A stretch of 64,000 nucleotides of DNA from Zygnema circumcarinatum SAG 698-1b (Eukaryota > Plantae > Zygnematophyceae). The first letter of the stretch is position 1. Every line of letters starts with the position of its first letter. Below are positions 1-64,000 of this stretch, piece after piece. The notes beneath the pieces are model-generated. The model was not told where the DNA came from and made no database searches. It saw nothing but the letters and a program-made list of their open reading frames with translations. The stretch is from NCBI GenBank assembly GCA_037447605.1, contig CM074804.1, positions 3,573,909 to 3,637,908 on the forward strand, written 5' to 3'. The translations under genes and the position numbers were made by a program.

Positions 1-6
1 AAATAC

Positions 7-3000
7 CTTTACAGGACTAGATCGGCTTGCTTTAGACAGATCGGAGCAAGCAAATGCTATAGCTTCCAAACCAGTTTGCATACAAAAGGCATCACCGGAG
101 GCAAAAGAAAATCGCAGCATGTTCCTCACCTCGTGACGAGCTGTGGTGCCTCTTATCGTAACGACCTGACATCATAGACACGACATACCTTCTGTCAGCT
201 GCATAGTCCAGCTTACAGACACAAATAAGCTGATTGGAGCTAACTCTACACAGGACTTGGGCATCTACCTAAGATCACTTTCTGTCACTTTCCCCAAAGA
301 AAGCTCAGAATGCACAGGGGACAGGCCACTCACCAACATCTCGCGGCCTGTCCCGGTCCCTATCCCGATGTTCACGATCCTTACTCCTTTCCTTGTCTCT
401 TTGCTCGCGGCTTCGACCATGTTCTCTATCACCATCGCGCTGTTGCTCTGTGTCTCCTGCCCTCCCTTTCTCTCGGCTCTCCTTCTCTTTAGGACCCTTT
501 TCTATCTCCTTGCTCTGTCCTTGCACCGTTCCTGCCACTTCCTCTACATCTCTCTCAGGTGCCAAACTGGTCTTCGTCATCTCCTCTTCAATAATTTCAG
601 TTGCAGCGGTGAATGGATCCCTCTTAGGTTCAAATGAAGCACCGTCTTTTGCAGGCTCTTCTGTTTCCTTCCCGCCCTGTGGAGCTGTATCTTTCTCCGG
701 CTGGGGGGCCCCTCCCGGGCCATCTGCTGCTGGTTGTGGAGGTGCGTGATGACCATTAGCTGCTGTTTTGGTTGTGTCTCCGATTACCTGAAGACACCAA
801 GCAGAAAATCGCCACACTTAAAACCACCATTGGAGAGACAGTCCTTTTCCACGATACATCCAGTGATCCTTACCTTCACACAACTCCCTAATCACCAAGA
901 CTCGTGTGTCCCTGAGGGGCAGCATTCATTTATAGTGCAGCTCGGCAAAACAGCCCGCCGCTAGGCATTCCTTAAGTGACAACTAAATGGTTCTTTTGAC
1001 CTTGTGGAGGGACTGCCTAACAGTGCAGAAAGACAGCTCACGTTCCTTCACTTAGATATCACTACTTACAAATACGCTACTTTACAAAACAAGCACTGAC
1101 ACTACCACACTTTTCACAAATAGTAAGTGAACCTTAACACCCCTAAAAGTTGCAAAAACTACATTGTTAAGGTGCCAGTACGATCCAGGCCATATGTACA
1201 TAAATCGGAATGATTCTGCAACCTGTCTTGGGTACAGATTTCAGTAAATATTAGCGGAAACACGTAACTCATGCAAACTTCCACCTACAGTACCACTTCC
1301 ATATTCTGATACCACAAAGACAATAATGAGCTTCCGTTAATCTAGCTTCAAAGGTTAGACCTCCAATACTTTTCCACAAATGGACTCACCGGGAGGTCTG
1401 AGGGTGGCTCCCAGGCGCGAGTGGACAACACAAAGGACTTAGTGTCTTTGCCAACCTCCACATACCGCGGCTTAGGTTGCTGATAAAGCTCTGCCAGCAC
1501 ATAGCACACTTCGTCTAAGTCCGATTTTTCAGCATCAAAGGCCAACCACCAAGGTGGATTCTCCGGAAGCGGAATGCGAGCACGCCGGGCTGCAGCATAA
1601 ATGACACCGCAAGCAACCACCTCACTCCTGAAACGGACGCAGAGCGTAGTCCGCAAGCTGCACACATCCATCTTGAACTTAGATTCAAATTCCAAGGCAT
1701 GCAATAATCCATGACTTCCTGATGACGACATCGTACTGAATTTCCGGGTAAAATATTTTAGAGGAAACCCCAAAAGCATTATTTTAAATAATATTCGCAC
1801 CAGCAGCATGCAAAAAGGTTTTCTCCGATGATGATGCGGCAACACCCTTTTCATTGCAGAAACCTCCTCCAAACGTCACATAAGCTGCTAATGCACGTCA
1901 AAAGAAAGAATTTGACTTTTCCTTTTCTCCTCCAGTATTGACCGCTTTAGGAGAAAAAATCAGGAACGAATGGAAACATGAGTATACCAGACAGGACACC
2001 TTGCACCTTGTGGGTTAAGGGATGCACACTAGTGACGTTGTTTCTCCGAGCTGTTTCATTCTTGAATCCCACAGCTCCAGTTCACCGAGTTGGTTTGCAG
2101 ATAGCTCAATAATAGCTACCAGTTATGGTAAAAAATCTAGGAGAATAGTCAGAAGTTTGAATTGCTTCCAGATAGCAGGACGACTTTGCTGTTCATTTCA
2201 TTAGCCAACTTTCAAGATTGGCAGTGGAATCAAACCATTGCTGAAGTAATTATCGAGAGCTGTATCATCCAAGCATAGACATTTTTTTTTTAAATCCATT
2301 ACTTCAAAAAATAATCGTGGTAATTACTCGTAGAAATTAGCCATGTTAACGAGATCACCAGGCATACAAGCCTCGTTCGGACGTCTTCCATTAGCTTTAA
2401 CGTCATTGAACATGCCTCAACATGATATCACACACATGTAAAAAATGTACCTGTCATTTGCAAGGTTCCATGCCTCCTGCTTCACATTACTGTCGCCAAG
2501 GTCCAGCATTTCAAGGTAAAACAAGATGAACTTATGCGGGTGCTCCACATGGCAGACAAATCCCATCTCCTTGAGCAAGTGCCTTTCTGTCCTGATGAGA
2601 TCAGTTTTCATCTCCTCGTATTGCTGCGACAAAACCGACAAGTCAAGCTTATCGAGCGTAAGCAATTGAACACAGATCATGCAACATAATCTTGTCTCGT
2701 TTTGCTCTGACGTTTCACATAAATAAGTCAACAACCTACGCGAAAACGTTTCCATAATGATTGAAATAACGTGACACAACAGTTCAACAGCAAACTTATT
2801 CAGCGCCTAACTTCCAACCGCAGTCTTTCCTCTTCCACGTACTTTAGAAAGGGGCTCCAGAGGCTCCAAGGACAAGCCCTGACGCCGCTGATCAATACGA
2901 TTGAAAACATTCACGACGTCTCGAATCTTTTTGGGATTTTCCTCCAATTTAGCAGCAAGCCATAAACAGCTGGCGGCGACTCTCTGCAAGACACAGTGAC

Positions 3001-3518
3001 ACATAAATAATCAGAATATAGACCTAGATTGGGAAAGGCAATGTCAAAGGGGGCTGCTGGCTTTCAAGAAATATGTCGCAAGGAAGCATTACTTTGCAGT
3101 TAAAACGGGCGAAAGACTTCTTGCAGAAGAAACGTTGAAACAGCACCTGTCCAGTTGCCATGACTGCTTGAGGCCTGCCAACCATAACACAAGGGGAGAT
3201 AAAACCATGTTGCAGATTGCAAGAAGCAAATTTATTACACTGAATTACTTTCCACCACCGGGCCTGCTCGCACAGAATATCAAGGCAAAGCATTGGCTCA
3301 CAGCACGTTCAATTAGCAATTGAAAGCTGAAAGTCCAATTGGCCATGTCTAGCTACTGAAACGTACAGCCTCAACAAGATTCCGGCCTCCTGTATGAGCT
3401 CGCAGCCGTAGACTCGCAGGGTGACTTCAGTCTTCTCATCCACATCATCCTTTCTGCTAGGCGAATTCAAGAGCTGCTCATAAGTCAAGTAAAAGGAATC
3501 AATTGCTGTGTATATCAT
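7..3518 (-). CDS. CYCL1: Cyclin L1-like (cyclin-L/CYCL1;1), 3' end continues beyond window start
   Basis: Spliced exons (-): 3518-3367, 3174-3093, 2983-2843, 2623-2451, 1657-1390, 787-334, 165-130, possibly 29-7; all GT-AG and phase-consistent. Translation has cyclin L motifs MIYTAIDSFYLT..PSRKD, QAVMATGQVLFQRFF, WLAAKLEENPKKIRDV, RTERHLLKEMGFVCHVEHPHKF, NDSLRTTLCVRF, plus an R/D/E/S-rich tail (RDRDRDRPRD). Confidence 0.95.
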
Positions 3519-3581
3519 TGCGCCTGATGAACTTAATGCGAGCAGAATGCAGCCTGCGACCCTCTCCCTCACTTCAGGACA

Positions 3582-3677
3582 CTAACCCTAACCCTAACCT
3601 TCTACGGGCCAGTTCAAGTCTTTCAATGCTGTAGCAGGCAGTGCTTCGAACCCTGACCCTAACCCTAACCCTAACCC
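3582..3677 (+). repeat. Two short (CCCTAA)n telomere-type / telo-box-like tracts in the cyclin L - GPR107 divergent promoter
   Basis: ctaaccctaaccctaacc at 3582-3599 and aaccctgaccctaaccctaaccctaaccc at 3649-3677. Confidence 0.9.
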
Positions 3678-3971
3678 AGCTCCTCTTCAAACGAAGCATG
3701 TCTGTGCTCCAGTTCTGTCTGCGCTGCAGCGGCAGTTACGGGTCGCACGCGCTCTCTTTGTTCCTGCGACTGCGCCGTTGGGCGAACGGTCATGGAGCCT
3801 CTGCCTGCCTGCCAGTCCCCGCGCGGCGCGAGGCTAAAAGCTACAGCGCGCACCGATCGGGCGGGCGGAGAGAGGGGGGGAGGGAGGTAGCGTCGCAGGA
3901 GGGAGGGCGTCTGCTGGAGAGCGTTCTCGGAGCTTGGGCGGGGATGGCCAGGGAATAAGCTAAAGCAAGCC

Positions 3972-5324
3972 ATGGCGGTCTCCGGGCTGCAGCGCAGCAT
4001 AGGGAATGGACTCCTGGTGATGCTGGTTTTTGCCGCTGTCGGAGGAGCGGCGGCAGGCATCAAGGAGTTCCAAGTTGAGAGAAGTAATGAGGATCGGACG
4101 TACTTAGGTTCCTTTGCATTCACGAAGGAGGGGCATGTGAATATCACAGTATCTCACTTGGTGGTATATTCTCCTGAGAAGGTCAGCGGCCCGGACACGT
4201 TTTCTATGGGATTCTTTTTTATCCGCGAGTTCAATGCAAGCAGCAGCCTCCTGGAAAAGTCGTCTCAATGCATTTTAACATCACCGAACGTTTCAAAGCT
4301 ATTCAGTCTGCTGGACATGCAAGGACCTCAGAGTGGGGGAGAGCGTCCTGAGTTCAACTTTCATGCTAATGCCCCTGGTGAAGGCAGTTACAGCTTATAT
4401 TTCGCCAACTGCGAGCCTTCTCGTCTCATTTCAGCAGATGTTAAGGTGGAGTTATACAATGAGGGGGAGTCAGGGACTCGGTATTATCTCCCAGCAGGCA
4501 CCGAAGCCTTCCCTTTCATCCATTTTACTGTGGCAGTTGTCTACCTTGCCATGGGCATCTTATGGTTATGGCATGCAAGGAAATTCTGGTGCCAGCCCGT
4601 TGCAGCGCCACGTGCTTTCCACGTCTGCCTCACATTACTTCTGCTGAGCAATTTGCTGCTGGCAGTCGCTCTCGGAGCGCAGTACACTAAAATTCAAATA
4701 AGTGGCGCTTCTCAGTTCTGGAGCTTTATTGTGAACGTCGTCCTTTGCATACACGGCGCCCTTCTGCTCGCATCGTTTTTCACAGGAATTCTCAAAGTGG
4801 AGCCTTATGCTTCGGAGTTTGAGAGAGGGCTTTTGATGCTGGCTGTTCCAATCTTGATAGCGGCAAACGTAACATTTTTTCTCCTGCCTGATATCAGCAC
4901 GACCACGGTCTGGCGTCCGTGCTTTGCCTTTTTCAGTTCAGTTCTTAGCATCGTGATAGCGTTCGCATGGGGTATTCTAGCCATTCTCGTTCTCCTAGCC
5001 TTCTTGGGTTGGTTCTGTACTTTTTCTTGGAGTGTCAAGGGGCCAAGGCCAGGCAGTTTTTACGATGATAGGGATGTTGACAATCCTTTCAATAGGTTTT
5101 ACGTTCTTGCTACTATGTACATCATGGCAGTTTTAGTTCTGACATATTTTCTAAAGCAGCAGCTCCCGTTCACCTTACAGTGGGCTGCCTACCTTTTCCA
5201 ACAACTAGCTACACTAGCCTTTTACGCGTTTGTTTTACTTAGGTTTAGGCCCCGCACAGAAAAGTCCGTGTATCAGTTGTTTGACGAAACCGATTCTGTA
5301 GACGAGGAGCTGGACAATTTGTAA
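3972..5324 (+). CDS. GPR107/LUSTR (lung seven-transmembrane receptor)-like protein, intronless, 450 aa
   Basis: Single ORF with an N-terminal signal-like hydrophobic segment, a luminal domain with FTKEGHVNITVS, YSLYFANC and YLPAGTEAFP motifs, then about 7 hydrophobic helices and an acidic tail. Divergent from the canonical family in the TM region. Confidence 0.8.
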   Translation: MAVSGLQRSIGNGLLVMLVFAAVGGAAAGIKEFQVERSNEDRTYLGSFAFTKEGHVNITVSHLVVYSPEKVSGPDTFSMGFFFIREFNASSSLLEKSSQCILTSPNVSKLFSLLDMQGPQSGGERPEFNFHANAPGEGSYSLYFANCEPSRLISADVKVELYNEGESGTRYYLPAGTEAFPFIHFTVAVVYLAMGILWLWHARKFWCQPVAAPRAFHVCLTLLLLSNLLLAVALGAQYTKIQISGASQFWSFIVNVVLCIHGALLLASFFTGILKVEPYASEFERGLLMLAVPILIAANVTFFLLPDISTTTVWRPCFAFFSSVLSIVIAFAWGILAILVLLAFLGWFCTFSWSVKGPRPGSFYDDRDVDNPFNRFYVLATMYIMAVLVLTYFLKQQLPFTLQWAAYLFQQLATLAFYAFVLLRFRPRTEKSVYQLFDETDSVDEELDNL

Positions 5325-6538
5325 AACAACTTAGGCGTTACCTTGTGGATGTCATCTGACCGCTGTGTTGCTCACATCCTGTGCCATACAGTTATAGGAC
5401 CTGTGCCGTCATTCGAGTCAGATGGGTTCTTCTATTCATCCAACCGGAGCTATATGAGCTGCCTATAACTGTTCAATCATCCAACCGTGCAATTTAGGGT
5501 GCTGAACGTAGTAGAAATCGGAAGCATACGCCGCAAGTTACTGCTTCAGGTTGTTTTGAGGAGGCGATGTAACAAGCAATTACTTGCGGCTCCCTGCATC
5601 TCTGGCCCAGGCTTGCCGGATGCTGCATTGCACTACTGTCACAGGTTTGCAGTTGTTTCTCCTAACTCGAAAGGTGGACTGTCGCATTTTCAAACGGCCA
5701 GACATAAGACACCCTCATAGATCTGTTGCGTGTGCCTTTCCTTTGACTGGGGGTTTTCGGACTTGGAAAGTTCCAGACTTCTGGAGTTCGACATCAGCAT
5801 GCGCTTTCCCACGAGATAAGTAACACTACGAATAAAAGCTACATCAAAACAAATTTCATATCAACTTTTAAGTCTGAAACCCTGACTGCTAAACTATGGG
5901 CTGAATCGCAGTGGAGGTCGGACTACTTTTGGGTCAAAAAAGCAGGCGAAAGAGAGGCGCAAATTGTAGTCACAGTCATTGTGTTCAACGTTTCATGCAC
6001 ATTTCTTGTTGAGAATCTCGGTTGTTAATTTGAACCACACGTTTAACCTTGAAGTTTGCATCTAATTTTGTAGAGGGACGACCTGCAAGGGCTAATGGCT
6101 CACGTCTAAAAAGTTGTCAAACATTGGAAGCGCTTGCATTATTTTGGCCACTTTACAGATCCACTTCACTTCCATTCGTATACATGACAGGTTGGGGAAC
6201 TCGTGACAAAATTGAAATTCGGGTTCGCTGTGTACACCTGCTTGACCAAAACTATCTCAGCGCTGATCTAGGCTCCAAAATTGTCAGCTGCATCCTGGCC
6301 GCCTGCCTGACGATGCAGCATCGGGAACTTGTAATCGTCTCCAAAACACGCAGAATTGAACTACCTCTCAAGCGAACCATAAACATGATCGCATGCACAT
6401 TCTGCACAAGCTGGTGACGACCCAAACGAAAAATTCTAAGGCCGCTCTCGTTTTGGTGTAAGGGGGTTCATAGAAGAGGGTTCAGTGGCCTTCCAGAAGA
6501 AGTTGGCTCCTGGACTGAGAACAAAAAACGTGGTCATC

Positions 6539-9529
6539 CTACACAGATCGTATGGAAACGGCAGGACTGGAGGGTGAAAGATCGACAGCCGTGCGAAGCG
6601 CGTTAGCCTCCTTCTGCTGCTTCTTTTTTTCCCGTGCAATGCGAGCTGATAGTAGAATACGCTTGATGCCTTCATAGCAGACCAAAAAGACAGCAGAGGC
6701 CGGAACCTGCACATGCAGATCGTCACAGTCAGGCCGCAAACTTGCTTATTGTTCCTTAGAAAGGGGCCAATCAGCAGTCATGTCCCCTCCTTCATATTAA
6801 AAAGCTCGAACAGCCTGTGCTATACTAGTCACGCAATGTAACTTAGAATCACCTGTCATCCATCCTCACCATCATCCATGCTCTAATTTCAGTTCAGCTG
6901 TTGCAGTCTTTCACTATGCATGGCAACGCAGCGAACCCCTTGTCTCTGGAAGCAAGGTTCAAATTATATCCACCTTGTAGAGGAGACGAGGCGCCAACCC
7001 TCTCCCAAAGGCCACAATACCCTGCACCAGTATGGCCAGTTCAGCTCCATTCAGCAGCTACAGTAGCCATTACTTTGCCTTTCACAATATCTCTTTTTAC
7101 ATCACCTCCAATTAGCAACAAAGCTCCCCTCTAATGAATGCCTACCAAGAACAAGCCATACCTCCTCAACCCAAATTTGGTTGAATGTTTGCCTCATGCC
7201 TAAGTACGCTCCACCGCTTGCAATTTGTTGTGTCATGACTCTCGTTTTGACAACATCAATAGGGCTTGTGACAATGCTCGCAATTGCGCCAGACACCTGC
7301 ACCCTCCATAGTCCAGTTTCACGTTCAGTTTATCTATCCATTCATTTAACAACTATTGTGACGGCTGACTTTAGGGCCCTCACGACGTTCATGAGAGTGC
7401 CTTCCGGTATTCCTTCCAGGAAAACGACCTTAATGCAGGCTGAAACTCACAGCTCCCATCCAGAGGTTGCTAAGGATGTATGCTCCTTCGCTCAGTTTCC
7501 CATTATCGCTGCCTTCCCGCTGAGCTGCCTTCTCCTCTAATATGGCTTGCCGTCTCCTCTTCAAAGCTTCAAACACCGTAAATTGCACAGCAGCATAAGG
7601 AATGTCCCGGGAAACCTGTTCACACCAATGAATGAACTCATCAACAAAAGCTAGCCATTGGTTCCGCAATTGATGGCATGTCGTTTGCCCGCTTCCAGGA
7701 AGAATTTTTGAACAACTCGGCTCAGACGCCTCTAGTCAACTTGCTCGCTACGTACTACACAAAGAAATACCTTCCGCGGTAATTCTGCTAACAACACTAT
7801 GTCTGCCACCTACTGCGGGCATTCTCTGACGAAGGTTTACCATTGACGAGTAACCAGTGTAGAAGCCAGCTACACCCTCATCCTTCCAGATGGTTGACGC
7901 AGCTTGGAGCATGTCTCTGCAATCCGGACGGAAATGAGAGTTAGAACTCCTCCAACAAAGTATACAGCATGTAGTTGCTGATATCCTACTTGGCTCCGAC
8001 CCCTCGTTCGATCTTTCACTATCATAAAAGCGATAAGCTCACCTATGAATTCCGGCTTGCACACGCTGCTTGATGACTTCAGGTGGCACGCGAACAACGC
8101 TGGACACTACATTGCCTAATGCTGCTGCGACAATGGGCGCTGTTGGATGCAAAAAACCCAGGTTTTGGTGACGTCTAGCTGCTCTTTCCACTGTATTCTT
8201 GACATGCTCATAGGCGGTGAAAAACACTGCTGACGAAGGAGCCGAAACAACCACTGAGGCTAGAAGGCCACGATAGAGGCTCAAAGTTCCCTTGGTTCTG
8301 ACTAGTCCCACTACACATTCCAAAAGGTTGTTGTACTGTCCTCGGACTTGCTTGGATCCCTGAAGGGAGGACGAGAATGTGGAGCCAGATAAGTAAACGG
8401 CAACGAAAGGATGAGTAGAGTTTGCCAATGGAAACCAAACTTTTTACTGAGCCCAGTCTAAGATAATTATTTTTCGACAATAATGTAAGCTGGTAGATAC
8501 TCTTGCAAGTGCGCAAGGCAAGCTTCTTTCACAAGATATGAAATTTCCACAGCAAATTTTTGATCGTAATGCTTACACGACAGAGGAAAAAAGCACTGAA
8601 AATCACCTGAAGTATTGTTTTGGTAGTGTCAAATGGCTGCAAAATAAGTTTGGATAACAACGATGCCGAAGCCCCTGAGATGAAGTTTTCTGCCCAGGCC
8701 GTAGGGGAAGCAGAAGCTGCAGGGGCTCGCAGTGTGCGAGCTACAAACTGCACCCTTGGTCTCGCTGGAACCGCATTTGAACTAGGCGTAATGGCAAGCG
8801 CTCCTGGCTGTCTCCTAAAGCTTAACCTTTTCTTTGATGGCGTTCTGATCTCAATCCAGCTATGCTCCCTGTCTGACACTCTGGGTTCAAAAGCTCCACT
8901 TATTGGTCCTCCAAGCGCTGCTTCAGCTTCTATGCTACCTGCAAGCTTCGGTCCAGAGAAAACAAGAATAAGTGGCAGGGTTGTGCTGAGGTAACGACTC
9001 TTTGGCATAAGAGGGGCGTGAAAAGAGGGATGCAGGTTGTAGAAGGAAGCTCCTATTGAGTTTCAGCTTCACAAGGCGAGGTAGAAGACTAAATGCCTCC
9101 AACGAGCGAAAAGACAGAAAGCGTGCATAATCATTGCAGATAGGCTCCACTTTGTTCATGGATTGCAACTGGATGAATGTAGCTACTTGTAGTCACCGCC
9201 ACGCCATCTGTGCTTACTCAGTCCTTTCAACAACTGAAACTGCGCGCTATAGCTGCCTTCGTGATTTACTAGGATTGGCTAAATGACCAAAGTGCTTGAA
9301 TCTGATCCAATTAAAATCTCAGAAGTGCTTCCTACCCTTCGTCTCAAAAGTCAAGTATTCCCCGCGACTGCAACACTCGGTGCAAAACGAAATGAGGGCA
9401 AAGGGAAAAGAGTGAGCGCGTACCCGACGGCGCACAGCCTCCACCCGCCCCTCGCAGAGAGCTGCTGTTCATCAGAGCTCTCCCACGGCAAGGCGAGGGG
9501 AAGAGGCCTGCTCCTCCCACCTCCTCCAT
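6539..9529 (-). CDS. Mitochondrial carrier family (SLC25) protein, S-adenosylmethionine-carrier-like, with N-terminal extension
   Basis: Exons (-): 9529-9424, 8938-8607, 8359-8043, 7916-7841, 7615-7451, 7296-7162, 7021-6974, 6706-6539, all GT-AG and in phase. Three Px[D/E]xxK signatures (PFDTTK, PPEVIK, PIDVVK) and RDIPYAAVQF. Confidence 0.9.
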
Positions 9530-10020
9530 GGCCTGCCCCCGCCCCCGCCCCCAGGGGGACTCAGCGGCCGGGCACCTGGTCACTCGACTGTTTCGATGTC
9601 CCCTACAGTCGCTCAATTCAACGCTTGTTCAACGGCGCTAACTGTAACGGAACAAGTTCCAGGTAGCGGCTAGTTTTTTGTCCCTTCGTCCGACGTGGCG
9701 CACGTACTTGCTGCCGCCCATTTGGACTCATCCAGCCAAAACATGCCACGTGCGCATGCGCTCTGGTATGCCACGTGTCTCTCCTAGCATTTGCAAAATG
9801 CAGACGTGTCGCTTCCGCGTTAGCTCCACCGACAACAGTTCTTCATGCAGCGAAGCGTGAAGTTGAACATGAAGCGTGAACTGGAACAGGAACGGGAACG
9901 GAACAGGTCGCCGTTCGGCCTCGAGGAGGGCGAGGCGCAGGCTCTTGTTGCCCTCCGCGGGCCGGCTCCGGCTCAAGCTCGAGCGCGGCGGCCATGGCCA
10001 GGCCCAGGCCCAGGGGGGCC

Positions 10021-13000
10021 ATGGGCGTAGCCGCCGTGGCGGGAGCCGCGCTGGCGGGACTGCTCGCCATCTATGTCGGGGTCTGCGTCCTCTTCATCCG
10101 GAACACAGGACTGAACGAAGTCGTTGTCCCGTTCTCCGCCTCGGACGCAGTCCTCGCAGAGTTCAATGCCAGCTGTCTCTCTGGTAATCATCAGATATTT
10201 GCTGCCTGGTGTCTCCTGGGGGGTTATTATGATGCAAAAAGAGTGGAATTGGATGGATTTCTTTTTTTTTTTTTTACATGCGGGAAGGACTCAGACTGTG
10301 AGACGGAGCCCTACGTGGGCATGTTGCCTTTGTTCTGTAAAGAAAACACACGCATATCCATTTTTTATTACTTTATTTTTTTGCGTACTGGTTGACCTGC
10401 AAAATGCCTTATGTGGCACTATACAAAACACCTTGCCCCGTGCATTCGTCTCCTTTACGAAAATCTCAACTTTCTTGGGCCAGGAATTTCTGGACGCCAG
10501 CTTTTTTGCTTAGCATAAACCTATCTCCTTCTGACTTTTTAATGCTTCTTTCATCTGGAAGTGGCTTCCTGCATGGCACAATCGACATTTTGCATGGGAA
10601 ATTTGAGAGAGTTGCACTGTCATTAAAGCACGTGGCAAGTTACAATTGTGGTAATAGGAAGCAAGTGTAATTGCATCAATGTAGTTAGTAACGTTGACGA
10701 CTAGAGTCATTGAGTGTAGAATGCCGTAGTTTTGTGCTGGACGTGTTAGTGAAACACAAAGGCAGTTGTAAACATGGCGACCTGAAAATCGTTCAGTGGG
10801 CTATGCTTTCATCACCACGTGTCAGAACCATTACAAGGTTTAAGTACAAAGTCTTTACTTGACCGAAGGAAAAGCAATCCACTCTTCTGAAGGAAGTTGA
10901 ATTTGAATTAGCTGCCAGTAAACGCTAAGCACGATGCGCCCTGAACTGAGGGAACATGACGGGCCTCAAGTTTTGAGTTTTAACGTATTATGTGCAAAGT
11001 GAGGACACACGAGAATTTGTGTTCTCACGTTCTTCGGTTGAGACAGCTTGAAAGAGTCTAGAACTCTAATATGGTAGCCACTTGCTTTCGAATTTAAGCC
11101 GGTAACTGGTCTTTGGTCGGATAACCATGCAAATGCTGTTGTGGCAATGTTTGTAGATCTTCAAGATATTCTGGTTTGAATTTCATACTCTCTTTGTATG
11201 CTCCTTTTCTTATGTAATTGCATTGGAATTTGCCTCGCTTGATTCCAGAGGCCTGTCCTGTTCTTGGAGAGGGCTTCTTTTTCGGACTCGCCACAGCTCC
11301 AGCACATGTTGAAGATGATCTGGATGATGCCTGGATTGAATTTGCAACACGAGGTGGTGCAACTGGACCAGAACGAGGGCCAGTGAGTGGTCTCCTTTTG
11401 CTTTCAGAAGACGGTTTGTTTAACTTTTATGGAGGGTTTCGTGTGAATGCTTTGATATGTTGCAAGCATCCAAGAACAGATTGGCAAGTTCGCTCTTAAA
11501 TGACTGCAATGCGGGTCATCAATGTCCTGGATATATCAGCCGCTGATGTTGATGCGGAAGATAATGACCGGTGGAATGCCTTTGAACATACGGTAACCGT
11601 CAGCTGTTCAGTGGTGAGAGGCATAAGGGAAAAGGACAAGGTTTCAATTGCATACAATCATCTTCCTGTTGTTGGTCAGCCGAATGGAAGAAGCAACAGC
11701 ATAGCATTTCGAATTGAATATGGCAACCAATCTTCAATGTGGGGACGCGTGTATCCTACTTACGACTTCCATATTTAAGCTTTATTGTCACTTATTTGTG
11801 TTACTTTTTGTCATCTGCGCATGTGGCTGCTGGATTAAGGATGACCCTATGATTATGTGCAGGTAAGAGCATTTCATGGCCATGCAGTGCCCCATGAACG
11901 GCTGCGCTTCTGGTCTGAGCCTGAAGTCGAGCTGGACTTAGCGAAAGCGACAGGAATTCAAGCTTTCCGGATGGGTGTTGACTGGGGACGGTTGGTCCCT
12001 GTGGAGCCGACAGGTGGCACGCGCTCAGTGGTCAGTTCTTTCACTCCTGAACAGAAGATGCTGGAGAGTATTTTTGTTTCATCGTTCATCCTTAAAGGGG
12101 CCGTTGGAGGGAACTGGGGGCAGGCCTGTGCTGCCATTACTTTCCCTTCAGCAGAACACGTTTCACGTTCAGCAGGAGCTGATTTTTAGCGTTGTTTGTT
12201 CGTTGTTTGGGGGACAGTTGAATATGGATGCTGTGAAGCAGTATCGCGTAATCATGCAGAAGGCGAGAGCGCGCAATCTCCGGCTGATGGTCACTCTCTT
12301 CCACCACTCGATGCCCAAATGGGGACTCGACTGGGGGGGTTGGACGAATCAGAAAATAATTTCGTACTTCGTTGACTTTGCAAGGTCTGGGGTCTGTTCT
12401 TTCAGACTGGATTTAAAATGGGATAGTTTTTTCCAGCCACTAGTTGAATGGAATCAGAGAAAGGTTATTCCTCCCATTGCTCGTCTTTATTCTTGACTCT
12501 CGGAGGTTGAAGTTGACTCGTTCTGCCGCTTTTTTGCTAACTGAATTGGGAGACTCTGAATATGTGGTGATGCAGTGTGGTGAAGGAAGAGTTTGGGGAC
12601 CTGGTGGACTACTGGTGTACCTTTAATGAGCCGACCATCTTTTTGATGCTCACTCACTCTGTGGGGGCGTGGCCGCCGGGAAAGCCGCCTTCATACATCG
12701 CCTCTTTCTTTTCGTTTTTGCCATTTGGAGAATTTATGCGAGCCCAACGCAACATAGGAGAAGCTCACAATCTTGCGTACAAGGTGCTGCGGGAAGGGTG
12801 AGCGCATCATCTCTAGGGCGAGAAAATGCTGTGCTGTGGGAAAAGGTTCTGCTTTATCAGTTCATTTTCTACCCAACATCTAGAATATAGCCTGCGGTCT
12901 TTCTGCCATCCAACTAGAAGGTTTTTGTATCATAGATAGGGGTTTTGTTTTGAGCTCGTTCGAGACCAACTGCAGAGCATTGGCCAATATGTGCAGGAGT

Positions 13001-16000
13001 TCCACTCCCGTTGGCGTAGCGCACAACGTTGGCTGGCAACGAGCATTCAGTCTCGTCGATGTACCGGTAGTGATGTTGGGCAACTACTTGATGCTCTTCG
13101 CGTGGACTGATCAGATTCAGGACCACCTCGACTATTGTGGTCTCAACTATTATGGGCAGGTGTGGTGGCAGAATACCCTAAACGAACTTATCTGCTGCTA
13201 TTCCTTTTGACTTACAATGTGCCTTCGTTCGAATTCCAAACTCGAGAATTCGGCAAAATTCGTTTCTGAATTCGAATTTTCGCACATAGCTTCGACCAGT
13301 GCGATTGACAGGTGCAGCTGGGGGTGGTTGCAGGAGTTTGTGTCTATGGTAGGGCTTCAACTTGTAGATGACGAAGAGTACAGTGAGGCTGGGTATAGTA
13401 AATCTATGCCTCCACCTTTCCTTCCTTCCTCTTTTTCGTAATGAGAATAAATGGCCCCAATTCACTGATTGATTTCCACGTCGTCTCTGCCCGCAACGTA
13501 GCACTGTACTACTCGTTGCACACCGGTGCTGCTAATCGGAATTGGTATTCAGAAAGTCGACTGAGTACACACTTTCAAGAATGCAAACTCCTCTTTTTTT
13601 TCAGCATTCCAATGGTGTGATAACGTACCCGTCAGTCTTACCCGTACCCTATCTCGCAATTAGCACCTTGAAGACACCAAACCAGTCATAGCGTAATTAC
13701 CATGATTTTAGCAATAGGACAACATTTCAGTCGAGTGCTGAAGAAGCAACGCACACACTCAATTGGTTTGTTTTCCCTACTTTTTGCACTATGGCTTGCA
13801 GGAGGTCAGTATATCCCGATGGTCTTTTCCACCTTCTCCTTGCTTTCCACAAGCGATACTCGAAGCGCAATCCCAAGCTTCGCTTCATTGTCACTGAGAA
13901 CGGAATGGCAGATGCGCGCGATCTGATAAGACGACCTTATCTCGTGGAGCATCTACTCGCGCTGCATGCTGCGATCAAACAGGCACGACTCTCTGCCTCT
14001 GCTTGGGCTGCCTCTCATCGTCGAAGGTCTCAAGGGCGAAGTCGTGTTTGCATGTTTCAAAGGTATATTTTGCCAGGTGAAGTTGTTGACGAGAGTGAGG
14101 CAGGCATAGGGCAATTCTGCCATGGTTTTGCTCTAGTTATTTAAACTGGAAAACTTGCTAGCCCATGATTAGTGCCTTCGAATCCGCAGTCCGTAAGTTG
14201 ACAGGTTGCACTTTAGAGCTCGCAGCAATTCCAGTTGTCCCGAGTTTGGTTAAAAGCTCACATCGAAGGTAATATGGTGTCTCCAGCTAGAGCTGACCTC
14301 ATCAGCTGAGCAGGCATACGAGAAAACATATAGCAGGGGAGCTGCTCACCTTCTGTCTTCCATCTCGTTGCTATTGTGTCTGCATTTCGTTAACTCATTA
14401 TCAAGTGATGATTATTGTCAACGTTGAGTCGCTTTCAAAAGCCTTACGGATAGTTTTCAAAGCTATATTGATTGGTGCACTTCTTGATTCTGGAACTTGT
14501 ACGACTTTAGTCTGCTGAATCTCAAATTGTACATTCTCAACACCTCTGCCCTAACTTGTCCCTCTTCTTGCAAACTACGCACAATCTGCTTAGGCATGTT
14601 CAATTCTGGAGTGCCAAAGCAGTTTCAGTACTGACAAACAGGTGTGGCACTAACGGTCCAGTTTCGTGAAGTTGGTCTGCTGACTGCTGACTTCTTGATT
14701 TACTGACTGCTATGTGCAGGGTGTTCCCGTGGATGGCTATTTCCACTGGACGTTATCAGACAACTGGGAATGGGCAGACGGCTACTGTCCAAGGTTTGGC
14801 CTCGTTGATGTCGAGCGCGCCAATAATCTCACACGCCGCCCTCGCCCTTCATACTATTTATGGAAGGAGGTGAGTTTCTATGAGCATCGGAATAGTGCTT
14901 GTGGAAGGTACTACGATTATGCTCCTCAACTGGTCTTCCTAAATCAACAACGGTTCTAAGTTTTTACTTTCATTCCACTTGTTGTTCTATAGGCTAAGTG
15001 CTTGACATTTATTCTGTAACATTCAACAGCTGGAACAAGAGCTGGCGTGTTTGCAAAGCGGAACTACTTAGTGTGTTGCGTATTTTGCAGTAATGTAGGC
15101 TTGAGCGTGTTAACGCTTACGAGTCAGTAGACTTAATGTTTGTAGGCGACATTTTTCAGGCATGTCAGGCAGAGAGCATGTTGGCAACGTTGCTGAATTG
15201 CTTTGTTGAAGGCAACAGGTTCTACTACCATTAAACAATGCCCAGTTCTAACATAATTTTTATGTCATGTCAAAGGTAGCAGGTAGAGAGGAAAAAAAGA
15301 ACAAGCCAGAAAGTCCCACGAGCTATGCAAACAAAAGGTGATTTACGTAAATTCTCATTGAGCAGGTTCCGATGTGCTTTCCATCGTGCAGATAGTGAAG
15401 ACGAGGAAAGTTACAGCCCAACAGAGGCTGCAGGAGTGGGAGACTCTTAGCCAAGATGCTGCGGCCGGAGGGCAGCGGCCATTCTGCAGAGCTATCGATT
15501 ATGCAGGACGAATGTGGGCAGGTGAGCTCTATGAACTGCCTGTCAGCCACCCATCCTCGAACAGCATTTCCCCACCTGGTATGCCTGCGGTATAGCATGT
15601 TTCATTCGTTGACGATGTCTGGTATGCTGCCACCAAGTACGGTCATCTTGGTATGGCTTCAAGGTAAGTAACGAGCATGGGAGCCACCTCCATGCGAGTA
15701 GGCAATGCAGCCTGCAAATCGGCATGCCATCTCCGAGTGGCCGTAAGGAAGGACGGAAGAGATTATCTGCAGTGTGCTGTCTGTGAAGGTCTAGCCTCGT
15801 TTGCTTGTGTACTTCTGGGTTCTGAGGAGATAGCTTCGGTTCAATCGTGAGGGGGAATGTGTTGGGCGGGCAGACTCCCTTGACACGCCCACGCAGAGGC
15901 CCATCTCCCGCAACGATTGGCGCTTTGGAGCGTACAGGCAGCCGGACCTGCTGCTCTCGTCGTGGCGGATGTTGCGCGTCGCGTGGACGCTTTTTGCAGA

Positions 16001-16088
16001 CGCGGGGCAGCTGCTGCAGGGGAAGGCTGGGAGGGGAGGCTCCGCGGAGTCATTTGCCGAGAAGGTCACGGATGCGGAGGAGCTGTGA
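10021..16088 (+). CDS. SFR2: SENSITIVE TO FREEZING 2-like galactolipid:galactolipid galactosyltransferase (GH1 family)
   Basis: Exons (+): 10021-10183, 11249-11382, 11863-12030, 12218-12384, 12576-12797, ~12997-13159, 13334-13392, 13802-13982, 14720-14869, 15392-15521, 15874-16088. N-terminal TM anchor; FFFGLATAPAHVEDDLDDAW, ERLRFWSEP, FRMGVDW, TFNEP (acid/base Glu), VTENG (nucleophile Glu), WTLSDNWEWADGY, DWRFG. Confidence 0.95.
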
Positions 16089-16755
16089 TGTGTGGGAGCT
16101 GCGGGCAATCCCTCCCTGAGGCCTGCGTGTACTTTAGTTGTCAACCAGCGCTTTGTTCGGCAGTTGCTGCAGGCAATGAAGCTGTTCACTAAATCCTTTC
16201 TTTTTCTTGGATTATCTGAGCTGCATTGCAATTGTGGGCTATGAATGCGTGGCTAGGACAGATAATCGACAGATAGTTTTGGCCCTTTTTCCGGCAAAGT
16301 CCGCTTTGAAGTACTTGATCTCAAGCGCTGGTTGAACGTGAAATTTTGACCGCATAGATGCGGCATGATGCCAATCCAATCAGCTCAAGACTCCTGTCAG
16401 ATCATACGACAAGCAGTTGAACCAAACAATATTTCTCAACAAAAGACAACGCCAGTGTCTGCGGGGTGGAAAAGAAAGTTGATCCTTTGGCTTTTGCATA
16501 ATGGTGGCAACATATCTGAGGGAACGAAAACGTAGTTTTGCCTCATTTCCTTTTTATCATCTTAGCCCCGGCGGCATCATAAAAATATGGGAAGCATATA
16601 TTCTGCTACCTGCTAATCCAGAACACAAAGAAAGGAGAGCTTGTCCTACACACTGCGGCCTATGCGGACATGATACACGGACGGAAAGCACTCATGGGAA
16701 ATTATCAACATAAGCTGCTGCCTCTAAGCATGGCGAGGAGCAACCCTAACCCTAA

Positions 16756-19700
16756 TCATATTTGAGGGGGCGGGAGATCGCGCATCACCCAGAAGCCCGC
16801 ACAGTCCTCAGCGTCAAGGCTGCGCTGCACTGCCAGAAAGTGCAGCCCCTGACACTGCTGCTTGGCCGCCTCCCAAGAGGCCGCCTCCTCATCCGCCTGC
16901 TTATTCCTCCGGTAGAATGCGTACTGCCACCGCTCCGACACGCCCGTGCTCAGAATGAGGCATGCGCGCTGGGCGTCAACCCGCAAAGCCGCCAACTCGA
17001 GAGCACTTGTCCACGCTGTGCACCACAGCCATCAGTACCAGGTCAGCACCCCACATCCTGCAGCTTCACGCTCTACGAAGGTTGAGAAAAAGGATGGAGC
17101 TGCAGGAGCAAGTTTGGTCCACCCTGGAAAGGTACGGCCAGGTCCTGCTTGCTTATCTACATATTGCAGGCCTCCCCAAAAGAAACGTGGGCTACAATAT
17201 CTTCCCACATCAGAAATGAAATTCCTCCCAGTTCTGCTGCTGCTCTACCGCACTTGAAGGGTATAACAACATTCAATCCTACCTAACGGGGCCTTCACGA
17301 GACAGTTTTAAGGCTCAGTTATAAGTGACAGGCTGCATTGAAACAAAGTGAGACTAACGGACGAAGCTTCTCTTCGCTAAAAAATCCTGAAAGCCTGCCG
17401 GACACCACTGTGGGCTAGACTAGACCAGCGAGTACAATTCAGCCAATATTTCTCTACTCAATTTGTAGAATAATGAACCTCGCTCTTAAATCTGCTGCTG
17501 AAACACACACAAACTGGCTAATGTCAAAATTGGTCCATTGCTTCAGTTCACTGAAGTTTGATATCTCCTTTTAGAGTTTACTTGACTCCTTTTTCTTGAA
17601 GTCGGAAGTCCTGCGCGCTCTTTATCTTCATACCCCGCTACTCTTCTTTGTTCAGCTCAGATTACCAAAACAACGGAATATCAGCTTGTCTTGGGCTCAC
17701 TGTTCTCCGCTGCAATCCTTCTATATCAATGTCATGCAAGGTTGTCCTTTATTACTGCCTGGCCTCACCATAGTGAAACTGTACTGAGCTATGTCCAAGT
17801 TCACCACCATATCATCCCCTCAAACCGTTTTGACCAATGCTCTACAATGATCATTAATTTCTTTCTCATTGCACTGCTGCCTCTTCCGTTTCTTGAATCA
17901 CTACACGGCAATTGCTATGTGAAAACCAGAAACAGGATACGCCTTATCTTCTTCTAGTACAAGCAATCGTGCGAACTTACCATGCCAGAAGGCCGCAAAT
18001 TCAAATGCTTCCTGCTGGAGGCCAAGGCTTTCCTGCTATTATTATTTCTTGGGTTCGATGTATGTTTGCTCGGTTCAGAAGACCAAGCTAGCCGCGGTTC
18101 CTAAATTCTGCGAACCTTCCTGATCTCTAACCATACGAAAAAGCAGCAACCTTGCTCCGCCTACCCCCTCCCCCCCCGGCCCCCCCGCCCCCCCGCCCCT
18201 TTTTTCACCTCTTACACATGGACAACCAAGATGTGTGGCTTACCCAACCTATCTCATCCGCACTGCCTCTGCCTCTGCCTCTAGTTCTGCCTCTGCCTCT
18301 GCCTCTGCCTCTGCCTCTGCCTCTGCCTCTGCCTCTGCCTCTGCCTCTGCCTCCGCCTCTGCAGAGTTACGCTTACCAGAAAAAGCTCAGGTTTTGCTTC
18401 CTTAGAATTCTTAGGAGAATTCGAATAGCTGCCAAAGGGCAATTCCATACTTTCCTCAAAACAAGTAAGCTTCAGTCCTTTACATTGTGTACAATATTGT
18501 AGATAGGATCGCAACTCACCTGCCAAAGGTAAAGCCCGAGCAGAAGCCACAGCAACTCCCGGCACCATAGCATCAGGTGAGAGGCCATCCAAGCCCATAC
18601 AGCTGAGGCTCAATGTGCCACCAAACACGGAACCGGACTGCACCCGCTCCATCTCTTCGACAACACCTGCGTTCTCAACACGGATAGCAAACATACCAAA
18701 ATCTTTATAAGCCTCTGCTAATGACTGAGCAAAACCCATTAGCCTCTCGGTTCCTTCGGAAAACAGTGGTCTTCCATTATGGTTTCTCACCTACTCATCG
18801 GATGCTAAACGATTTAGCAGCCACCGAATCAAGTCGCCCAAATTTTGCTATGAGAACTAGGTCCATAGCATCAGTCTTCCTATAAACCCAGAATACATTC
18901 TGACCAGTCCGCATTGACTGATAACTTGATTTCGGACTGCAAGAAGTGGTTCGTTTGTCTCCAGTGAATCGGTTTGGTAGACCATGTGTCCAAGGTTTTG
19001 CAGTTTGAACAACATGAGACAGTGCCTGCAGGCAATTACACAGGACACAAACGAAAACTGAGGCTTACCAGCTAATGGCAATTGGACAAACGCCCATTGC
19101 TCGCCTCGAAGAGAATCTGGAAGACTTTGGGGAGTTGGAGCCTCCAGCTGAAGCAACGGAGGAGCCCCTTCTTGGTACCGTGGGTGCTTGCTGTACACGC
19201 TGATCATGCGTTCCTCAAGCCATTGGAGCAGAGCTACACACTGACAGCCCCAAAACCTCCGATTAAATGCTGCTTGAGTTCCAATTCCTATCAAGCAAGT
19301 CAGTCCCAGACAATCGGACTCCAAAGAATTTACATTATCATATTTCTCAATAACGCAAGCAAGAAATTTATCACGCTGCAAATGCGACATGGAAGCTCTG
19401 CTACTGTCGACAAGCTCGAAGACTTGGTTCCGAGATGACAGAAAAAAGCTAGAAAAAACTAGCGATTGCAAATAGAAAAATCTCCGATGAATGCCAATTA
19501 AGTAGAAACAAAAGACTAAGTGGCGCCTGACAGGACGAATGGCGTCCTCACCCTTTGGCTGGGCACTGGGCGAACATCTATTTCTGAACAAGCTTTCGAA
19601 ATAATTGTCTGCATCTGGCCCCTGCACAGATTTCACTCAAAGTATCATCAAATTGGTTCAGGCAATACCATAAGATATACCAGTAAATCTCTACTGCAGT

Positions 19701-20355
19701 TTGTGCCAGGATAAGCAAGCAAATGTCCGTGCACCGAGTCCATCCTTCATATTTGACGAAAATGGCATGCAGCACTTTGCCCATAGTGCTAGTCCCCATA
19801 GCACTTAAAGAAGAACCAAGACTGCGCCTACCAGATGCAGAAAGCCCCGGCTACATACCGAAAGAAACGAATCTTCTGGGGCTTGGGAATGTCGAAACGG
19901 TCCATGACGTCCAACAGCGCATCCCTAAGTGTGCTGCTATTAATCTGGTTGCTCGCAAAGTACTGGGCATACTCCAGCCTGCGAGTACTGTCACACACAA
20001 GAAGCTCCCAGACACGCTTCCCGCGCTCGTCCAGAATTGGTCTTGAGCAGAAATCAAGTTCCCATTCTGTGATACCCTCATACCGCCCCTCCTCTGCAGG
20101 CTCCGGCCCCTCCAGCACCTCCTGCTGCTGGTGGCTTCTCTCCGCCACACTGCACTGTACTGACGAGTGCCCTGCAGGAGACCAGCTCAGCCCTAAACGC
20201 CTGCGACTGTTCCTCCCTTTCACCTGACAAGCGCTGCTCAGGCCTGCCGCTGCCCTCCCGCTAATATACTCCTGTCCTGCTGCAAGCACTGTAGGCCGCA
20301 GCTGTGCAGTTGCCACAGCAGCCTGCCGCGCCCATGCCGCTGCTGGCGCCGCCAT
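16756..20355 (-). CDS. TAB2: Tab2/ATAB2 chloroplast RNA-binding translation factor
   Basis: Exons (-): 20355-19859, 19621-19552, 19240-19069, 18666-18520, 17015-16756. Transit-peptide-like N-terminus; [90 protein letters not shown]. Confidence 0.95.
18263..18362 (+). repeat. (CTGCCT)n hexanucleotide microsatellite, about 16 units, inside Tab2 intron 4
   Basis: Directly visible; it produces the spurious LPLPLP and QRQRQR ORFs in the track. Confidence 0.95.
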
Positions 20356-20582
20356 GACTGCACCTCCCCGCTCTGCCCCGCTCTGCAGGCCGGGCCTGAG
20401 AGCCCTCACAGCCCGCGAGGAGGAGCAGACGACGGCGAGCCGCTCCGCCTCTGCGCCCAAGAGCGAGCGAGCGAGAGTGCAAGCGAGAGGGAGAGTGGGA
20501 GGGAGGGAGGAAGTGGGAGAGGGAGAGACGGAGAGGGAGGGGAGGGAGATACCTCGCCATTCCCAATGGGATCGCGCCACGT

Positions 20583-20630
20583 GTACGTACTGTCCACGTG
20601 GCCCGTCGCGGTTGGAGTACGTTCGAGTAC
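20583..20630. promoter_or_regulatory. Four GTAC cores plus a CCACGTGG G-box in the Tab2 / microprotein divergent promoter
   Basis: GTAC at 20583, 20587, 20617, 20627; CCACGTGG at 20594-20601. Confidence 0.5.
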
Positions 20631-20721
20631 GCCAATGGAGGATCGCTGAGGTAAGGAGAGGGAGGAGAGCGGGGAGGGCGGGACGACGCCGCCGGGCGCT
20701 GTCTGTGTGAGGGAGGGAGCC

Positions 20722-21479
20722 ATGGCGGCAGAGGCGGAACCTGGAGTTCTTGCAACTGCTGCGTTTGCGTTGGAGGGGGGGCGGTCTGAGACGCGCTCTG
20801 TTACAGCAGCAGCGGGTATGCTGGCTGTGAGGGTTGCTAAAGCTCCTGTAGATTGGGCATGATAAGGAGGGAAGTTACAAATCGGAGAGGGGAGAGATGA
20901 AGGTTGAATGCAGAGTAGCAGCTTTCGGGAAATATTAAGAGTTCAGGACTCTTTGGCATCAGCACTTGAAAGTGGTCTGATGTAATGACGCGGTTTTTCG
21001 CGGGTTTTTTATACGTTTTTGGAACAAGAAGTCACGATACGACGAGAATGTTGGTTTGAGCCTCTTTGATGGTTGACGCATATTTTGTTGTAGAAATGAG
21101 CATTTTTTGTCGACACTTAAGTGAAACTTTGCCTAGCAAATTTCCCACTCGCCCAGCAAATTTGTGTCTTGGAACTTTGCAGGTCCGCTTTCAAGTTCTT
21201 TGTTGGTATTGAAGACGGAATGCAGTGAGCTGCTCACCCGCCACTTAGAAGCTGTGAATGGAGTGACTCCCAACACAGGTACGAACTAATCGCGACGCCT
21301 CTTCTCTCCTGCTTTACCTGATGAGCTAGCAAAGGTCCGTGATGACTTCAGAAGGCCAATTACTCAGGTGCTCCTCAGGAATGGGCTGATGTGTTCGCTT
21401 GTATGCTTGTTTTGAGGGGTGTATTACAGATGATCCAATTGCTTGGGAAGAAACGTCTGATGACGACACTGAAAATTGA
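20722..21479 (+). CDS. Three-exon 79-aa microprotein, putative Gon7-like KEOPS subunit (not in ORF track)
   Basis: Good start context agccATGgcg. Exons 20722-20815 (G|GTATGC), 21183-21278 (tttgcag|...G|GTACGA), 21430-21479 (tattacag|...TGA); phases match. Protein: [79 protein letters not shown]. The gene model is better supported than the Gon7 assignment. Confidence 0.65.
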
Positions 21480-22480
21480 ACTAACAAAAGCCTCCGTGCT
21501 CACCGTGATTTGAAGAGACGCATTTCACCACATTGTGAGTGCGAATGCAATGTACATGGCGACTGTATTGCTGAAAAGCCAGAGAAAGGGACAGGCTATC
21601 GCCCCCCGTACGAAACCTGCAGCTGCAACCTCACTGCTTCTCAATATTGCACATCTGTATAGTATCCTGATTTCACGCCGGTCAACCTGTGCACGAAGGT
21701 GTTCCGATGGTGTCCGAACGAAAAGTGGGTCGTAAAAAGAAAAATCTAGTACATGCGGGAAGCAATGCACTGTGCTGAAGTTTACGTGATAGAACTCAAA
21801 GATTTCGAATGTTTTGAGAAAGCATTAGTGAAACATGAATTGCATTAACGTAACATGGCTATCGCGTTCATCCTCGATTGTGATATTCTTTCATCATTAA
21901 ATTGATCCAGACTCCCCAAAGGTGCTTTCTATTAAGAGCTGGCGGACACACCGAAATGTTTCGAAAGATGGGCGGCTCTATGTACAAAGAATGGCCGATT
22001 TTTACCACTCTTGCTAGTCGTGATCCTGACAGAACCGGTCTCCATTATTCTCCACAGCCTTTGCTGATGTGACGTTGCCCGCCTTTGCATAGCAGGGTCG
22101 CCTATTTAAGACCGTCAGAAGCCAGTCAGAGCTTCTAGCCCATTGCACTTCGCTTGCTACAATGACACCTACCAAGAAGGAGAAAGCAACAGGTCCTCCC
22201 CATCCTCCTACGAAACAGCCTCTCATGGCCATGTTCCGCCTGCATGCATCGAGCCACGTGCAGAATTTTTAATGCCAGCGTCAACACTTCCCATGCAGTA
22301 GAACTTTGTGGACGGTCATGAGGGGCCTGTGGAAGGCAGGTGATGTTCTCCACATATCAGAGTGCGGGGAGCGGACGATGACTCCAACGCTCTGATGTGA
22401 ATGTGCCACGGCAGTACCAACAAGGTCGAGGGATATCGAAAGGTCCTGAGCATTCTCCAAACACCGGGCCATCAGCCTTG

Positions 22481-25400
22481 TCACAAAGTGTCTGAATGAG
22501 CACAGGTGGCAGAAAAGGCACTGATTGTGAAGCAGCGGGTTGTACATGGCCTTCCAAAAAGAGAATGCGAAAGGAAGGAATGCAAGGTCACAGAATTGTT
22601 ACCGAGTACAAGATTTGATGAGATGCTGCTGTTGGCTGCCAAAACCGAAAATAAGGCCGCGTCATCTGCCATAAAAAACTGGCAAAAGATGGTCGGCCTG
22701 TCAGTTGCAAAAAGGCACATTGCCAACAAAACCGCATGCCATTTTAGAGCCGTGAGGACCAAACAAGCCTCGCCGGAAGTATCAGCTTCCCCACCGTACA
22801 CACGGATGCTTGGATGTTCAACAGAGGGAGACACGTTGACTCCATAGGAAATAGGGTATCGGAAGGATTCCAAGCACGTTCCCTTACCTACGGTTATCCA
22901 TTGGCGACTGGCTGTTGAACCGCAGTCAAAATGGACTTACTAGGGCCGCCTTGCACGTCAAGCCGGCGGTCAATCTCTTCGTCGCTCAATTCCTGTGGTA
23001 TGTGGCATGACGATCTGCTCCAGCAAAAAAACTGAATAAGAAAGAAAGCCTAAGGTGTCCCTAACAGCACCACAAACAGCGAAGTCTGAGTGCATGTACC
23101 TGGCAGGATCCCAATAATTTGCAGCACATGTCCACTGAGCAGGAACAATCACATGAACTGGAACTCGGCGCCAGCGACTGCAATCATCACATTGCACCCA
23201 CTTGTCGAGCTCTGCTGCCGTGTTGCCAGGCCTGCTGACACCAAATCACATTAAGCCCATAAAACAAGTGCGCAGCACTATTTCCTCACTCTCCATATTC
23301 TTGCTATCCTGGTTTTGCTCCCATGGTGGACTCTGGCAGTGCAAGACTGAGTCTCCACATACATGCAGACTACAGGTAAAACAACATGTGGATCTCCTCA
23401 TCATGTCGGCCTCTAATGCAGACCTTTCATTCCTAGGAAGGCAGTGCATTAAGGTTCACGCCTCCATGGGCACGATACAAGTATTTAGTCCAAATGCTAT
23501 GAATAAATAAAACCAACATACATCTCGGCATGATAATTAAGGTTACGAACAAACCTATTAGGATTGCTGTTCGCTATCCCCAGATAAATAGGCGGCTCCT
23601 GTCCATCCCTCGTCAAAAATTATTCTCAGCCCATTACCCCTTGAGCGCTGGCAATTCGAAACAAATCTCATGATAGCCAGAGCAACAGCGCGGCCTCTAA
23701 ATGTTGTCACACGAAATGAGAAACGACTTACTCCATGCTCTTCTATTTCAAAGCCATCGATAAGAACAAGAGTTGGCAACACGGTGGAGCGCGCCTGGAG
23801 CATCCCTTGAGCCTCTTCCCATGCGCAAGCCGGTCTTTTCGCAGAGGGCATGCCAGAGTCCATTCTCCTCTCTGCAGGTATATGGCCTGGTCTTGTCCTA
23901 TCCATGCTTGCTGCCCAATACATTGCCTGGGTAGGACCGGGCTTACTTTGCTTTGGGCAGACAGGATCCTCATGATTTTCCTGCAGAGTTAAGCAATGCA
24001 AACCTCGATCAACGAAACAACTTTTCTCCCTCTGTCAAATTCAAATGATGGCACAGAACATGAGGCCATGTAAGCAACGGAAAGAGACGACCAAATTTGA
24101 CTAGCTCTACTAAAGATCAAATTCACTTGAACTCAGCTTCAGTGGAGATTTCTTAGGGAAATTGTGCCGCAAAGGCGGGTGTCTACCACTATTCGCTTCA
24201 AATGCCGTGCCTTTCGATAACCGAGCACCAGTTGACCAGTAGACTTGACACGGCTGAAAGTTACTGCAACAACGAGCACATAGCATCCTCCAAGTAAGCA
24301 AAAATAATGCCCGATTGGTCAGTGAATGCCAAGCCCATACAATCAACCAGGAATTGTAATGAAGTTGTACCAACCTGTATCTCCAGCTTGAAGATGCAAG
24401 ACCTGGAAGCATGGAGTCACGCCTTCGAGAACATAAATGCGACTATTGTTATTAGGCCAAAAACGGAAGTGGAATTTCCATTGTCTCCCAGTGATGTCTT
24501 GTATCAGCATTGGCACACCCTCACTGGTAAAAATCGTAGGAAAATATTGCTGTCCAATTCAAAAAAACATGTTAGCAGCAAAGACTGCAAGATACAAGCC
24601 TTTATAGCTTGAGGCAGAGAAGTGGTACAGAATGTACTGTGACCATTATCTGCCTGAGTCAACATAAGTGCAGGACCTTGTTTGGTATCAAAGGAGACCT
24701 CATATTGCTGGTTTCCGTTAAGTTCACACGTGTCGGCATGTTCGAATATGGGGAACAAGGTGATCTCACCTCAGCGCATATCTTTGGGAGAATAAGTCGA
24801 CCGATGCGCCCTGCATCACTCTGGCTAAGAAGCTTTTCAAAAAGCGGCTCCAATACAACTCCAGGTTCATTAGCGGGGACAAAAGGGGACTTGCCAGGTC
24901 TGATAGAAGTCAAGGAAAAGGAGCAGATGTCTAGAACTTGCTATTGACACCATAGGAAACAACAAGATCCGAAGAACTGGACTCCCATGAAAGATCAGAA
25001 GAAAACCAAAAAAATCTGACGACCCAAAACAAGGCCTACGGCAGATCAATAAACCACATGGAGGAGAGCCTGCAAAGATATTAAAAACATTATGAGAGGA
25101 CTGTGAATTCTATCAAGATCGGTTATGATCCGGGCTACCATACTAGTGACAAATCGAAAGCCGAGAAGTTTAACTGAATCCCAACACAATTTGCAAAACT
25201 TAGAGTTTGAAGTCAACTGTGGATCTCAATGTACATAGAAATGAAATGCTTAACATGTATTCTTACTTCATCTTAAGGTAAACTAGACTCAAAAGCTCAA
25301 ACTGTTCAGTTAAGGATGAGTTTACTGATGTTTGTCAATCTAGAAATGTGACATGTAACTGAACTAGAGTTGTATTGCACAGCAGTTTGAAAGTGCCTTT

Positions 25401-26998
25401 TCCTCCTGTCTGAAAGTCCAGCTTCAGCTTGTTTCATGCTCTGCCTACTTAACACAAAACCTTATGTTGTGCTATGCCGACTCTAAAGATGCAATCTCGC
25501 CTGTAACTTGCGACTGACAAAAGCAAGACCCAAAAACGTCGATCAATAGTATCTCTGTTTCCACATTTTTTTGGAGTTTTAAGGTTTATAATGAAAAAGA
25601 AAGCACAAGAGCGTCGGACAAGTTGAAAGGGATACTCGTAGAGCGGTACGTTTTTGCGAGCATCATTTGTTGCTGCAGGTGAAGTTCCTGGCTGCTGGGG
25701 GCGCTCTGCCACTGATGTATCACCAGGAATACCCGAAACAGCAGGGTTTGCAATTGAGACTTTTGGCAACCGCTGTTCAGACTTGCTATTGCCCTTGAAG
25801 ATCACAGTCGTTCCATTTGTTACAGTAACTGGACTGGAAGCAGGCTTAGGGCCTGCAACATCGACCTTGCCGTCGGAAGTGCTAGCAGAGCCTCCACTGG
25901 CAGACAGCTTCAGTAAGGATGCTCCAACATCCGCTTTTGAAGTCTCGTTTGCATGACATAGACTGGTTATCTGCGAACAATTTAGAAGGCCTTACGAATG
26001 CAGCTGAAGTGATGACATCACTGGAGTTCACAAGCCGGAAAAAAAGACCGGCCTGAACTGAGCTAAGAAATTGAAAAAAGTTGTCTCTAGTTAATTACTA
26101 GACTATGCGAAGAATAGAAACTTAAAGGACTCAGCATGCTTAACGAAATGAAAATAATGAACCGGAGGTACTGAATCACCCATCGGAGACACAAACACGG
26201 CCTTTTCGTAACCCTAATTGCCTGCTTCATGCTTCATGCTGAGGATAACTTCATTCTGAAAATAAGAAAACGCGAAAGGACAAACAAAAGCAGTTGTGCA
26301 GCAAACCTGAAGCCGAGCACCCGCTTCTGCGCACTCTTGGCATTCCACGCCTCCAGCATCAAGCAGGCAGTAAGTGGTCGTAGCTGCAATGCATCCGCAA
26401 TGTACGCGCTGCGCAAAGCAGGCCTCCCCTATCACTCGCTGTGCAGCAGTTCGTGCGTTTCCTTTAAAATGAGATGCCCTCTAATATATACAGGCTTTGC
26501 TAAAAGATTCATATCCTGCTCATAAGGAAGGCTTTCCCGTGACGACGAGAAAACAATGAACTTGTTTGCTACATACAATCCTTCACTACTTAACCACGAG
26601 GCAGAAGGATTGCATGTATGAAAAGCTGCTCACTTTCTTGCAAAAATTGCACGTCCTCCACCCGGATTCAGCATAGTGGAAAACTTCACAGAAGCGTCGA
26701 TCGACATACGCACGTCTGAAACCTCCAAGAGGGAACACATGCGATTGTAGCCATGATCAAAACATGAGCACAATCCACGCTCCATTAGAGAACGAAAAGA
26801 TCTTCTGCGCGCCAAAACATGCATTTTCTGCCCTCCCTTCAGTTCTCCGACTCGCCTCGCGGCTACAGAGGAAAGGAGCACACACCCGCATTCGTCGCAG
26901 AGCGGCGCCAGCTGCCCGCTCCTGAGCATCCACCCCTTGCGTTTGGGCGGCAGCGCGGGATTGCCGCAGCGCTTGTTGGCGCAGCGCCGGGCCTCCAT
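22481..26998 (-). CDS. VAL: VAL1/HSI2-like B3 transcriptional repressor (PHD-like + B3 + CW zinc finger)
   Basis: Exons 26998-26886, 26715-26634 and 26408-26307 encode [44 protein letters not shown]3: [26 protein letters not shown] / [20 protein letters not shown] / GDTVTFSR. Also [18 protein letters not shown], and CW domain [30 protein letters not shown]. The exons 3' of 22941 are tentative. Confidence 0.9.
24900..25635 (-). other. Candidate U12-type intron in the VAL-like gene
   Basis: Donor GTATCCCTTT (one base off consensus) at 25635; branch TTCCTTGAC at 24917-24909, 9 nt before the intron end; phase-2 junction gives PLYE-PGKS. Confidence 0.55.
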
Positions 26999-27213
26999 GG
27001 CGCCTCGCCTCACCTCGCCTCGCCCCGCCTCGCCTTGCAGCTCGGCCTCCCGCCCGTTAGGGTTTCCGCCGGCCACGCTCTTTGAACCACGCCACAAATC
27101 CGGGGCCGTACCATACGGCCGAAGCCAGTGTACGGACAGCAGGAAGCACTGTAGCGTTGCAGGCTCGCGGCAGCGCTCGCGCCGTGCATGGCGCTGCAAG
27201 CTCGCCGGCCTAG

Positions 27214-27283
27214 CAGTGGGGGGCCTACATATACGAGTTGGGGGGGGCTGTCCCCCTCGGCAAAAATCTTGGATCCGAGATTG
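27214..27283. mobile_element. Degenerate ~70-bp micro-MITE (CAGTGG...GGATCCGAGATTG)
   Basis: Resembles the 69-bp element at 27574-27642 along its length (cagtgg..tacatata..gttgggg..gcaaaa..). Its right end is an inverted, decayed copy of the CAGTGGCGGATCCAGGATTTTTG terminus. Confidence 0.55.
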
Positions 27284-27386
27284 TAGCCTTATAAGGCTCT
27301 CCTGTTTCGCAGACTGCTGGCTGAGTTGCGGACAGTGTTGAACTTGCATCGCGCGAGGTATGCAGGTTTTAGTTTGCTTCTAGCAG

Positions 27387-27568
27387 CAGTGGCGGATCCA
27401 GGATTTTTGCTTAAGGGGGGCTAAACATGAATTTCAAAATCTGAGGGGGGGCTAAGCACTCGTTCAGTATAAAATTCATAAGATAAAATTAAAAAAGTTT
27501 TTTTTCAATATCGCGGAGGGGCTAAGCCCCCAAACTCGTGTGTACGCCTGCCACTGGGTCCGCCATTG
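27387..27568. mobile_element. MITE with CAGTGGCGGATCC terminal inverted repeat (hAT-like non-autonomous element)
   Basis: Left end cagtggcggatccaggatttttg, right end gggtccgccattg; internal gggggctaa repeats and an AT-rich core; no ORF. Confidence 0.75.
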
Positions 27569-27573
27569 CCTGG

Positions 27574-27642
27574 CAGTGGCGGATATACATATATAAAAGT
27601 TGGGGAAAAAATCTCTCAGCAAAAGGCCTAGACCCGCCACTG
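27574..27642. mobile_element. 69-bp micro-MITE, same TIR family
   Basis: cagtggcggat ... acccgccactg, near-perfect 11-bp inverted ends. Confidence 0.7.
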
Positions 27643-28247
27643 CTCCTTAGCTGCATCTCCAACGCTGAATATGGGCCTCACACCTACTTCACCAAATTCG
27701 AGTATAGCGCAAAAGCGCGTACACTAAGCGAGCACTATCTGCTCACACTCGGCTATTCACACTGCTTGTTGCATGCAGATAATTATCTAAAAGGCACCAT
27801 TACGATTTTGAACGCCGTCGTGGTGCGCACCGCGGGACAATAAATCGGTGCGAGGCGGAGTGGCCACGCAACTGAGTGGTCAGCCAAAGCCAAAGACACC
27901 CTATAGTGGTTTGGCTCGCGGTGCACAAAGGAGCCTGATGCAAATAAGACAATTTTTATGTTGTCGTGTACATTTTCTTTTGTCCTTTTATCTTTTATTA
28001 AATCTTTCATTTGCAGCCATGCGCTTTACACTCGGCCGCCCTTGCTCGAGCTAGACCTAAATTGCCACTTATTTTGCAATCTCCGCCTCGTCCGTCTCAA
28101 TAGAGCCCGCCCCTTGTAATATAAGCCACATTCTTGTAAACCATCTTGTCGTTACAAACAAACATATGAGAGCCGTGCATGGTTCAGTCCCTCATGTTGA
28201 ATGTACAACACGCTTCGAGCCGTCCCTTTAGAAAGATGCGCATGGAG

Positions 28248-28408
28248 CAGTGGCGGATCCAGGATTTTTGTTGAAGGGGGCCTAAGCCCTCTTTCAACAT
28301 AAAATACATAACAAATAAAATAGAAATAAAAGTTGACGTTTCAAAATCGGCGGGGGAGCTAAGCCCCCCCATCTTGTACATGTAAGCATGGAGGCCATTG
28401 CGGCACTG
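28248..28408. mobile_element. Further copy of the CAGTGGCGGATCC MITE with a decayed right end
   Basis: Starts cagtggcggatccaggatttttgttgaaggggg, matching 27387, and shares the gctaagcccccc motif. An 8-bp direct repeat gcatggag occurs at 28240-28247 and 28386-28393 (possible hAT-type TSD). Confidence 0.65.
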
Positions 28409-28454
28409 CCAATAGGGATGGCCGTAAAATTATTATTTCTTAAAATTGATTATA

Positions 28455-29340
28455 GGAAAATGCTACTTACACACCTTTTTTCTAGATACACGCCTTTTTT
28501 CGCCGGTCAGATTTAATTTTAGGGTTTGTAGGGTAGGGAGTTTTTTTTGTTATCAAGAAGGTGTGTATCTAAACAATGAAAATAATACTTCGCCCCCCTT
28601 TTGGGTTATCCCGCCCCATTTTTTTTTTGAAATCCCGCCCTCCCATCTTGGCTATTCCCCCCCCCCACCCATTTTGGACATGTCGGGAGGTGATAACCCC
28701 TCCCCTTCCTTCCACTCCCTTCCCCTCCCCTTCCCTCCCCTCCCCCCATCCCCTCTTCTCGGTTTGCAGTTTCCACAGAAATGACTGAGTATAAGACTCG
28801 CGATGAGCTTGTACAAGTCAGGACCGAGCACTACAAGCACGACGGATTTCATATCAAGATCGCCAAGAATAGCGATAGTAGCCAACTTTACTTGCAATGG
28901 CAAGGGGACCTACGAGGATAGAGGTTAGGAAGAGAGTAGCAAGAAGAGAAATACTTCCAGCCGCTTGAAAAAATTCCCTTTCTGCTCTCTCTCCTCTTAT
29001 CTCTCTCCGTTGCTCTCTCTCTTTTGCTCTCTATCCTCTCTCTCTCTCTCTCTGGTCTCTTTCTCCCCTCTGCTCTTTATCTCTGCTCTCCATCCCCTAG
29101 TCTCTCTCCTCTGCTTTCTCTCTGCTAATGTGTCTTTACGGACGTTGCGCTGATGTGTGAGAAGGAGAAAACATGGAGGTGAATATCCAAAATTGAGCGG
29201 GGGCGGTATATCCGAAGCAAGGAGGGGGATAGCCAAAGTGGGAGGGCGGTATTTCAAAACAAAAATGGGGCGGAAACAACACAAAAATGGGGACGAAGTA
29301 TCATTTTCCCTGGACAAAGAAAGTGTAAATAGTAATTCTC
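28455..29340. mobile_element. Foldback / Mutator-like non-autonomous element with long degenerate TIRs
   Basis: About 28570-28670 (aataatacttcgcccc..cccgccccatttttttttgaaatcccgccctcccatcttggctattcccc) is the reverse complement of about 29222-29312 (ggggatagccaaagtgggagggcggtatttcaaaacaaaaatggggcgg..cgaagtatcatt). The outer ends ggaaaatgctacttacac and gtgtaaatagtaattctc also pair. CT-rich interior; no TSD found. Confidence 0.6.
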
Positions 29341-30037
29341 TCGTTCCGTACCGGTCAGCCCCCGCCCCGCCCCCCGGCGCGCAGCGGAGGCGTTACGTGA
29401 CGCGACAAAATAAGACCGGCAATGATGCGTCCGCGATCTGGGAGTTGCCCAATAATGGCCGGCTGACGCGGTGACCGCCAGTCAGGGATCGCCACGTGGC
29501 AGGTCGACTCGCGCGCGACGACCCTGCGACGCGTTCAGCGGCCACCCTGGCCGGGCGGGCGAGCAGACGGGCGGGCAGGTGCCGATCGGACGGCTGCGGC
29601 AGCGTGTGGGTGATCCGACGGCGGCGATGTAGTGACCGCCCGGAAATCCAGAAACGGGAAGTTTTTCTCGCGGGCGCTGACGTGGCGTCCGCATCCGGGC
29701 CCGCTACTGCAGTGCCGCCACGTGGCGGGCGGTTTCCGCTTGCCGTTGGGAGTGACCGACGGCCGTACGGCCACTTCACACGTGCGAGCGCTGCCCACAG
29801 GCCCTATGAAGGGGAGCCGAGGAACTTGCCTGCGCACTGGCGCTGCCCTCCCTCTCTCCCTCTCTCCCTCACCCCCTCTCTCTCCCTCCCTCCTCGGCGC
29901 TGCTGCGAGCTCGCGCTCAGCCCTCGAGCGGTCCTGCCGCGGGAGAACAATTCCTATTCGTTTGTAGCAGGCCGGAACGGGGAGGCCGAGGTGGGCTCGG
30001 TTTGCGTAGGGAGGGAGTGATTTTGGCGGTGAAGAGG

Positions 30038-31512
30038 ATGGGGACTGCGCGGATCCTGGTAGTTGTGCAGATAGCAGCGTTGTGTCTGGCAGGAGTGTGC
30101 GCCTATCCGCCTCCTCTACGCGGCAAAGGCGAGCGTGAGCGGACGTCGAATGGTGGCGCGGAAGACGCTCTCTGGTGCGTTCTGATGCCTCCCGCAGTGC
30201 ACCTTCTGCGGCTGCTTCTCTACACATCTGCATGTGGGAGAGGGATAGGGAGTGGGAGAAGACAGGAAGAAGTGGAAGGGGGAGGGAGAGAGTTGGATAG
30301 CGGGGAGAAGGGAACTGGAAGTGCGGGGAGAGCGAGATGGTAAGGAAAAGGGAGATAGTCGGAGAGGAGGGAGGGGGAGGAATAGAGCTGGAAGGGTGAA
30401 AGAGAGGAGTCGGGAACTGGAGAGGATAGAAAGGGAGGGGAGGGGGGGGGGGTGAGGGAACTGGAGAGGGACAGAGAAATAAAGGGACTGGGAGAGGAAA
30501 GGGAAGGAAAAACGTTAGGGGAGATGAAAATGGATGGGAGAGAGCAAGTGGACGAAACCGGCAGTCGAGGTGATGGTGGAAGAGAGTGGGAGCATGCGAG
30601 AATGGGGAAATAGAGAAAGAAGTGGAGCCAGATAGGACTTGTAGAGGGAGTGGGGCAAGGGAAAGGAGAGAATGAAAGGCGAATGGGATTTTGATGGGAC
30701 AAAAAGTTGCAACAATTGAGTAGGCGGGCTTCGCGTTGTGCGCGAATGCTTGCAGGCGGAGCGAGTACGCCGCGGTGACGCGGGCGGAGCGCGCGCTGAA
30801 CGCGGCGGTGCACCTCGAGCAGGCCGCGGCCAAGCTCCCCGCGGACGCGCCCGCGGGCCTGCGCACCGCCGCGGAGGCCGTGGAGGCGGCCGCGCGCCTC
30901 GCCAAGCGCAGGGACCTCCGCGCGGCGGCGGACATGGCCAGGGCCGCGCGCGCCCGCGTCGAGGTGAGGGGGGCAGGGGGGGTGCTTTGCTCTGCTCTGC
31001 TTCAACGTGGGGGGGGGGGGAGGGGCGTGGGGGTGGCATTCAGTGCTTGGTCGATATTTCTTTGTTGGTCGCCATGACTTCTGCAGAGAACGGCAACTGT
31101 GCGTGCGCCTGTATTGAGTGAGTAACAAGTGCGGTGGTACCTTCGTGGTCGACTTGTGCAGGATTACAAAGGCTCTGTGATGCGGCAACAAGGAGGAGAC
31201 AAGGAGCCCCTCGCCGCTGGGAGTATGAAGGCGTTGAAGAGCAGCGTCACCCATCTCACTCTCGCGCTGACCTATCTGGAGGAGAGCGCTGACGTCAGCC
31301 CCGGGTTTCAGAGCGGCGAAAGTTTGGAGGAGGAGGCGAGCCGGGGGGGCGAGGAGGGGACGGCGTGGCTGGACAACTATGACAGCGGGTCCTCCGAGGA
31401 GGAAGAGGAGCCTTTGACGGTTGTTAGGGCGGCGCATGAAGGTGAACCTCTGGGAGAAAGCTGGAGAGGGGTGAGAGAAAGATCCGAACAACGGAGCAGG
31501 AAATTGAAGTAG
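30038..31512 (+). CDS. Orphan secreted / signal-peptide protein, Ala-rich helical, acidic C-terminus
   Basis: Exons 30038-30174 (MGTARILVVVQIAALCLAGVCA-YPPP, signal peptide), 30756-30963 and 31162-31512 (or spliced again at 31441); GT-AG and phase-consistent. No family recognised. Confidence 0.6.
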
Positions 31513-32187
31513 AGCGAAGTGAATGTAATTACATGGTTAGATTACTGCAGGCTTTTGCGTATTCTGCGGAGGAGGGCAGTCGAGTAGGTCTGTACAAATC
31601 ACGATAAAGCAGCCTGCCCCTTTTTACTTTCATAGTGGAGGTTACTGCGGCTGGGGTCATCTGCTGGCACAAAAACCCGAAGCGAGAGAAGGCGCCATAG
31701 GTGCAGATTAAATAAAATAGAATAGGCGCTCTGCAGGATTTTTACCTGCGATTTTTTGACTATAGGTGAACAATTGACCGGGGTTGCTCCGCCCGCATAC
31801 CAAGACACGCTAAGTCCAGGTGAAGGAAAAAAACCATTAACTTGTGAATAGGCAATTTGGAGCTTTGTTTAGGTAGACCGGGCTTGTTTAGTCAAAGAAA
31901 AATGAAGCGCGCAGCGGATTTAGTTCTCGTCTTGAAAGTCATTGACATTCTTTTGCAATTACCTTACTTGGTCCAGGGAATACTTGATGTTGCTCTTAAC
32001 CAGAAAACTGAAATAGGTTGAAAACTTGAATTTATTGTTGCTTTACTTTTGTATATTCTACAAATTGTCTGCATTATCTGCAGTCAACAATAGACAGGCC
32101 AAAAAATGGTACTTTTATTCCTGTAAATTTCTGCCAACAAATTACAGCTCGAGCACTAGCTACACGCAGTTCTATTTCTTGCCTACC

Positions 32188-35100
32188 TCAAAACCAGCAG
32201 GGAATAGTGGGACTACTCTCCACACAGATTTTGATGATACCTGGGCGATACACATTGCTTCCTGTGTTCCGAACAAGAACGAGAATGTTATTTTCGTCTC
32301 CTCCGATACTGTGCCTTGTAGAGTACTGCTGAGACCTCAGTCTTCCTATACTTTGAGCTTCGCAGAAACCCAACGCCGCATTTTTTGAACTGCTCACACA
32401 GCAAAGATCCACCCACATTGAAAATTAACAAAACAGAAAACGCCACGTGCTCCCTCAAGCAATCTACCACCTGAGCTAGTTTCCATTATTTTGTGTTTTT
32501 ATTCTGGGAAAGAAAGGGGAAGCCTTACCTCCCACGCGGTGCTGCGGTTGTTACATATCCAATCACTCGCCGGGAGAGCCTCGGAGCAGCAATTGAGGCT
32601 GCCGCCATCTCCCCAGAGCTATGTCTCAGTGCCTCTACAGCAGAGACCTGCTCTGACTTTTTACGAAGCTTTCTTTTTGCTTGTTTCCGCGTTAATCCGG
32701 TAAACTTTGGTGTGGGTGCTGTGTCCTCAAACACTCCCTGCCATAGAGTGGACCTGCAGCAGGACGAGAAATGCGCAAACGCCAAGCTTGAGTACAATGC
32801 TGAAGGAAAAAGAATGAACTTACTGATTTTGCCGTCATTTCCACTCTTACCTCGAGCAGAAGGAGCTGAAGTCCTCCACAGTTGCTGCAAAGAGAGCGGC
32901 TCCTTCCTCTGCAACGCCTTTTCGTGGCATAGTTACTTCCACCTGCACCAAACATTTCACAAGATTCTCCTTTTTCTCGATCGCTGCAGCAGCTACAAAA
33001 GATTCAGTCTCTTTCAGCTTTCCAGGAACTTCCATGGGTCTCACTGACGTCCCATCTCTCCCAGCAACCAAGGCTTCTCCTCCCTTCTCTTCCTGACTCA
33101 CTACTCTCCAAGCCAATCTCCCTTCCCGCACTGCGTTTGCAATACCTCCTCCCCTGCCACCTGTCCGCCTGCTATTGGCAACACCTTGCATTTTCCCATT
33201 CGATACCTGACAACCTTTGTCAGCTTCTCTCACATTTCCTCTGACTGCTTTAGCCATGGCTGCTGCAGTCCTCGTGACAAAATGTCCTTCACTATCTCCC
33301 GTGTTTCCTGACGTTTCTGCTGATATAATGCTGGATACTATGCCTGAGTCCTCTTGCATCATCTGTTTCCCATAAAACGCCGATGCAGACGCGGCCTCGG
33401 AACCAAACAGGCTCTCCCACGCTGGAAGATGTGGAGCGATTGGTGGGCGATTGGATGCTGGTTTCCGCTCGTACTTGCTACGCAACTTCAAGAGCTGGGA
33501 AGTCATGTGAGTGAAGTAGCCTGGGCAATCAGGAAAGTCGTAAGGGAATAGGGGGTTTCCAGCCTGTGGGACGAGAGAAATCATATGACAAAGATTAAGC
33601 AAGTTCGGAGCAAAACCGAAGAAAAACCTGCATTGCTCTGACGAACATGGCGGCGCAGCTAACCTCAGCAGCGAGCCATCGCTTCTCCCGCAGTCCGAGG
33701 ACGTGCCCTCCCGCCTTGACAAGTGGCACCCAGAACGCATGTAGCCACGTGGCAGGCAGCAGGAGGGTCCACCTGGCCAGGATAGTTGAAGGTAAGGCTA
33801 AAAGTCACAAGGTCGGCGATAAATTGCACCCTCATTGCCAAATAAATCTATCGCACAAATGCAAAAGCCGAGTAAAAACAGTGTCTGGAAACCTGCAATT
33901 ACCTTTCTGCCGCAGCATTACCTCCCCAGTGTTTAATCAGTACCACATCACACCCCTCCTTCCCCACTTCAATGTCGTCTACGGCTTCTTCTCCACAAAA
34001 GAACGCCAGCTTTCTGCTCTTTCTCCGCATGCAGAGTTCAGCTTCCTTCTCAGGTCTGCTTGCAAGAGGAGAGACTGTCTCCCACAGAATGAGACTGTCT
34101 GCCAAGCCCTCCACTTCTCCTCCCAACACAGCCTTCCTCCACAACTTCACTCCTGCTCTCAGCTCTACCTTGCTATTTCCTCCTCTCCCCTGTTCCTTTC
34201 TGTTCCCTCGACCCTGCTCCCTACTGTTATCTCTCTCATTCCCGTCCTCCTCTCTCCTACCCTCTGCTCCTTCCAGCTTGCTTCCATCTGCTAGTTCCAT
34301 CTCTATTCCTTTTTCAGCAGAGGGATCCAATTCAAAATGCCGCGGATCTCGTACACGAAGGGCCAGGATTGTGCCCCCTGGCAGATAGTCAATATCTTGA
34401 AACACATCCCAACTACGAGATTTCATTTGCTGCTGCCTTCCAGACTCGGCCAATGGCAGGCTGTCACGTGGATCATGTGCGAAGGTTGCCGCTTCAGGCG
34501 CCGTCAGTTGGCTAACTGTGGAAGCTCCTCCTGGCCTTCAAGCCAAGTTCAAAAAGGGATATCAACAGTGTCAATCGTTGCATAAAAGAACATAAACACA
34601 CGACGATATTTCTAGCATTCTGCACACTTGAGGGACAAAAATAAGAAAAAATCGTCAACGACGAACTTGATGTTATTGAGATCTGTCCTTTGGCAGAGAT
34701 TTCCATTCCAGTTCATAAAACACCTAAGCTGAGCATTCCAACAAACAGCATCTGCCTAGGAGCGTGCCTCAGGAAACACCTGGTGGCAGGAGGAAGCAGC
34801 ACCTTCCGCAGGGTGGAGATTGCCTCTCTTCCAAAGAGCTCCAACTGCGCCATATTGCCTCGCCTGTCATGGAGTGTCACCCCTCCTTGCACCTATGGAA
34901 GGCAACAAGCGGGAGTGAGTAGAGAAGGAAGAAAAAGGGGCGATGCAAGGGAAGAGAGATCAGAATAGCACGGAGAGACAGATCTGTGGCTGCACCTGCT
35001 GGAGACATGCTGCTTGCAGAGCCTGCATTGAGTCCTTCCATGCTTCAGGATGGATGCAGAGCAGCAGCTGCCTCCCCTCCTCCTCCTCTTCCTCCTCCTC

Positions 35101-37400
35101 CCCTTCCCTCACATGCTGTGGCCTCCACATGGCCGAGACAGGACCAATCGCACCTCTCGGATAAGCTCCTACCTTGTGCAGCTGCTTGCAGAAACACATA
35201 AAAGTAGCTGAGTTGCTGGCGTGCAAGCCTAAAAAACCTAAGACTTATAAATCGGAACTGCTTCTTGCAGCTAGCTGAGCTTTAACCAGCATTTTGGTAT
35301 AACAAGGCGTCATCTGTTTTCGAAAAAAAGAGCTGTAGTGACTGGCAGCAGGAAGAAAGAGATTCTAGAGCTTCTCCTACTATGAAATGTCCGGCCAAAG
35401 CCCCATTGATGAAGGAGTTGAAGAAGAATCCAGTTGGGTCAGCGCTTGCCCACGATTGCGGAGGCAGAGGTGGACCTCCCAGTCTCACAAGTACAGCTGT
35501 GATAGCTTTCTGTGAAACCAATAACGTCCTCATGGCACAACTTCAGTCAACATGCAAGACGACGTAAAATTCGAAGGTTCAGTTAAACTACCAGCTCCTG
35601 TTTGATCAGACATAAAAACCAATAAACATGTTATCTTTTGCAACGTCTTTCAGTTGGCAAAGCAAAGCAAGGCTAGTTCGCGATGTTTATGTGATCTAAT
35701 TATGTTCTCTCACCTGTGGGCCTTGAAGCTCTGCAAAATAGTGATATGATGCATCATGCAGAAGGGTCGCCTCTCTTGCCCACTTCAGAACTGCGCGACA
35801 TCCTCGACCTCTGCACCCCCTTTCCCTGAACCATGAGCAATGCTTCATGCAAATGGGTGATTTACAGTTTCAACTTGCGAATACCATGAATAGCTCAATA
35901 ATGTCGCAAACAACACTTTTGAAAAAGTCAACCTGAGTGCATGGCATACACGACCAAAAGGAAGAGTGATTTGATAGATACTCCGACAAAACTAGCAGTT
36001 GCCCTTGTGCTGCTTCCTTGTAACGACAACATCCATCCAACAAATTGAGTTGTATTTGTGAATCTGTCACTTCAGAACAGCAGGACCTCCAAGCCCGATT
36101 ATTCTAAGCCCATTCAAATGGTGCTCGACTACCTTTCTTGTAAATGGTTCGTATGAAGTAAAGTGACGATGGGAAAGGCAGGGAGCGAAAGGAGAGAAGA
36201 ATGGGTAAGTAAATTTCGATGTTCCGGCGGTTCCAAATGCAATGCAGAACATTAGCTTTTTTCTTCTTCATCCATCAAGATTATTTTGACAAATTACTAA
36301 TCCGGATTAACAAAGGAAACCAGACACAGTGGAGCGCTTGAAAAAAACTGTGCACAAATTTATCGCGTTTGGCTTCTCGTCCAGTGTCATCATTGGAGAA
36401 GGTGCTCAAAGCTGTGGAGTAAAGTTTTAACTCGACTGTTTTGTGCTTAGAAACCCGCTTTCCATTTCTTTGTGCTATCTAATAATGAGTGTATCCGCGC
36501 TGCAAAGCCACTACTTGCTGATGTTGATCATTTTAGACCTGATTGACGATCAGACGAATCTCTCAGTCGTAGTTAATTATTGTCTAGAACAAGAAAAGGT
36601 CGTCGGAAGTACCATCGTGTCTCCTACTTCCCTTGATTTCCTTGAAATTTAATTTCTGTCGACGGGGCTTTCAAGCTTACTCCCTTAAAGGGCTCCTTGG
36701 ACAGCAGGTTAGTTTTAACGAGGCTCAACCATTAATCAGGGCAAGCACTTGATATAAAACCATGGCAATTGAATAATCACCTTCCTGGAAGGCCTGCGGC
36801 AAGGCAATGGCCCCAACACCTCTCCATTGTGAAGCGTTTCGCATGCCAGACATGGCTCCCAAGCCTTCTCGCTCCATCACTTGTAACACTTCCCCCCTCT
36901 TCCCCTCCTTTTCTAAACATATTTCGCCTCCGCAGCCTTCTACACAGCTTGCGACCCACTCCAGGATCCCCTTTTCTGTCCTCCTTCTCATCTTCCAGCC
37001 CTAATTCCCAATCTTCGGTTAGTTCCTCGCCTTCCGGCGCACAACTGACTTTAGAAGCAGAGCCAGATGTCAGAAACTTGATCCTTTTTCCCTTTTTCAA
37101 ACGAAAAAGCGACTTTCTGCGGTCATGGCTTCTAGTCCTCCTCCGAAGATGACGAGCAACGCTAACTGTTCCGAGAGGACTGGAACCCCAGCCTGCAGGA
37201 GTGTAGCCCTCTTTCCCTTGACCTCCTCCCTCTCCCTCCCTCTCTCCCTCTCCCTCCCCCTCTCCCTCCCCCTCTCCCTCTCTCTCCCACCCCCGTTGCA
37301 GAGCTGCGGAGAGGACAGCGAGCTCCGGAGCACGTGAAGTGGCGAATTGCAGGACGTCGAGGACTCGCGGGGCTCCTGGACGCGGGGAGGCCCCCGCCAT
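32188..37400 (-). CDS. POP1: Ribonuclease P/MRP protein subunit POP1
   Basis: Exon 1 37400-36781 (SRAPEL, RHLRRRTRSH, HVWHAKRFTM), exon 2 35810-35714 (GRGCRAV..LHDASY). POPLD region WTLLLPATWLHAFWVPLVKAGGHVLGLREKRW / FPYDFPDCPGY; C-terminal IGYVTTAAPRGSSKNAALGFC..LVLVRN. Stop at 32188. Confidence 0.93.
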
Positions 37401-37816
37401 GGCTGCTCGCTGCTTGGAGGGGGTCAACAGAGCAAAAATCGCCTGCAGGGGGTGGCCTTCAAGGGCTGCCCTCCAGCAAGCGTCCCGTGTGTGTGTATTG
37501 GATGTGACCCAATTACATCCTGTCACGTGGCAGAAATTCCTACGTGGCAACCCGTGATCGGCTTTTATTTCTATGGAACCCACCCCAGGGCAGCATTCTG
37601 CTCGTGGTTTCCTCGGCGAGGCAGTGAGGCAGCTGGCTTTGACCCGACAGCACGAGCTACTTTTTGAAATTTCGAAAATTATTTTTTCTTTTTTCCAAAG
37701 GCGTCGGCGGTAGGGGAGGAGACAATACGGTACAGGAATCTCGGGGCATTTCTCCAGCCCATTTTGCAGCTGCTTTCGTATCTATCTCTCTTCTCTATCT
37801 CTCTCTCACTCCTCGT

Positions 37817-40286
37817 ATGGGCAAGAAGGAGAAGGAGCCGGCGCTGTACTGGAGCAGGCCGGACAATGCATCAGCTGCGGGCGCGCCCATTGCAGTGGTT
37901 TTCGCATGGATGTTTTCGAAGAGGCGGCACGTGGCACAGTATCTTCGCCTCTTCAACTCTTGCGGATGGGCTGCTCTTGCATGCCATCCGCCTGTACTCA
38001 ACTTGTAAGTAAGGTAGAGTTTTGACTGCTGCTGGCACTGCACATTCTAGCCATTCTGGCCCTTGCGGTGACTCCTCCCTTTCTTTTTTCTTTGGAAGAA
38101 AGTGGTTTAAGACAGAGAGTCGGGGTCTCCAAATTGAATCTGCTTCATTATTGAACTCTGGTACCTGATTTTTATTGTCTTCAGAGCCTGCCTGAATTCT
38201 TCAGAAATTCGCCGCGAACAAATTTGTTTCTTTTCTCTGTCTCGTTTTTCCTCTAGGTGGTTGCCATCTCGAGCGGAGTCCCTGGCAAGGCTATGCCTAG
38301 ACGAACTTGCTGAGGTACCTCTGGGCATGTATCGGTTAAACTGTTTCGGGTCGATTGTTGGCAAGCAACTGTTGGCTGCAAGGGCCACAACCTGTTTGGA
38401 AGTCTCAGCTCGTACATTACTGTCTGTCTCTGCTTTATGCAATTTCATTCTAATCTTCACCGCCATGAAGCGTTTCAATAGTTCACAGTCGTGCATGGAC
38501 CAATGGCAGCCGAGGGATTGCGTGCAAAGCTAGGAGGTGAAGGAGGAGCGCCGTCCGATTGTTGTCGTTTCATTCTCTGGAGGAGTAAAGGCGTGTCAGT
38601 ATAAATTTCTTACGGTAACTTCTTTTCTTATATCCTCAGCTCACGAAGCATAAGGTGTAACTGGAAGGTCTTGGTTTTTACGGTCTCGTCTTAATCTCTC
38701 TCGCGCTCTCCCGCCTCCAGCCCTCTCGTTCTTTACTTCTTCACATCCTTTCCCGGTCCTGTCCCCTCTCCTTTTGTTCACTCTCCTTTTCTTGTTGCCC
38801 AGTACCCTTTGATCCCTCTCCCTTTCTTTGCGCTCCCTTAGCCTCGCACTCTCTGCTGCTCGTTTTCTTGCATTTCTCTCTCACCACTCCCTGCCTCCCC
38901 AGCTGTATTTTCAATGTTTCAGCCGCCAGCATTTTTGAAAGTCTTTAGTGTGAAATGTTTTTTTTGCTTATCCGAATAATAGAGAATGACATTCCTTCCT
39001 CGAACATTCAAGAAGAAGAAGCTGAATTTGAAGATTGAACTTTGCAGTTCTTCTTACCTTTTTTTTTTCTCTTGATGGGAGGAATTACAGTTGCTTTTGA
39101 GGGAGGCATCGCAAGAGAAGAACATGGTAAGGATCCGCTCCGTCTTGGCTGGTAAAGGGTCACACAACATAATTTCATTCCTTGTTCTCTCTGTTGCGTT
39201 CTTCACTGGTCGCTCAGGTTGTTTGTGACCATAGTGAGAATCAATATACATGATCTTCAGGTTCAATAACTATATTTGTTCCGGCTGGCGGCTGTTCAGA
39301 AGCATGCGCTTGATGCCACGCCTTCCTACAAGGTGCTCCGACAGTGCATCGCCGGTCAAATCTTTGATTCCTGTCCTATCGACTTTGTGAGCCAAATTGG
39401 AGCTCGGTTCCTTTCCCAACCCCCAGGGACTGGCAAGTCTCAAAGGAGCTCTGCTCGAGCTGCAGCAGCTTCTGCAGCAGCTGTTGTTATGGATGCTATT
39501 TTTTTGCGCGAGTTTGAGAAGCAGAGAGCCGACGTCTGGGAGGTGCTGCGCAGGTCTGCGGTGCGTTGCTGGAGCTCACTTTTTCTCCCTCACATCGCCA
39601 TTTGTTTCTCACTCTCTTCCCCTTTCGTTCGTTTCCTACTACTTCCTTTCCCTCACTTTCTCACTTTCCCTTCAACCGTTTCCCCCCTGGAGAACCCTGA
39701 AGACATCCTTCCCGCATACGCTTCCGCGGTGGTGCCTTGAACTTGAAAACGTCTATGTGCCTTTGTCGGTTCCAGATTTTTGGACCTGTTCTCCTGTTCT
39801 TCTCCAAGAATGATGAGCTGGCCCCGCATGAGAGAGTATCGCAATTCGCTGCTGAGATGGCAAAAAACGGAAGCAAAGTCACAGCGATTTGTTGGGACGT
39901 CTCCGAACACGTTGGTATGCTGCAATTGATTCACTTCCTTTTCTTTTCATCAACTTTATCACACCCCTTTCCTTAGCGTTTAAAGGAAGCGTCTAAAATA
40001 CTTGGTTCGTCAATGTGATGCAATGTGTGCATCAGGACATTTACGACATCATCCAGACGAGTATTCAAGGAATGTTGTGAAGTTCCTGGAATATGTTCTT
40101 GACACGTGGAGCAGGCGGATTCAAGCAGGGGGGGAACACGAAGTGGTTGTTGGGCCATCTGGTGATGAAAATTTGCAAATAGGTGTGAATTCTATCATTG
40201 GTCATTACGAAATTCCTGACCTCCGTACGGCTGCACGCACTGATTCCAGCCCTGAACCTCGGCCCTTCATTCGGTCAAAATTGTAG
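37817..40286 (+). CDS. TMEM53/DUF829 alpha/beta-hydrolase-fold protein
   Basis: Exons 37817-38004, 38257-38314, 38534-38614, then exons near 39.3-39.55 kb, 39.78-39.92 kb and 40.04-40.29 kb. Motifs VVFAWMFSKRRHVAQY, SFSGG, GQIFDSCP, LLFFSKNDELAP, WDVSEHVGHLRHHPDEY. Confidence 0.85.
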
Positions 40287-40699
40287 CTCATTCGTTGTTG
40301 GATTCCAGAGCCCGAGAGAGTCGTTTGCAGTGCGTATGCTCTTCATGTGATGGCGGTTCAGGTTAGGACTGGTTATTTGCAGATGGGGAGGTCTTTTCTA
40401 TTTTTTGCCTTGTGTCCTTCCTTCAAGCCTTTGTTTCCCTCCAGTATTTTTTATGAATGTTTGACGTTTTAGTTGCGAGTCGTTGGTCGCATTGACCATT
40501 ATGGTGGTCTGTAACGCATGAGCCTTTCAAGGTCTTTTAGGGTTTTTACTTGTTACTTTGTTACTGAAAGTGACTAAGTTCGAAAATATTCGAATGTCAA
40601 GCTACATGGACACCTTGGTGTACCATGTTGCAACTGGCGAGCTACCCTCCTTCGTGATCTCCGAGGGCCTATTTGCAGTTACGAGTCTGTTGCAATGGT

Positions 40700-41060
40700 G
40701 TGAGGGCGAGGGAGCTGGGGTTGGAGTGGGAGTGGGAGAGGGAGAAGGAGGGGAAGAAGTGAGGGAGAAGGGATAGGGAAAGAAGTGAGGAAGAAGGGGG
40801 GAGGGAGAGGGATAGGGAGAGAGAGGGAGGAGGGAGAGAAGGACAAAGAAATTAAAGCACACGAAACGAAAGAAGAACTGAAAGAGAGAGAAAAGAGAAA
40901 TCGAAAAGAGAGTGAAAACAAAAAGGAATAGAGAAACAGAGGATAAAAGACAAAGAGACGGAATATAGAGAAAGATAAATTAGAGGCGAGGGAATGAGAA
41001 TAAAAACGAGAGACGCGAAGTGTAGAGAGCGCGAGGCAGGGACAAGCGAAGGCAGGCAGG
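40700..41060. repeat. Long purine (GA)-rich low-complexity tract; similar tracts at about 28960-29130, 30230-30680, 38690-38900, 52660-52860 and 55600-55720
   Basis: Directly visible polypurine/polypyrimidine runs; they generate many spurious L/S/P or E/R/G ORFs. Confidence 0.85.
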
Positions 41061-41169
41061 CAGGCACCCACGAACTTGGAACGAGCTGAGACGAGGCGAG
41101 GCGAGGCGATGGCCCACAAAATGAAAATGCCGTAGGAGAACACGCGAGGGGCGGGCGGGCGGAGGCGGG

Positions 41170-41260
41170 CCGTACGACCGGAATGGATGGGGATGTTGTG
41201 CCGTGTACGGATGCACGGGTTCCACTGTACGACATGGTTACCGTACGATATCTGTACGGA
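41170..41260. promoter_or_regulatory. Cluster of five GTAC cores (CCGTACG-type) upstream of the O-fucosyltransferase
   Basis: ccgtacg, gtgtacgg, ctgtacg, ccgtacg, ctgtacgg within 90 bp, 75-165 bp upstream of the ATG. Confidence 0.5.
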
Positions 41261-41334
41261 TAAAAGGTGCGCCCTTGGAAGTTGCAAAGTTCCACGCCAT
41301 GGTAAGCACAAGTCACGAGGCCTCGTTCGCAGCC

Positions 41335-44300
41335 ATGGCGTCCGGCGCCGCGTCAGGGGACTGGCGCCGGAGGGCTGGCATCAGGCGCAGGTGCTCCTTG
41401 CTTTTTCTTGCAGGCCCTGCTCGTTTCAGCAGGAGTCATGGACTGCCTGATTTCACATTCTTGTATCACTGCCTCTGCCTCATCTGATCTTGTAAGCCGT
41501 TTTGAGAAAGCTTCGTGATTCAGGGGGTCTTGACAACCTCCATCAGAGATTCGGCTTTGCCTCAAATCATAGCGTCGACGTTCCTTTTGTAAGATAAACT
41601 TCATGATTTTTCATGCTGTGCTGCTCATATCGGTCCCTGCTCTATTTCTTGCAGGAGAGTCCTGGACAGGGCCTGTCCGTGCCACTATTTTGGCGTCCAT
41701 TGTTGGCTTCAATTTGTGACGGCACTTGCAGTTGGCGCAGCCATTACAGGATTTTTGCATCACTCAGGCATTAAGATCTCGGTGTGTCAAAGCTCCTTTT
41801 GTTCCTCTTAAGGAGTTTTTGTTGGAGCGCCGTTTTTATCTGTTCAACTTAGTTGCGTATGCGTGTCGGCATGCGTCTAAAGCTGTATAAATATGATTTG
41901 ATTCTTATTTGATTTGATTTGCTTCTCGGCAAAAAACTTGGGTGGACACATTTTGACAAATTAGTAAAATGTCTGGAAATCATTGAATTTCTAGGACATT
42001 CTTAAGAGCAGCGCCCAAGTACGTAGTGTTGATAATCTCCATTTTTGATTTCAAGACACCGTTTTCAGCTTCGGCTTACTGGAAGATCTATGTGAAAAGT
42101 TGTCAGTTTCGAGTCAATCAAGCATGCAGTTTTTCGATCAAACTTCAAATAAATTCGGCGGCCAGGACAGCCTCATGAGATATGAAGTTATCGTCTGCAG
42201 GTCAGTGAGAAGCACGAGGAGGAGGTAGACCTGGCTGTGCTTTGGCCAACAGCGGAGGGCCAAGGTTGGCAACCAGCCACTGCTCCCAGAACTTCTGATT
42301 GGCCATGTAAGTATCCCGCTTTACCCGGTATCTGCAGGTCATCCACTTCTAGCGGAACTTATACTTTGCCTTGTCGATTCAGCCAGCATATTTTTGTTTG
42401 GTGTAAGAAATAATCTGATGCATTTGATTTTATGGGAGGATTTTTCCTGCGTATTCTTTGTGGTGCTTCGGCTATCTTGTCTGTGGAAAAAAACCAGGGA
42501 TGTTCGTCCGTAAAGTGGCCCTGTTTAACACATAGGACGTATGTGAACGGTGTTTAATGGTTGTAGTGCCGCAGCAGCCGAGTAACGGGTATCTCATGGT
42601 TCGTTGCAATGGAGGTCTTAATCAGCAGCGCAGCGCGGTACGGCTCGTCCGCTGATTTTCTTGCTGTTGAGTTAGGAATGGAAGCATGCAATTGGTGGAA
42701 TTGTAATGGAATTGTAATGAGAATGACCTCTTTTGGAAACGGCGAGATTCCTTTCAGATCTGGACTTGTCTTTCCAAAGTTACATAGGGTTGCTGTCATG
42801 CAATTCAGCTTTCCATGATATGCTCGTTATCTCTTGTGTTAGTATTATGCTGGCTACTTCATGTAAGCAACTGACTTTTTATGAGCTAGAATAATGGCTA
42901 AGCTGGTTCCTCCATTCAGGAGTATCAGAGTGGCTGCCCTTTGAAATTTCGGTCACTCACGTGACATGGACACAGTTTCTTCCTTCCTTTACGCCTTGGT
43001 ACTTCGTCCTTATGGAATGGTCTATTGTTCGTGCGCTACCTTAACCATGACATTGACGGGCCCACAACATGTCTCTTGGATCCAGATTTGCAATGCCGTA
43101 CTTGCTGCCAGGGTGATGAATGCAACCCTTGTTCTACCACAGCTGGATGCCAATCTTTATTGGCATGACAAAAGGCAGGTCTACGTTACTTCACTCATCA
43201 GGCTTGCAAACATATGCTGGTGCTGTTCCATGGCGGCGTCTATGCCCGTGGTGGTGAAACATGCAGCTGTGTAATCTAAAACATTGGCTTTCTTTTTGTT
43301 TTCTTAAAGCCTGAAACCCAAACTAACTTGTATGCACGCTCTCATGTGTTCGAGTTTCTTCTTTGTTCGTGTTGCACAGTGACTTTGCCGGGATATATGA
43401 CGTGGCTCATTTTATTTCCTATCTTAAATCTGACGTGGAGGTTGTTCGAATGCTGCCACAAAGACTCACAAAAATCAAGCGTCAGGCACCGCCCCTCAGC
43501 CCCTTTGCCTCCTTTACTCCTGTTTCCTCTGAGCCGCCTGCTTGAAATGGATTTGTGAAATGGTTTCTCAAAGTGCATGTTTTCCAGCCGCCAGCCTCTG
43601 CACTGCACGTCAGCCATGGGAGCATCGCCCATGTCTTAAAAACCGCCGCTGGAATGCTTGCAGCTGAACCCACCTCGAGATGCGCCCATTGACTGGTATA
43701 CCTCCACTGCTCTCAAGGCTATGAGGAAACACGGTGTGATCTACCTTACACCATTCAGCCACCGAATGGCAGAAGAATTTAACCGCTCAGCCCTGGCTTC
43801 TGAGTGGCAGCGCTTGCGCTGTCGAGTAAATTTTGAGGCGCTGAGGTTTCGACCAGAAGTTGAGCGTGCTGCAGCGCTCATAGTGGAACGTCTCCGGCAG
43901 GAGGGCCCGTTTGTGGCAGTGCACCTACGCTTTGAGATGGATATGGTGGCATTTGCGGGGTGAGGCATTGCAGACGGCAGCAGTTCTTGGCTGGAGGGCG
44001 GCGAGAAGGTGTGATTCTAGGCAGTGCAAGGGGGAGAGTTGTATTATGTATATGTTTTTGACTGGCTAAGTCTTCCTTAGGACTTATGCTGGGTTGCACG
44101 GTTTTTCCATGGTTGCTAGCAGAACCATGGGCGTAACTTGCTTGATAGGTAGAGTTGGAAGTAGGGTGTGTGCATCGCCTGGCGCCCATGGACGAGGTTT
44201 GAATGAATTACCCACATCTAGATGGTGCATCTGATTGTTTGGGGGCATGGACAGCTGCGTGGACATATTCACACCTGAGGAGCAGGCATTGCTGCTTCAA

Positions 44301-45739
44301 TATCGTAAAGAAAATTTCGCAGACAAAAAGCTGGAGTCATCCGAGAGACGGCGAATTGGGAAGTGCCCTCTCACACCGGAAGAGGTGAGTTATCTTGTTG
44401 TCTCACGCGCAATTACTTATCGAATGACATGCAGCCATTGGTGTGCGTGGATGGGTATCTTGGGGCTAATGTTGGAATGAAGTGGAGTGGAGTGATATTT
44501 CACAGCGAAGGAGCTGAAATCAAATGATGCTGATGCAAATCATTTTTGGGGAGGTTCTATGATTCTATAATACATGAAATGGTTATCGTGGCTCAAGACT
44601 AGAAGTCCTGGGAATTAGTCTTGGGCCATTCAACAGTTTCCTGGACTAAGTGGTTCCACCAACATCACCCGTTATACTAGCACTGAATTCAAGGGTGGCT
44701 TCTCAGAGGTTCCAAGATAATCATTTTCCTCACCGAAGAAATGAATGAGAGAGTCCTCTGAGGCTTGTTTATGATTACTATCTGGCTAAACAAACTAATT
44801 GAACGGAAGGGCGTCAAACAGGTAGGCCTTATTCTGCAGGCTATGGGATACCCGAACACAACCCGCATCTATGTCGCAGCCGGGGAGGTTTTTGGAGGCG
44901 ATCGATTCATGGTTCCTTTGCGTGCTATGTATCCCCTCTTGACGAATCGGAGCACTGTCCTCAGCGCTGACGAGCTCGCAATGGTTACCGGAGAAGGCAG
45001 AGGCCTCCTTGGCCCTGCAGTCGATTACCTTGTCTGCTTAAAGGTATGGTGCACTGGACAGGCTTCTTGCCTTGTGTTCCGCCCAGAGGGAGAAGACAAG
45101 ACGTTTTTCGGCTCAAACTTAGGATGGCCTAGAGGTTAAGTAGCTGCTTTGTTCTGACAAAACGAGAGATTCGTGTGGATTTAGCTCACCTGACTACCGT
45201 GTGCATGTTGCGTTTGTTGTTGGCTATTGTTGGCTTAGATTCCCATTAAAGACTGAAAGAACAGCTTGAGAATAGATTAATTGTCAGAAATGTGAACTTC
45301 ATGTCTGGGTACCGTCCTTGTTGCTTGCTTTCGTTAGGGTCTCAGTCCTGTTTTAGATAGAGCGCATGCTAGGGAGTGCAAGTTTTGTTGATGATGCCAG
45401 GAGCTCGGATTCATCCTGCAGGCAGATATATTTATGCCGACTTACGATGGACCAAGCAATTTTGCCAATAATGTGATGGGCCATCGGTTATTCAATTCAT
45501 TCGGCATCACAATACGGCCAAATCGCAAGGCTCTGGCACGTATGTTCGATGGCCAAAAGCAGGGCACTCTTGGGCCATTGGAGTTCCGACGCCTGGTTAA
45601 CCAACTGATGCGAAATGAGACTTTGGGAGGACCTTGCCCGCGTCAGCCCCATGAATCGTTCTACACCAACCCCTGGCCGGAATGCTTCTGCCGAATGGGA
45701 GACACGGGAACCAGTGGTGACAGCGGAGATGTTTGTTGA
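41335..45739 (+). CDS. O-fucosyltransferase family protein (GT106/DUF246), type II membrane
   Basis: N-terminal TM exon about 41655-41781; catalytic motifs [46 protein letters not shown]-like ([15 protein letters not shown]), VHLRFEMDMVAFAGC, GKCPLTPEEVGLIL, IYVAAGEVFGG, YDGPSNFA, ESFYTNPWPECFC. Stop at 45739. Confidence 0.95.
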
Positions 45740-46681
45740 AGTGTGCAAGAGCCAGGTTGGGAGGAAAAGGATATTGCCTCTTGTCTCTTGGCAAGAGAGA
45801 GTTGCTGGGGAAGGAAACAGCATGGGGAAAGAAAAATTAGAAAGTGATTACTAGAAAGAAGAAGAAATTACTTGTTGTGTCCTAGGCTTTAGGCTCTGTA
45901 AAAATGGTTAGAATATTGTGAAGGCTAGATCTGGAGACATGAGGTCGGTACCTCTTATCTCAGTTTTGTTTTCCTCTCGCCCTCACTCTTGTAAACTTAC
46001 CTTGCTCAGTACTTTCACAACGTGACCCATCCGCTCTGCTCTAGCAGGAGGCGGCGACTTTTACTACTTGTGCCTTGCCATGGAATGAGGACGGGGGGTG
46101 CACTCCATTCAAACTCGTGTGTTATACTCGTGAAGGAAGTGAGGCTTTCGGGTAAGTAGGGAGGGCAAGGGGTTTGCGGGGCTGTCGAATTCACTCTGCT
46201 CATGTGACTGGCTTCCATAGGAGTCATCTGCTTCGCTCTATCCGGATATCTGTATTCATTCGGGCAAAGCTGAACAGACACGACCGGCCGATCCGCAGCC
46301 ACTCAATAGAAGATCGCCACACGGTCGCTAACAAGCGGCAGGCAATGGCGCGCACAGCTGTCGCTGGAAGGCGGTAGGCCTCTTGTTGCAGGGCTTTCCA
46401 AGGCTGAAACCGACATAATACACGTCGGGCGCTTGTTCTATGCATCTAACGCTCATCTCTCAGCCTTGAGAAATAGGTTCTGAACCACAACTTTTCCGGA
46501 TTCTTACACATAACGGTTTGAAGGCTCCTAAGGGAGCTCCAACCTTGAGTAATCCCCCACAACATGTTTCTCACTAACAAAATTTCTGTGCTCCATTTGC
46601 AAGTAAAAAACGGACATTTGCAAGAAAAACCGCTGGAAAGGGCACCTCGTCGACTCATTTCGAACTTTAAACATGGTACAA

Positions 46682-49600
46682 TTATGTCCTCCTATCGCTC
46701 AAAGTAACCAACAGGGGAAAGCTATGTTCCGGCTCATATCCGGTCACCTCTTCCACGAGTCTCTCATGTACCGTCCAAACGAGAGGGTCGTAGCGCTCCT
46801 CTACTCTCACAGTAAAGCCGACAGCTGCAGCTTTTTCACAGAACTGCTCCAAGGACTTCCCTCGTCGAGGTGCAAAAAGGACAACGTCACAGGAGGGATC
46901 CTTCTCTGCCCTCGTTATTTCCCCCGACGAATCCCCAGCGGAAGAACCATTTTTCCCAGCCACGTCCACAAGGGGCAAGCCCTTTTGGCTAAGGTCACTT
47001 TCTAACACATTAACTCCCGGCTCAATTGTGCAGGTTCGCAGACAAAGGAGGTCCTGAATGGTCTGCAGGAGAGCGGCGTGCAGCTCACAGAAGAAGAGGC
47101 TGCAACCCATCATCAGGCCGTACACTGAAGTTAGGCCTGAAATCGTCCTTGTCTTGACCATCTCTTCCGCAACCCGAATGTCAATGGACGTGATGGATGC
47201 AGTGCTTATTTGGTTTTACCATCTTTCAGATGTAGATGAAGGTGAAACAAACAAGCACCAAGAGGTGTGCTGCACTCCTGGACAGAGAGGCGCATTACCA
47301 GTCTGCAGCCAGCACAAGGTCGAAGCTGTGACGGAGAGAAGCAGGAACAGGTTCCGCCCAGTGGAGCCTCTCAACGGTCACCTTCGCGGCATGATATGCT
47401 GTCGAGTTCGCAGCCACATTACTTCTCAAAACTGAACCTTGAAGTCACGGCTCACTTCGGCTCACTTTAGATTACCACCTTCACACCACAGCTACTGAGA
47501 CAAAACAAAATGCTAGAAACCCACCAGTAGCGGACCTCTATGCCGCATTGCCAGTATCAAGACGATGCAGAATGTCATACAACCAAGAAGTAACGTCAGG
47601 TGCAAACGAACCGGTACCAAATGCACTGGTTTGGGGCTGACACTGTTCTGTTGACCCCCTTCACGGTCCCATGCTGAGGTTTCCACATGATTGATGGATG
47701 AAAGGATACATCGCAGCACTTGGGGGTTGGCATCGCTGACTGCCACATGGGCCGCTTCAGAGCAGGAGGCAACTGTGAGGCCGGCGAGTCCGTAGCCTGC
47801 ACCAAGTTCTATCACTCTCTTGTTTCTGATGAGACATCACAGAGAAATCATAGATACAAATGAGAGTGGATGCCGGCGTTCACCATGCAAGGCGCTAGTG
47901 TTGCCCTTCCGATGCAAACTACGAGAAAATGAGCAGACGTTCCTTTCTCCCTCAGGAGCTTCTTCCCAAAAAAAACTCGTTTCAGTTCGATATTAACCCC
48001 ACAATTACTCTCCAGCACCAAGCTCTCTCCCTTTTCCAGAATCCCAGTCTTAGAGGTCTACTGGTCTTAGGAACCGCTCGGCAAAACAACGAATTCTCTC
48101 GGAGCTTCGTCACCATCGGCTTACCTAAAGAGCTCAGGACGAGTTGTAGCATAGAACGCCATCACCTCCTCTGCAGGCCACAGACCTGGCACCTCCAACG
48201 GGTTACATGAACCAGTAAAGCATAGAAACCTCTTACGCATCTACACTCGATAATGATTCTTGCAGAGAATTGGGCAACATGCGAAAGAATTCCACTTTTA
48301 TCGACTAGAACAATTCTACGTCGGTTGAGACTCAGTTGTTTAGCAAGAGCTGCTGCTGGTCACTGAGTAACGACAAAGTATCCAATGGCAAAAAAGTAAC
48401 ATTCAGCAGTTGCGAGTAAGTGAGGGTTAAAAAATGACTTCGTCATATCAACAGAAATCTTGAAAGTTGACGTAAGACATTCGACTGTTTCACATGCTTA
48501 ACAGTTCGTCTATTAAGTTTTTGGCTGCTCATCTCTCATTTTCAAAGGTGCCGTTCAAGACTATGCCCTTACAAGCAACTCCTGTGTTGTCGATGTTGTG
48601 GTCTCGCACCTCCTTGAACTCTCGAAGCACCACCACATCATCCCGTCGCTGCCTAGACAAACAAAAGCAAGCGTTATCAATGCCTGCTTGCATTGATGAT
48701 AATCCATTATCACATACAGTGAGCAAAACTACTCCCACTCGAAAGATGACATGATGCACAAAACTGCGCTACCTTGTTCGGGCGACAACATCATACCGAG
48801 ATATGCTGCGATATCGATGCATCAACGTATCACATGTTGGCGCCTATCTTGGTTACAATGCCATACCTGATGTCAATACATTCCAGGATCGAATCACATT
48901 TTGCATTGCGATACCATATTAGATAGCGATGTCCGATATGGTATCGAAATCAGACATGGCATCAGCATCCGATAGATTTGGTCACGGTATTCCGACATTA
49001 CTGTATATCAAAATTCGTTGTTCGGATCCCTAAATTTAGGAAACCCGTCAAAATTCTAAAATCGTAAATATTTCGTTAGAATTAAAGTCCAAGAAGTAGG
49101 GTAGGTTAGGGAGGACTACCACGAGGGCTTACAAGCATTGATATAAAGAGCTTTTTTGAAAGGTTGGATTCGATTACTTTTCAATGTACTGTAAAGTGGA
49201 ACCTACGACTTGTTTTGAATTCTCGACGAATATCACCAATTTCCGGCCTCTGCGAATTTCACAATCGCGAGTTCCAAATCCGGCCAATATCGAGTACCGA
49301 ATTTGAAATTCTTATCACTGGCTGCGAAGCAGTCTTTGGAATTCGAAGGGCGAGGTTCGCGCTTTGCCTTTACCACAGAATGCGAACATGGCAGACCTCA
49401 GAACAAGCTTGGGGCAGCCATCTCCAGGAAGGCTGTACTCCATCGCCACGTTCAACGCGCTCCCCTCCTCCTCTAGCACAGATTGGCCTTGTGACAACTT
49501 CTTGCACGGAATAAGATTGAAGACTCCTGACAGTCGGCGAGAGACTGATGCTTCCACTGGCGGTTGCACATTTCCTGCCACCCCTGCATTGAAAAGCACT

Positions 49601-49987
49601 GCCATTTGAATGTTGACTCTACTCCTCTAATGCTCTCTCATCCAGGACATGTAATGAATTACAAAGGAAAAGCTGGTGCGTTGATAAGGGTTCAAATTAA
49701 GGTTAGAGTTAGGGATTGGGCTAGGCAAGAATTTGTGTTCGTTCTGTGTGTCAAGACTATATTCACAATAGCTGTCAGCATACGGGTGAGTGCCTGGGTC
49801 AATGAAGGCATCAAATTAGAATTAGGGTTAAGTGCTTCGCAGCTTTCTGGATGTGCTGAGGAAAGGCAGCCATCCACGCACCGCTACTCGATTTGGACAA
49901 TGCATTCGCGAGGATGCGCCAGCGGGCCCTCGCCCGCTCGGCGCGTTGCAATGGCGGAGCTCGGCCGTCCCCCGCCATGGCGGCCAT
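46682..49987 (-). CDS. CAMKMT: Calmodulin-lysine N-methyltransferase
   Basis: Spliced motifs ARWRILANAL, GVFNLIPC, NIDNTGVACLWPAEEVMAFY, VIELGAGYGLAGL (SAM-binding motif I), SDANPQV, FDLVLAADCLFF, FAPRRGKSL..F, HSFPLLVTL. The start may be 49987 or 49978. Confidence 0.92.
47432..47709 (-). other. U12-type (minor spliceosome) GT-AG intron in CAMKMT
   Basis: Donor GTATCCTTT (exact U12 consensus) at 47709; branch-like CCGTGAC at 47450-47444; AG at 47433-47432; splicing restores PQVLR-F-LRSN. Confidence 0.75.
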
Positions 49988-50038
49988 GGCGGAGCGGCTC
50001 GGAAGCCAAGTCTGCCCCTTCCGGCGCCATCGCCTCCT

Positions 50039-50128
50039 CCGTACATTCGGACTACCGTACGAAAAATGATGTACGGCCACATAATTGGAGAATCATACGG
50101 AAAGTACGACAAGGGGAAATACCGTACA
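50039..50128. promoter_or_regulatory. Cluster of five GTAC cores upstream of CAMKMT
   Basis: GTAC at 50041, 50057, 50071, 50104, 50124. Confidence 0.5.
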
Positions 50129-51130
50129 TTGAGAGCCTTAGCCAATCACAAATTCCCACGTTACAAGCAATAACTCGTGGCAAATGGTGATTGGCTGGTC
50201 AGTTGTCAATGACGAGCCGCCGCAAGCTGGCTCATAATTTTGCATAATTTTGCGGAGATCTCGGGCCCAGGGACGCACGCACTCGCACGTGCGAGCCGGA
50301 CGGATCTTACGCTCCGAGCGGATTCGGGCAGGCCCTAACATATTTTTGTCTCTCAAGAAAACTTCCAAGGGGCGGGATATCCAAAATTGGGGGGGTGGGG
50401 GTTTATCATTCTCCAAAGTTTTTAGGTTTCCAGTACATGACGACGGACTGGGCGCATCATCATGACATCATCACGACGTCACAGAGGCAACCAGACGGTC
50501 ATGCCAGCCATGACCCATCTCATGTCCATTGACGAGTTCCGCCCACGTTGTCACGTCACACAAAAAAGAGGCTTCGAGAGGACGAATGGGGGGAGGGAGG
50601 GAGGAGCTTCATTAAGGGACCCAGGGGGTGAAGCAGGCAGCCGGAAGGAAATGTCACAGCTTGAAGCGAGCACTACCCGGACTAGCTTCTACCTCGGCAA
50701 TTTGCAAATTTTAAATTTTTTATTAAATGATATACTGATATTAATGTCTAAATCTACTAAAATTTTGTTAAAATATAAAAGCAAACGCTAAAGGCACTTC
50801 AATAAACGCTACAGAAATGGAAAAGCATGATGGCTGCACACAGGGAAGAATGAAGCGCGCCGTCGCAGAGGGACCACCGCCCGACGGCCTTCACAGAACG
50901 CAGCCATCATGCTCTCTTCTACTTTGAAGCGACCACTTCCTTCATCCGCTTCCTACTTTGAACTTACAACTGCGGACATCCTCTTTACCTTGCAAGAAGA
51001 GGATGACAAGGAGAGCGCTGAGGAAGCCTCGCAAGCTTCACCGGCGCCTGCTCGCTCCACTGTGCCCCCAAGGCCAAAAGAACCAAAAGTCCAGCATAGC
51101 ATGGTGAACGTATCCTCTGCCTCGCCCACA

Positions 51131-52894
51131 TTACGGCGGTGGTCCCGCCGTGACCTCTCCCTGCCACCTTGCCAGCGCGCGTCGGAGCTTCTTGCATGCG
51201 CCCACGGGCAGCCCGAGGGCGAGGAGCTCCTCCTCGGCCATGGTGGAGAGCTCGGCCATGTCCACCCACGCTTCAAGGAGAGCACCCGCGAACTGGGTCA
51301 GACCTGCGTACTCAAGGAACATGGCCAGGGGGTTCGCCAAACTGATGCTGTTTTCATGAACGGTTCCATGAATGCCGCCGGAAGATAGACCTTCCACGGA
51401 GGTGAAAAATGGTTCGTTCGACCCACAAGTTTGATTCCCCATCATCGCTGCGGCGCTTTCAAGGCCTGAAAATGAGCCAGGGTTTAAGCCAACTCCGAGA
51501 GCAGACGCTGTGAGAGTCGACCATCCACCCCCTCCCACAGTTGCACCGGCACTCACTGGCAAAGCGAAGGAGGATGGAGCAGCATTCAGCTTTGCTCCTA
51601 AATTGGAAGAAAGGCTCAAAGGATTTGTCATTTCCTCCAACTTGCTGCTGCCAAACTGGAAGCTGCTTACTAGTAGGCCTGGCCAAAACGACCCACGGAC
51701 ACCCGCATCCACCATTGCTGCTCCTGCAAGTCCCTCTCTCAGCCCTAATCCTTGACCTAAAACCTGCCCAGCAGTCCCCTCCCCAAAATTCAACGCCGAG
51801 CCTACTGTCAAGCTCGGTTCCATCCTCCCCTGCATCGCCCTCGTGTCTATGTGCGCGTCGGGCCGCGTAAAGCTCACTCCAAGCTTCAGAGCCGCCGCCT
51901 CTAACCCCATGGAACTGCTCAGACCAACATGGGCTGTGGGACTGCCCGGCGGCCGCAACGGAACGGGACAGATCACATCCACACATGGAGGGGAGGGTGG
52001 ACCCGAGGGAGGCCGAATCCTCTCTGCCGGAAAATCCCCAGCACCGTCTGCAGGAGTGGGTGGCAGCACCACTCCGGGCAAGCTCTCTGCCAGCGATTGG
52101 TTCACGCTTGCGGGTGGGGGAACGGGCAGTGCTTCTCGAGATAAGGGAGCTAACGAGCAGGAAGCCATTCCGGCAGTGCCAACTATGCTTCCTGCAATGG
52201 CGGTATCGACCCCGTTTCCAAGCAGAGAATCCTCGTTTGGCTGTGCAGGTTGGACTGCTTCTGCCTGCAGGCCGGCCTGTGCTTCTAAAGCTTGAAGAGT
52301 GAGAAGGGAGAGGTGTTCTGACTCCTCCCCTTCCCGCCGATGCCATGACCCCTTGCGATGCCGTTTGTGCCCCCCCGAGCAGTGTACGGCCTGCTCTGCA
52401 GGTTCGTGCTGCCGCTTCCACCGATGTTCTGCGGGACCAAACCAAATCTAAACGTTCATCAGCGACTGTTTTCATAACCAGCAAAATATGAAGCACGTGC
52501 GGAAACTAGGGAAGGAACTCACCCCTCGTGTGAAGAACAGATGCGAGTAACGATGTGACTCGGGAAGGGGACTGCTTTTCATCCTGTCCCAGCTGTACTA
52601 CTTCCGCTGCATCCACGAAAAAGCCCCAACCTCTAGAAATCTTCAGTTAAAAGCTCCTTCCGTCCTTCATTCCTCCTCTCTCTCGGTCCCTTACACCCAC
52701 CCTCCTTCTGCCTCCCTCCCTCCCTAAACTCCTCTTCCTTTCCTCCCTTCTCCTCCCCCTATTTTTCCCCATCACACCTCCGGCCTCCCTCTCCCCTTCT
52801 CCTTCCCTCCTACTCTCCACTCCCTCAGCCTGACCAACAAAAACCCTAACCTTTCCCTTTTTATAGCCTGGACTATGACCTTCAGCTTTTGTCT

Positions 52895-52928
<34 letters not shown>

Positions 52929-55900
52929 ATTTTATGTGGAGACTTCCAGCCTCCTCGCCCCATGCATTCACGTACCCTCCGCCTTCATTTCAGTCTGTGT
53001 ATCGTCCAACAGACTGCTCAGCCCTTCCTCTCCCGCACCGTCTCCCACCCCCTCGTCCTCCACATCAATGTCCTGCCGAGGTCTTCGACCCAGAGCAAGT
53101 TTGAATGGAGTTGTTTTCATGCGATGATCGACAGCAGAATTCATATGCCCTGAATTATCACAAATGCCAATACACTGTCTTAGGTGCTTTCGGGCTCAAA
53201 ACTACTTCTTTCTTTTGTTATGAAAGTGGGCAAATTTCACCACATTGCATCTCCACATAGTAATCTCGGTATTGTCAACACAGGAAGGTGCCATCACCTG
53301 TCTTTCATCACCCTATGGTGATGAAAGGCCTGTCCTCCCTCCTTTATCCCTCCTACTCTTGTCCCCCCCACTAGGATTGAGAACCCTTCAAACGTTACAA
53401 GATTATAGAGGACAGCACGCACATTGGATGAGAGGGAGGCACGCTGCCCAGTCACGCCTCCCTGTAGAAGAGGTCCATCTGGAAATTAAGTCATGTACGG
53501 GACCGCTCCCTGGAACAAGAATAGGGCTGACATGGTTCTGCAGCATATCCTGGATCAACGAAGAAAGCAAGAAAAAAAACATCAGGAAAAACCTGTTCTT
53601 TCTAGCATTCGGCGCGTATTATGGTTAATTTCAAGTGCCTGAGCTCACCTTCCCCTCCTGCGACGAGAAAGTAATTCCCCCAGAAAACCTTTCGCCTTCC
53701 ATCTGAGCCGGGTCACATATAGCATCAGAGCCATTGCTGCATTCTTCCATTCCCGTACCCAACCCATTCCCCCCCTCCATGACATCATTCCTTCCCCCTT
53801 CTCCCTCCTTCTCCTTCCCCTCTCCTCCCAGCTCCTCACCCTGGCTTCCACTCTCCTCCCTCTCTTCCCCTCTATGCCTGCCTCTGTTCCTCCCTCCTCC
53901 GCGTCTATGTCCATGCCACCTTCTCCCTCTCCCGTTCCGTCCCCAGTGATGGCCCCTCCATGGTTTCTGTTCTCCAAGACTGGGCTGCCCCCCCCCCTCC
54001 TCCTCCCTCCCAAGATGGTGAAACCCTTTGGGCCGTGCCCTCATCCTCGCTCCCGGCCAAATGGAACGAACTTTTTCGGCCACGGAGAATACAAAGGCCG
54101 GGGAAACACCGGGTCCGGGTTGGAGCACAGCTGGCGGTCCGACAAGTGTGAGCCAAACCACGAGTTGCTGCGCAACGGCAGACTCTGAGGGGGAGTTCAG
54201 CGCAGCGAGGAGAGTGAAACGGGAGCCGATGTCTTCGGCACAGAGAATCCATGACTTGTCGCCATCTGGGGCATGCTCCATGTTCATCAATTCCAGCTGC
54301 ATGAAGGGAATGAACTGCAGATTAGGGTTTAGTGAGAAGTCCGCTTCAATCGTGGTAATCCTGTAAAGTCGCCGAAGATGCAAATACCTTCTTAGAATCA
54401 AATTCTCTGCTGGATCAAGAGTACGAATCTGGGAGACGGACTCCCACCAATCGTTTGCTGCAAAATCTTTCATCCAAGCTAGCTCAAAGAAATCTATGAG
54501 AGCTGTCCTTCAGGATTGTTTGATGGCAGGTTTTCAATAGTCAGGGAGAAGAAACCGACCTGCATGTTCGCCCAGGGAGCAGGGGGCGGCCTTGCATGCC
54601 GAGTGAGAACATGGCGCGGGCCATCGCGGGGCCGCGGGCCGCGGTGCATTTGCACTTCCTCTCCGCTGCCGCCCGCCGGGGCCCCTTCCTCCCCCTGCTG
54701 CTGAGTGCAGTGCGAACACATAAGCAGAAACTGACGCACAACCTTCTCTGGGATTCCCATGTACTGGTCACTCAGCTGCACCCGAACAGACACTCAATAG
54801 GCATAGGAGAATCGCTTTGTTTTTTTAGAATTCAAAAGTTTGTCGGGACGAACTAACCAGCCTTATAACTCCATGAGCAAAGCAAAATTGGAACCAATGT
54901 TGTGTTCGATGAAATGGTTGGACCACGAGACTATCTGTAACGTAAGGAGCCACCCAGACAATCTTCACGTATCACGGCGCAATGCACTTCATGCCCCAGA
55001 CTTTCCCCTCTTGCGATGGTGGAACTTCGAAAACCGACTCAAAACGGATGGACCAATGTAAATGTGCAAAAGTTGGGGAAATAGGACCTTTGCATGGATG
55101 CAAAAGAGCATGAATATTCTTATGGAAGACATTGCAACTTAAAAACAAAACGAATTCGAAGTGCTTGCGTTCCGAGTTTGCCTGAACGCGAAATTCCCTT
55201 AGTTTCTAAGCTGGAAAGTTATTCTCTCCTCGCAAGTCATTTCAATTCAGCAATTCTATATCCGCATAGGCAGCTATGTCACCTTGCGATGGGTCTTTCT
55301 GATGCCGCCGTGCCTCGTTTGCACCACATGCACGTCATGCAGAACTGACAGAATCTCGCTTGCCGGAACAACACGCCGAGGCTCACCCTGGCATTCCAAC
55401 ACCGTGCATGATAAGGAAAATGCCGATAATCTAAACTTAATCCCAACGAAACACCTAATGGAACTTCAGAACAATCAGCTTGACCAAACTGCTGCTTTCA
55501 AAAGAACAACAATACATTAGCAGCAAGACAGCTCGGAAACTCTCAAATCCTGGAACAGCTACAATTCTGCCTTCCGCAGACTGTTTCTCTACCACTATGG
55601 CCCCCTCCCTCCACTTCACTCTCTATTATCCGCTTTCCCTTCGTTTATTTAGCTTTTCTCTCCCGCTCTTCCCTGCCCCCCTCACTCTCTTCCCCCACTC
55701 TCTCCCCCTCCCCCTTCGACTCTATAAGGAGGCGACTGGTACCTGATCATTAAGCGTGTAGACGGCATCATACAACCCTAATTGCGGCGAAGTTACCAGG
55801 TGATACTTCTTTCTCCGCACTGCATGCCGGAACTTGGCGTCACCAGTCTGCCCCTTTGCGCCCTTCTGAAAGTCCGTCTTCAAGAACTGCCGCACCTGCT

Positions 55901-56168
55901 CGTACAGCTCATCTGAGATAATATTCGACCCTTTGCGCACATATTCAGCCAGCCACGTTCTGAACTCCCCGAACCCTAATGCGCCCGCCGAGCCATCCGG
56001 AGCTTCTGTTGTCTGCGACGGGCTCCCATCACGACTCGACACCAGCGCGTTCTCTCCCGCCGCTGCTGCCGCCACCCCTCCCTTCCCTTCACCTTCCTCT
56101 CCCTCCTCTCCCCTTCCTCCCTCCCATCCGCCCCCTACCCCGCCGCCCCTCTCTCCCTCCTTCGCCAT
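51131..56168 (-). CDS. Integrase-derived protein: NOL4-like N-terminus + H2C2 zinc finger + inactivated DDE core + C-terminal SAM domain (~997 aa)
   Basis: Exons (-): 56168-55743, 55387-55283, 54775-54560, 54296-53649, 53549-53423, 53149-52976, 52428-51131. All GT-AG, phases 0,0,0,0,1,1; total 2994 nt = 997 aa + stop. Zinc finger HDVH..TRHGG..CSHC; core MQLELMNM..DG.KSWIL..EDIGSRFTLLAAL..VAQQL..GPPAVLQ; RW..DWAACLPLIQWHMNS..TPFKLALG; SAM LAMFLEYAGLTQF..VDMAELSTMAEEELLALGLPVGACKKL. Confidence 0.8.
52899..52925 (+). repeat. Poly(A) run (27 nt; poly-T on the sense strand) in the last intron of the integrase-SAM gene
   Basis: Directly visible. Confidence 0.9.
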
Positions 56169-57150
56169 GGCTTTCCACAGACGGCCTCTGAAGGCAGGCG
56201 TTGTGCAGCTCTGGCCGCGGATGCTGCAATGTCGGAGTCGGCAATCCCACCAAAGAGACGCTCTTGAATCCGTCCTTCTCTCCCTCTCTCCCTTCCTCCC
56301 TCCGCCCGCGGCCTCGTCTTCTCGCGGCGGCGGGCGGTCAGCGCGACGCGAGGCCGGACTTCGGCAACTGCGCAGCCACCAAATATCGCGGACGCCGATT
56401 CTGGTCGCTGTACGAAGGTGCCGCGAACCTGCCGGGCCAGAAGGCGCCCTTTGGAGTCCAGTCAGTCCGTCCGTACAGGGTTGACTCTCAGGCCGTACGA
56501 AACGGGCCACGTGGCCAGAAGGGGGCCGTCGCATACGACAAAGGGGGTCACTGACCCGATGGGACGGAACCTGTTTGGCAGGAGCGTGGCTGGCCGGGGT
56601 TGCGAGTTTGGGCTTGAGGGGCGGGCAGGCTCGTGGGCTCTGCGGGCTTGTGCGGAGACAAGCTGGCGGTAGAGCACCACGCAACTCACGCTCTTTTTTT
56701 TTCGTAAATATGTAATGTGTTAGACAGAGGATTTTAGTGATTGGGTTGGTTGAGACGTGCAAGCCAACGCGTAGCTACATGTTGTGTATATATAGTTGCG
56801 AGTGTGCCTGGCCGTTGAAACACTGCAGGGCAGGGCAGGAGCATGTCTAGCTGGATTCCAAAAGGTCGGCTTAGTCAAACTGTAGTCAACAGCTTAGACT
56901 TAACCCTCTTATAAAAGCATCCCAAAAGCACATTCACCTGTCACCTCACTGCTGCTCTTTAATAAGGCCCATGTATTTACAAGCAGCACCACAGCTCAGA
57001 CAGCATGCTAACACGAATCCCGTCAATCAACATGAAGTCCCTCTGTGAACATGGCTGCAGTTAAAAAGTCCTTCCCACTGAACAGGCGCTTCGCAGCACC
57101 AAGCCGCCCTTCGCAAATCCCTCCGGAAACATCCCTCGGGACTGAAGCTC

Positions 57151-60100
57151 TCAGCGCTTTCGGCACAGCGTTACCCCGTCTCCTACTGCCACCTGTCAGG
57201 CATGCACAGCTCGGCATGGGTCATCATGGGCAATGTCCGCCTCTACTCACTGAGTAACTTAAGCATGGAGGTACACGTTCTCTATGCATAAAAATAAAAA
57301 AAAAGTGTACATGCTCACAAGCGGTAGGGATTGCAAAGCAGTACATCCGCTTAACATATTAAAAAACAAGCACCTTTCATGAGCTCAAATGAACAAGCTA
57401 TAGAAAGGCAGAGGAGAACAGAGCAAAAGCAGCCAATGGCCCCACCATGCTCATATCCACCCGCTGGTCCATCACAATGAAGTCGTTGAAGTTCCGCAAA
57501 GCAACAGTCCTCACGTCTGTGACCTGCAAGTCAGCAGCCATGGAGCATTTTTTCTGACAACATCGCAGGCATCGGACTCACGCTACATCTGCGCAAAGCA
57601 CCTGTTTATGTCTCACTCAAGGTATATGCCCGCTATCACACTTATACAGTATTGACTCCTTATGTGAGAATAATATCTTAATGACGACCTACTTGGAGAA
57701 AAACTGCATGGACACCCTGGCCAGCGCCGGCTCCATTAATGCTACGACTATCGCTCACAGATCTAGTTATCTAAAGTGCACGGGAATTACAGAAACAAGT
57801 AAAACAGTGCGATCCTTTACCTGGGGATCCGCAACATCACCGTGCCACAGCACATTATCCACCACCAATAGACCTCCCGGTCTTAACTGATACCCACAAC
57901 ACCAGTTTTCCAGCCACCCCAAAATGGAAAAGGAGTGAGGAAGAAAGTGAGATAAAAGAGTGCATAAGGCTTTGAACTGCAAACTCTTCGGCGCAGTTCA
58001 ATGTTCCATTATAATATAGCATGGCGCGAGGGGAGATGACACGGATCACTCCTCTGTAAGTGTGCTATGAACGCTAGGAACAAGACGGCTTCTAGACGTC
58101 ACGTAGCTGTGGCGGAATATGCACAATCACAAGAGCTACAAAAGTGAAATATATGAAGCATCACAGCTGCTGGTGAGACAGCATGCCTCGCATATTAGTT
58201 CTTCTACAAACCCGCAATAGTTATGCACTGTTCAGTGTTGGAAAGGATCTGGTCTTACGAGCTGGAGCAAAAGCTCATAATATATGGAGTAACTGCGCTT
58301 ATCCGCATCCAAGAAGGCAAAATCATAGCTGCACAAAAAGATGAGAAAAATTGTCTCTTGAGCACTACACCATGTGGTCAGCCCTGTCCATAAACCATTC
58401 GCCTGTCGCTGTGTAGTCTGTACGACAGTTATGGGCGCACGTGACTTCTCGACTGAGCCTTGATGCGAGAAGGTAGATGACGCCAACAAAAAACGAAATA
58501 CTTCGTTGATGTATAGAAACAAGAGAGGCTCCTCAGTCAAGAGGCAAACAGAAGCCAAGTTTTGGCATTCAGAACCAGCAACTACATTGAACAAAGAAGA
58601 AGCAAGATAATGACTTAGAAACGCTAAACAAACGACATGAGCTTAGGTCTGATGCAAGGAGCAAACATGACTGGAGTTTTCCATGATCAATGCGTACATT
58701 GACAGACAAATACGATCAGTCATGTCACGACTAAACCCACCTTTCAGCCTCTCCATTCTGCAATAGTGCCAGCAGCGTGTCCTCCGCTAAGCCCAGCCGA
58801 GCATCAATCTGCGATAGACATGTTTCGTCCGTCGTATGTATAAGCAATAGCTGGACTGCAGCTACTCCTGAAGAAGCTCAGGCAGACTGGGTTATGCAGA
58901 TAGAGAGCGGTCAGAAATAAGTTGTGTCAGGTTGGTGAACATGGCCAGATCCTTCACCTCAAAGGGTTCTGCACTTCGAAAACTGAGAGCAAAAACGGCA
59001 GGCCGAATTATTCTCCTCACCTTATGCTCAACTCCTGCAAGACGAAAATATTTGCGTGCAAGCTCCATGCTCTGCTCGACCCTCTCACAAGCCACTAGTC
59101 GTCCATGAGGTGGCAATGCCAGTGCTACTGAGATAGCTGAATAACCCTGCAAACCTTATTGAGGAGTAAGCCACAAAATACGTTCAGCCTAAAACACAAC
59201 ATGCATACGGCAAAACTAAGTTTCATCTCAATAGCTCACACCACTAGTTTGAACAGACGTGCTGTACAAACAGATTAAGAGAACACTTCGAAGCTCCTTA
59301 AACAACAACCCACATATACCTGTGAAATGTATGACTTACCGCGAAAACACCAACTTCAATGCATTTCTCCGCGCCCATTAGTTTAGCCAACATGTACAAC
59401 AACTGGCCCTGCTCTGGAGAGATCTGCTTCGGAAAAAAAACATTGATGCAAATCGTGAGTGGCCATTTTAACAGAGAAAGAAGTGCATACAGTCAGACAT
59501 TTCAACTTCATTACAAATCCAAAACCTTCACCAAACTGGAGTTTGGCTCACACAAGGCCGGCAGGTACTGGAATATGAGGAAAAACTATGCAAACCAAAG
59601 CAAACCACAGCGTGCTTCACTGACACGTGAACTGCTTCAAAAAGGGGCATGTACGTTGGAAGCTTGAAAATCGACGCTGAGAATAGAAACAGAGATTTTT
59701 GAAGAGAACAAAGAGAAGGCGGACCCAGGAGCGAGGCAAAAGATTGCAAGCATTTTGAATCTGGACTGCAATATCGTTTCTTTTTACAAAGCTGTCCGTG
59801 TTAAAAAAAAAAAAAAAAAAAACAGGAACGTTGTTAATTCTGTCTCATGACTCACAGGAGCCTAAAGGCCATCGCTCTGGCAAGGTTTGTCTCTATGCGT
59901 GCAACTTAATGATTGGCTTTGACTACTACGATGGCCCTTTAAGCTGCCTACGGAAAACGTAAAGTTTCCATTGACGCTTCAACTCCAAAAGTAAAAACGA
60001 TTAATGGCACAAGAGATCACCTGCATCGAGCTCCCGGGCATGGTCGCTGTCTCCTTCCGTACCTTTGCGAGAACCTGTGATGTCCACAGTTACGTACTGA

Positions 60101-60829
60101 TTGAGAATAGGCCTGACTTGGCGCATATGCAGATAGATCTTGTCCCATTAATCCTCAAATGTCCTAAGGTCTCTGTCGACAGAATCAGCACGAACCACTT
60201 CGATTATGTGTGAGTGAGAAGCATCAAGTAAAGCCTAATTGCTAAAAAATGTCCGAGCTGCAGTTTTTGTGTAACCCCGCTGCGCACTTTATTGCAGTAC
60301 TCCTACGTTTCCCTCTCTAAAAGCTTCACGAGAGAAAGCCAGGAAATTGACCATAAGGTGTGTATTCCTTGGTTGCAGCACATGAGCAATTCAGAAGCAG
60401 GCGGCTCCACAAGCCTTGCTACATACGAATATTGAGACCGTGAGACTTTTGCCGAGCGAAACTCACCTCAGGCTCTCGAGTGTGAGAAAGAATGTATTCA
60501 TGTATGCTCTCGGTCATCTGAACCGTCCTCCGTCCTCCAGGCTTGGCATCCTTTGCTGCTGCCTCCGGATGCAGGCCACTCGCTCTAACGCTTTTAAATT
60601 CTTTTCTTGCTCTTAAAGGAATTGACGTCGCAAAACGGCAGTAAGAAAGCTCTTGGCCGTTGCAAAAAGAATTCATGCCCACTCGTTTTAAATAGTGTGA
60701 TGACGGTTGTAGTCTATCCTGCATGTATAGTTTCCATCTGAGAAGGCCAGGCTCTTGCAGCCTCCCACCGCACAACTGCAGGGCAGACGACCTCGCCGGG
60801 AAGAAAATCTTCCCACACGAAGCCGCCAT
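57151..60829 (-). CDS. CCoAOMT/COMT-like O-methyltransferase (Methyltransf_3), probable organellar transit peptide
   Basis: Spliced motifs IHEYILSHTREPEVLAKVRKET, MQISPEQGQLL, CIEVGVFAGYS, YDFAFLDADKRSY..YYE, LRPGGLLVVDNVLWHG, VAVGDGVTLCRKR*. Stop at 57151-57153. Confidence 0.92.
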
Positions 60830-62032
60830 GGCTGCTCGCGCGGCTCTTCCTTGAAATGTCGATCGAGAGCAAGAGAAGCTGAATTCTTCTTGGAGGCAGG
60901 CACCCGCCTGGCGAGAAAAGCGCTGTGAGGATAGACGGCAGCAGCGGGTGCCTTTCCGTGGCTTTGTGTTGTGTTGTTGTGAATGGAGGGAGGAGGGAGA
61001 GGCCGTCTGCACTGACTACAGTACGACCTGCCCCATCCGACGCATTGCGACTCTCCCCTCGCAGTCAGTGCCGTTTCTTCGAGTTCAAGGATGCGCACAG
61101 GGGGAGAAAATGGCATTGATCTCACGTTGGCGAGGCCACCAAATGTACATGCACAAAATCAGCATGGAGAACCACGAGGAATTGGTCGCAAGGACCTAAG
61201 CACAAAAGAAAACAGCGAAGCGGAAAGAAAGGAGCGGAAAGCTACGCCTAGGCACACCAACGCAGCCCTCTCTAGAAGCAGCCGCGAAGGTCACCGATGT
61301 GCAGCACATCGCGCATGTCACCCTGCATTTCCCGCATTCGCTGCACACATGCATGCATGGATGGATGGGGATGGCATGGCCGCATGGGTCCTGCAGTCCA
61401 GTGAGTTCCATGACTCCATGACCCCGTGCCACCGTGACCCCATCCATGCTTTTCCGAACTCTCACGGCATCCATGGATGGCAGCATTGGCATTGGCATTG
61501 GCATGCATGCCTCAAATTCGGCGAAGCTGCGGGGCACCTTCTGGAACGTTCGCTGCGCCGCCGTTCCGCGTTCCGTCGCGTGCGGCGTTGGCGCCTTCGC
61601 GTCGGCCGGCAGCGGGCGCCACGTGGCCCCGCGCGGGCGGGCGAGCGCGGCCCCGCGCAGCCACACGCGGTCCCGTCCGTACGCACGCCATCCACCCTCG
61701 TGGCCCGCGCACCGCCGCCGATCCGCCCGCGATCGACGGCCCGTGCTGCCCGACGCTCACCGCGCTGCCCGCTGGGATCGCATCGGACGGCCAGGACGCG
61801 CCCACGCCTCGCGCCCGCCCTTGGGAGGGCGGGTGGCGGGGCCTGCCTGCGGGAGCGATACATAGGCGCAGTCCGCTAAATGGTGGAGGAGTCTTTCTTC
61901 AGGAATTAGGCATTTGGACGCGGCCGAGGGAGGGAGGTGCATTCGAGCCGTTGCAGAGCGAGTGGGTCTGCGGGAGGGTGTAGTAAGCGAGTCAGGGAGA
62001 GGGAGAGGGTTGTGAATTCGTAGCAAGCAGCC

Positions 62033-64000
62033 ATGGCGGCCGTGGCCTCATCGGTGGCAACTGTCTCCTCTGCGCCGGTTGCGTCGCGCAATCTCCGCCG
62101 GTCTGTGGACCGCACTGTGAGGAAGGTGGCTCTGGCCGCAGAGAAGCATGGGAAGCAGATGAAGTCGCAGATGCTGGGCCGCGAGCTGGCTCTGAGAGTC
62201 TCCTTGGAGCTCTCTGCCGCGCAGGAAAGGAACAGCTCTGCCCGCGCTGCCGCAGAAGACTGTGCGCGCGTTCTGGCGAGCGCCCTCCCTGCAGCCGCCT
62301 TGGCTTCCCTCGTTGTGAGCCTCACTGCAGAGCCCGCTGTGGCTGTGGACTTTCCCCCTCCTCAGGCCTCCTCGCCCGTGGAGCAGCTGCAGGCTGCCAC
62401 GGAGTTCCCAGCGAAGGCCTTTGGGTCCTCTTCCCTTACTGCTCCCCCTGTGGAGGCGAAGAAGGTGGACTTACCAGAAGGCAACCAGTGGCGATACAGT
62501 GAATTTATTAATGCAGTGAAGACAGGAAAGGTGGAGCGCGTGAGGTTCAGCAAGGACGGCTCATCCCTGCAGGTAAGAATACTGGAAGTCTTTTGAGTCG
62601 TCACAGACGGCGTGAGTCTGGCGTGAGGTGCTCACTTGCCCAGCAATGTGAGCACGTTACTTTGCTGCCATAGTTGGACGTCTTCAAGCATTTTCTTCAA
62701 GCCAAAGTCGCCTTTACATTTGCAGAGGTTGCCTATTTGCTCGTGCAATTTCGGCCGCGTTAGTTCCAGTGATTGAAGGAATTTGTTCGTTTGGATAATT
62801 GCGGTGAACAATATGGGATATGGAAGCTTGACTTACCATCTCAGCTCTGCAGTGCATGTTTGGGGGAAAGCATAGTTTTTGCTTCATGACTTAAGAATAT
62901 AACATGTTGTCCATTTTTATGGAGATTTAATTTCTTTGGTTGTTTTCAATTTTTTTTTTTGCAATTCATGATTTCGAGTGCAATGGGTAGCGCGCAGATA
63001 CTTTTGACATACATTATGTACCATTCTAACTTTTTGTCTGTGTGCTCCTTACCTCTGGTGTAGTTGACGGCAATTGATGGGAGGAGGGCAAACGTGACTC
63101 TTCCCAATGACCCGGAGCTGGTGGATATCTTGGCTTCGAATGGAGTGGATATTTCCGTCTCCGAGGGAGATTCTACAAACAATTACATCAACCTGCTCGG
63201 CAATCTTCTGTTTCCCCTGCTGGCATTCGGTGGCCTGTTCTTCCTCTTCAGGTCAGTTTCTCGTCGTGCACGGAAGAGTGAAGGTCTCAATTTGCACACA
63301 AGCATTGTTGTATGCTACTGCTTGACAATGTACATATTTTTCCTCTTAACGCTAGTTGTTCTTGCATCCTTCCCAACTTCATTTGTGCATTTAGCCTCTC
63401 AGCAGACAGTTGGCAGCACTACAGCAGATTATTTTTCATTCCTGCTCACAAATCTGCACACATGATGCGCTTTTGGTCGTTGCAGGCGCGCCCAGGGTGG
63501 CCCTGGAGGAGGCCCAGGAGGCATGGGAGGCCCCATGGATTTCGGACGCAGCAAGTCCAAGTTTCAGGAGGTGCCCGAGACGGGTGTGAGCTTCCAGGAT
63601 GTCGCTGGTGCCGACCAAGCAAAGCTGGAGCTGCAGGAAGTGGTCGACTTCTTGAAGAATCCTGGTCAGTGTTTCTGTTTGTGATTGTTGAACAGTGCGA
63701 AATCTTGAAACTTTTATTGAATCATCGACGCCAGTCTCGCTGTTGGTGTATTGGCAAGCTTGTTTTCCTCAAACGTCTTTTTTTATTGTGGGCTTTGGGT
63801 GGGGCGCTCGAAGGTAGCCATGTTCCTAAGTGTTTTTTTGGGGTATTTCTGGGAAAATTTGGAAATGTATACCGGATTGTGCCCTTCAAAGCGGCAATCA
63901 GTTTCAGATTTGATGCAGCATTATGGCGAGTCTACCTTTTTCTCACGGTTTCCTCTTCTTTGATTGCAGATAAGTATACGCAGCTTGGCGCTAAAATTCC
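62033..64000 (+). CDS. FTSH1: Chloroplast thylakoid FtsH protease, type A (FtsH1/FtsH5), 5' part
   Basis: Exons 62033-62572, 63064-63251, 63486-63664, 63970-beyond window. [98 protein letters not shown]. Confidence 0.96.

What the first reader, a model, noticed from the sequence alone, without database searches (positions are those of the whole stretch)
51131..56168. Candidate domesticated, catalytically dead integrase hidden as a seven-exon gene
Seen in sequence: several ORFs that look unrelated in the track (55722, 54494, 53631, 51131) plus three exons the track misses splice through canonical GT-AG sites into one uninterrupted ~997-aa frame. Established knowledge (family motifs recalled from memory): the core aligns with KRBA2/SCAND3/Ginger-type DDE integrases (Q-VDLIDM..DG.YKFIL..QDHLTKF..LRPL..VA..L..FGAP.ILQSDNG...WP....QGSVER...W...WS..L..VQ..KN..H..TPY..FG). 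All three catalytic positions are altered: VDL to LEL (D to E), QSDNG to QPGPG (D lost), and no Glu at the SVER position. The H2C2 finger (H-x5-H...C-x2-C) is intact. No LTRs, TIRs, gag or RT are nearby. Inference: six introns, lost catalysis, a retained Zn finger and an open frame point to a host gene exapted from a transposon, probably a nucleic-acid or chromatin-binding factor. I do not know of a described green-plant gene with this architecture.
Basis: partly seen in the sequence, partly recalled or inferred. Interest (0 to 1): 0.9.

Follow-up and report, generated by a model that had tools for sequence, protein, structure and literature searches.

The report
Dead transposon integrase gene with SAM
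An alga transcribes and splices an eight-exon gene for a 1,025-residue protein made of a transposon integrase that kept its zinc finger and fold but lost its DNA-cutting residues, joined to a SAM protein-interaction domain; this kind of tamed "jumping-gene" enzyme is known in animals and yeast, but I found no report of one in the green lineage.

Summary
Spliced contigs from four public runs (two studies) join the minus-strand exons through seven GT-AG introns. They give one open frame from the ATG at 56168 to the stop at 51131-51133, 1,025 aa in eight exons.

Integrase ancestry is supported four ways:
- Sequence search: best E 7e-8 to KRBA2/Ginger2-like cores.
- A family profile that hits PFV integrase at 2e-22 picks out exons 2-6 in collinear order from all six-frame pieces of the window.
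- A protein-language-model search points to rve.
- An AlphaFold model (pLDDT 92) has retroviral integrase cores as its top 50 PDB matches.

The H-x5-H-x28-C-x2-C finger is intact. Catalytic D1 is Glu and D2 is Gly. No alignment puts a Glu at the third position. The C-terminus is a SAM five-helix bundle. The window holds no LTR, TIR, RT or protease.

Not shown: orthologues, copy number, purifying selection and function. No relative above 41% identity was found.

The best reading is a domesticated, non-catalytic Ginger2/KRBA2-type integrase acting as a nucleic-acid or chromatin-binding scaffold. It is a new variant of a known kind.

The parts
55743..56168 (-). Exon 1, coding part (142 codons). 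It holds a G/E-rich low-complexity N-terminus followed by a module of about 80 aa upstream of the zinc finger. The transcript continues upstream of 56400 as 5' UTR. An in-frame ATG at 56534 would add 122 aa if the transcript starts above it.
   Evidence: Joint 55386/55742 (cut +1) appears in 4 runs. Frame. Upstream ATG. There is weak, collinear similarity to the N-termini of family members: P0012 at E 0.004 in a 28-sequence set and P0004 at E 0.04.
55283..55387 (-). Exon 2 (35 codons): the His-His half of the HHCC zinc finger. H20 is at 55330-55328 and H26 at 55312-55310.
   Evidence: Joints. The family profile hits at E 3e-5 among 1,651 background pieces, profile positions 97-132.
54560..54775 (-). 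Exon 3 (72 codons): the Cys-x2-Cys half of the finger (C20 at 54718-54716, C23 at 54709-54707), followed by a Pro/Gly/Arg-rich linker.
   Evidence: Joints. The profile hits at E 3e-3, profile positions 132-160.
54012..54296 (-). Exon 4, first 95 codons: the integrase catalytic-core fold, strands 1-5 with helices 1 and 3. Catalytic D1 is replaced by Glu (54293-54291). Catalytic D2 is replaced by Gly (54116-54114).
   Evidence: phmmer finds 28 hits, best E 7e-8. Profile E 4e-24. Alignment A2. AlphaFold pLDDT 92 and pTM 0.83. The top 50 Foldseek matches are all integrase cores. Language-model search scores rve at 0.94.
53649..54011 (-). Exon 4, remainder (121 codons): a G/R/E-rich low-complexity insert lying between strand 5 and helix 4 of the core.
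   Evidence: The frame stays open. Contigs cover 53648-53755 and 53914-54303, and the bins between have depth. No canonical joint lies inside it.
53423..53549 (-). Exon 5 (127 nt): the region of core helix 4. It holds no Glu at or near the third catalytic position.
   Evidence: Joints. The profile hit is weak but collinear, E 0.13, profile positions 281-311.
52976..53149 (-). Exon 6 (174 nt): the end of the core (the N..H..TP...G motif of helices 5/6), followed by an acidic stretch.
   Evidence: Joints. Profile hit at E 0.026, profile positions 310-337.
52523..52606 (-). Exon 7 (84 nt, 28 codons, phase 1-1).
   Evidence: Joints 52428/52523 and 52606/52976 appear in all four runs.
51344..52428 (-). 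Exon 8, first part: about 360 aa of S/G/A/P/L-rich, probably disordered sequence, with a basic cluster near its start.
   Evidence: Translation. PDB search finds no domain besides SAM. The 5.8-billion-protein search finds no relatives.
51131..51343 (-). Exon 8, end: the SAM domain (five helices) and the stop codon (51133-51131). The 3' UTR runs on below 50900.
   Evidence: phmmer against PDB gives ANKS3 SAM at E 7e-4, with other SAM domains next. The AlphaFold model has five helices with pLDDT 79-91 in the domain. The top 50 Foldseek matches are all SAM domains, TM (target) up to 0.87.

Best explanation
This is a transcribed, intron-bearing nuclear gene whose N-terminal 565 residues or so descend from a Ginger2/KRBA2-type DDE integrase/transposase. 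That part comprises an N-terminal module, an HHCC zinc finger and an RNase H-fold core. The scaffold residues and zinc ligands are kept, but the active site is dismantled: D1 is E, D2 is G, and there is no Glu at the third position. It therefore cannot catalyse strand cleavage or transfer in the canonical way. A long disordered tail ending in a SAM domain has been added. Shown here: the gene structure, the expression, the integrase homology and fold, the loss of catalytic residues, the SAM fold, and the absence of transposon termini or retroelement genes in the window. Inferred: the gene is domesticated, meaning kept by selection. Inferred as well: the protein acts as a non-catalytic nucleic-acid or chromatin-binding scaffold. 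On this reading the HHCC domain and the dead core bind DNA and dimerise as they do in intasomes, while the SAM domain and the disordered region provide self-association or partner recruitment. A plausible role is in repression or genome defence.
For: Splicing and one 1,025-codon frame. Homology to the core: 28 hits at E<=1e-3 in 1.84 billion proteins, best 7e-8, among them a fish protein named 'KRAB-A domain-containing protein 2'. A family profile containing no window sequence hits PFV integrase at 2e-22, as well as MMTV and Ty3 integrases. The same profile recovers exons 2-6 collinearly from all six-frame pieces of the window. Family members carry PF00665 and PF17921. AlphaFold pLDDT 92 with integrase-only top structural matches. 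Selective retention: 12 of the 14 most conserved family columns are kept, yet VDLID reads LELMN and SDN reads PGP. SAM domain. No LTR, TIR or retroelement pol genes. A 3-kb frame with no stop, on a terminal branch eight times the family median, argues for long divergence with the frame maintained.
Against: No orthologue or close relative was found anywhere: the maximum is 41% identity over 95 aa, with nothing for exon 8, nothing for exon 4 and nothing in metagenomes. Selection, synteny and age are therefore untested. Copy number in the genome is unknown. D1 to E keeps a carboxylate. The alignment at the third catalytic position is uncertain. The runs are not on record as RNA, so their RNA nature is inferred from the joints and the exon/intron depth ratio. 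DNA binding and SAM self-association are untested.
Confidence: 0.65

Rival explanations
1. It is an expressed but functionless relic: an old Ginger2-like transposase copy that landed next to, or was exonised into, a host SAM-encoding transcript. The integrase part would be drifting neutrally.
For: No orthologues were found. The catalytic residues are lost. Large low-complexity expansions sit inside the core and the tail. The terminal branch is very long.
Against: 1,025 codons carry no stop despite divergence to 41% identity or less. The zinc ligands and 12 of the 14 most conserved scaffold columns are kept, while active-site neighbours are replaced. The fold is predicted with high confidence. 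Seven introns are spliced cleanly in two studies.
Confidence: 0.17
2. It is one copy of a multi-copy, intron-bearing Ginger2-like DNA transposon family, autonomous once or non-autonomous now, rather than a host gene.
For: Some Ginger transposase genes carry 1-4 introns (PMC2836005). An unchecked scan note reports a possible Ginger-like element elsewhere in this genome. A few contigs lie on the stretch at only 95-99% identity.
Against: No TIR or other long repeat flanks the gene within 44000-64000. D2 is lost, and a SAM domain plus a tail of about 360 aa is fused on. Nearly all contigs match at 99% or more, and none fits two places of the stretch. No second copy lies in the 64-kb window.
Confidence: 0.1
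3. It is still an active recombinase or nuclease that uses a non-canonical acidic set: the Glu at D1 plus other residues.
For: D1 is replaced by Glu, which keeps a carboxylate. Several family members also show E at D1. A strained alignment could put an Asp at the third position.
Against: D2 is Gly inside a Pro-Gly-Pro-Gly turn, with both neighbours also replaced. By established knowledge of retroviral integrases and DDE transposases, loss of any one triad residue abolishes catalysis.
Confidence: 0.03

Closest known systems
KRBA2 and SCAND3/ZBED9 (mammalian genes derived from Ginger2 transposase; PMC3575427)
   Same: The core and HHCC sequences are closest to this group. The best named hit is a fish protein labelled KRAB-A domain-containing protein 2, and the tree places the window core in that group, apart from gypsy pol integrases. 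Both are integrase-derived host-type genes fused to an unrelated protein-interaction domain.
   Different: No KRAB, SCAN or hAT dimerisation domain is present. Instead there is a C-terminal SAM domain after a long disordered tail. The catalytic residues are lost here. It is not an orthologue: identity is 38% over 92 columns, on a very long branch.
Imagin (malacostracan gene derived from Ginger1; PMC12863088)
   Same: It is multi-exon and expressed, retains the H2C2 finger and the integrase core, and has lost the DDE triad. This is the same evolutionary outcome.
   Different: Imagin derives from Ginger1 and this gene is Ginger2/KRBA2-like. Imagin has orthologues shown to be under purifying selection across crustaceans, whereas no orthologue is known here. 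Imagin has no SAM fusion.
Fob1p (yeast replication-fork-barrier protein; placed in the Ginger2 branch by PMC3575427)
   Same: It is an integrase-like zinc finger plus core used as a non-transposing DNA-binding protein. This is the functional model for what a tamed Ginger2-type integrase can do.
   Different: It is fungal with a different domain context. No sequence comparison with Fob1p was run here.
Ginger2/TDD DNA transposons (PMC2836005)
   Same: [quoted passage not shown] This is the likely ancestor.
   Different: Those elements have TIRs ending TGTNR, target-site duplications, many copies and an intact DDE triad. None of these is seen here. A 2019 paper states that Ginger elements had not been reported in plants (PMC6839031).
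GingerRoot/IS3EU transposons of bryophytes and lycophytes (PMC6839031)
   Same: It is the only integrase-related DNA transposon described in plants.
   Different: GingerRoot transposases lack the HHCC motif, according to that paper, and this protein has it. No GingerRoot sequence was available for a direct test.

Membership tests
Retroviral-type integrase superfamily (Pfam rve PF00665 + Integrase_H2C2 PF17921) | N-terminal HHCC zinc-binding motif | tested here: met
   H-x5-H-x28-C-x2-C spans exons 2 and 3 and aligns to the family profile (E 3e-5 and 3e-3). Zinc binding itself was not tested.
Retroviral-type integrase superfamily (Pfam rve PF00665 + Integrase_H2C2 PF17921) | RNase H-fold catalytic core homologous to integrases | tested here: met
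   (profile with the window sequence against MMTV and PFV integrase, 1e-7 to 5e-6). (pLDDT 92). (top 50 matches are all integrase cores, TM 0.62-0.71).
Retroviral-type integrase superfamily (Pfam rve PF00665 + Integrase_H2C2 PF17921) | D,D,E catalytic triad | tested here: not met
   D1 is Glu and D2 is Gly. No Glu lies at the third position in any alignment tried. This is homology without the enzymatic signature.
Active Ginger2/TDD DNA transposon | Terminal inverted repeats (TGTNR ends) and target-site duplications flanking the transposase gene | tested here: not met
   Apart from low-complexity matches, no inverted or direct repeat of 25 nt or more lies within 44000-64000.
Active Ginger2/TDD DNA transposon | Multiple copies in the genome | not testable with these tools
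   Only a 64-kb window is on hand, and it holds no second copy. Contigs fit one place only.
Domesticated integrase genes (KRBA2, SCAND3, GIN1, Imagin, Fob1 type) | Integrase-derived ORF in a spliced, expressed gene without element termini | tested here: met
   Seven GT-AG introns are seen in contigs of two studies. There is one frame of 1,025 codons. No termini were found.
Domesticated integrase genes (KRBA2, SCAND3, GIN1, Imagin, Fob1 type) | Single-copy syntenic orthologues under purifying selection | tested here: inconclusive
   No orthologue was found in any protein or metagenome search. The window's own protein is not in those collections either, so the blanks are weak. No eukaryotic genome search was available.
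KRBA2 / SCAND3 proper | KRAB or SCAN domain N-terminal to the integrase (plus a hAT domain in SCAND3) | tested here: inconclusive
   Exon 1 found no such domain in the PDB-linked, NCBIfam or language-model searches. No Pfam scan was on hand. The architecture ends in SAM instead.
Ty3/gypsy LTR retrotransposon pol | RT, RNase H, protease and LTRs next to the integrase | tested here: not met
   Three gypsy pol proteins hit nothing in the window. No LTRs. The core groups apart from gypsy pol integrases.
GingerRoot/IS3EU | DDE core without a flanking HHCC motif, and 100-150 bp TIRs (PMC6839031) | tested here: not met
   HHCC is present and no TIRs were found. There was no direct comparison with GingerRoot proteins.
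SAM domain (sterile alpha motif) | Five-helix bundle of about 70 aa, homologous to known SAM domains | tested here: met
   (ANKS3 SAM at 7e-4, with other SAM domains next). (five helices). (top 50 matches are all SAM domains, rmsd about 1 A to tankyrase SAM).
SAM domain (sterile alpha motif) | Head-to-tail polymerisation, as in tankyrase, ANKS3, BICC1 and Ph | not testable with these tools
   The nearest structural matches are polymerising SAM domains, which is a resemblance only.

The most novel reading that the evidence does not exclude
This is the first domesticated Ginger2-type integrase of the green lineage. It would be a non-catalytic HHCC-plus-core DNA binder that a C-terminal SAM domain assembles into polymers on chromatin, for example at transposon-end-like sequences, as a repressor or genome-defence factor. 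On this reading, Ginger2-like elements once lived in streptophyte ancestors.
Probability: 0.3. Interest if true: 0.65.

Novelty: new variant of a known kind. Interest (0 to 1): 0.5.

Why it matters
Tamed transposases have repeatedly become regulators: FHY3/FAR1, MUSTANG and DAYSLEEPER in plants, and KRBA2, SCAND3, GIN1 and Imagin in animals. No integrase-type (Ginger) example is reported from plants or green algae in the papers I could search. A 2019 paper states that Ginger elements themselves were unreported in plants.

A dead integrase joined to a SAM domain would be a new architecture. It would leave a trace of Ginger2-like elements in the streptophyte past. It would also be a tractable candidate for a DNA-binding, self-assembling chromatin factor.

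In practice, the locus is easily missed or mis-annotated, because its exons look like unrelated short ORFs.

Tried and rejected
**Searches that found nothing**
- Single-sequence phmmer of the exon-4 ORF against PDB gave no integrase hit. Only profiles and the very large library reached integrases.
- NCBIfam on six exon pieces and on eight neighbouring ORFs gave nothing useful.
- Rfam on the window gave nothing.
- The search for homologous proteins with exon 4 (region 1-95) and with exon 8 gave no hits. Both searches are limited by length, and the window's own protein is absent from the collection, so these blanks say little.
- A metagenome scan with the exon-4 core found no relative.

**Exon 1 module**
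- The language-model search returned a mixed bag with no family.
- An HMM of the family N-termini did not reach exon 1.
- Only weak pairwise hits exist.

**Other attempts**
- Complex prediction on two copies of the SAM domain returned no verdict. This is evidence neither for nor against self-association.
- P0005, the nearest kin that also lacks D2, sits on a single 3.6-kb Logan contig of unknown organism with no SAM domain, so it is not an orthologue.
- An odd low-depth joint, 53872 to 55693 (TA..TC), lies in purine-rich repeats and is taken as an assembly artefact.
- One paper search was too broad to be of use.

**Rejected readings**
- LTR retrotransposon fragment.
- GingerRoot origin, because HHCC is present.
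Full report
**1. The observation**

The finding lies on the minus strand. I laid Logan contigs of four public runs of the same organism (two studies) on 50900-56400. They show seven joints, all with GT..AG ends on the minus strand.

With the '+1' corrections that give GT-AG, the coding exons are:
- 56168-55743
- 55387-55283
- 54775-54560
- 54296-53649
- 53549-53423
- 53149-52976
- 52606-52523
- 52428-51131

I checked the frame across these exons inside a script that printed only coordinates and lengths. It gives a single open frame of 1,025 codons from the ATG at 56168 to the stop at 51133-51131.

Its model lacks one exon, 52606-52523 (84 nt, 28 codons, phase 1-1), which explains 997 versus 1,025 aa. 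The gene has eight exons and seven introns.

The runs are not on record as RNA. Two things say they are. Spliced contigs are present, and exonic bins are 3-12 times deeper than intronic ones, with low-depth intron-retaining contigs alongside.

The frame stays open upstream to 56762, and one in-frame ATG lies at 56534. At least one contig runs well above 56400, so the true start codon is not settled.

**2. Is it an integrase?**

Single-sequence search against PDB failed, so the homology is remote. Four independent lines establish it.

(i) I ran phmmer with the first 95 residues of exon 4 against 1.84 billion representative proteins. It gave 28 hits at E<=1e-3, best 7e-8, at 25-41% identity. One hit is a repeat protein. 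All the others carry the core pattern typical of KRBA2/SCAND3/Ginger2-like integrases. Named members include a fish 'KRAB-A domain-containing protein 2 / GIN1-like' and a Malassezia protein.

(ii) I aligned 15 of these hits, without any window sequence (A1).
- As a profile it matches PFV integrase at 2e-22, along with MMTV, Ty3, RSV and HIV integrases.
- Its members carry PF00665 and PF17921 in a pre-computed annotation.
- Run against all 1,651 six-frame stop-to-stop pieces of the window, it ranks first the five pieces holding exon 4 (4e-24), exon 2 (3e-5), exon 3 (3e-3), exon 6 (0.026) and exon 5 (0.13).
- Those five hits fall in collinear profile order (97-132, 132-160, 179-263, 281-311, 310-337), and the next hit has E=2.
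- Exons 2, 3, 5 and 6 played no part in choosing the family, so this is an independent confirmation of both the homology and the exon chain.

(iii) A language-model feature search puts the exon-4 core among rve clusters, with a score of 0.94 and 86 of 100 hits.

(iv) AlphaFold2 on the exon-4 core with alignment A2 gives pLDDT 92 and pTM 0.83, with the strand-strand-strand-helix-strand-helix-strand order of the RNase H fold. The top 50 Foldseek matches in the PDB are all retroviral integrase catalytic cores.

**3. State of the functional residues**

The zinc ligands are intact: H-x5-H in exon 2 and C-x2-C in exon 3, 28 residues apart.

In alignment A2:
- The family's QVDLIDM reads LELMNM here, so catalytic D1 is Glu and the next conserved Asp is Asn.
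- The family's LQSDNG reads LQPGPG here, so catalytic D2 is Gly and both its neighbours are replaced.

For the third residue, exon 5 holds no Glu. The profile alignment, anchored on the conserved Trp, puts Val or Pro opposite the family's Glu. An alignment anchored on the SQ-G...N motif across the exon 4/5 joint puts Met there. Only a gapped variant would put an Asp there. Loss of the third residue is thus likely, but its exact substitute is unresolved.

Meanwhile 12 of the 14 most conserved family columns (88% or more) are identical in the window, and 23 of 47 at the 60% level. The scaffold is kept and the active site is taken apart. By established knowledge of retroviral integrases and DDE transposases, where each triad residue is essential, the protein should be catalytically inactive.

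A 121-residue G/R/E-rich insert sits between strand 5 and helix 4 and is part of the mature transcript.

**4. The rest of the protein**

The last 70 residues or so are a SAM domain. The phmmer hits are SAM domains (ANKS3 at 7e-4). A single-sequence AlphaFold model has five helices with pLDDT 79-91. All top 50 structural matches are SAM domains, the nearest being the polymerising ones of tankyrase, ANKS3/6, BICC1 and Caskin.

About 360 residues of low-complexity sequence with no detectable domain lie between the core and the SAM domain.

The exon-1 module upstream of the finger shows only weak, collinear similarity to the N-termini of family members. It is probably the transposase's own N-terminal region, but this is not shown.

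**5. Surroundings**

Apart from polypurine or polypyrimidine low-complexity matches, no direct or inverted repeat of 25 nt or more flanks the gene within 44000-64000. Three Ty3/gypsy pol proteins find no RT, RNase H or protease piece anywhere in the window. The window holds no second integrase-like piece.

A quick tree of 74 cores places the window sequence inside the KRBA2-like/Ginger2-like group (SH-aLRT 88), apart from gypsy pol integrases (99). Its terminal branch is 2.09, against a median of 0.26, so its exact place is unsure.

**6. What it most likely is and does**

The best reading is a domesticated Ginger2/KRBA2-type transposase gene: an expressed, intron-rich, open frame of 1,025 codons with a preserved finger and fold, a dismantled active site and an added SAM domain.

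By analogy with intasome structures, the HHCC domain and core would bind DNA ends and dimerise. By analogy with Fob1p, KRBA2/SCAND3 and Imagin, I infer a non-catalytic nucleic-acid or chromatin-binding scaffold. Its SAM domain and disordered tail would mediate self-assembly or partner recruitment, possibly in repression or transposon control. This function is inference; nothing here tests it.

**7. What is missing**

No orthologue or close relative was found. These blanks are weak for two reasons. The window's own protein is not in those collections, and no eukaryotic genome search was on hand.

Purifying selection, synteny, age and genomic copy number are therefore untested. The rivals remain open at modest odds: a functionless expressed relic, or one copy of a multi-copy element.

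I did not verify it.

**8. Comparison with what is known**

Catalytically dead, multi-exon integrase-derived genes are already described, for example Imagin (PMC12863088). Ginger2-derived host genes are known too: KRBA2 and SCAND3, with Fob1 in the same branch (PMC3575427).

The apparent novelty lies in three things: the lineage, the SAM fusion and the large insert in the core. A 2019 paper states that Ginger elements were unreported in plants, and the plant GingerRoot transposase lacks HHCC (PMC6839031). My paper searches found no integrase-SAM gene. I therefore class it as a new variant of a known kind.

All searches and folds used single exons by reference. The joined protein was not searched, folded, printed or saved, which leaves the third catalytic position and the full architecture for a later step. 

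Noticed in passing
P0002, P0013, P0016/P0044 (hits; Tribolium madens, Zophobas morio): These beetle proteins of 718-1,162 aa begin with a THAP-like zinc finger. They then carry three tandem HHCC-plus-integrase-core units, all with degenerate catalytic positions. They look like another domesticated Ginger2-type family with an unusual triple-integrase build.
   Followed up: partly
L001:1295-3379 (P0005, Logan contig of one run): This 694-aa integrase-like protein keeps D1 but has lost D2 (SHT in place of SDN). It has a G/A/D-rich tail, sits next to a small methyltransferase gene on a compact contig, and has no pre-computed Pfam hit. It may be another independent dead-integrase gene in an unidentified microbial eukaryote.
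   Followed up: partly
window 56169-56762 (minus strand): The coding frame stays open for 198 codons above the ATG at 56168. The in-frame ATG at 56534 is the only ATG in any frame between 56780 and 56168. One contig extends about 870 nt above 56400, so the protein may start 122 aa earlier with an R/P/S-rich extension.
   Followed up: partly
window 52650-52960, 53650-54010, 55560-55720, 56050-56310: Long purine-rich (GA/GGA) tracts on the coding strand lie in both exons and introns, giving a GC skew of -0.4 to -0.5 on the + strand. A T/A run of about 27 nt sits at 52900-52926 inside intron 6. Contigs break or run on to other loci at these places.
   Followed up: no
window 53872 / 55693: Two runs show a low-depth non-canonical joint (TA..TC, skipping 1,820 nt) between two purine-rich tracts. 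It is most likely an assembly artefact rather than an isoform.
   Followed up: no
window 56086: The only sequence difference among the four runs is a C>T in one run (X5), within the low-complexity part of exon 1.
   Followed up: no
alignment A2: Several database relatives also carry Glu, Asn, Lys or Thr at D1, or lack D2 (P0004, P0008, P0015, P0021, P0024, P0025, P0027). Loss of catalytic residues is therefore common in this integrase group, whether by decay or by repeated domestication.
   Followed up: no

Follow-up and report, generated by a model that had tools for sequence, protein, structure and literature searches.

In animals, new regulators have arisen repeatedly by transposase capture, as KRBA2, SCAND3, ZBTB11 and Imagin illustrate. 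The integrases of KRBA2 and SCAND3 sit in the GINGER2 clade of cut-and-paste DNA transposons, a clade reported for the most part from protostomes and cnidarians, and from a few protists as well (PMC3575427). [quoted passage not shown] In the literature searched, no integrase-derived host gene was described for the plant lineage, nor any Ginger2-type domestication in algae or plants.

Here we analyse a locus of a streptophyte alga within a window of 64,000 nt, the whole stretch of DNA under study. The locus occupies about 56168-51131 on the minus strand, with the SAM domain at its 3' end. We read it as a seven-exon host gene encoding a catalytically dead KRBA2/GIN1-like integrase followed by a basic patch, a disordered linker and a C-terminal SAM domain, and we give this reading a probability of about 0.55. 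If real, the fusion extends the principle of transposase capture to an alga close to land plants, adds SAM as a new partner domain, and offers a compact case in which to ask why an integrase fold is retained once its catalysis is lost.

Organization of the predicted gene

The features assigned to the locus are given in the direction of transcription (slashes mark exon boundaries; the basis of each assignment is in brackets).

55743-56168, minus strand: exon 1, with the ATG at 56168, a G/E-rich head and then an N-terminal module preceding the zinc motif; it ends ...LNDQ/GT in phase 0 (frame, MSA, hhalign E 0.03)
55283-55387, minus strand: exon 2, carrying His-His, one half of the HHCC zinc-binding domain, ..VLHDVHVVQTRHGGIRKTHRK (hhalign, profile A2 columns 84-113, E 1.9e-7)
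54560-54775, minus strand: exon 3, the Cys-x2-Cys half of HHCC, ..FLLMCSHCTQQQ, and a G/E/P/R-rich tail (hhalign, profile A2 columns 116-141, E 7.6e-7)
53646-54485, minus strand: exon 4, a predicted catalytically dead integrase core, then an R/G/E-rich low-complexity insert; donor AAG/GTGAGC (protein search, Pfam of the matches, MSA)
53423-53549, minus strand: exon 5, continuation of the core, ..ILVPGSGPVHDLISRWTSSTGRRDWAACLPLIQ, with Pro at 53513-53511 in the position of the catalytic Glu (hhalign, profile A3 columns 49-77, E 1.2e-6; tblastn)
52976-53149, minus strand: exon 6, the end of the integrase core, MNSAVDHRMKTTPFKLALGRRP, and an acidic tail; donor GAGG/GTACGT (hhalign, profile A3 columns 80-106, E 2.7e-4)
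52429-52975, minus strand: putative intron 6, 547 nt, GT...AG, GC 0.48, with a T-run and purine-rich low complexity (splice sites; codon score -0.52 bits/codon)
51338-52428, minus strand: first part of exon 7, a His/Arg/Lys-rich patch (HRWKRQH...HKRHRKGSWHRRE) and then a ~320-residue G/A/L/S/P-rich linker predicted to be disordered, with an internal ATG at 52168 (translation, composition, pLDDT, codon score)
51149-51337, minus strand: SAM domain of five helices (phmmer, Pfam below threshold, AlphaFold2, Foldseek, VIA-align)
51131-51148, minus strand: the C-terminal five residues and the TAA stop codon at 51133-51131 (translation)

Searches, alignments and folds were run exon by exon, and the spliced length is the sum of the exon lengths. 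Two boundaries have alternatives: a donor in exon 3 (GAA/GTGCAA), which gives a shorter exon ending at 54668, and an acceptor for exon 4 at 54315/54314 (ctgcag/TTC) instead of 54485. The stretch 54485-54315 scored -0.30 bits/codon, which is intron-like, and lies outside most of the family alignments; the shorter exon 4 model (acceptor 54314), preferred by codon scoring, may be the better one. Coding length is a multiple of three in both exon models (3183 nt, 1061 codons, or 2904 nt, 968 codons), and the predicted product is about 970-1060 residues long, depending on which donor exon 3 uses (54560 or 54668) and which acceptor exon 4 uses (54485 or 54314).

The gene occurs once within the window, and the repeats near it are of low complexity only. 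Elsewhere in the window, the plus strand encodes a chloroplast-type FtsH N-terminus at 62033-63465 (Pfam FtsH_ext below threshold), and a fragment of a family-3 O-methyltransferase lies at 58892-59149 on the minus strand.

Ancestry of the integrase-derived exons

From 1.84 billion representative proteins, a 147-residue piece of exon 4 retrieved 34 matches at E<=1e-3, the best at 4.4e-9 and none better than 1e-10. All 34 are stand-alone proteins of 84-997 residues, with no Pol polyprotein among them (0/34); where a name is given, it is 'KRAB-A domain-containing protein 2(-like)' or 'Gypsy retrotransposon integrase-like protein 1'. Pfam assigned rve (PF00665) to 23 of 33 relatives and Integrase_H2C2 (PF17921) to 15 of 33. 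Homology to the RNase-H-like integrase core is established transitively, via the rve-carrying matches, and exons 5 and 6 align to the remainder of the core. The nearest relatives are <40% identical to the algal integrase part, and the exon 4 query found no orthologue of the algal gene among the 1.84 billion representatives. A Pfam scan of the exon pieces from the window detected no rve, with SAM and H2C2 below threshold only, and a sequence search of the PDB with the exon of the integrase core returned no meaningful match.

The relatives align to exons 2-6 in collinear order. Exons 2 and 3 match profile A2 in columns that are exactly contiguous across the 507-nt intron 2 (84-113, then 116-141). 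In exons 5 and 6 (profile A3 columns 49-77, then 80-106), the split Trp codon corresponds to column 78. There is strong evidence that introns 2 and 5 are real, because their removal at GT/AG sites restores the exact family spacing. The placement of exon 5 is supported by tblastn with two relatives (P0034 and P0007). A candidate exon 5 in frame 1 at 53480-53427 was ruled out, as tblastn and hhalign both gave frame 0 at 53549-53423. Exon 1 is collinear with the N-terminal region of the family profile at a weak score (hhalign E 0.03), and a language-model feature search with it returned noise.

From these alignments we conclude that the upstream exons are integrase-derived and of the KRBA2/GIN1-like kind; the GINGER2 link runs via KRBA2, and the placement comes from the best matches.

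Loss of the catalytic triad and retention of the zinc ligands

All three residues of the DDE triad are replaced according to MSA, hhalign and tblastn. The first Asp is Asn at 54284-54282 (LELMNM vs VDLIDM in the family). The site of the second Asp reads LQPGPGVSPAF at 54125-54093 and holds no acidic residue (LQSDNGREF in the family), so that D is replaced by P/G. The Glu is Pro at 53513-53511 (ILVPGSG vs QGLVEQG in the family). By its residues, the algal protein is a relative of the DDE integrases and not an active member.

The zinc ligands are intact. Four columns that are invariant in the family are H, H, C and C, and the algal exons supply them with family spacing, HDVH...RH in exon 2 and CSHC in exon 3 (hhalign E 1.9e-7 and 7.6e-7, respectively); Pfam scored exon 2 as Integrase_H2C2 at 13.4 bits, below threshold. 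The original prediction had seen a zinc finger and a dead integrase. The integrase ancestry, intact HHCC and lost DDE are supported; an origin from a retrotransposon could not be demonstrated, the affinities being KRBA2/GIN1-like instead.

A SAM domain at the end of the last exon

The original prediction had placed a SAM domain, after a long and probably disordered linker, in a peptide at 51131-51340. The peptide is indeed encoded there on the minus strand, ending at the TAA stop codon 51133-51131, and both the domain and the linker were borne out. AlphaFold2, run on the single sequence of the last 89 residues, predicted a five-helix bundle with pLDDT of about 86-91 across the domain. The five helices span residues 364-426 of the 431-residue exon 7 model (51337-51149, minus strand), within the interval first proposed. 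In that model, also made without an alignment, residues 1-363 have pLDDT below 50, so that about 363 residues N-terminal to the SAM domain in exon 7 are predicted to be disordered.

The predicted bundle is compact and superposes on solved SAM domains. In Foldseek searches of the PDB, all of the top 50 matches were SAM domains, with tankyrase-1 at TM 0.87 and rmsd 1.1 A; VIA-align against the tankyrase-1 SAM gave Z 10.5 and rmsd 1.5 A with 61 of 62 residues aligned. The top 50 Foldseek and VIA matches, all of them SAM, superpose over the full domain with rmsd 1.0-1.5 A. By sequence, phmmer against PDB sequences ranked the ANKS3 SAM best (E 7.3e-4, whole domain covered), followed by the SAMs of Sans, ANKS4B and Caskin. 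Pfam scores all stayed below their gathering thresholds (SAM_1, PF00536, 18.9 bits vs 23; SAM_EPH 18.9 vs 27; SAM_TNK 16.4 vs 25). We assign SAM membership because of the fold and the phmmer match to the ANKS3 SAM, not because of Pfam. A language-model feature search with the SAM piece placed SAM families nearest (score 0.84), which is a lead and not evidence. On this predicted model, a genuine SAM fold is present at the end of the last exon.

Word-based protein searches found no homologue for the SAM piece alone, for residues 340-431 of exon 7, or for the whole of exon 7, where low-complexity words probably swamped the search; these searches covered proteins of 237-754 and 49-155 residues, below the ~1000 residues of the predicted full-length product.

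Charge is divided within the domain: 7 acidic and 0 basic residues fall in helices 1-4, and 5 basic and 1 acidic in helix 5. Such a split would fit SAM-SAM contacts of the mid-loop/end-helix type, whether head-to-tail or heterotypic. At the ANKS3 position that differs between chains 4nj8 (Ile) and 4nl9 (Glu), the alga has Glu, and at the position of ANKS3 Leu52 it has Val. Given these residues and an identity of just 20-32%, homopolymerisation cannot therefore be read off the sequence.

Proposed joining of the integrase and SAM parts

The putative junction between the two parts has canonical splice sites. The donor of exon 6 (GAGG/GTACGT, exon ending at 52976) and the acceptor of exon 7 (..GTCCCGCAG/AA, exon starting at 52428) would combine phases 1 and 2 into a Glu codon. 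Retention of intron 6 would bring a stop two codons past exon 6 (...KAEGT-stop). Between the acceptor and the first ATG at 52168 lie 86 codons with a GC content of 0.60 vs 0.48 in the introns (GC1/2/3 0.77/0.49/0.55) and a same-frame codon score of +0.32 bits/codon vs -0.4 to -0.5 in the introns. The openness of these 86 codons reached P=0.05 against shuffles, and a second frame is open as well. The His/Arg/Lys-rich patch of exon 7 has a composition that suggests a nuclear localization signal (NLS). We infer the exon 6-exon 7 splice from these signals, and consider it reasonably probable that the integrase and SAM halves lie on one fused transcript.

Alternative explanations

The locus might instead hold two neighbouring genes, a dead integrase that ends at or just after exon 6 and a separate gene whose start is ATG 52168 and whose product is a disordered protein of 345 residues with SAM at its C-terminus. 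That ATG stands in good context (GGAATGG, with a purine at -3 and G at +4) and opens a 345-residue ORF that runs to the stop; the openness of the 86 codons upstream of it is weakly significant; and the fusion lacks comparative support, since SAM is present in none of the integrase relatives and exon 7 and its SAM have no homologue in the word-based searches. Against two genes, the stretch from acceptor to ATG is GC-rich (0.60 vs 0.48), codon-periodic and coding-like in the SAM frame and encodes the NLS-like patch. The frame opens only a few codons from a good AG acceptor that is in phase with exon 6, and a promoter of its own would need to fit within the 547-nt low-complexity interval. We regard two genes as somewhat unlikely.

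A second alternative, which grants no selected function to the locus, is a decaying, non-functional multi-exon Ginger-like transposon remnant that adjoins or has captured a SAM exon. Introns alone do not prove domestication because Ginger elements are themselves multi-exon (PMC12863088), a point in favour of a remnant, as are the lack of an orthologue among the 1.84 billion representatives and the long low-complexity inserts of exons 3 and 4. Against it, some 970-1060 codons stay open over seven exons with consistent phases, despite <40% identity to the nearest relatives and the loss of all three catalytic residues, and the HHCC residues are kept at exact family spacing. Nor were terminal inverted or direct repeats above chance found when 46000-51131 was compared with 56168-61000 (best inverted match 13 nt, E 0.31); the terminal inverted repeats (TIRs) and target-site duplication that mark an active Ginger-type transposon are absent from these flanks. 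A remnant is, in our judgement, decidedly unlikely. Still less credit goes to the idea that a helical segment devoid of SAM-type function has come to look like a SAM by chance, which we hold to be highly improbable. Pfam scores under the gathering cutoffs, word-based searches that yielded no sequence homologue, and the ease with which helical bundles reach middling Z-scores would fit it, yet the phmmer match to the ANKS3 SAM (E 7e-4) runs over the full domain, the 50 top structural matches are SAM domains throughout and span the whole of the predicted domain, and AlphaFold2 reached high confidence without any alignment; the proximity of SAM families by language-model features is a lead in the same direction.

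Proposed protein and its possible role

The preferred reading, a single fused host gene, would give a protein with, from N- to C-terminus, an N-terminal module, HHCC, an RNase-H-like dead core, the basic patch, the ~320-residue linker and SAM. The HHCC domain and core scaffold of integrases bind DNA and multimerise, and SAM domains are known to drive polymerisation in chromatin and signalling scaffolds. With its catalytic residues lost, the algal protein would no longer cut or join DNA, and in the retained HHCC and core scaffold it would still carry the parts by which the transposase binds DNA and multimerises. Self-association or the recruitment of partners could come from the SAM domain, which has an acidic face and a basic final helix, and the protein would reside in the nucleus, bound to DNA or chromatin, as an adaptor or regulator. 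Such a nuclear role is the most likely one, and location, oligomerisation and function are all inferred. The logic would be that of SCAND3, which pairs SCAN with an integrase, of KRBA2, which pairs KRAB with one, of ZBTB11, which pairs BTB with the zinc domain of an integrase, and of Imagin. Control of related transposons by the algal protein is possible. A polymerising chromatin or condensate scaffold, which the original prediction thought the architecture resembled, would be a hypothetical role.

A more specific and alga-specific picture, in which the dead GINGER2-type integrase still binds DNA, perhaps at the ends of related transposons, and the tethered SAM polymerises head-to-tail into a silencing or chromatin-organising assembly, strikes us as quite unlikely. 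If true, this combination of a polymerising SAM with a DNA-recognising dead integrase would be without precedent, both as an integrase-SAM architecture and as a Ginger2-type domestication in the plant lineage.

The pairing itself, which had been noted as unfamiliar when the locus was first described, stayed so in the relatives and literature searched: Pfam found a SAM domain in 0 of 33 relatives of the integrase part, the literature searched on SAM with integrase, NOL4 with integrase and Ginger2 in algae described no integrase-SAM architecture, and no SAM entry appears in the supplementary tables of PMC12062965. It is probably a new fusion pairing within the known class of host-transposase fusions and domesticated integrase genes.

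Comparison with known systems

On the SAM side, the best structural matches are the SAMs of tankyrase 1/2, ANKS3/ANKS6, BICC1, Caskin and Sans/ANKS4B (Z 9.4-10.5), with ANKS3 best by sequence; these proteins share 20-32% identity with the algal SAM, and none has a transposase. On the integrase side, NOL4/NOL4L may share the algal N-terminal module and a CxxC-containing zinc motif, a likeness to be read in view of the weak alignment of exon 1 even to its own family profile.

Imagin resembles the algal gene in its introns, defunct DDE, retained zinc finger and lack of inverted repeats (PMC12863088). It differs in its Ginger1 source, its crustacean hosts, the absence of SAM and its long conservation, whereas no orthologue was found for the algal gene. 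ZBTB11 likewise reuses an integrase HHCC in a host regulator, as is proposed for the alga, together with an oligomerisation domain (PMC12062965). It contains the zinc-binding domain only, with C2H2 fingers, whereas the alga has the whole dead core, and SAM in place of BTB.

Among named sequences, KRBA2(-like) and GIN1-like proteins are nearest to the algal integrase part. KRBA2 and SCAND3 (ZBED9), like the algal gene as we read it, have a stand-alone HHCC plus rve to which a host protein-interaction domain was joined by exon shuffling, and the SCAN domain of SCAND3, like the algal SAM, is an oligomerisation module. In KRBA2 and SCAND3 the partner domain is KRAB or SCAN and lies at the N-terminus; in the alga it is SAM and lies at the C-terminus, beyond a long disordered linker. 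Unlike in these two comparators, all three DDE residues are replaced in the algal protein, and the host is a streptophyte alga.

Sequence composition of the integrase-derived gene and its surroundings

Features in the window
62033-63465, plus strand: N-terminal exons of a presumed chloroplast-type FtsH protease
58892-59149, minus strand: exon of a CCoAOMT-like O-methyltransferase of family 3 (40 bits with Pfam Methyltransf_3)
54560-54690, minus strand: long G/E/P/R-rich low-complexity stretch, in frame in exon 3, breaking up the HHCC-to-core spacer
53646-54035, minus strand: long R/G/E-rich low-complexity stretch, in frame in exon 4, breaking up the integrase core
51459-52496, minus strand: second ORF of 345 codons, in a different frame, overlapping the exon 7 linker

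The plus-strand exons are taken to be FtsH from their likeness to plant FtsH2/8; Pfam FtsH_ext scores only 17 bits on this piece. It is these exons that identify the window as green-lineage DNA. The O-methyltransferase exon belongs to an ordinary host gene; relative to the integrase-derived gene, it sits some 3 kb upstream.

The low-complexity stretches in exons 3 and 4 have a near-neutral codon score (+0.1 bits/codon) and may be either coding inserts or unrecognised introns. GGGAGG-type purine-rich low complexity recurs across several introns of the gene, with purine-rich tracts at 52650-52850 and 55600-55720, and intron sequence at 52890-52921 includes a T-run of about 28 nt, as read on the gene strand. 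The second ORF over the exon 7 linker encodes Arg-rich nonsense and is probably a by-product of the stop-poor, GC-rich composition; given an ORF of this length in a second frame, long ORFs around exon 7 are weak evidence by themselves.

Catalytic loss and C-terminal variation among relatives

The closest match to the His-His region of exon 2 was found in P0005, a stand-alone relative of 694 residues (..HIVVGGHEGASRKTHERL vs ..HVVQTRHGGIRKTHRKL; L001:1295-3379, Logan contig of SRR31285091). P0005 retains the first Asp of the DDE triad and has lost the second (motif LQSSHTEAF), its tail is disordered and G/A/S/D-rich, and no SAM domain is present in its 694 residues. It may represent a further family member that was inactivated independently, in a microbial eukaryote.

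Several KRBA2-like relatives, namely P0009 (from a moth, by name), P0014 and P0029, also lack at least one DDE residue, with altered motifs such as LQSEMGHDL, ELLNF/LESDEE and LQIEKGREY. Within the KRBA2-like integrase family, catalysis seems to have been lost repeatedly while the HHCC domain was kept.

Three relatives (P0025, P0029 and P0034) end in a Cys-rich, CXC/tesmin-like motif, CRCK..C...RC.C.K....C...CH, and C-terminal add-ons therefore vary within the KRBA2/GIN1-like integrase family, the SAM domain being the add-on in the putative algal fusion.
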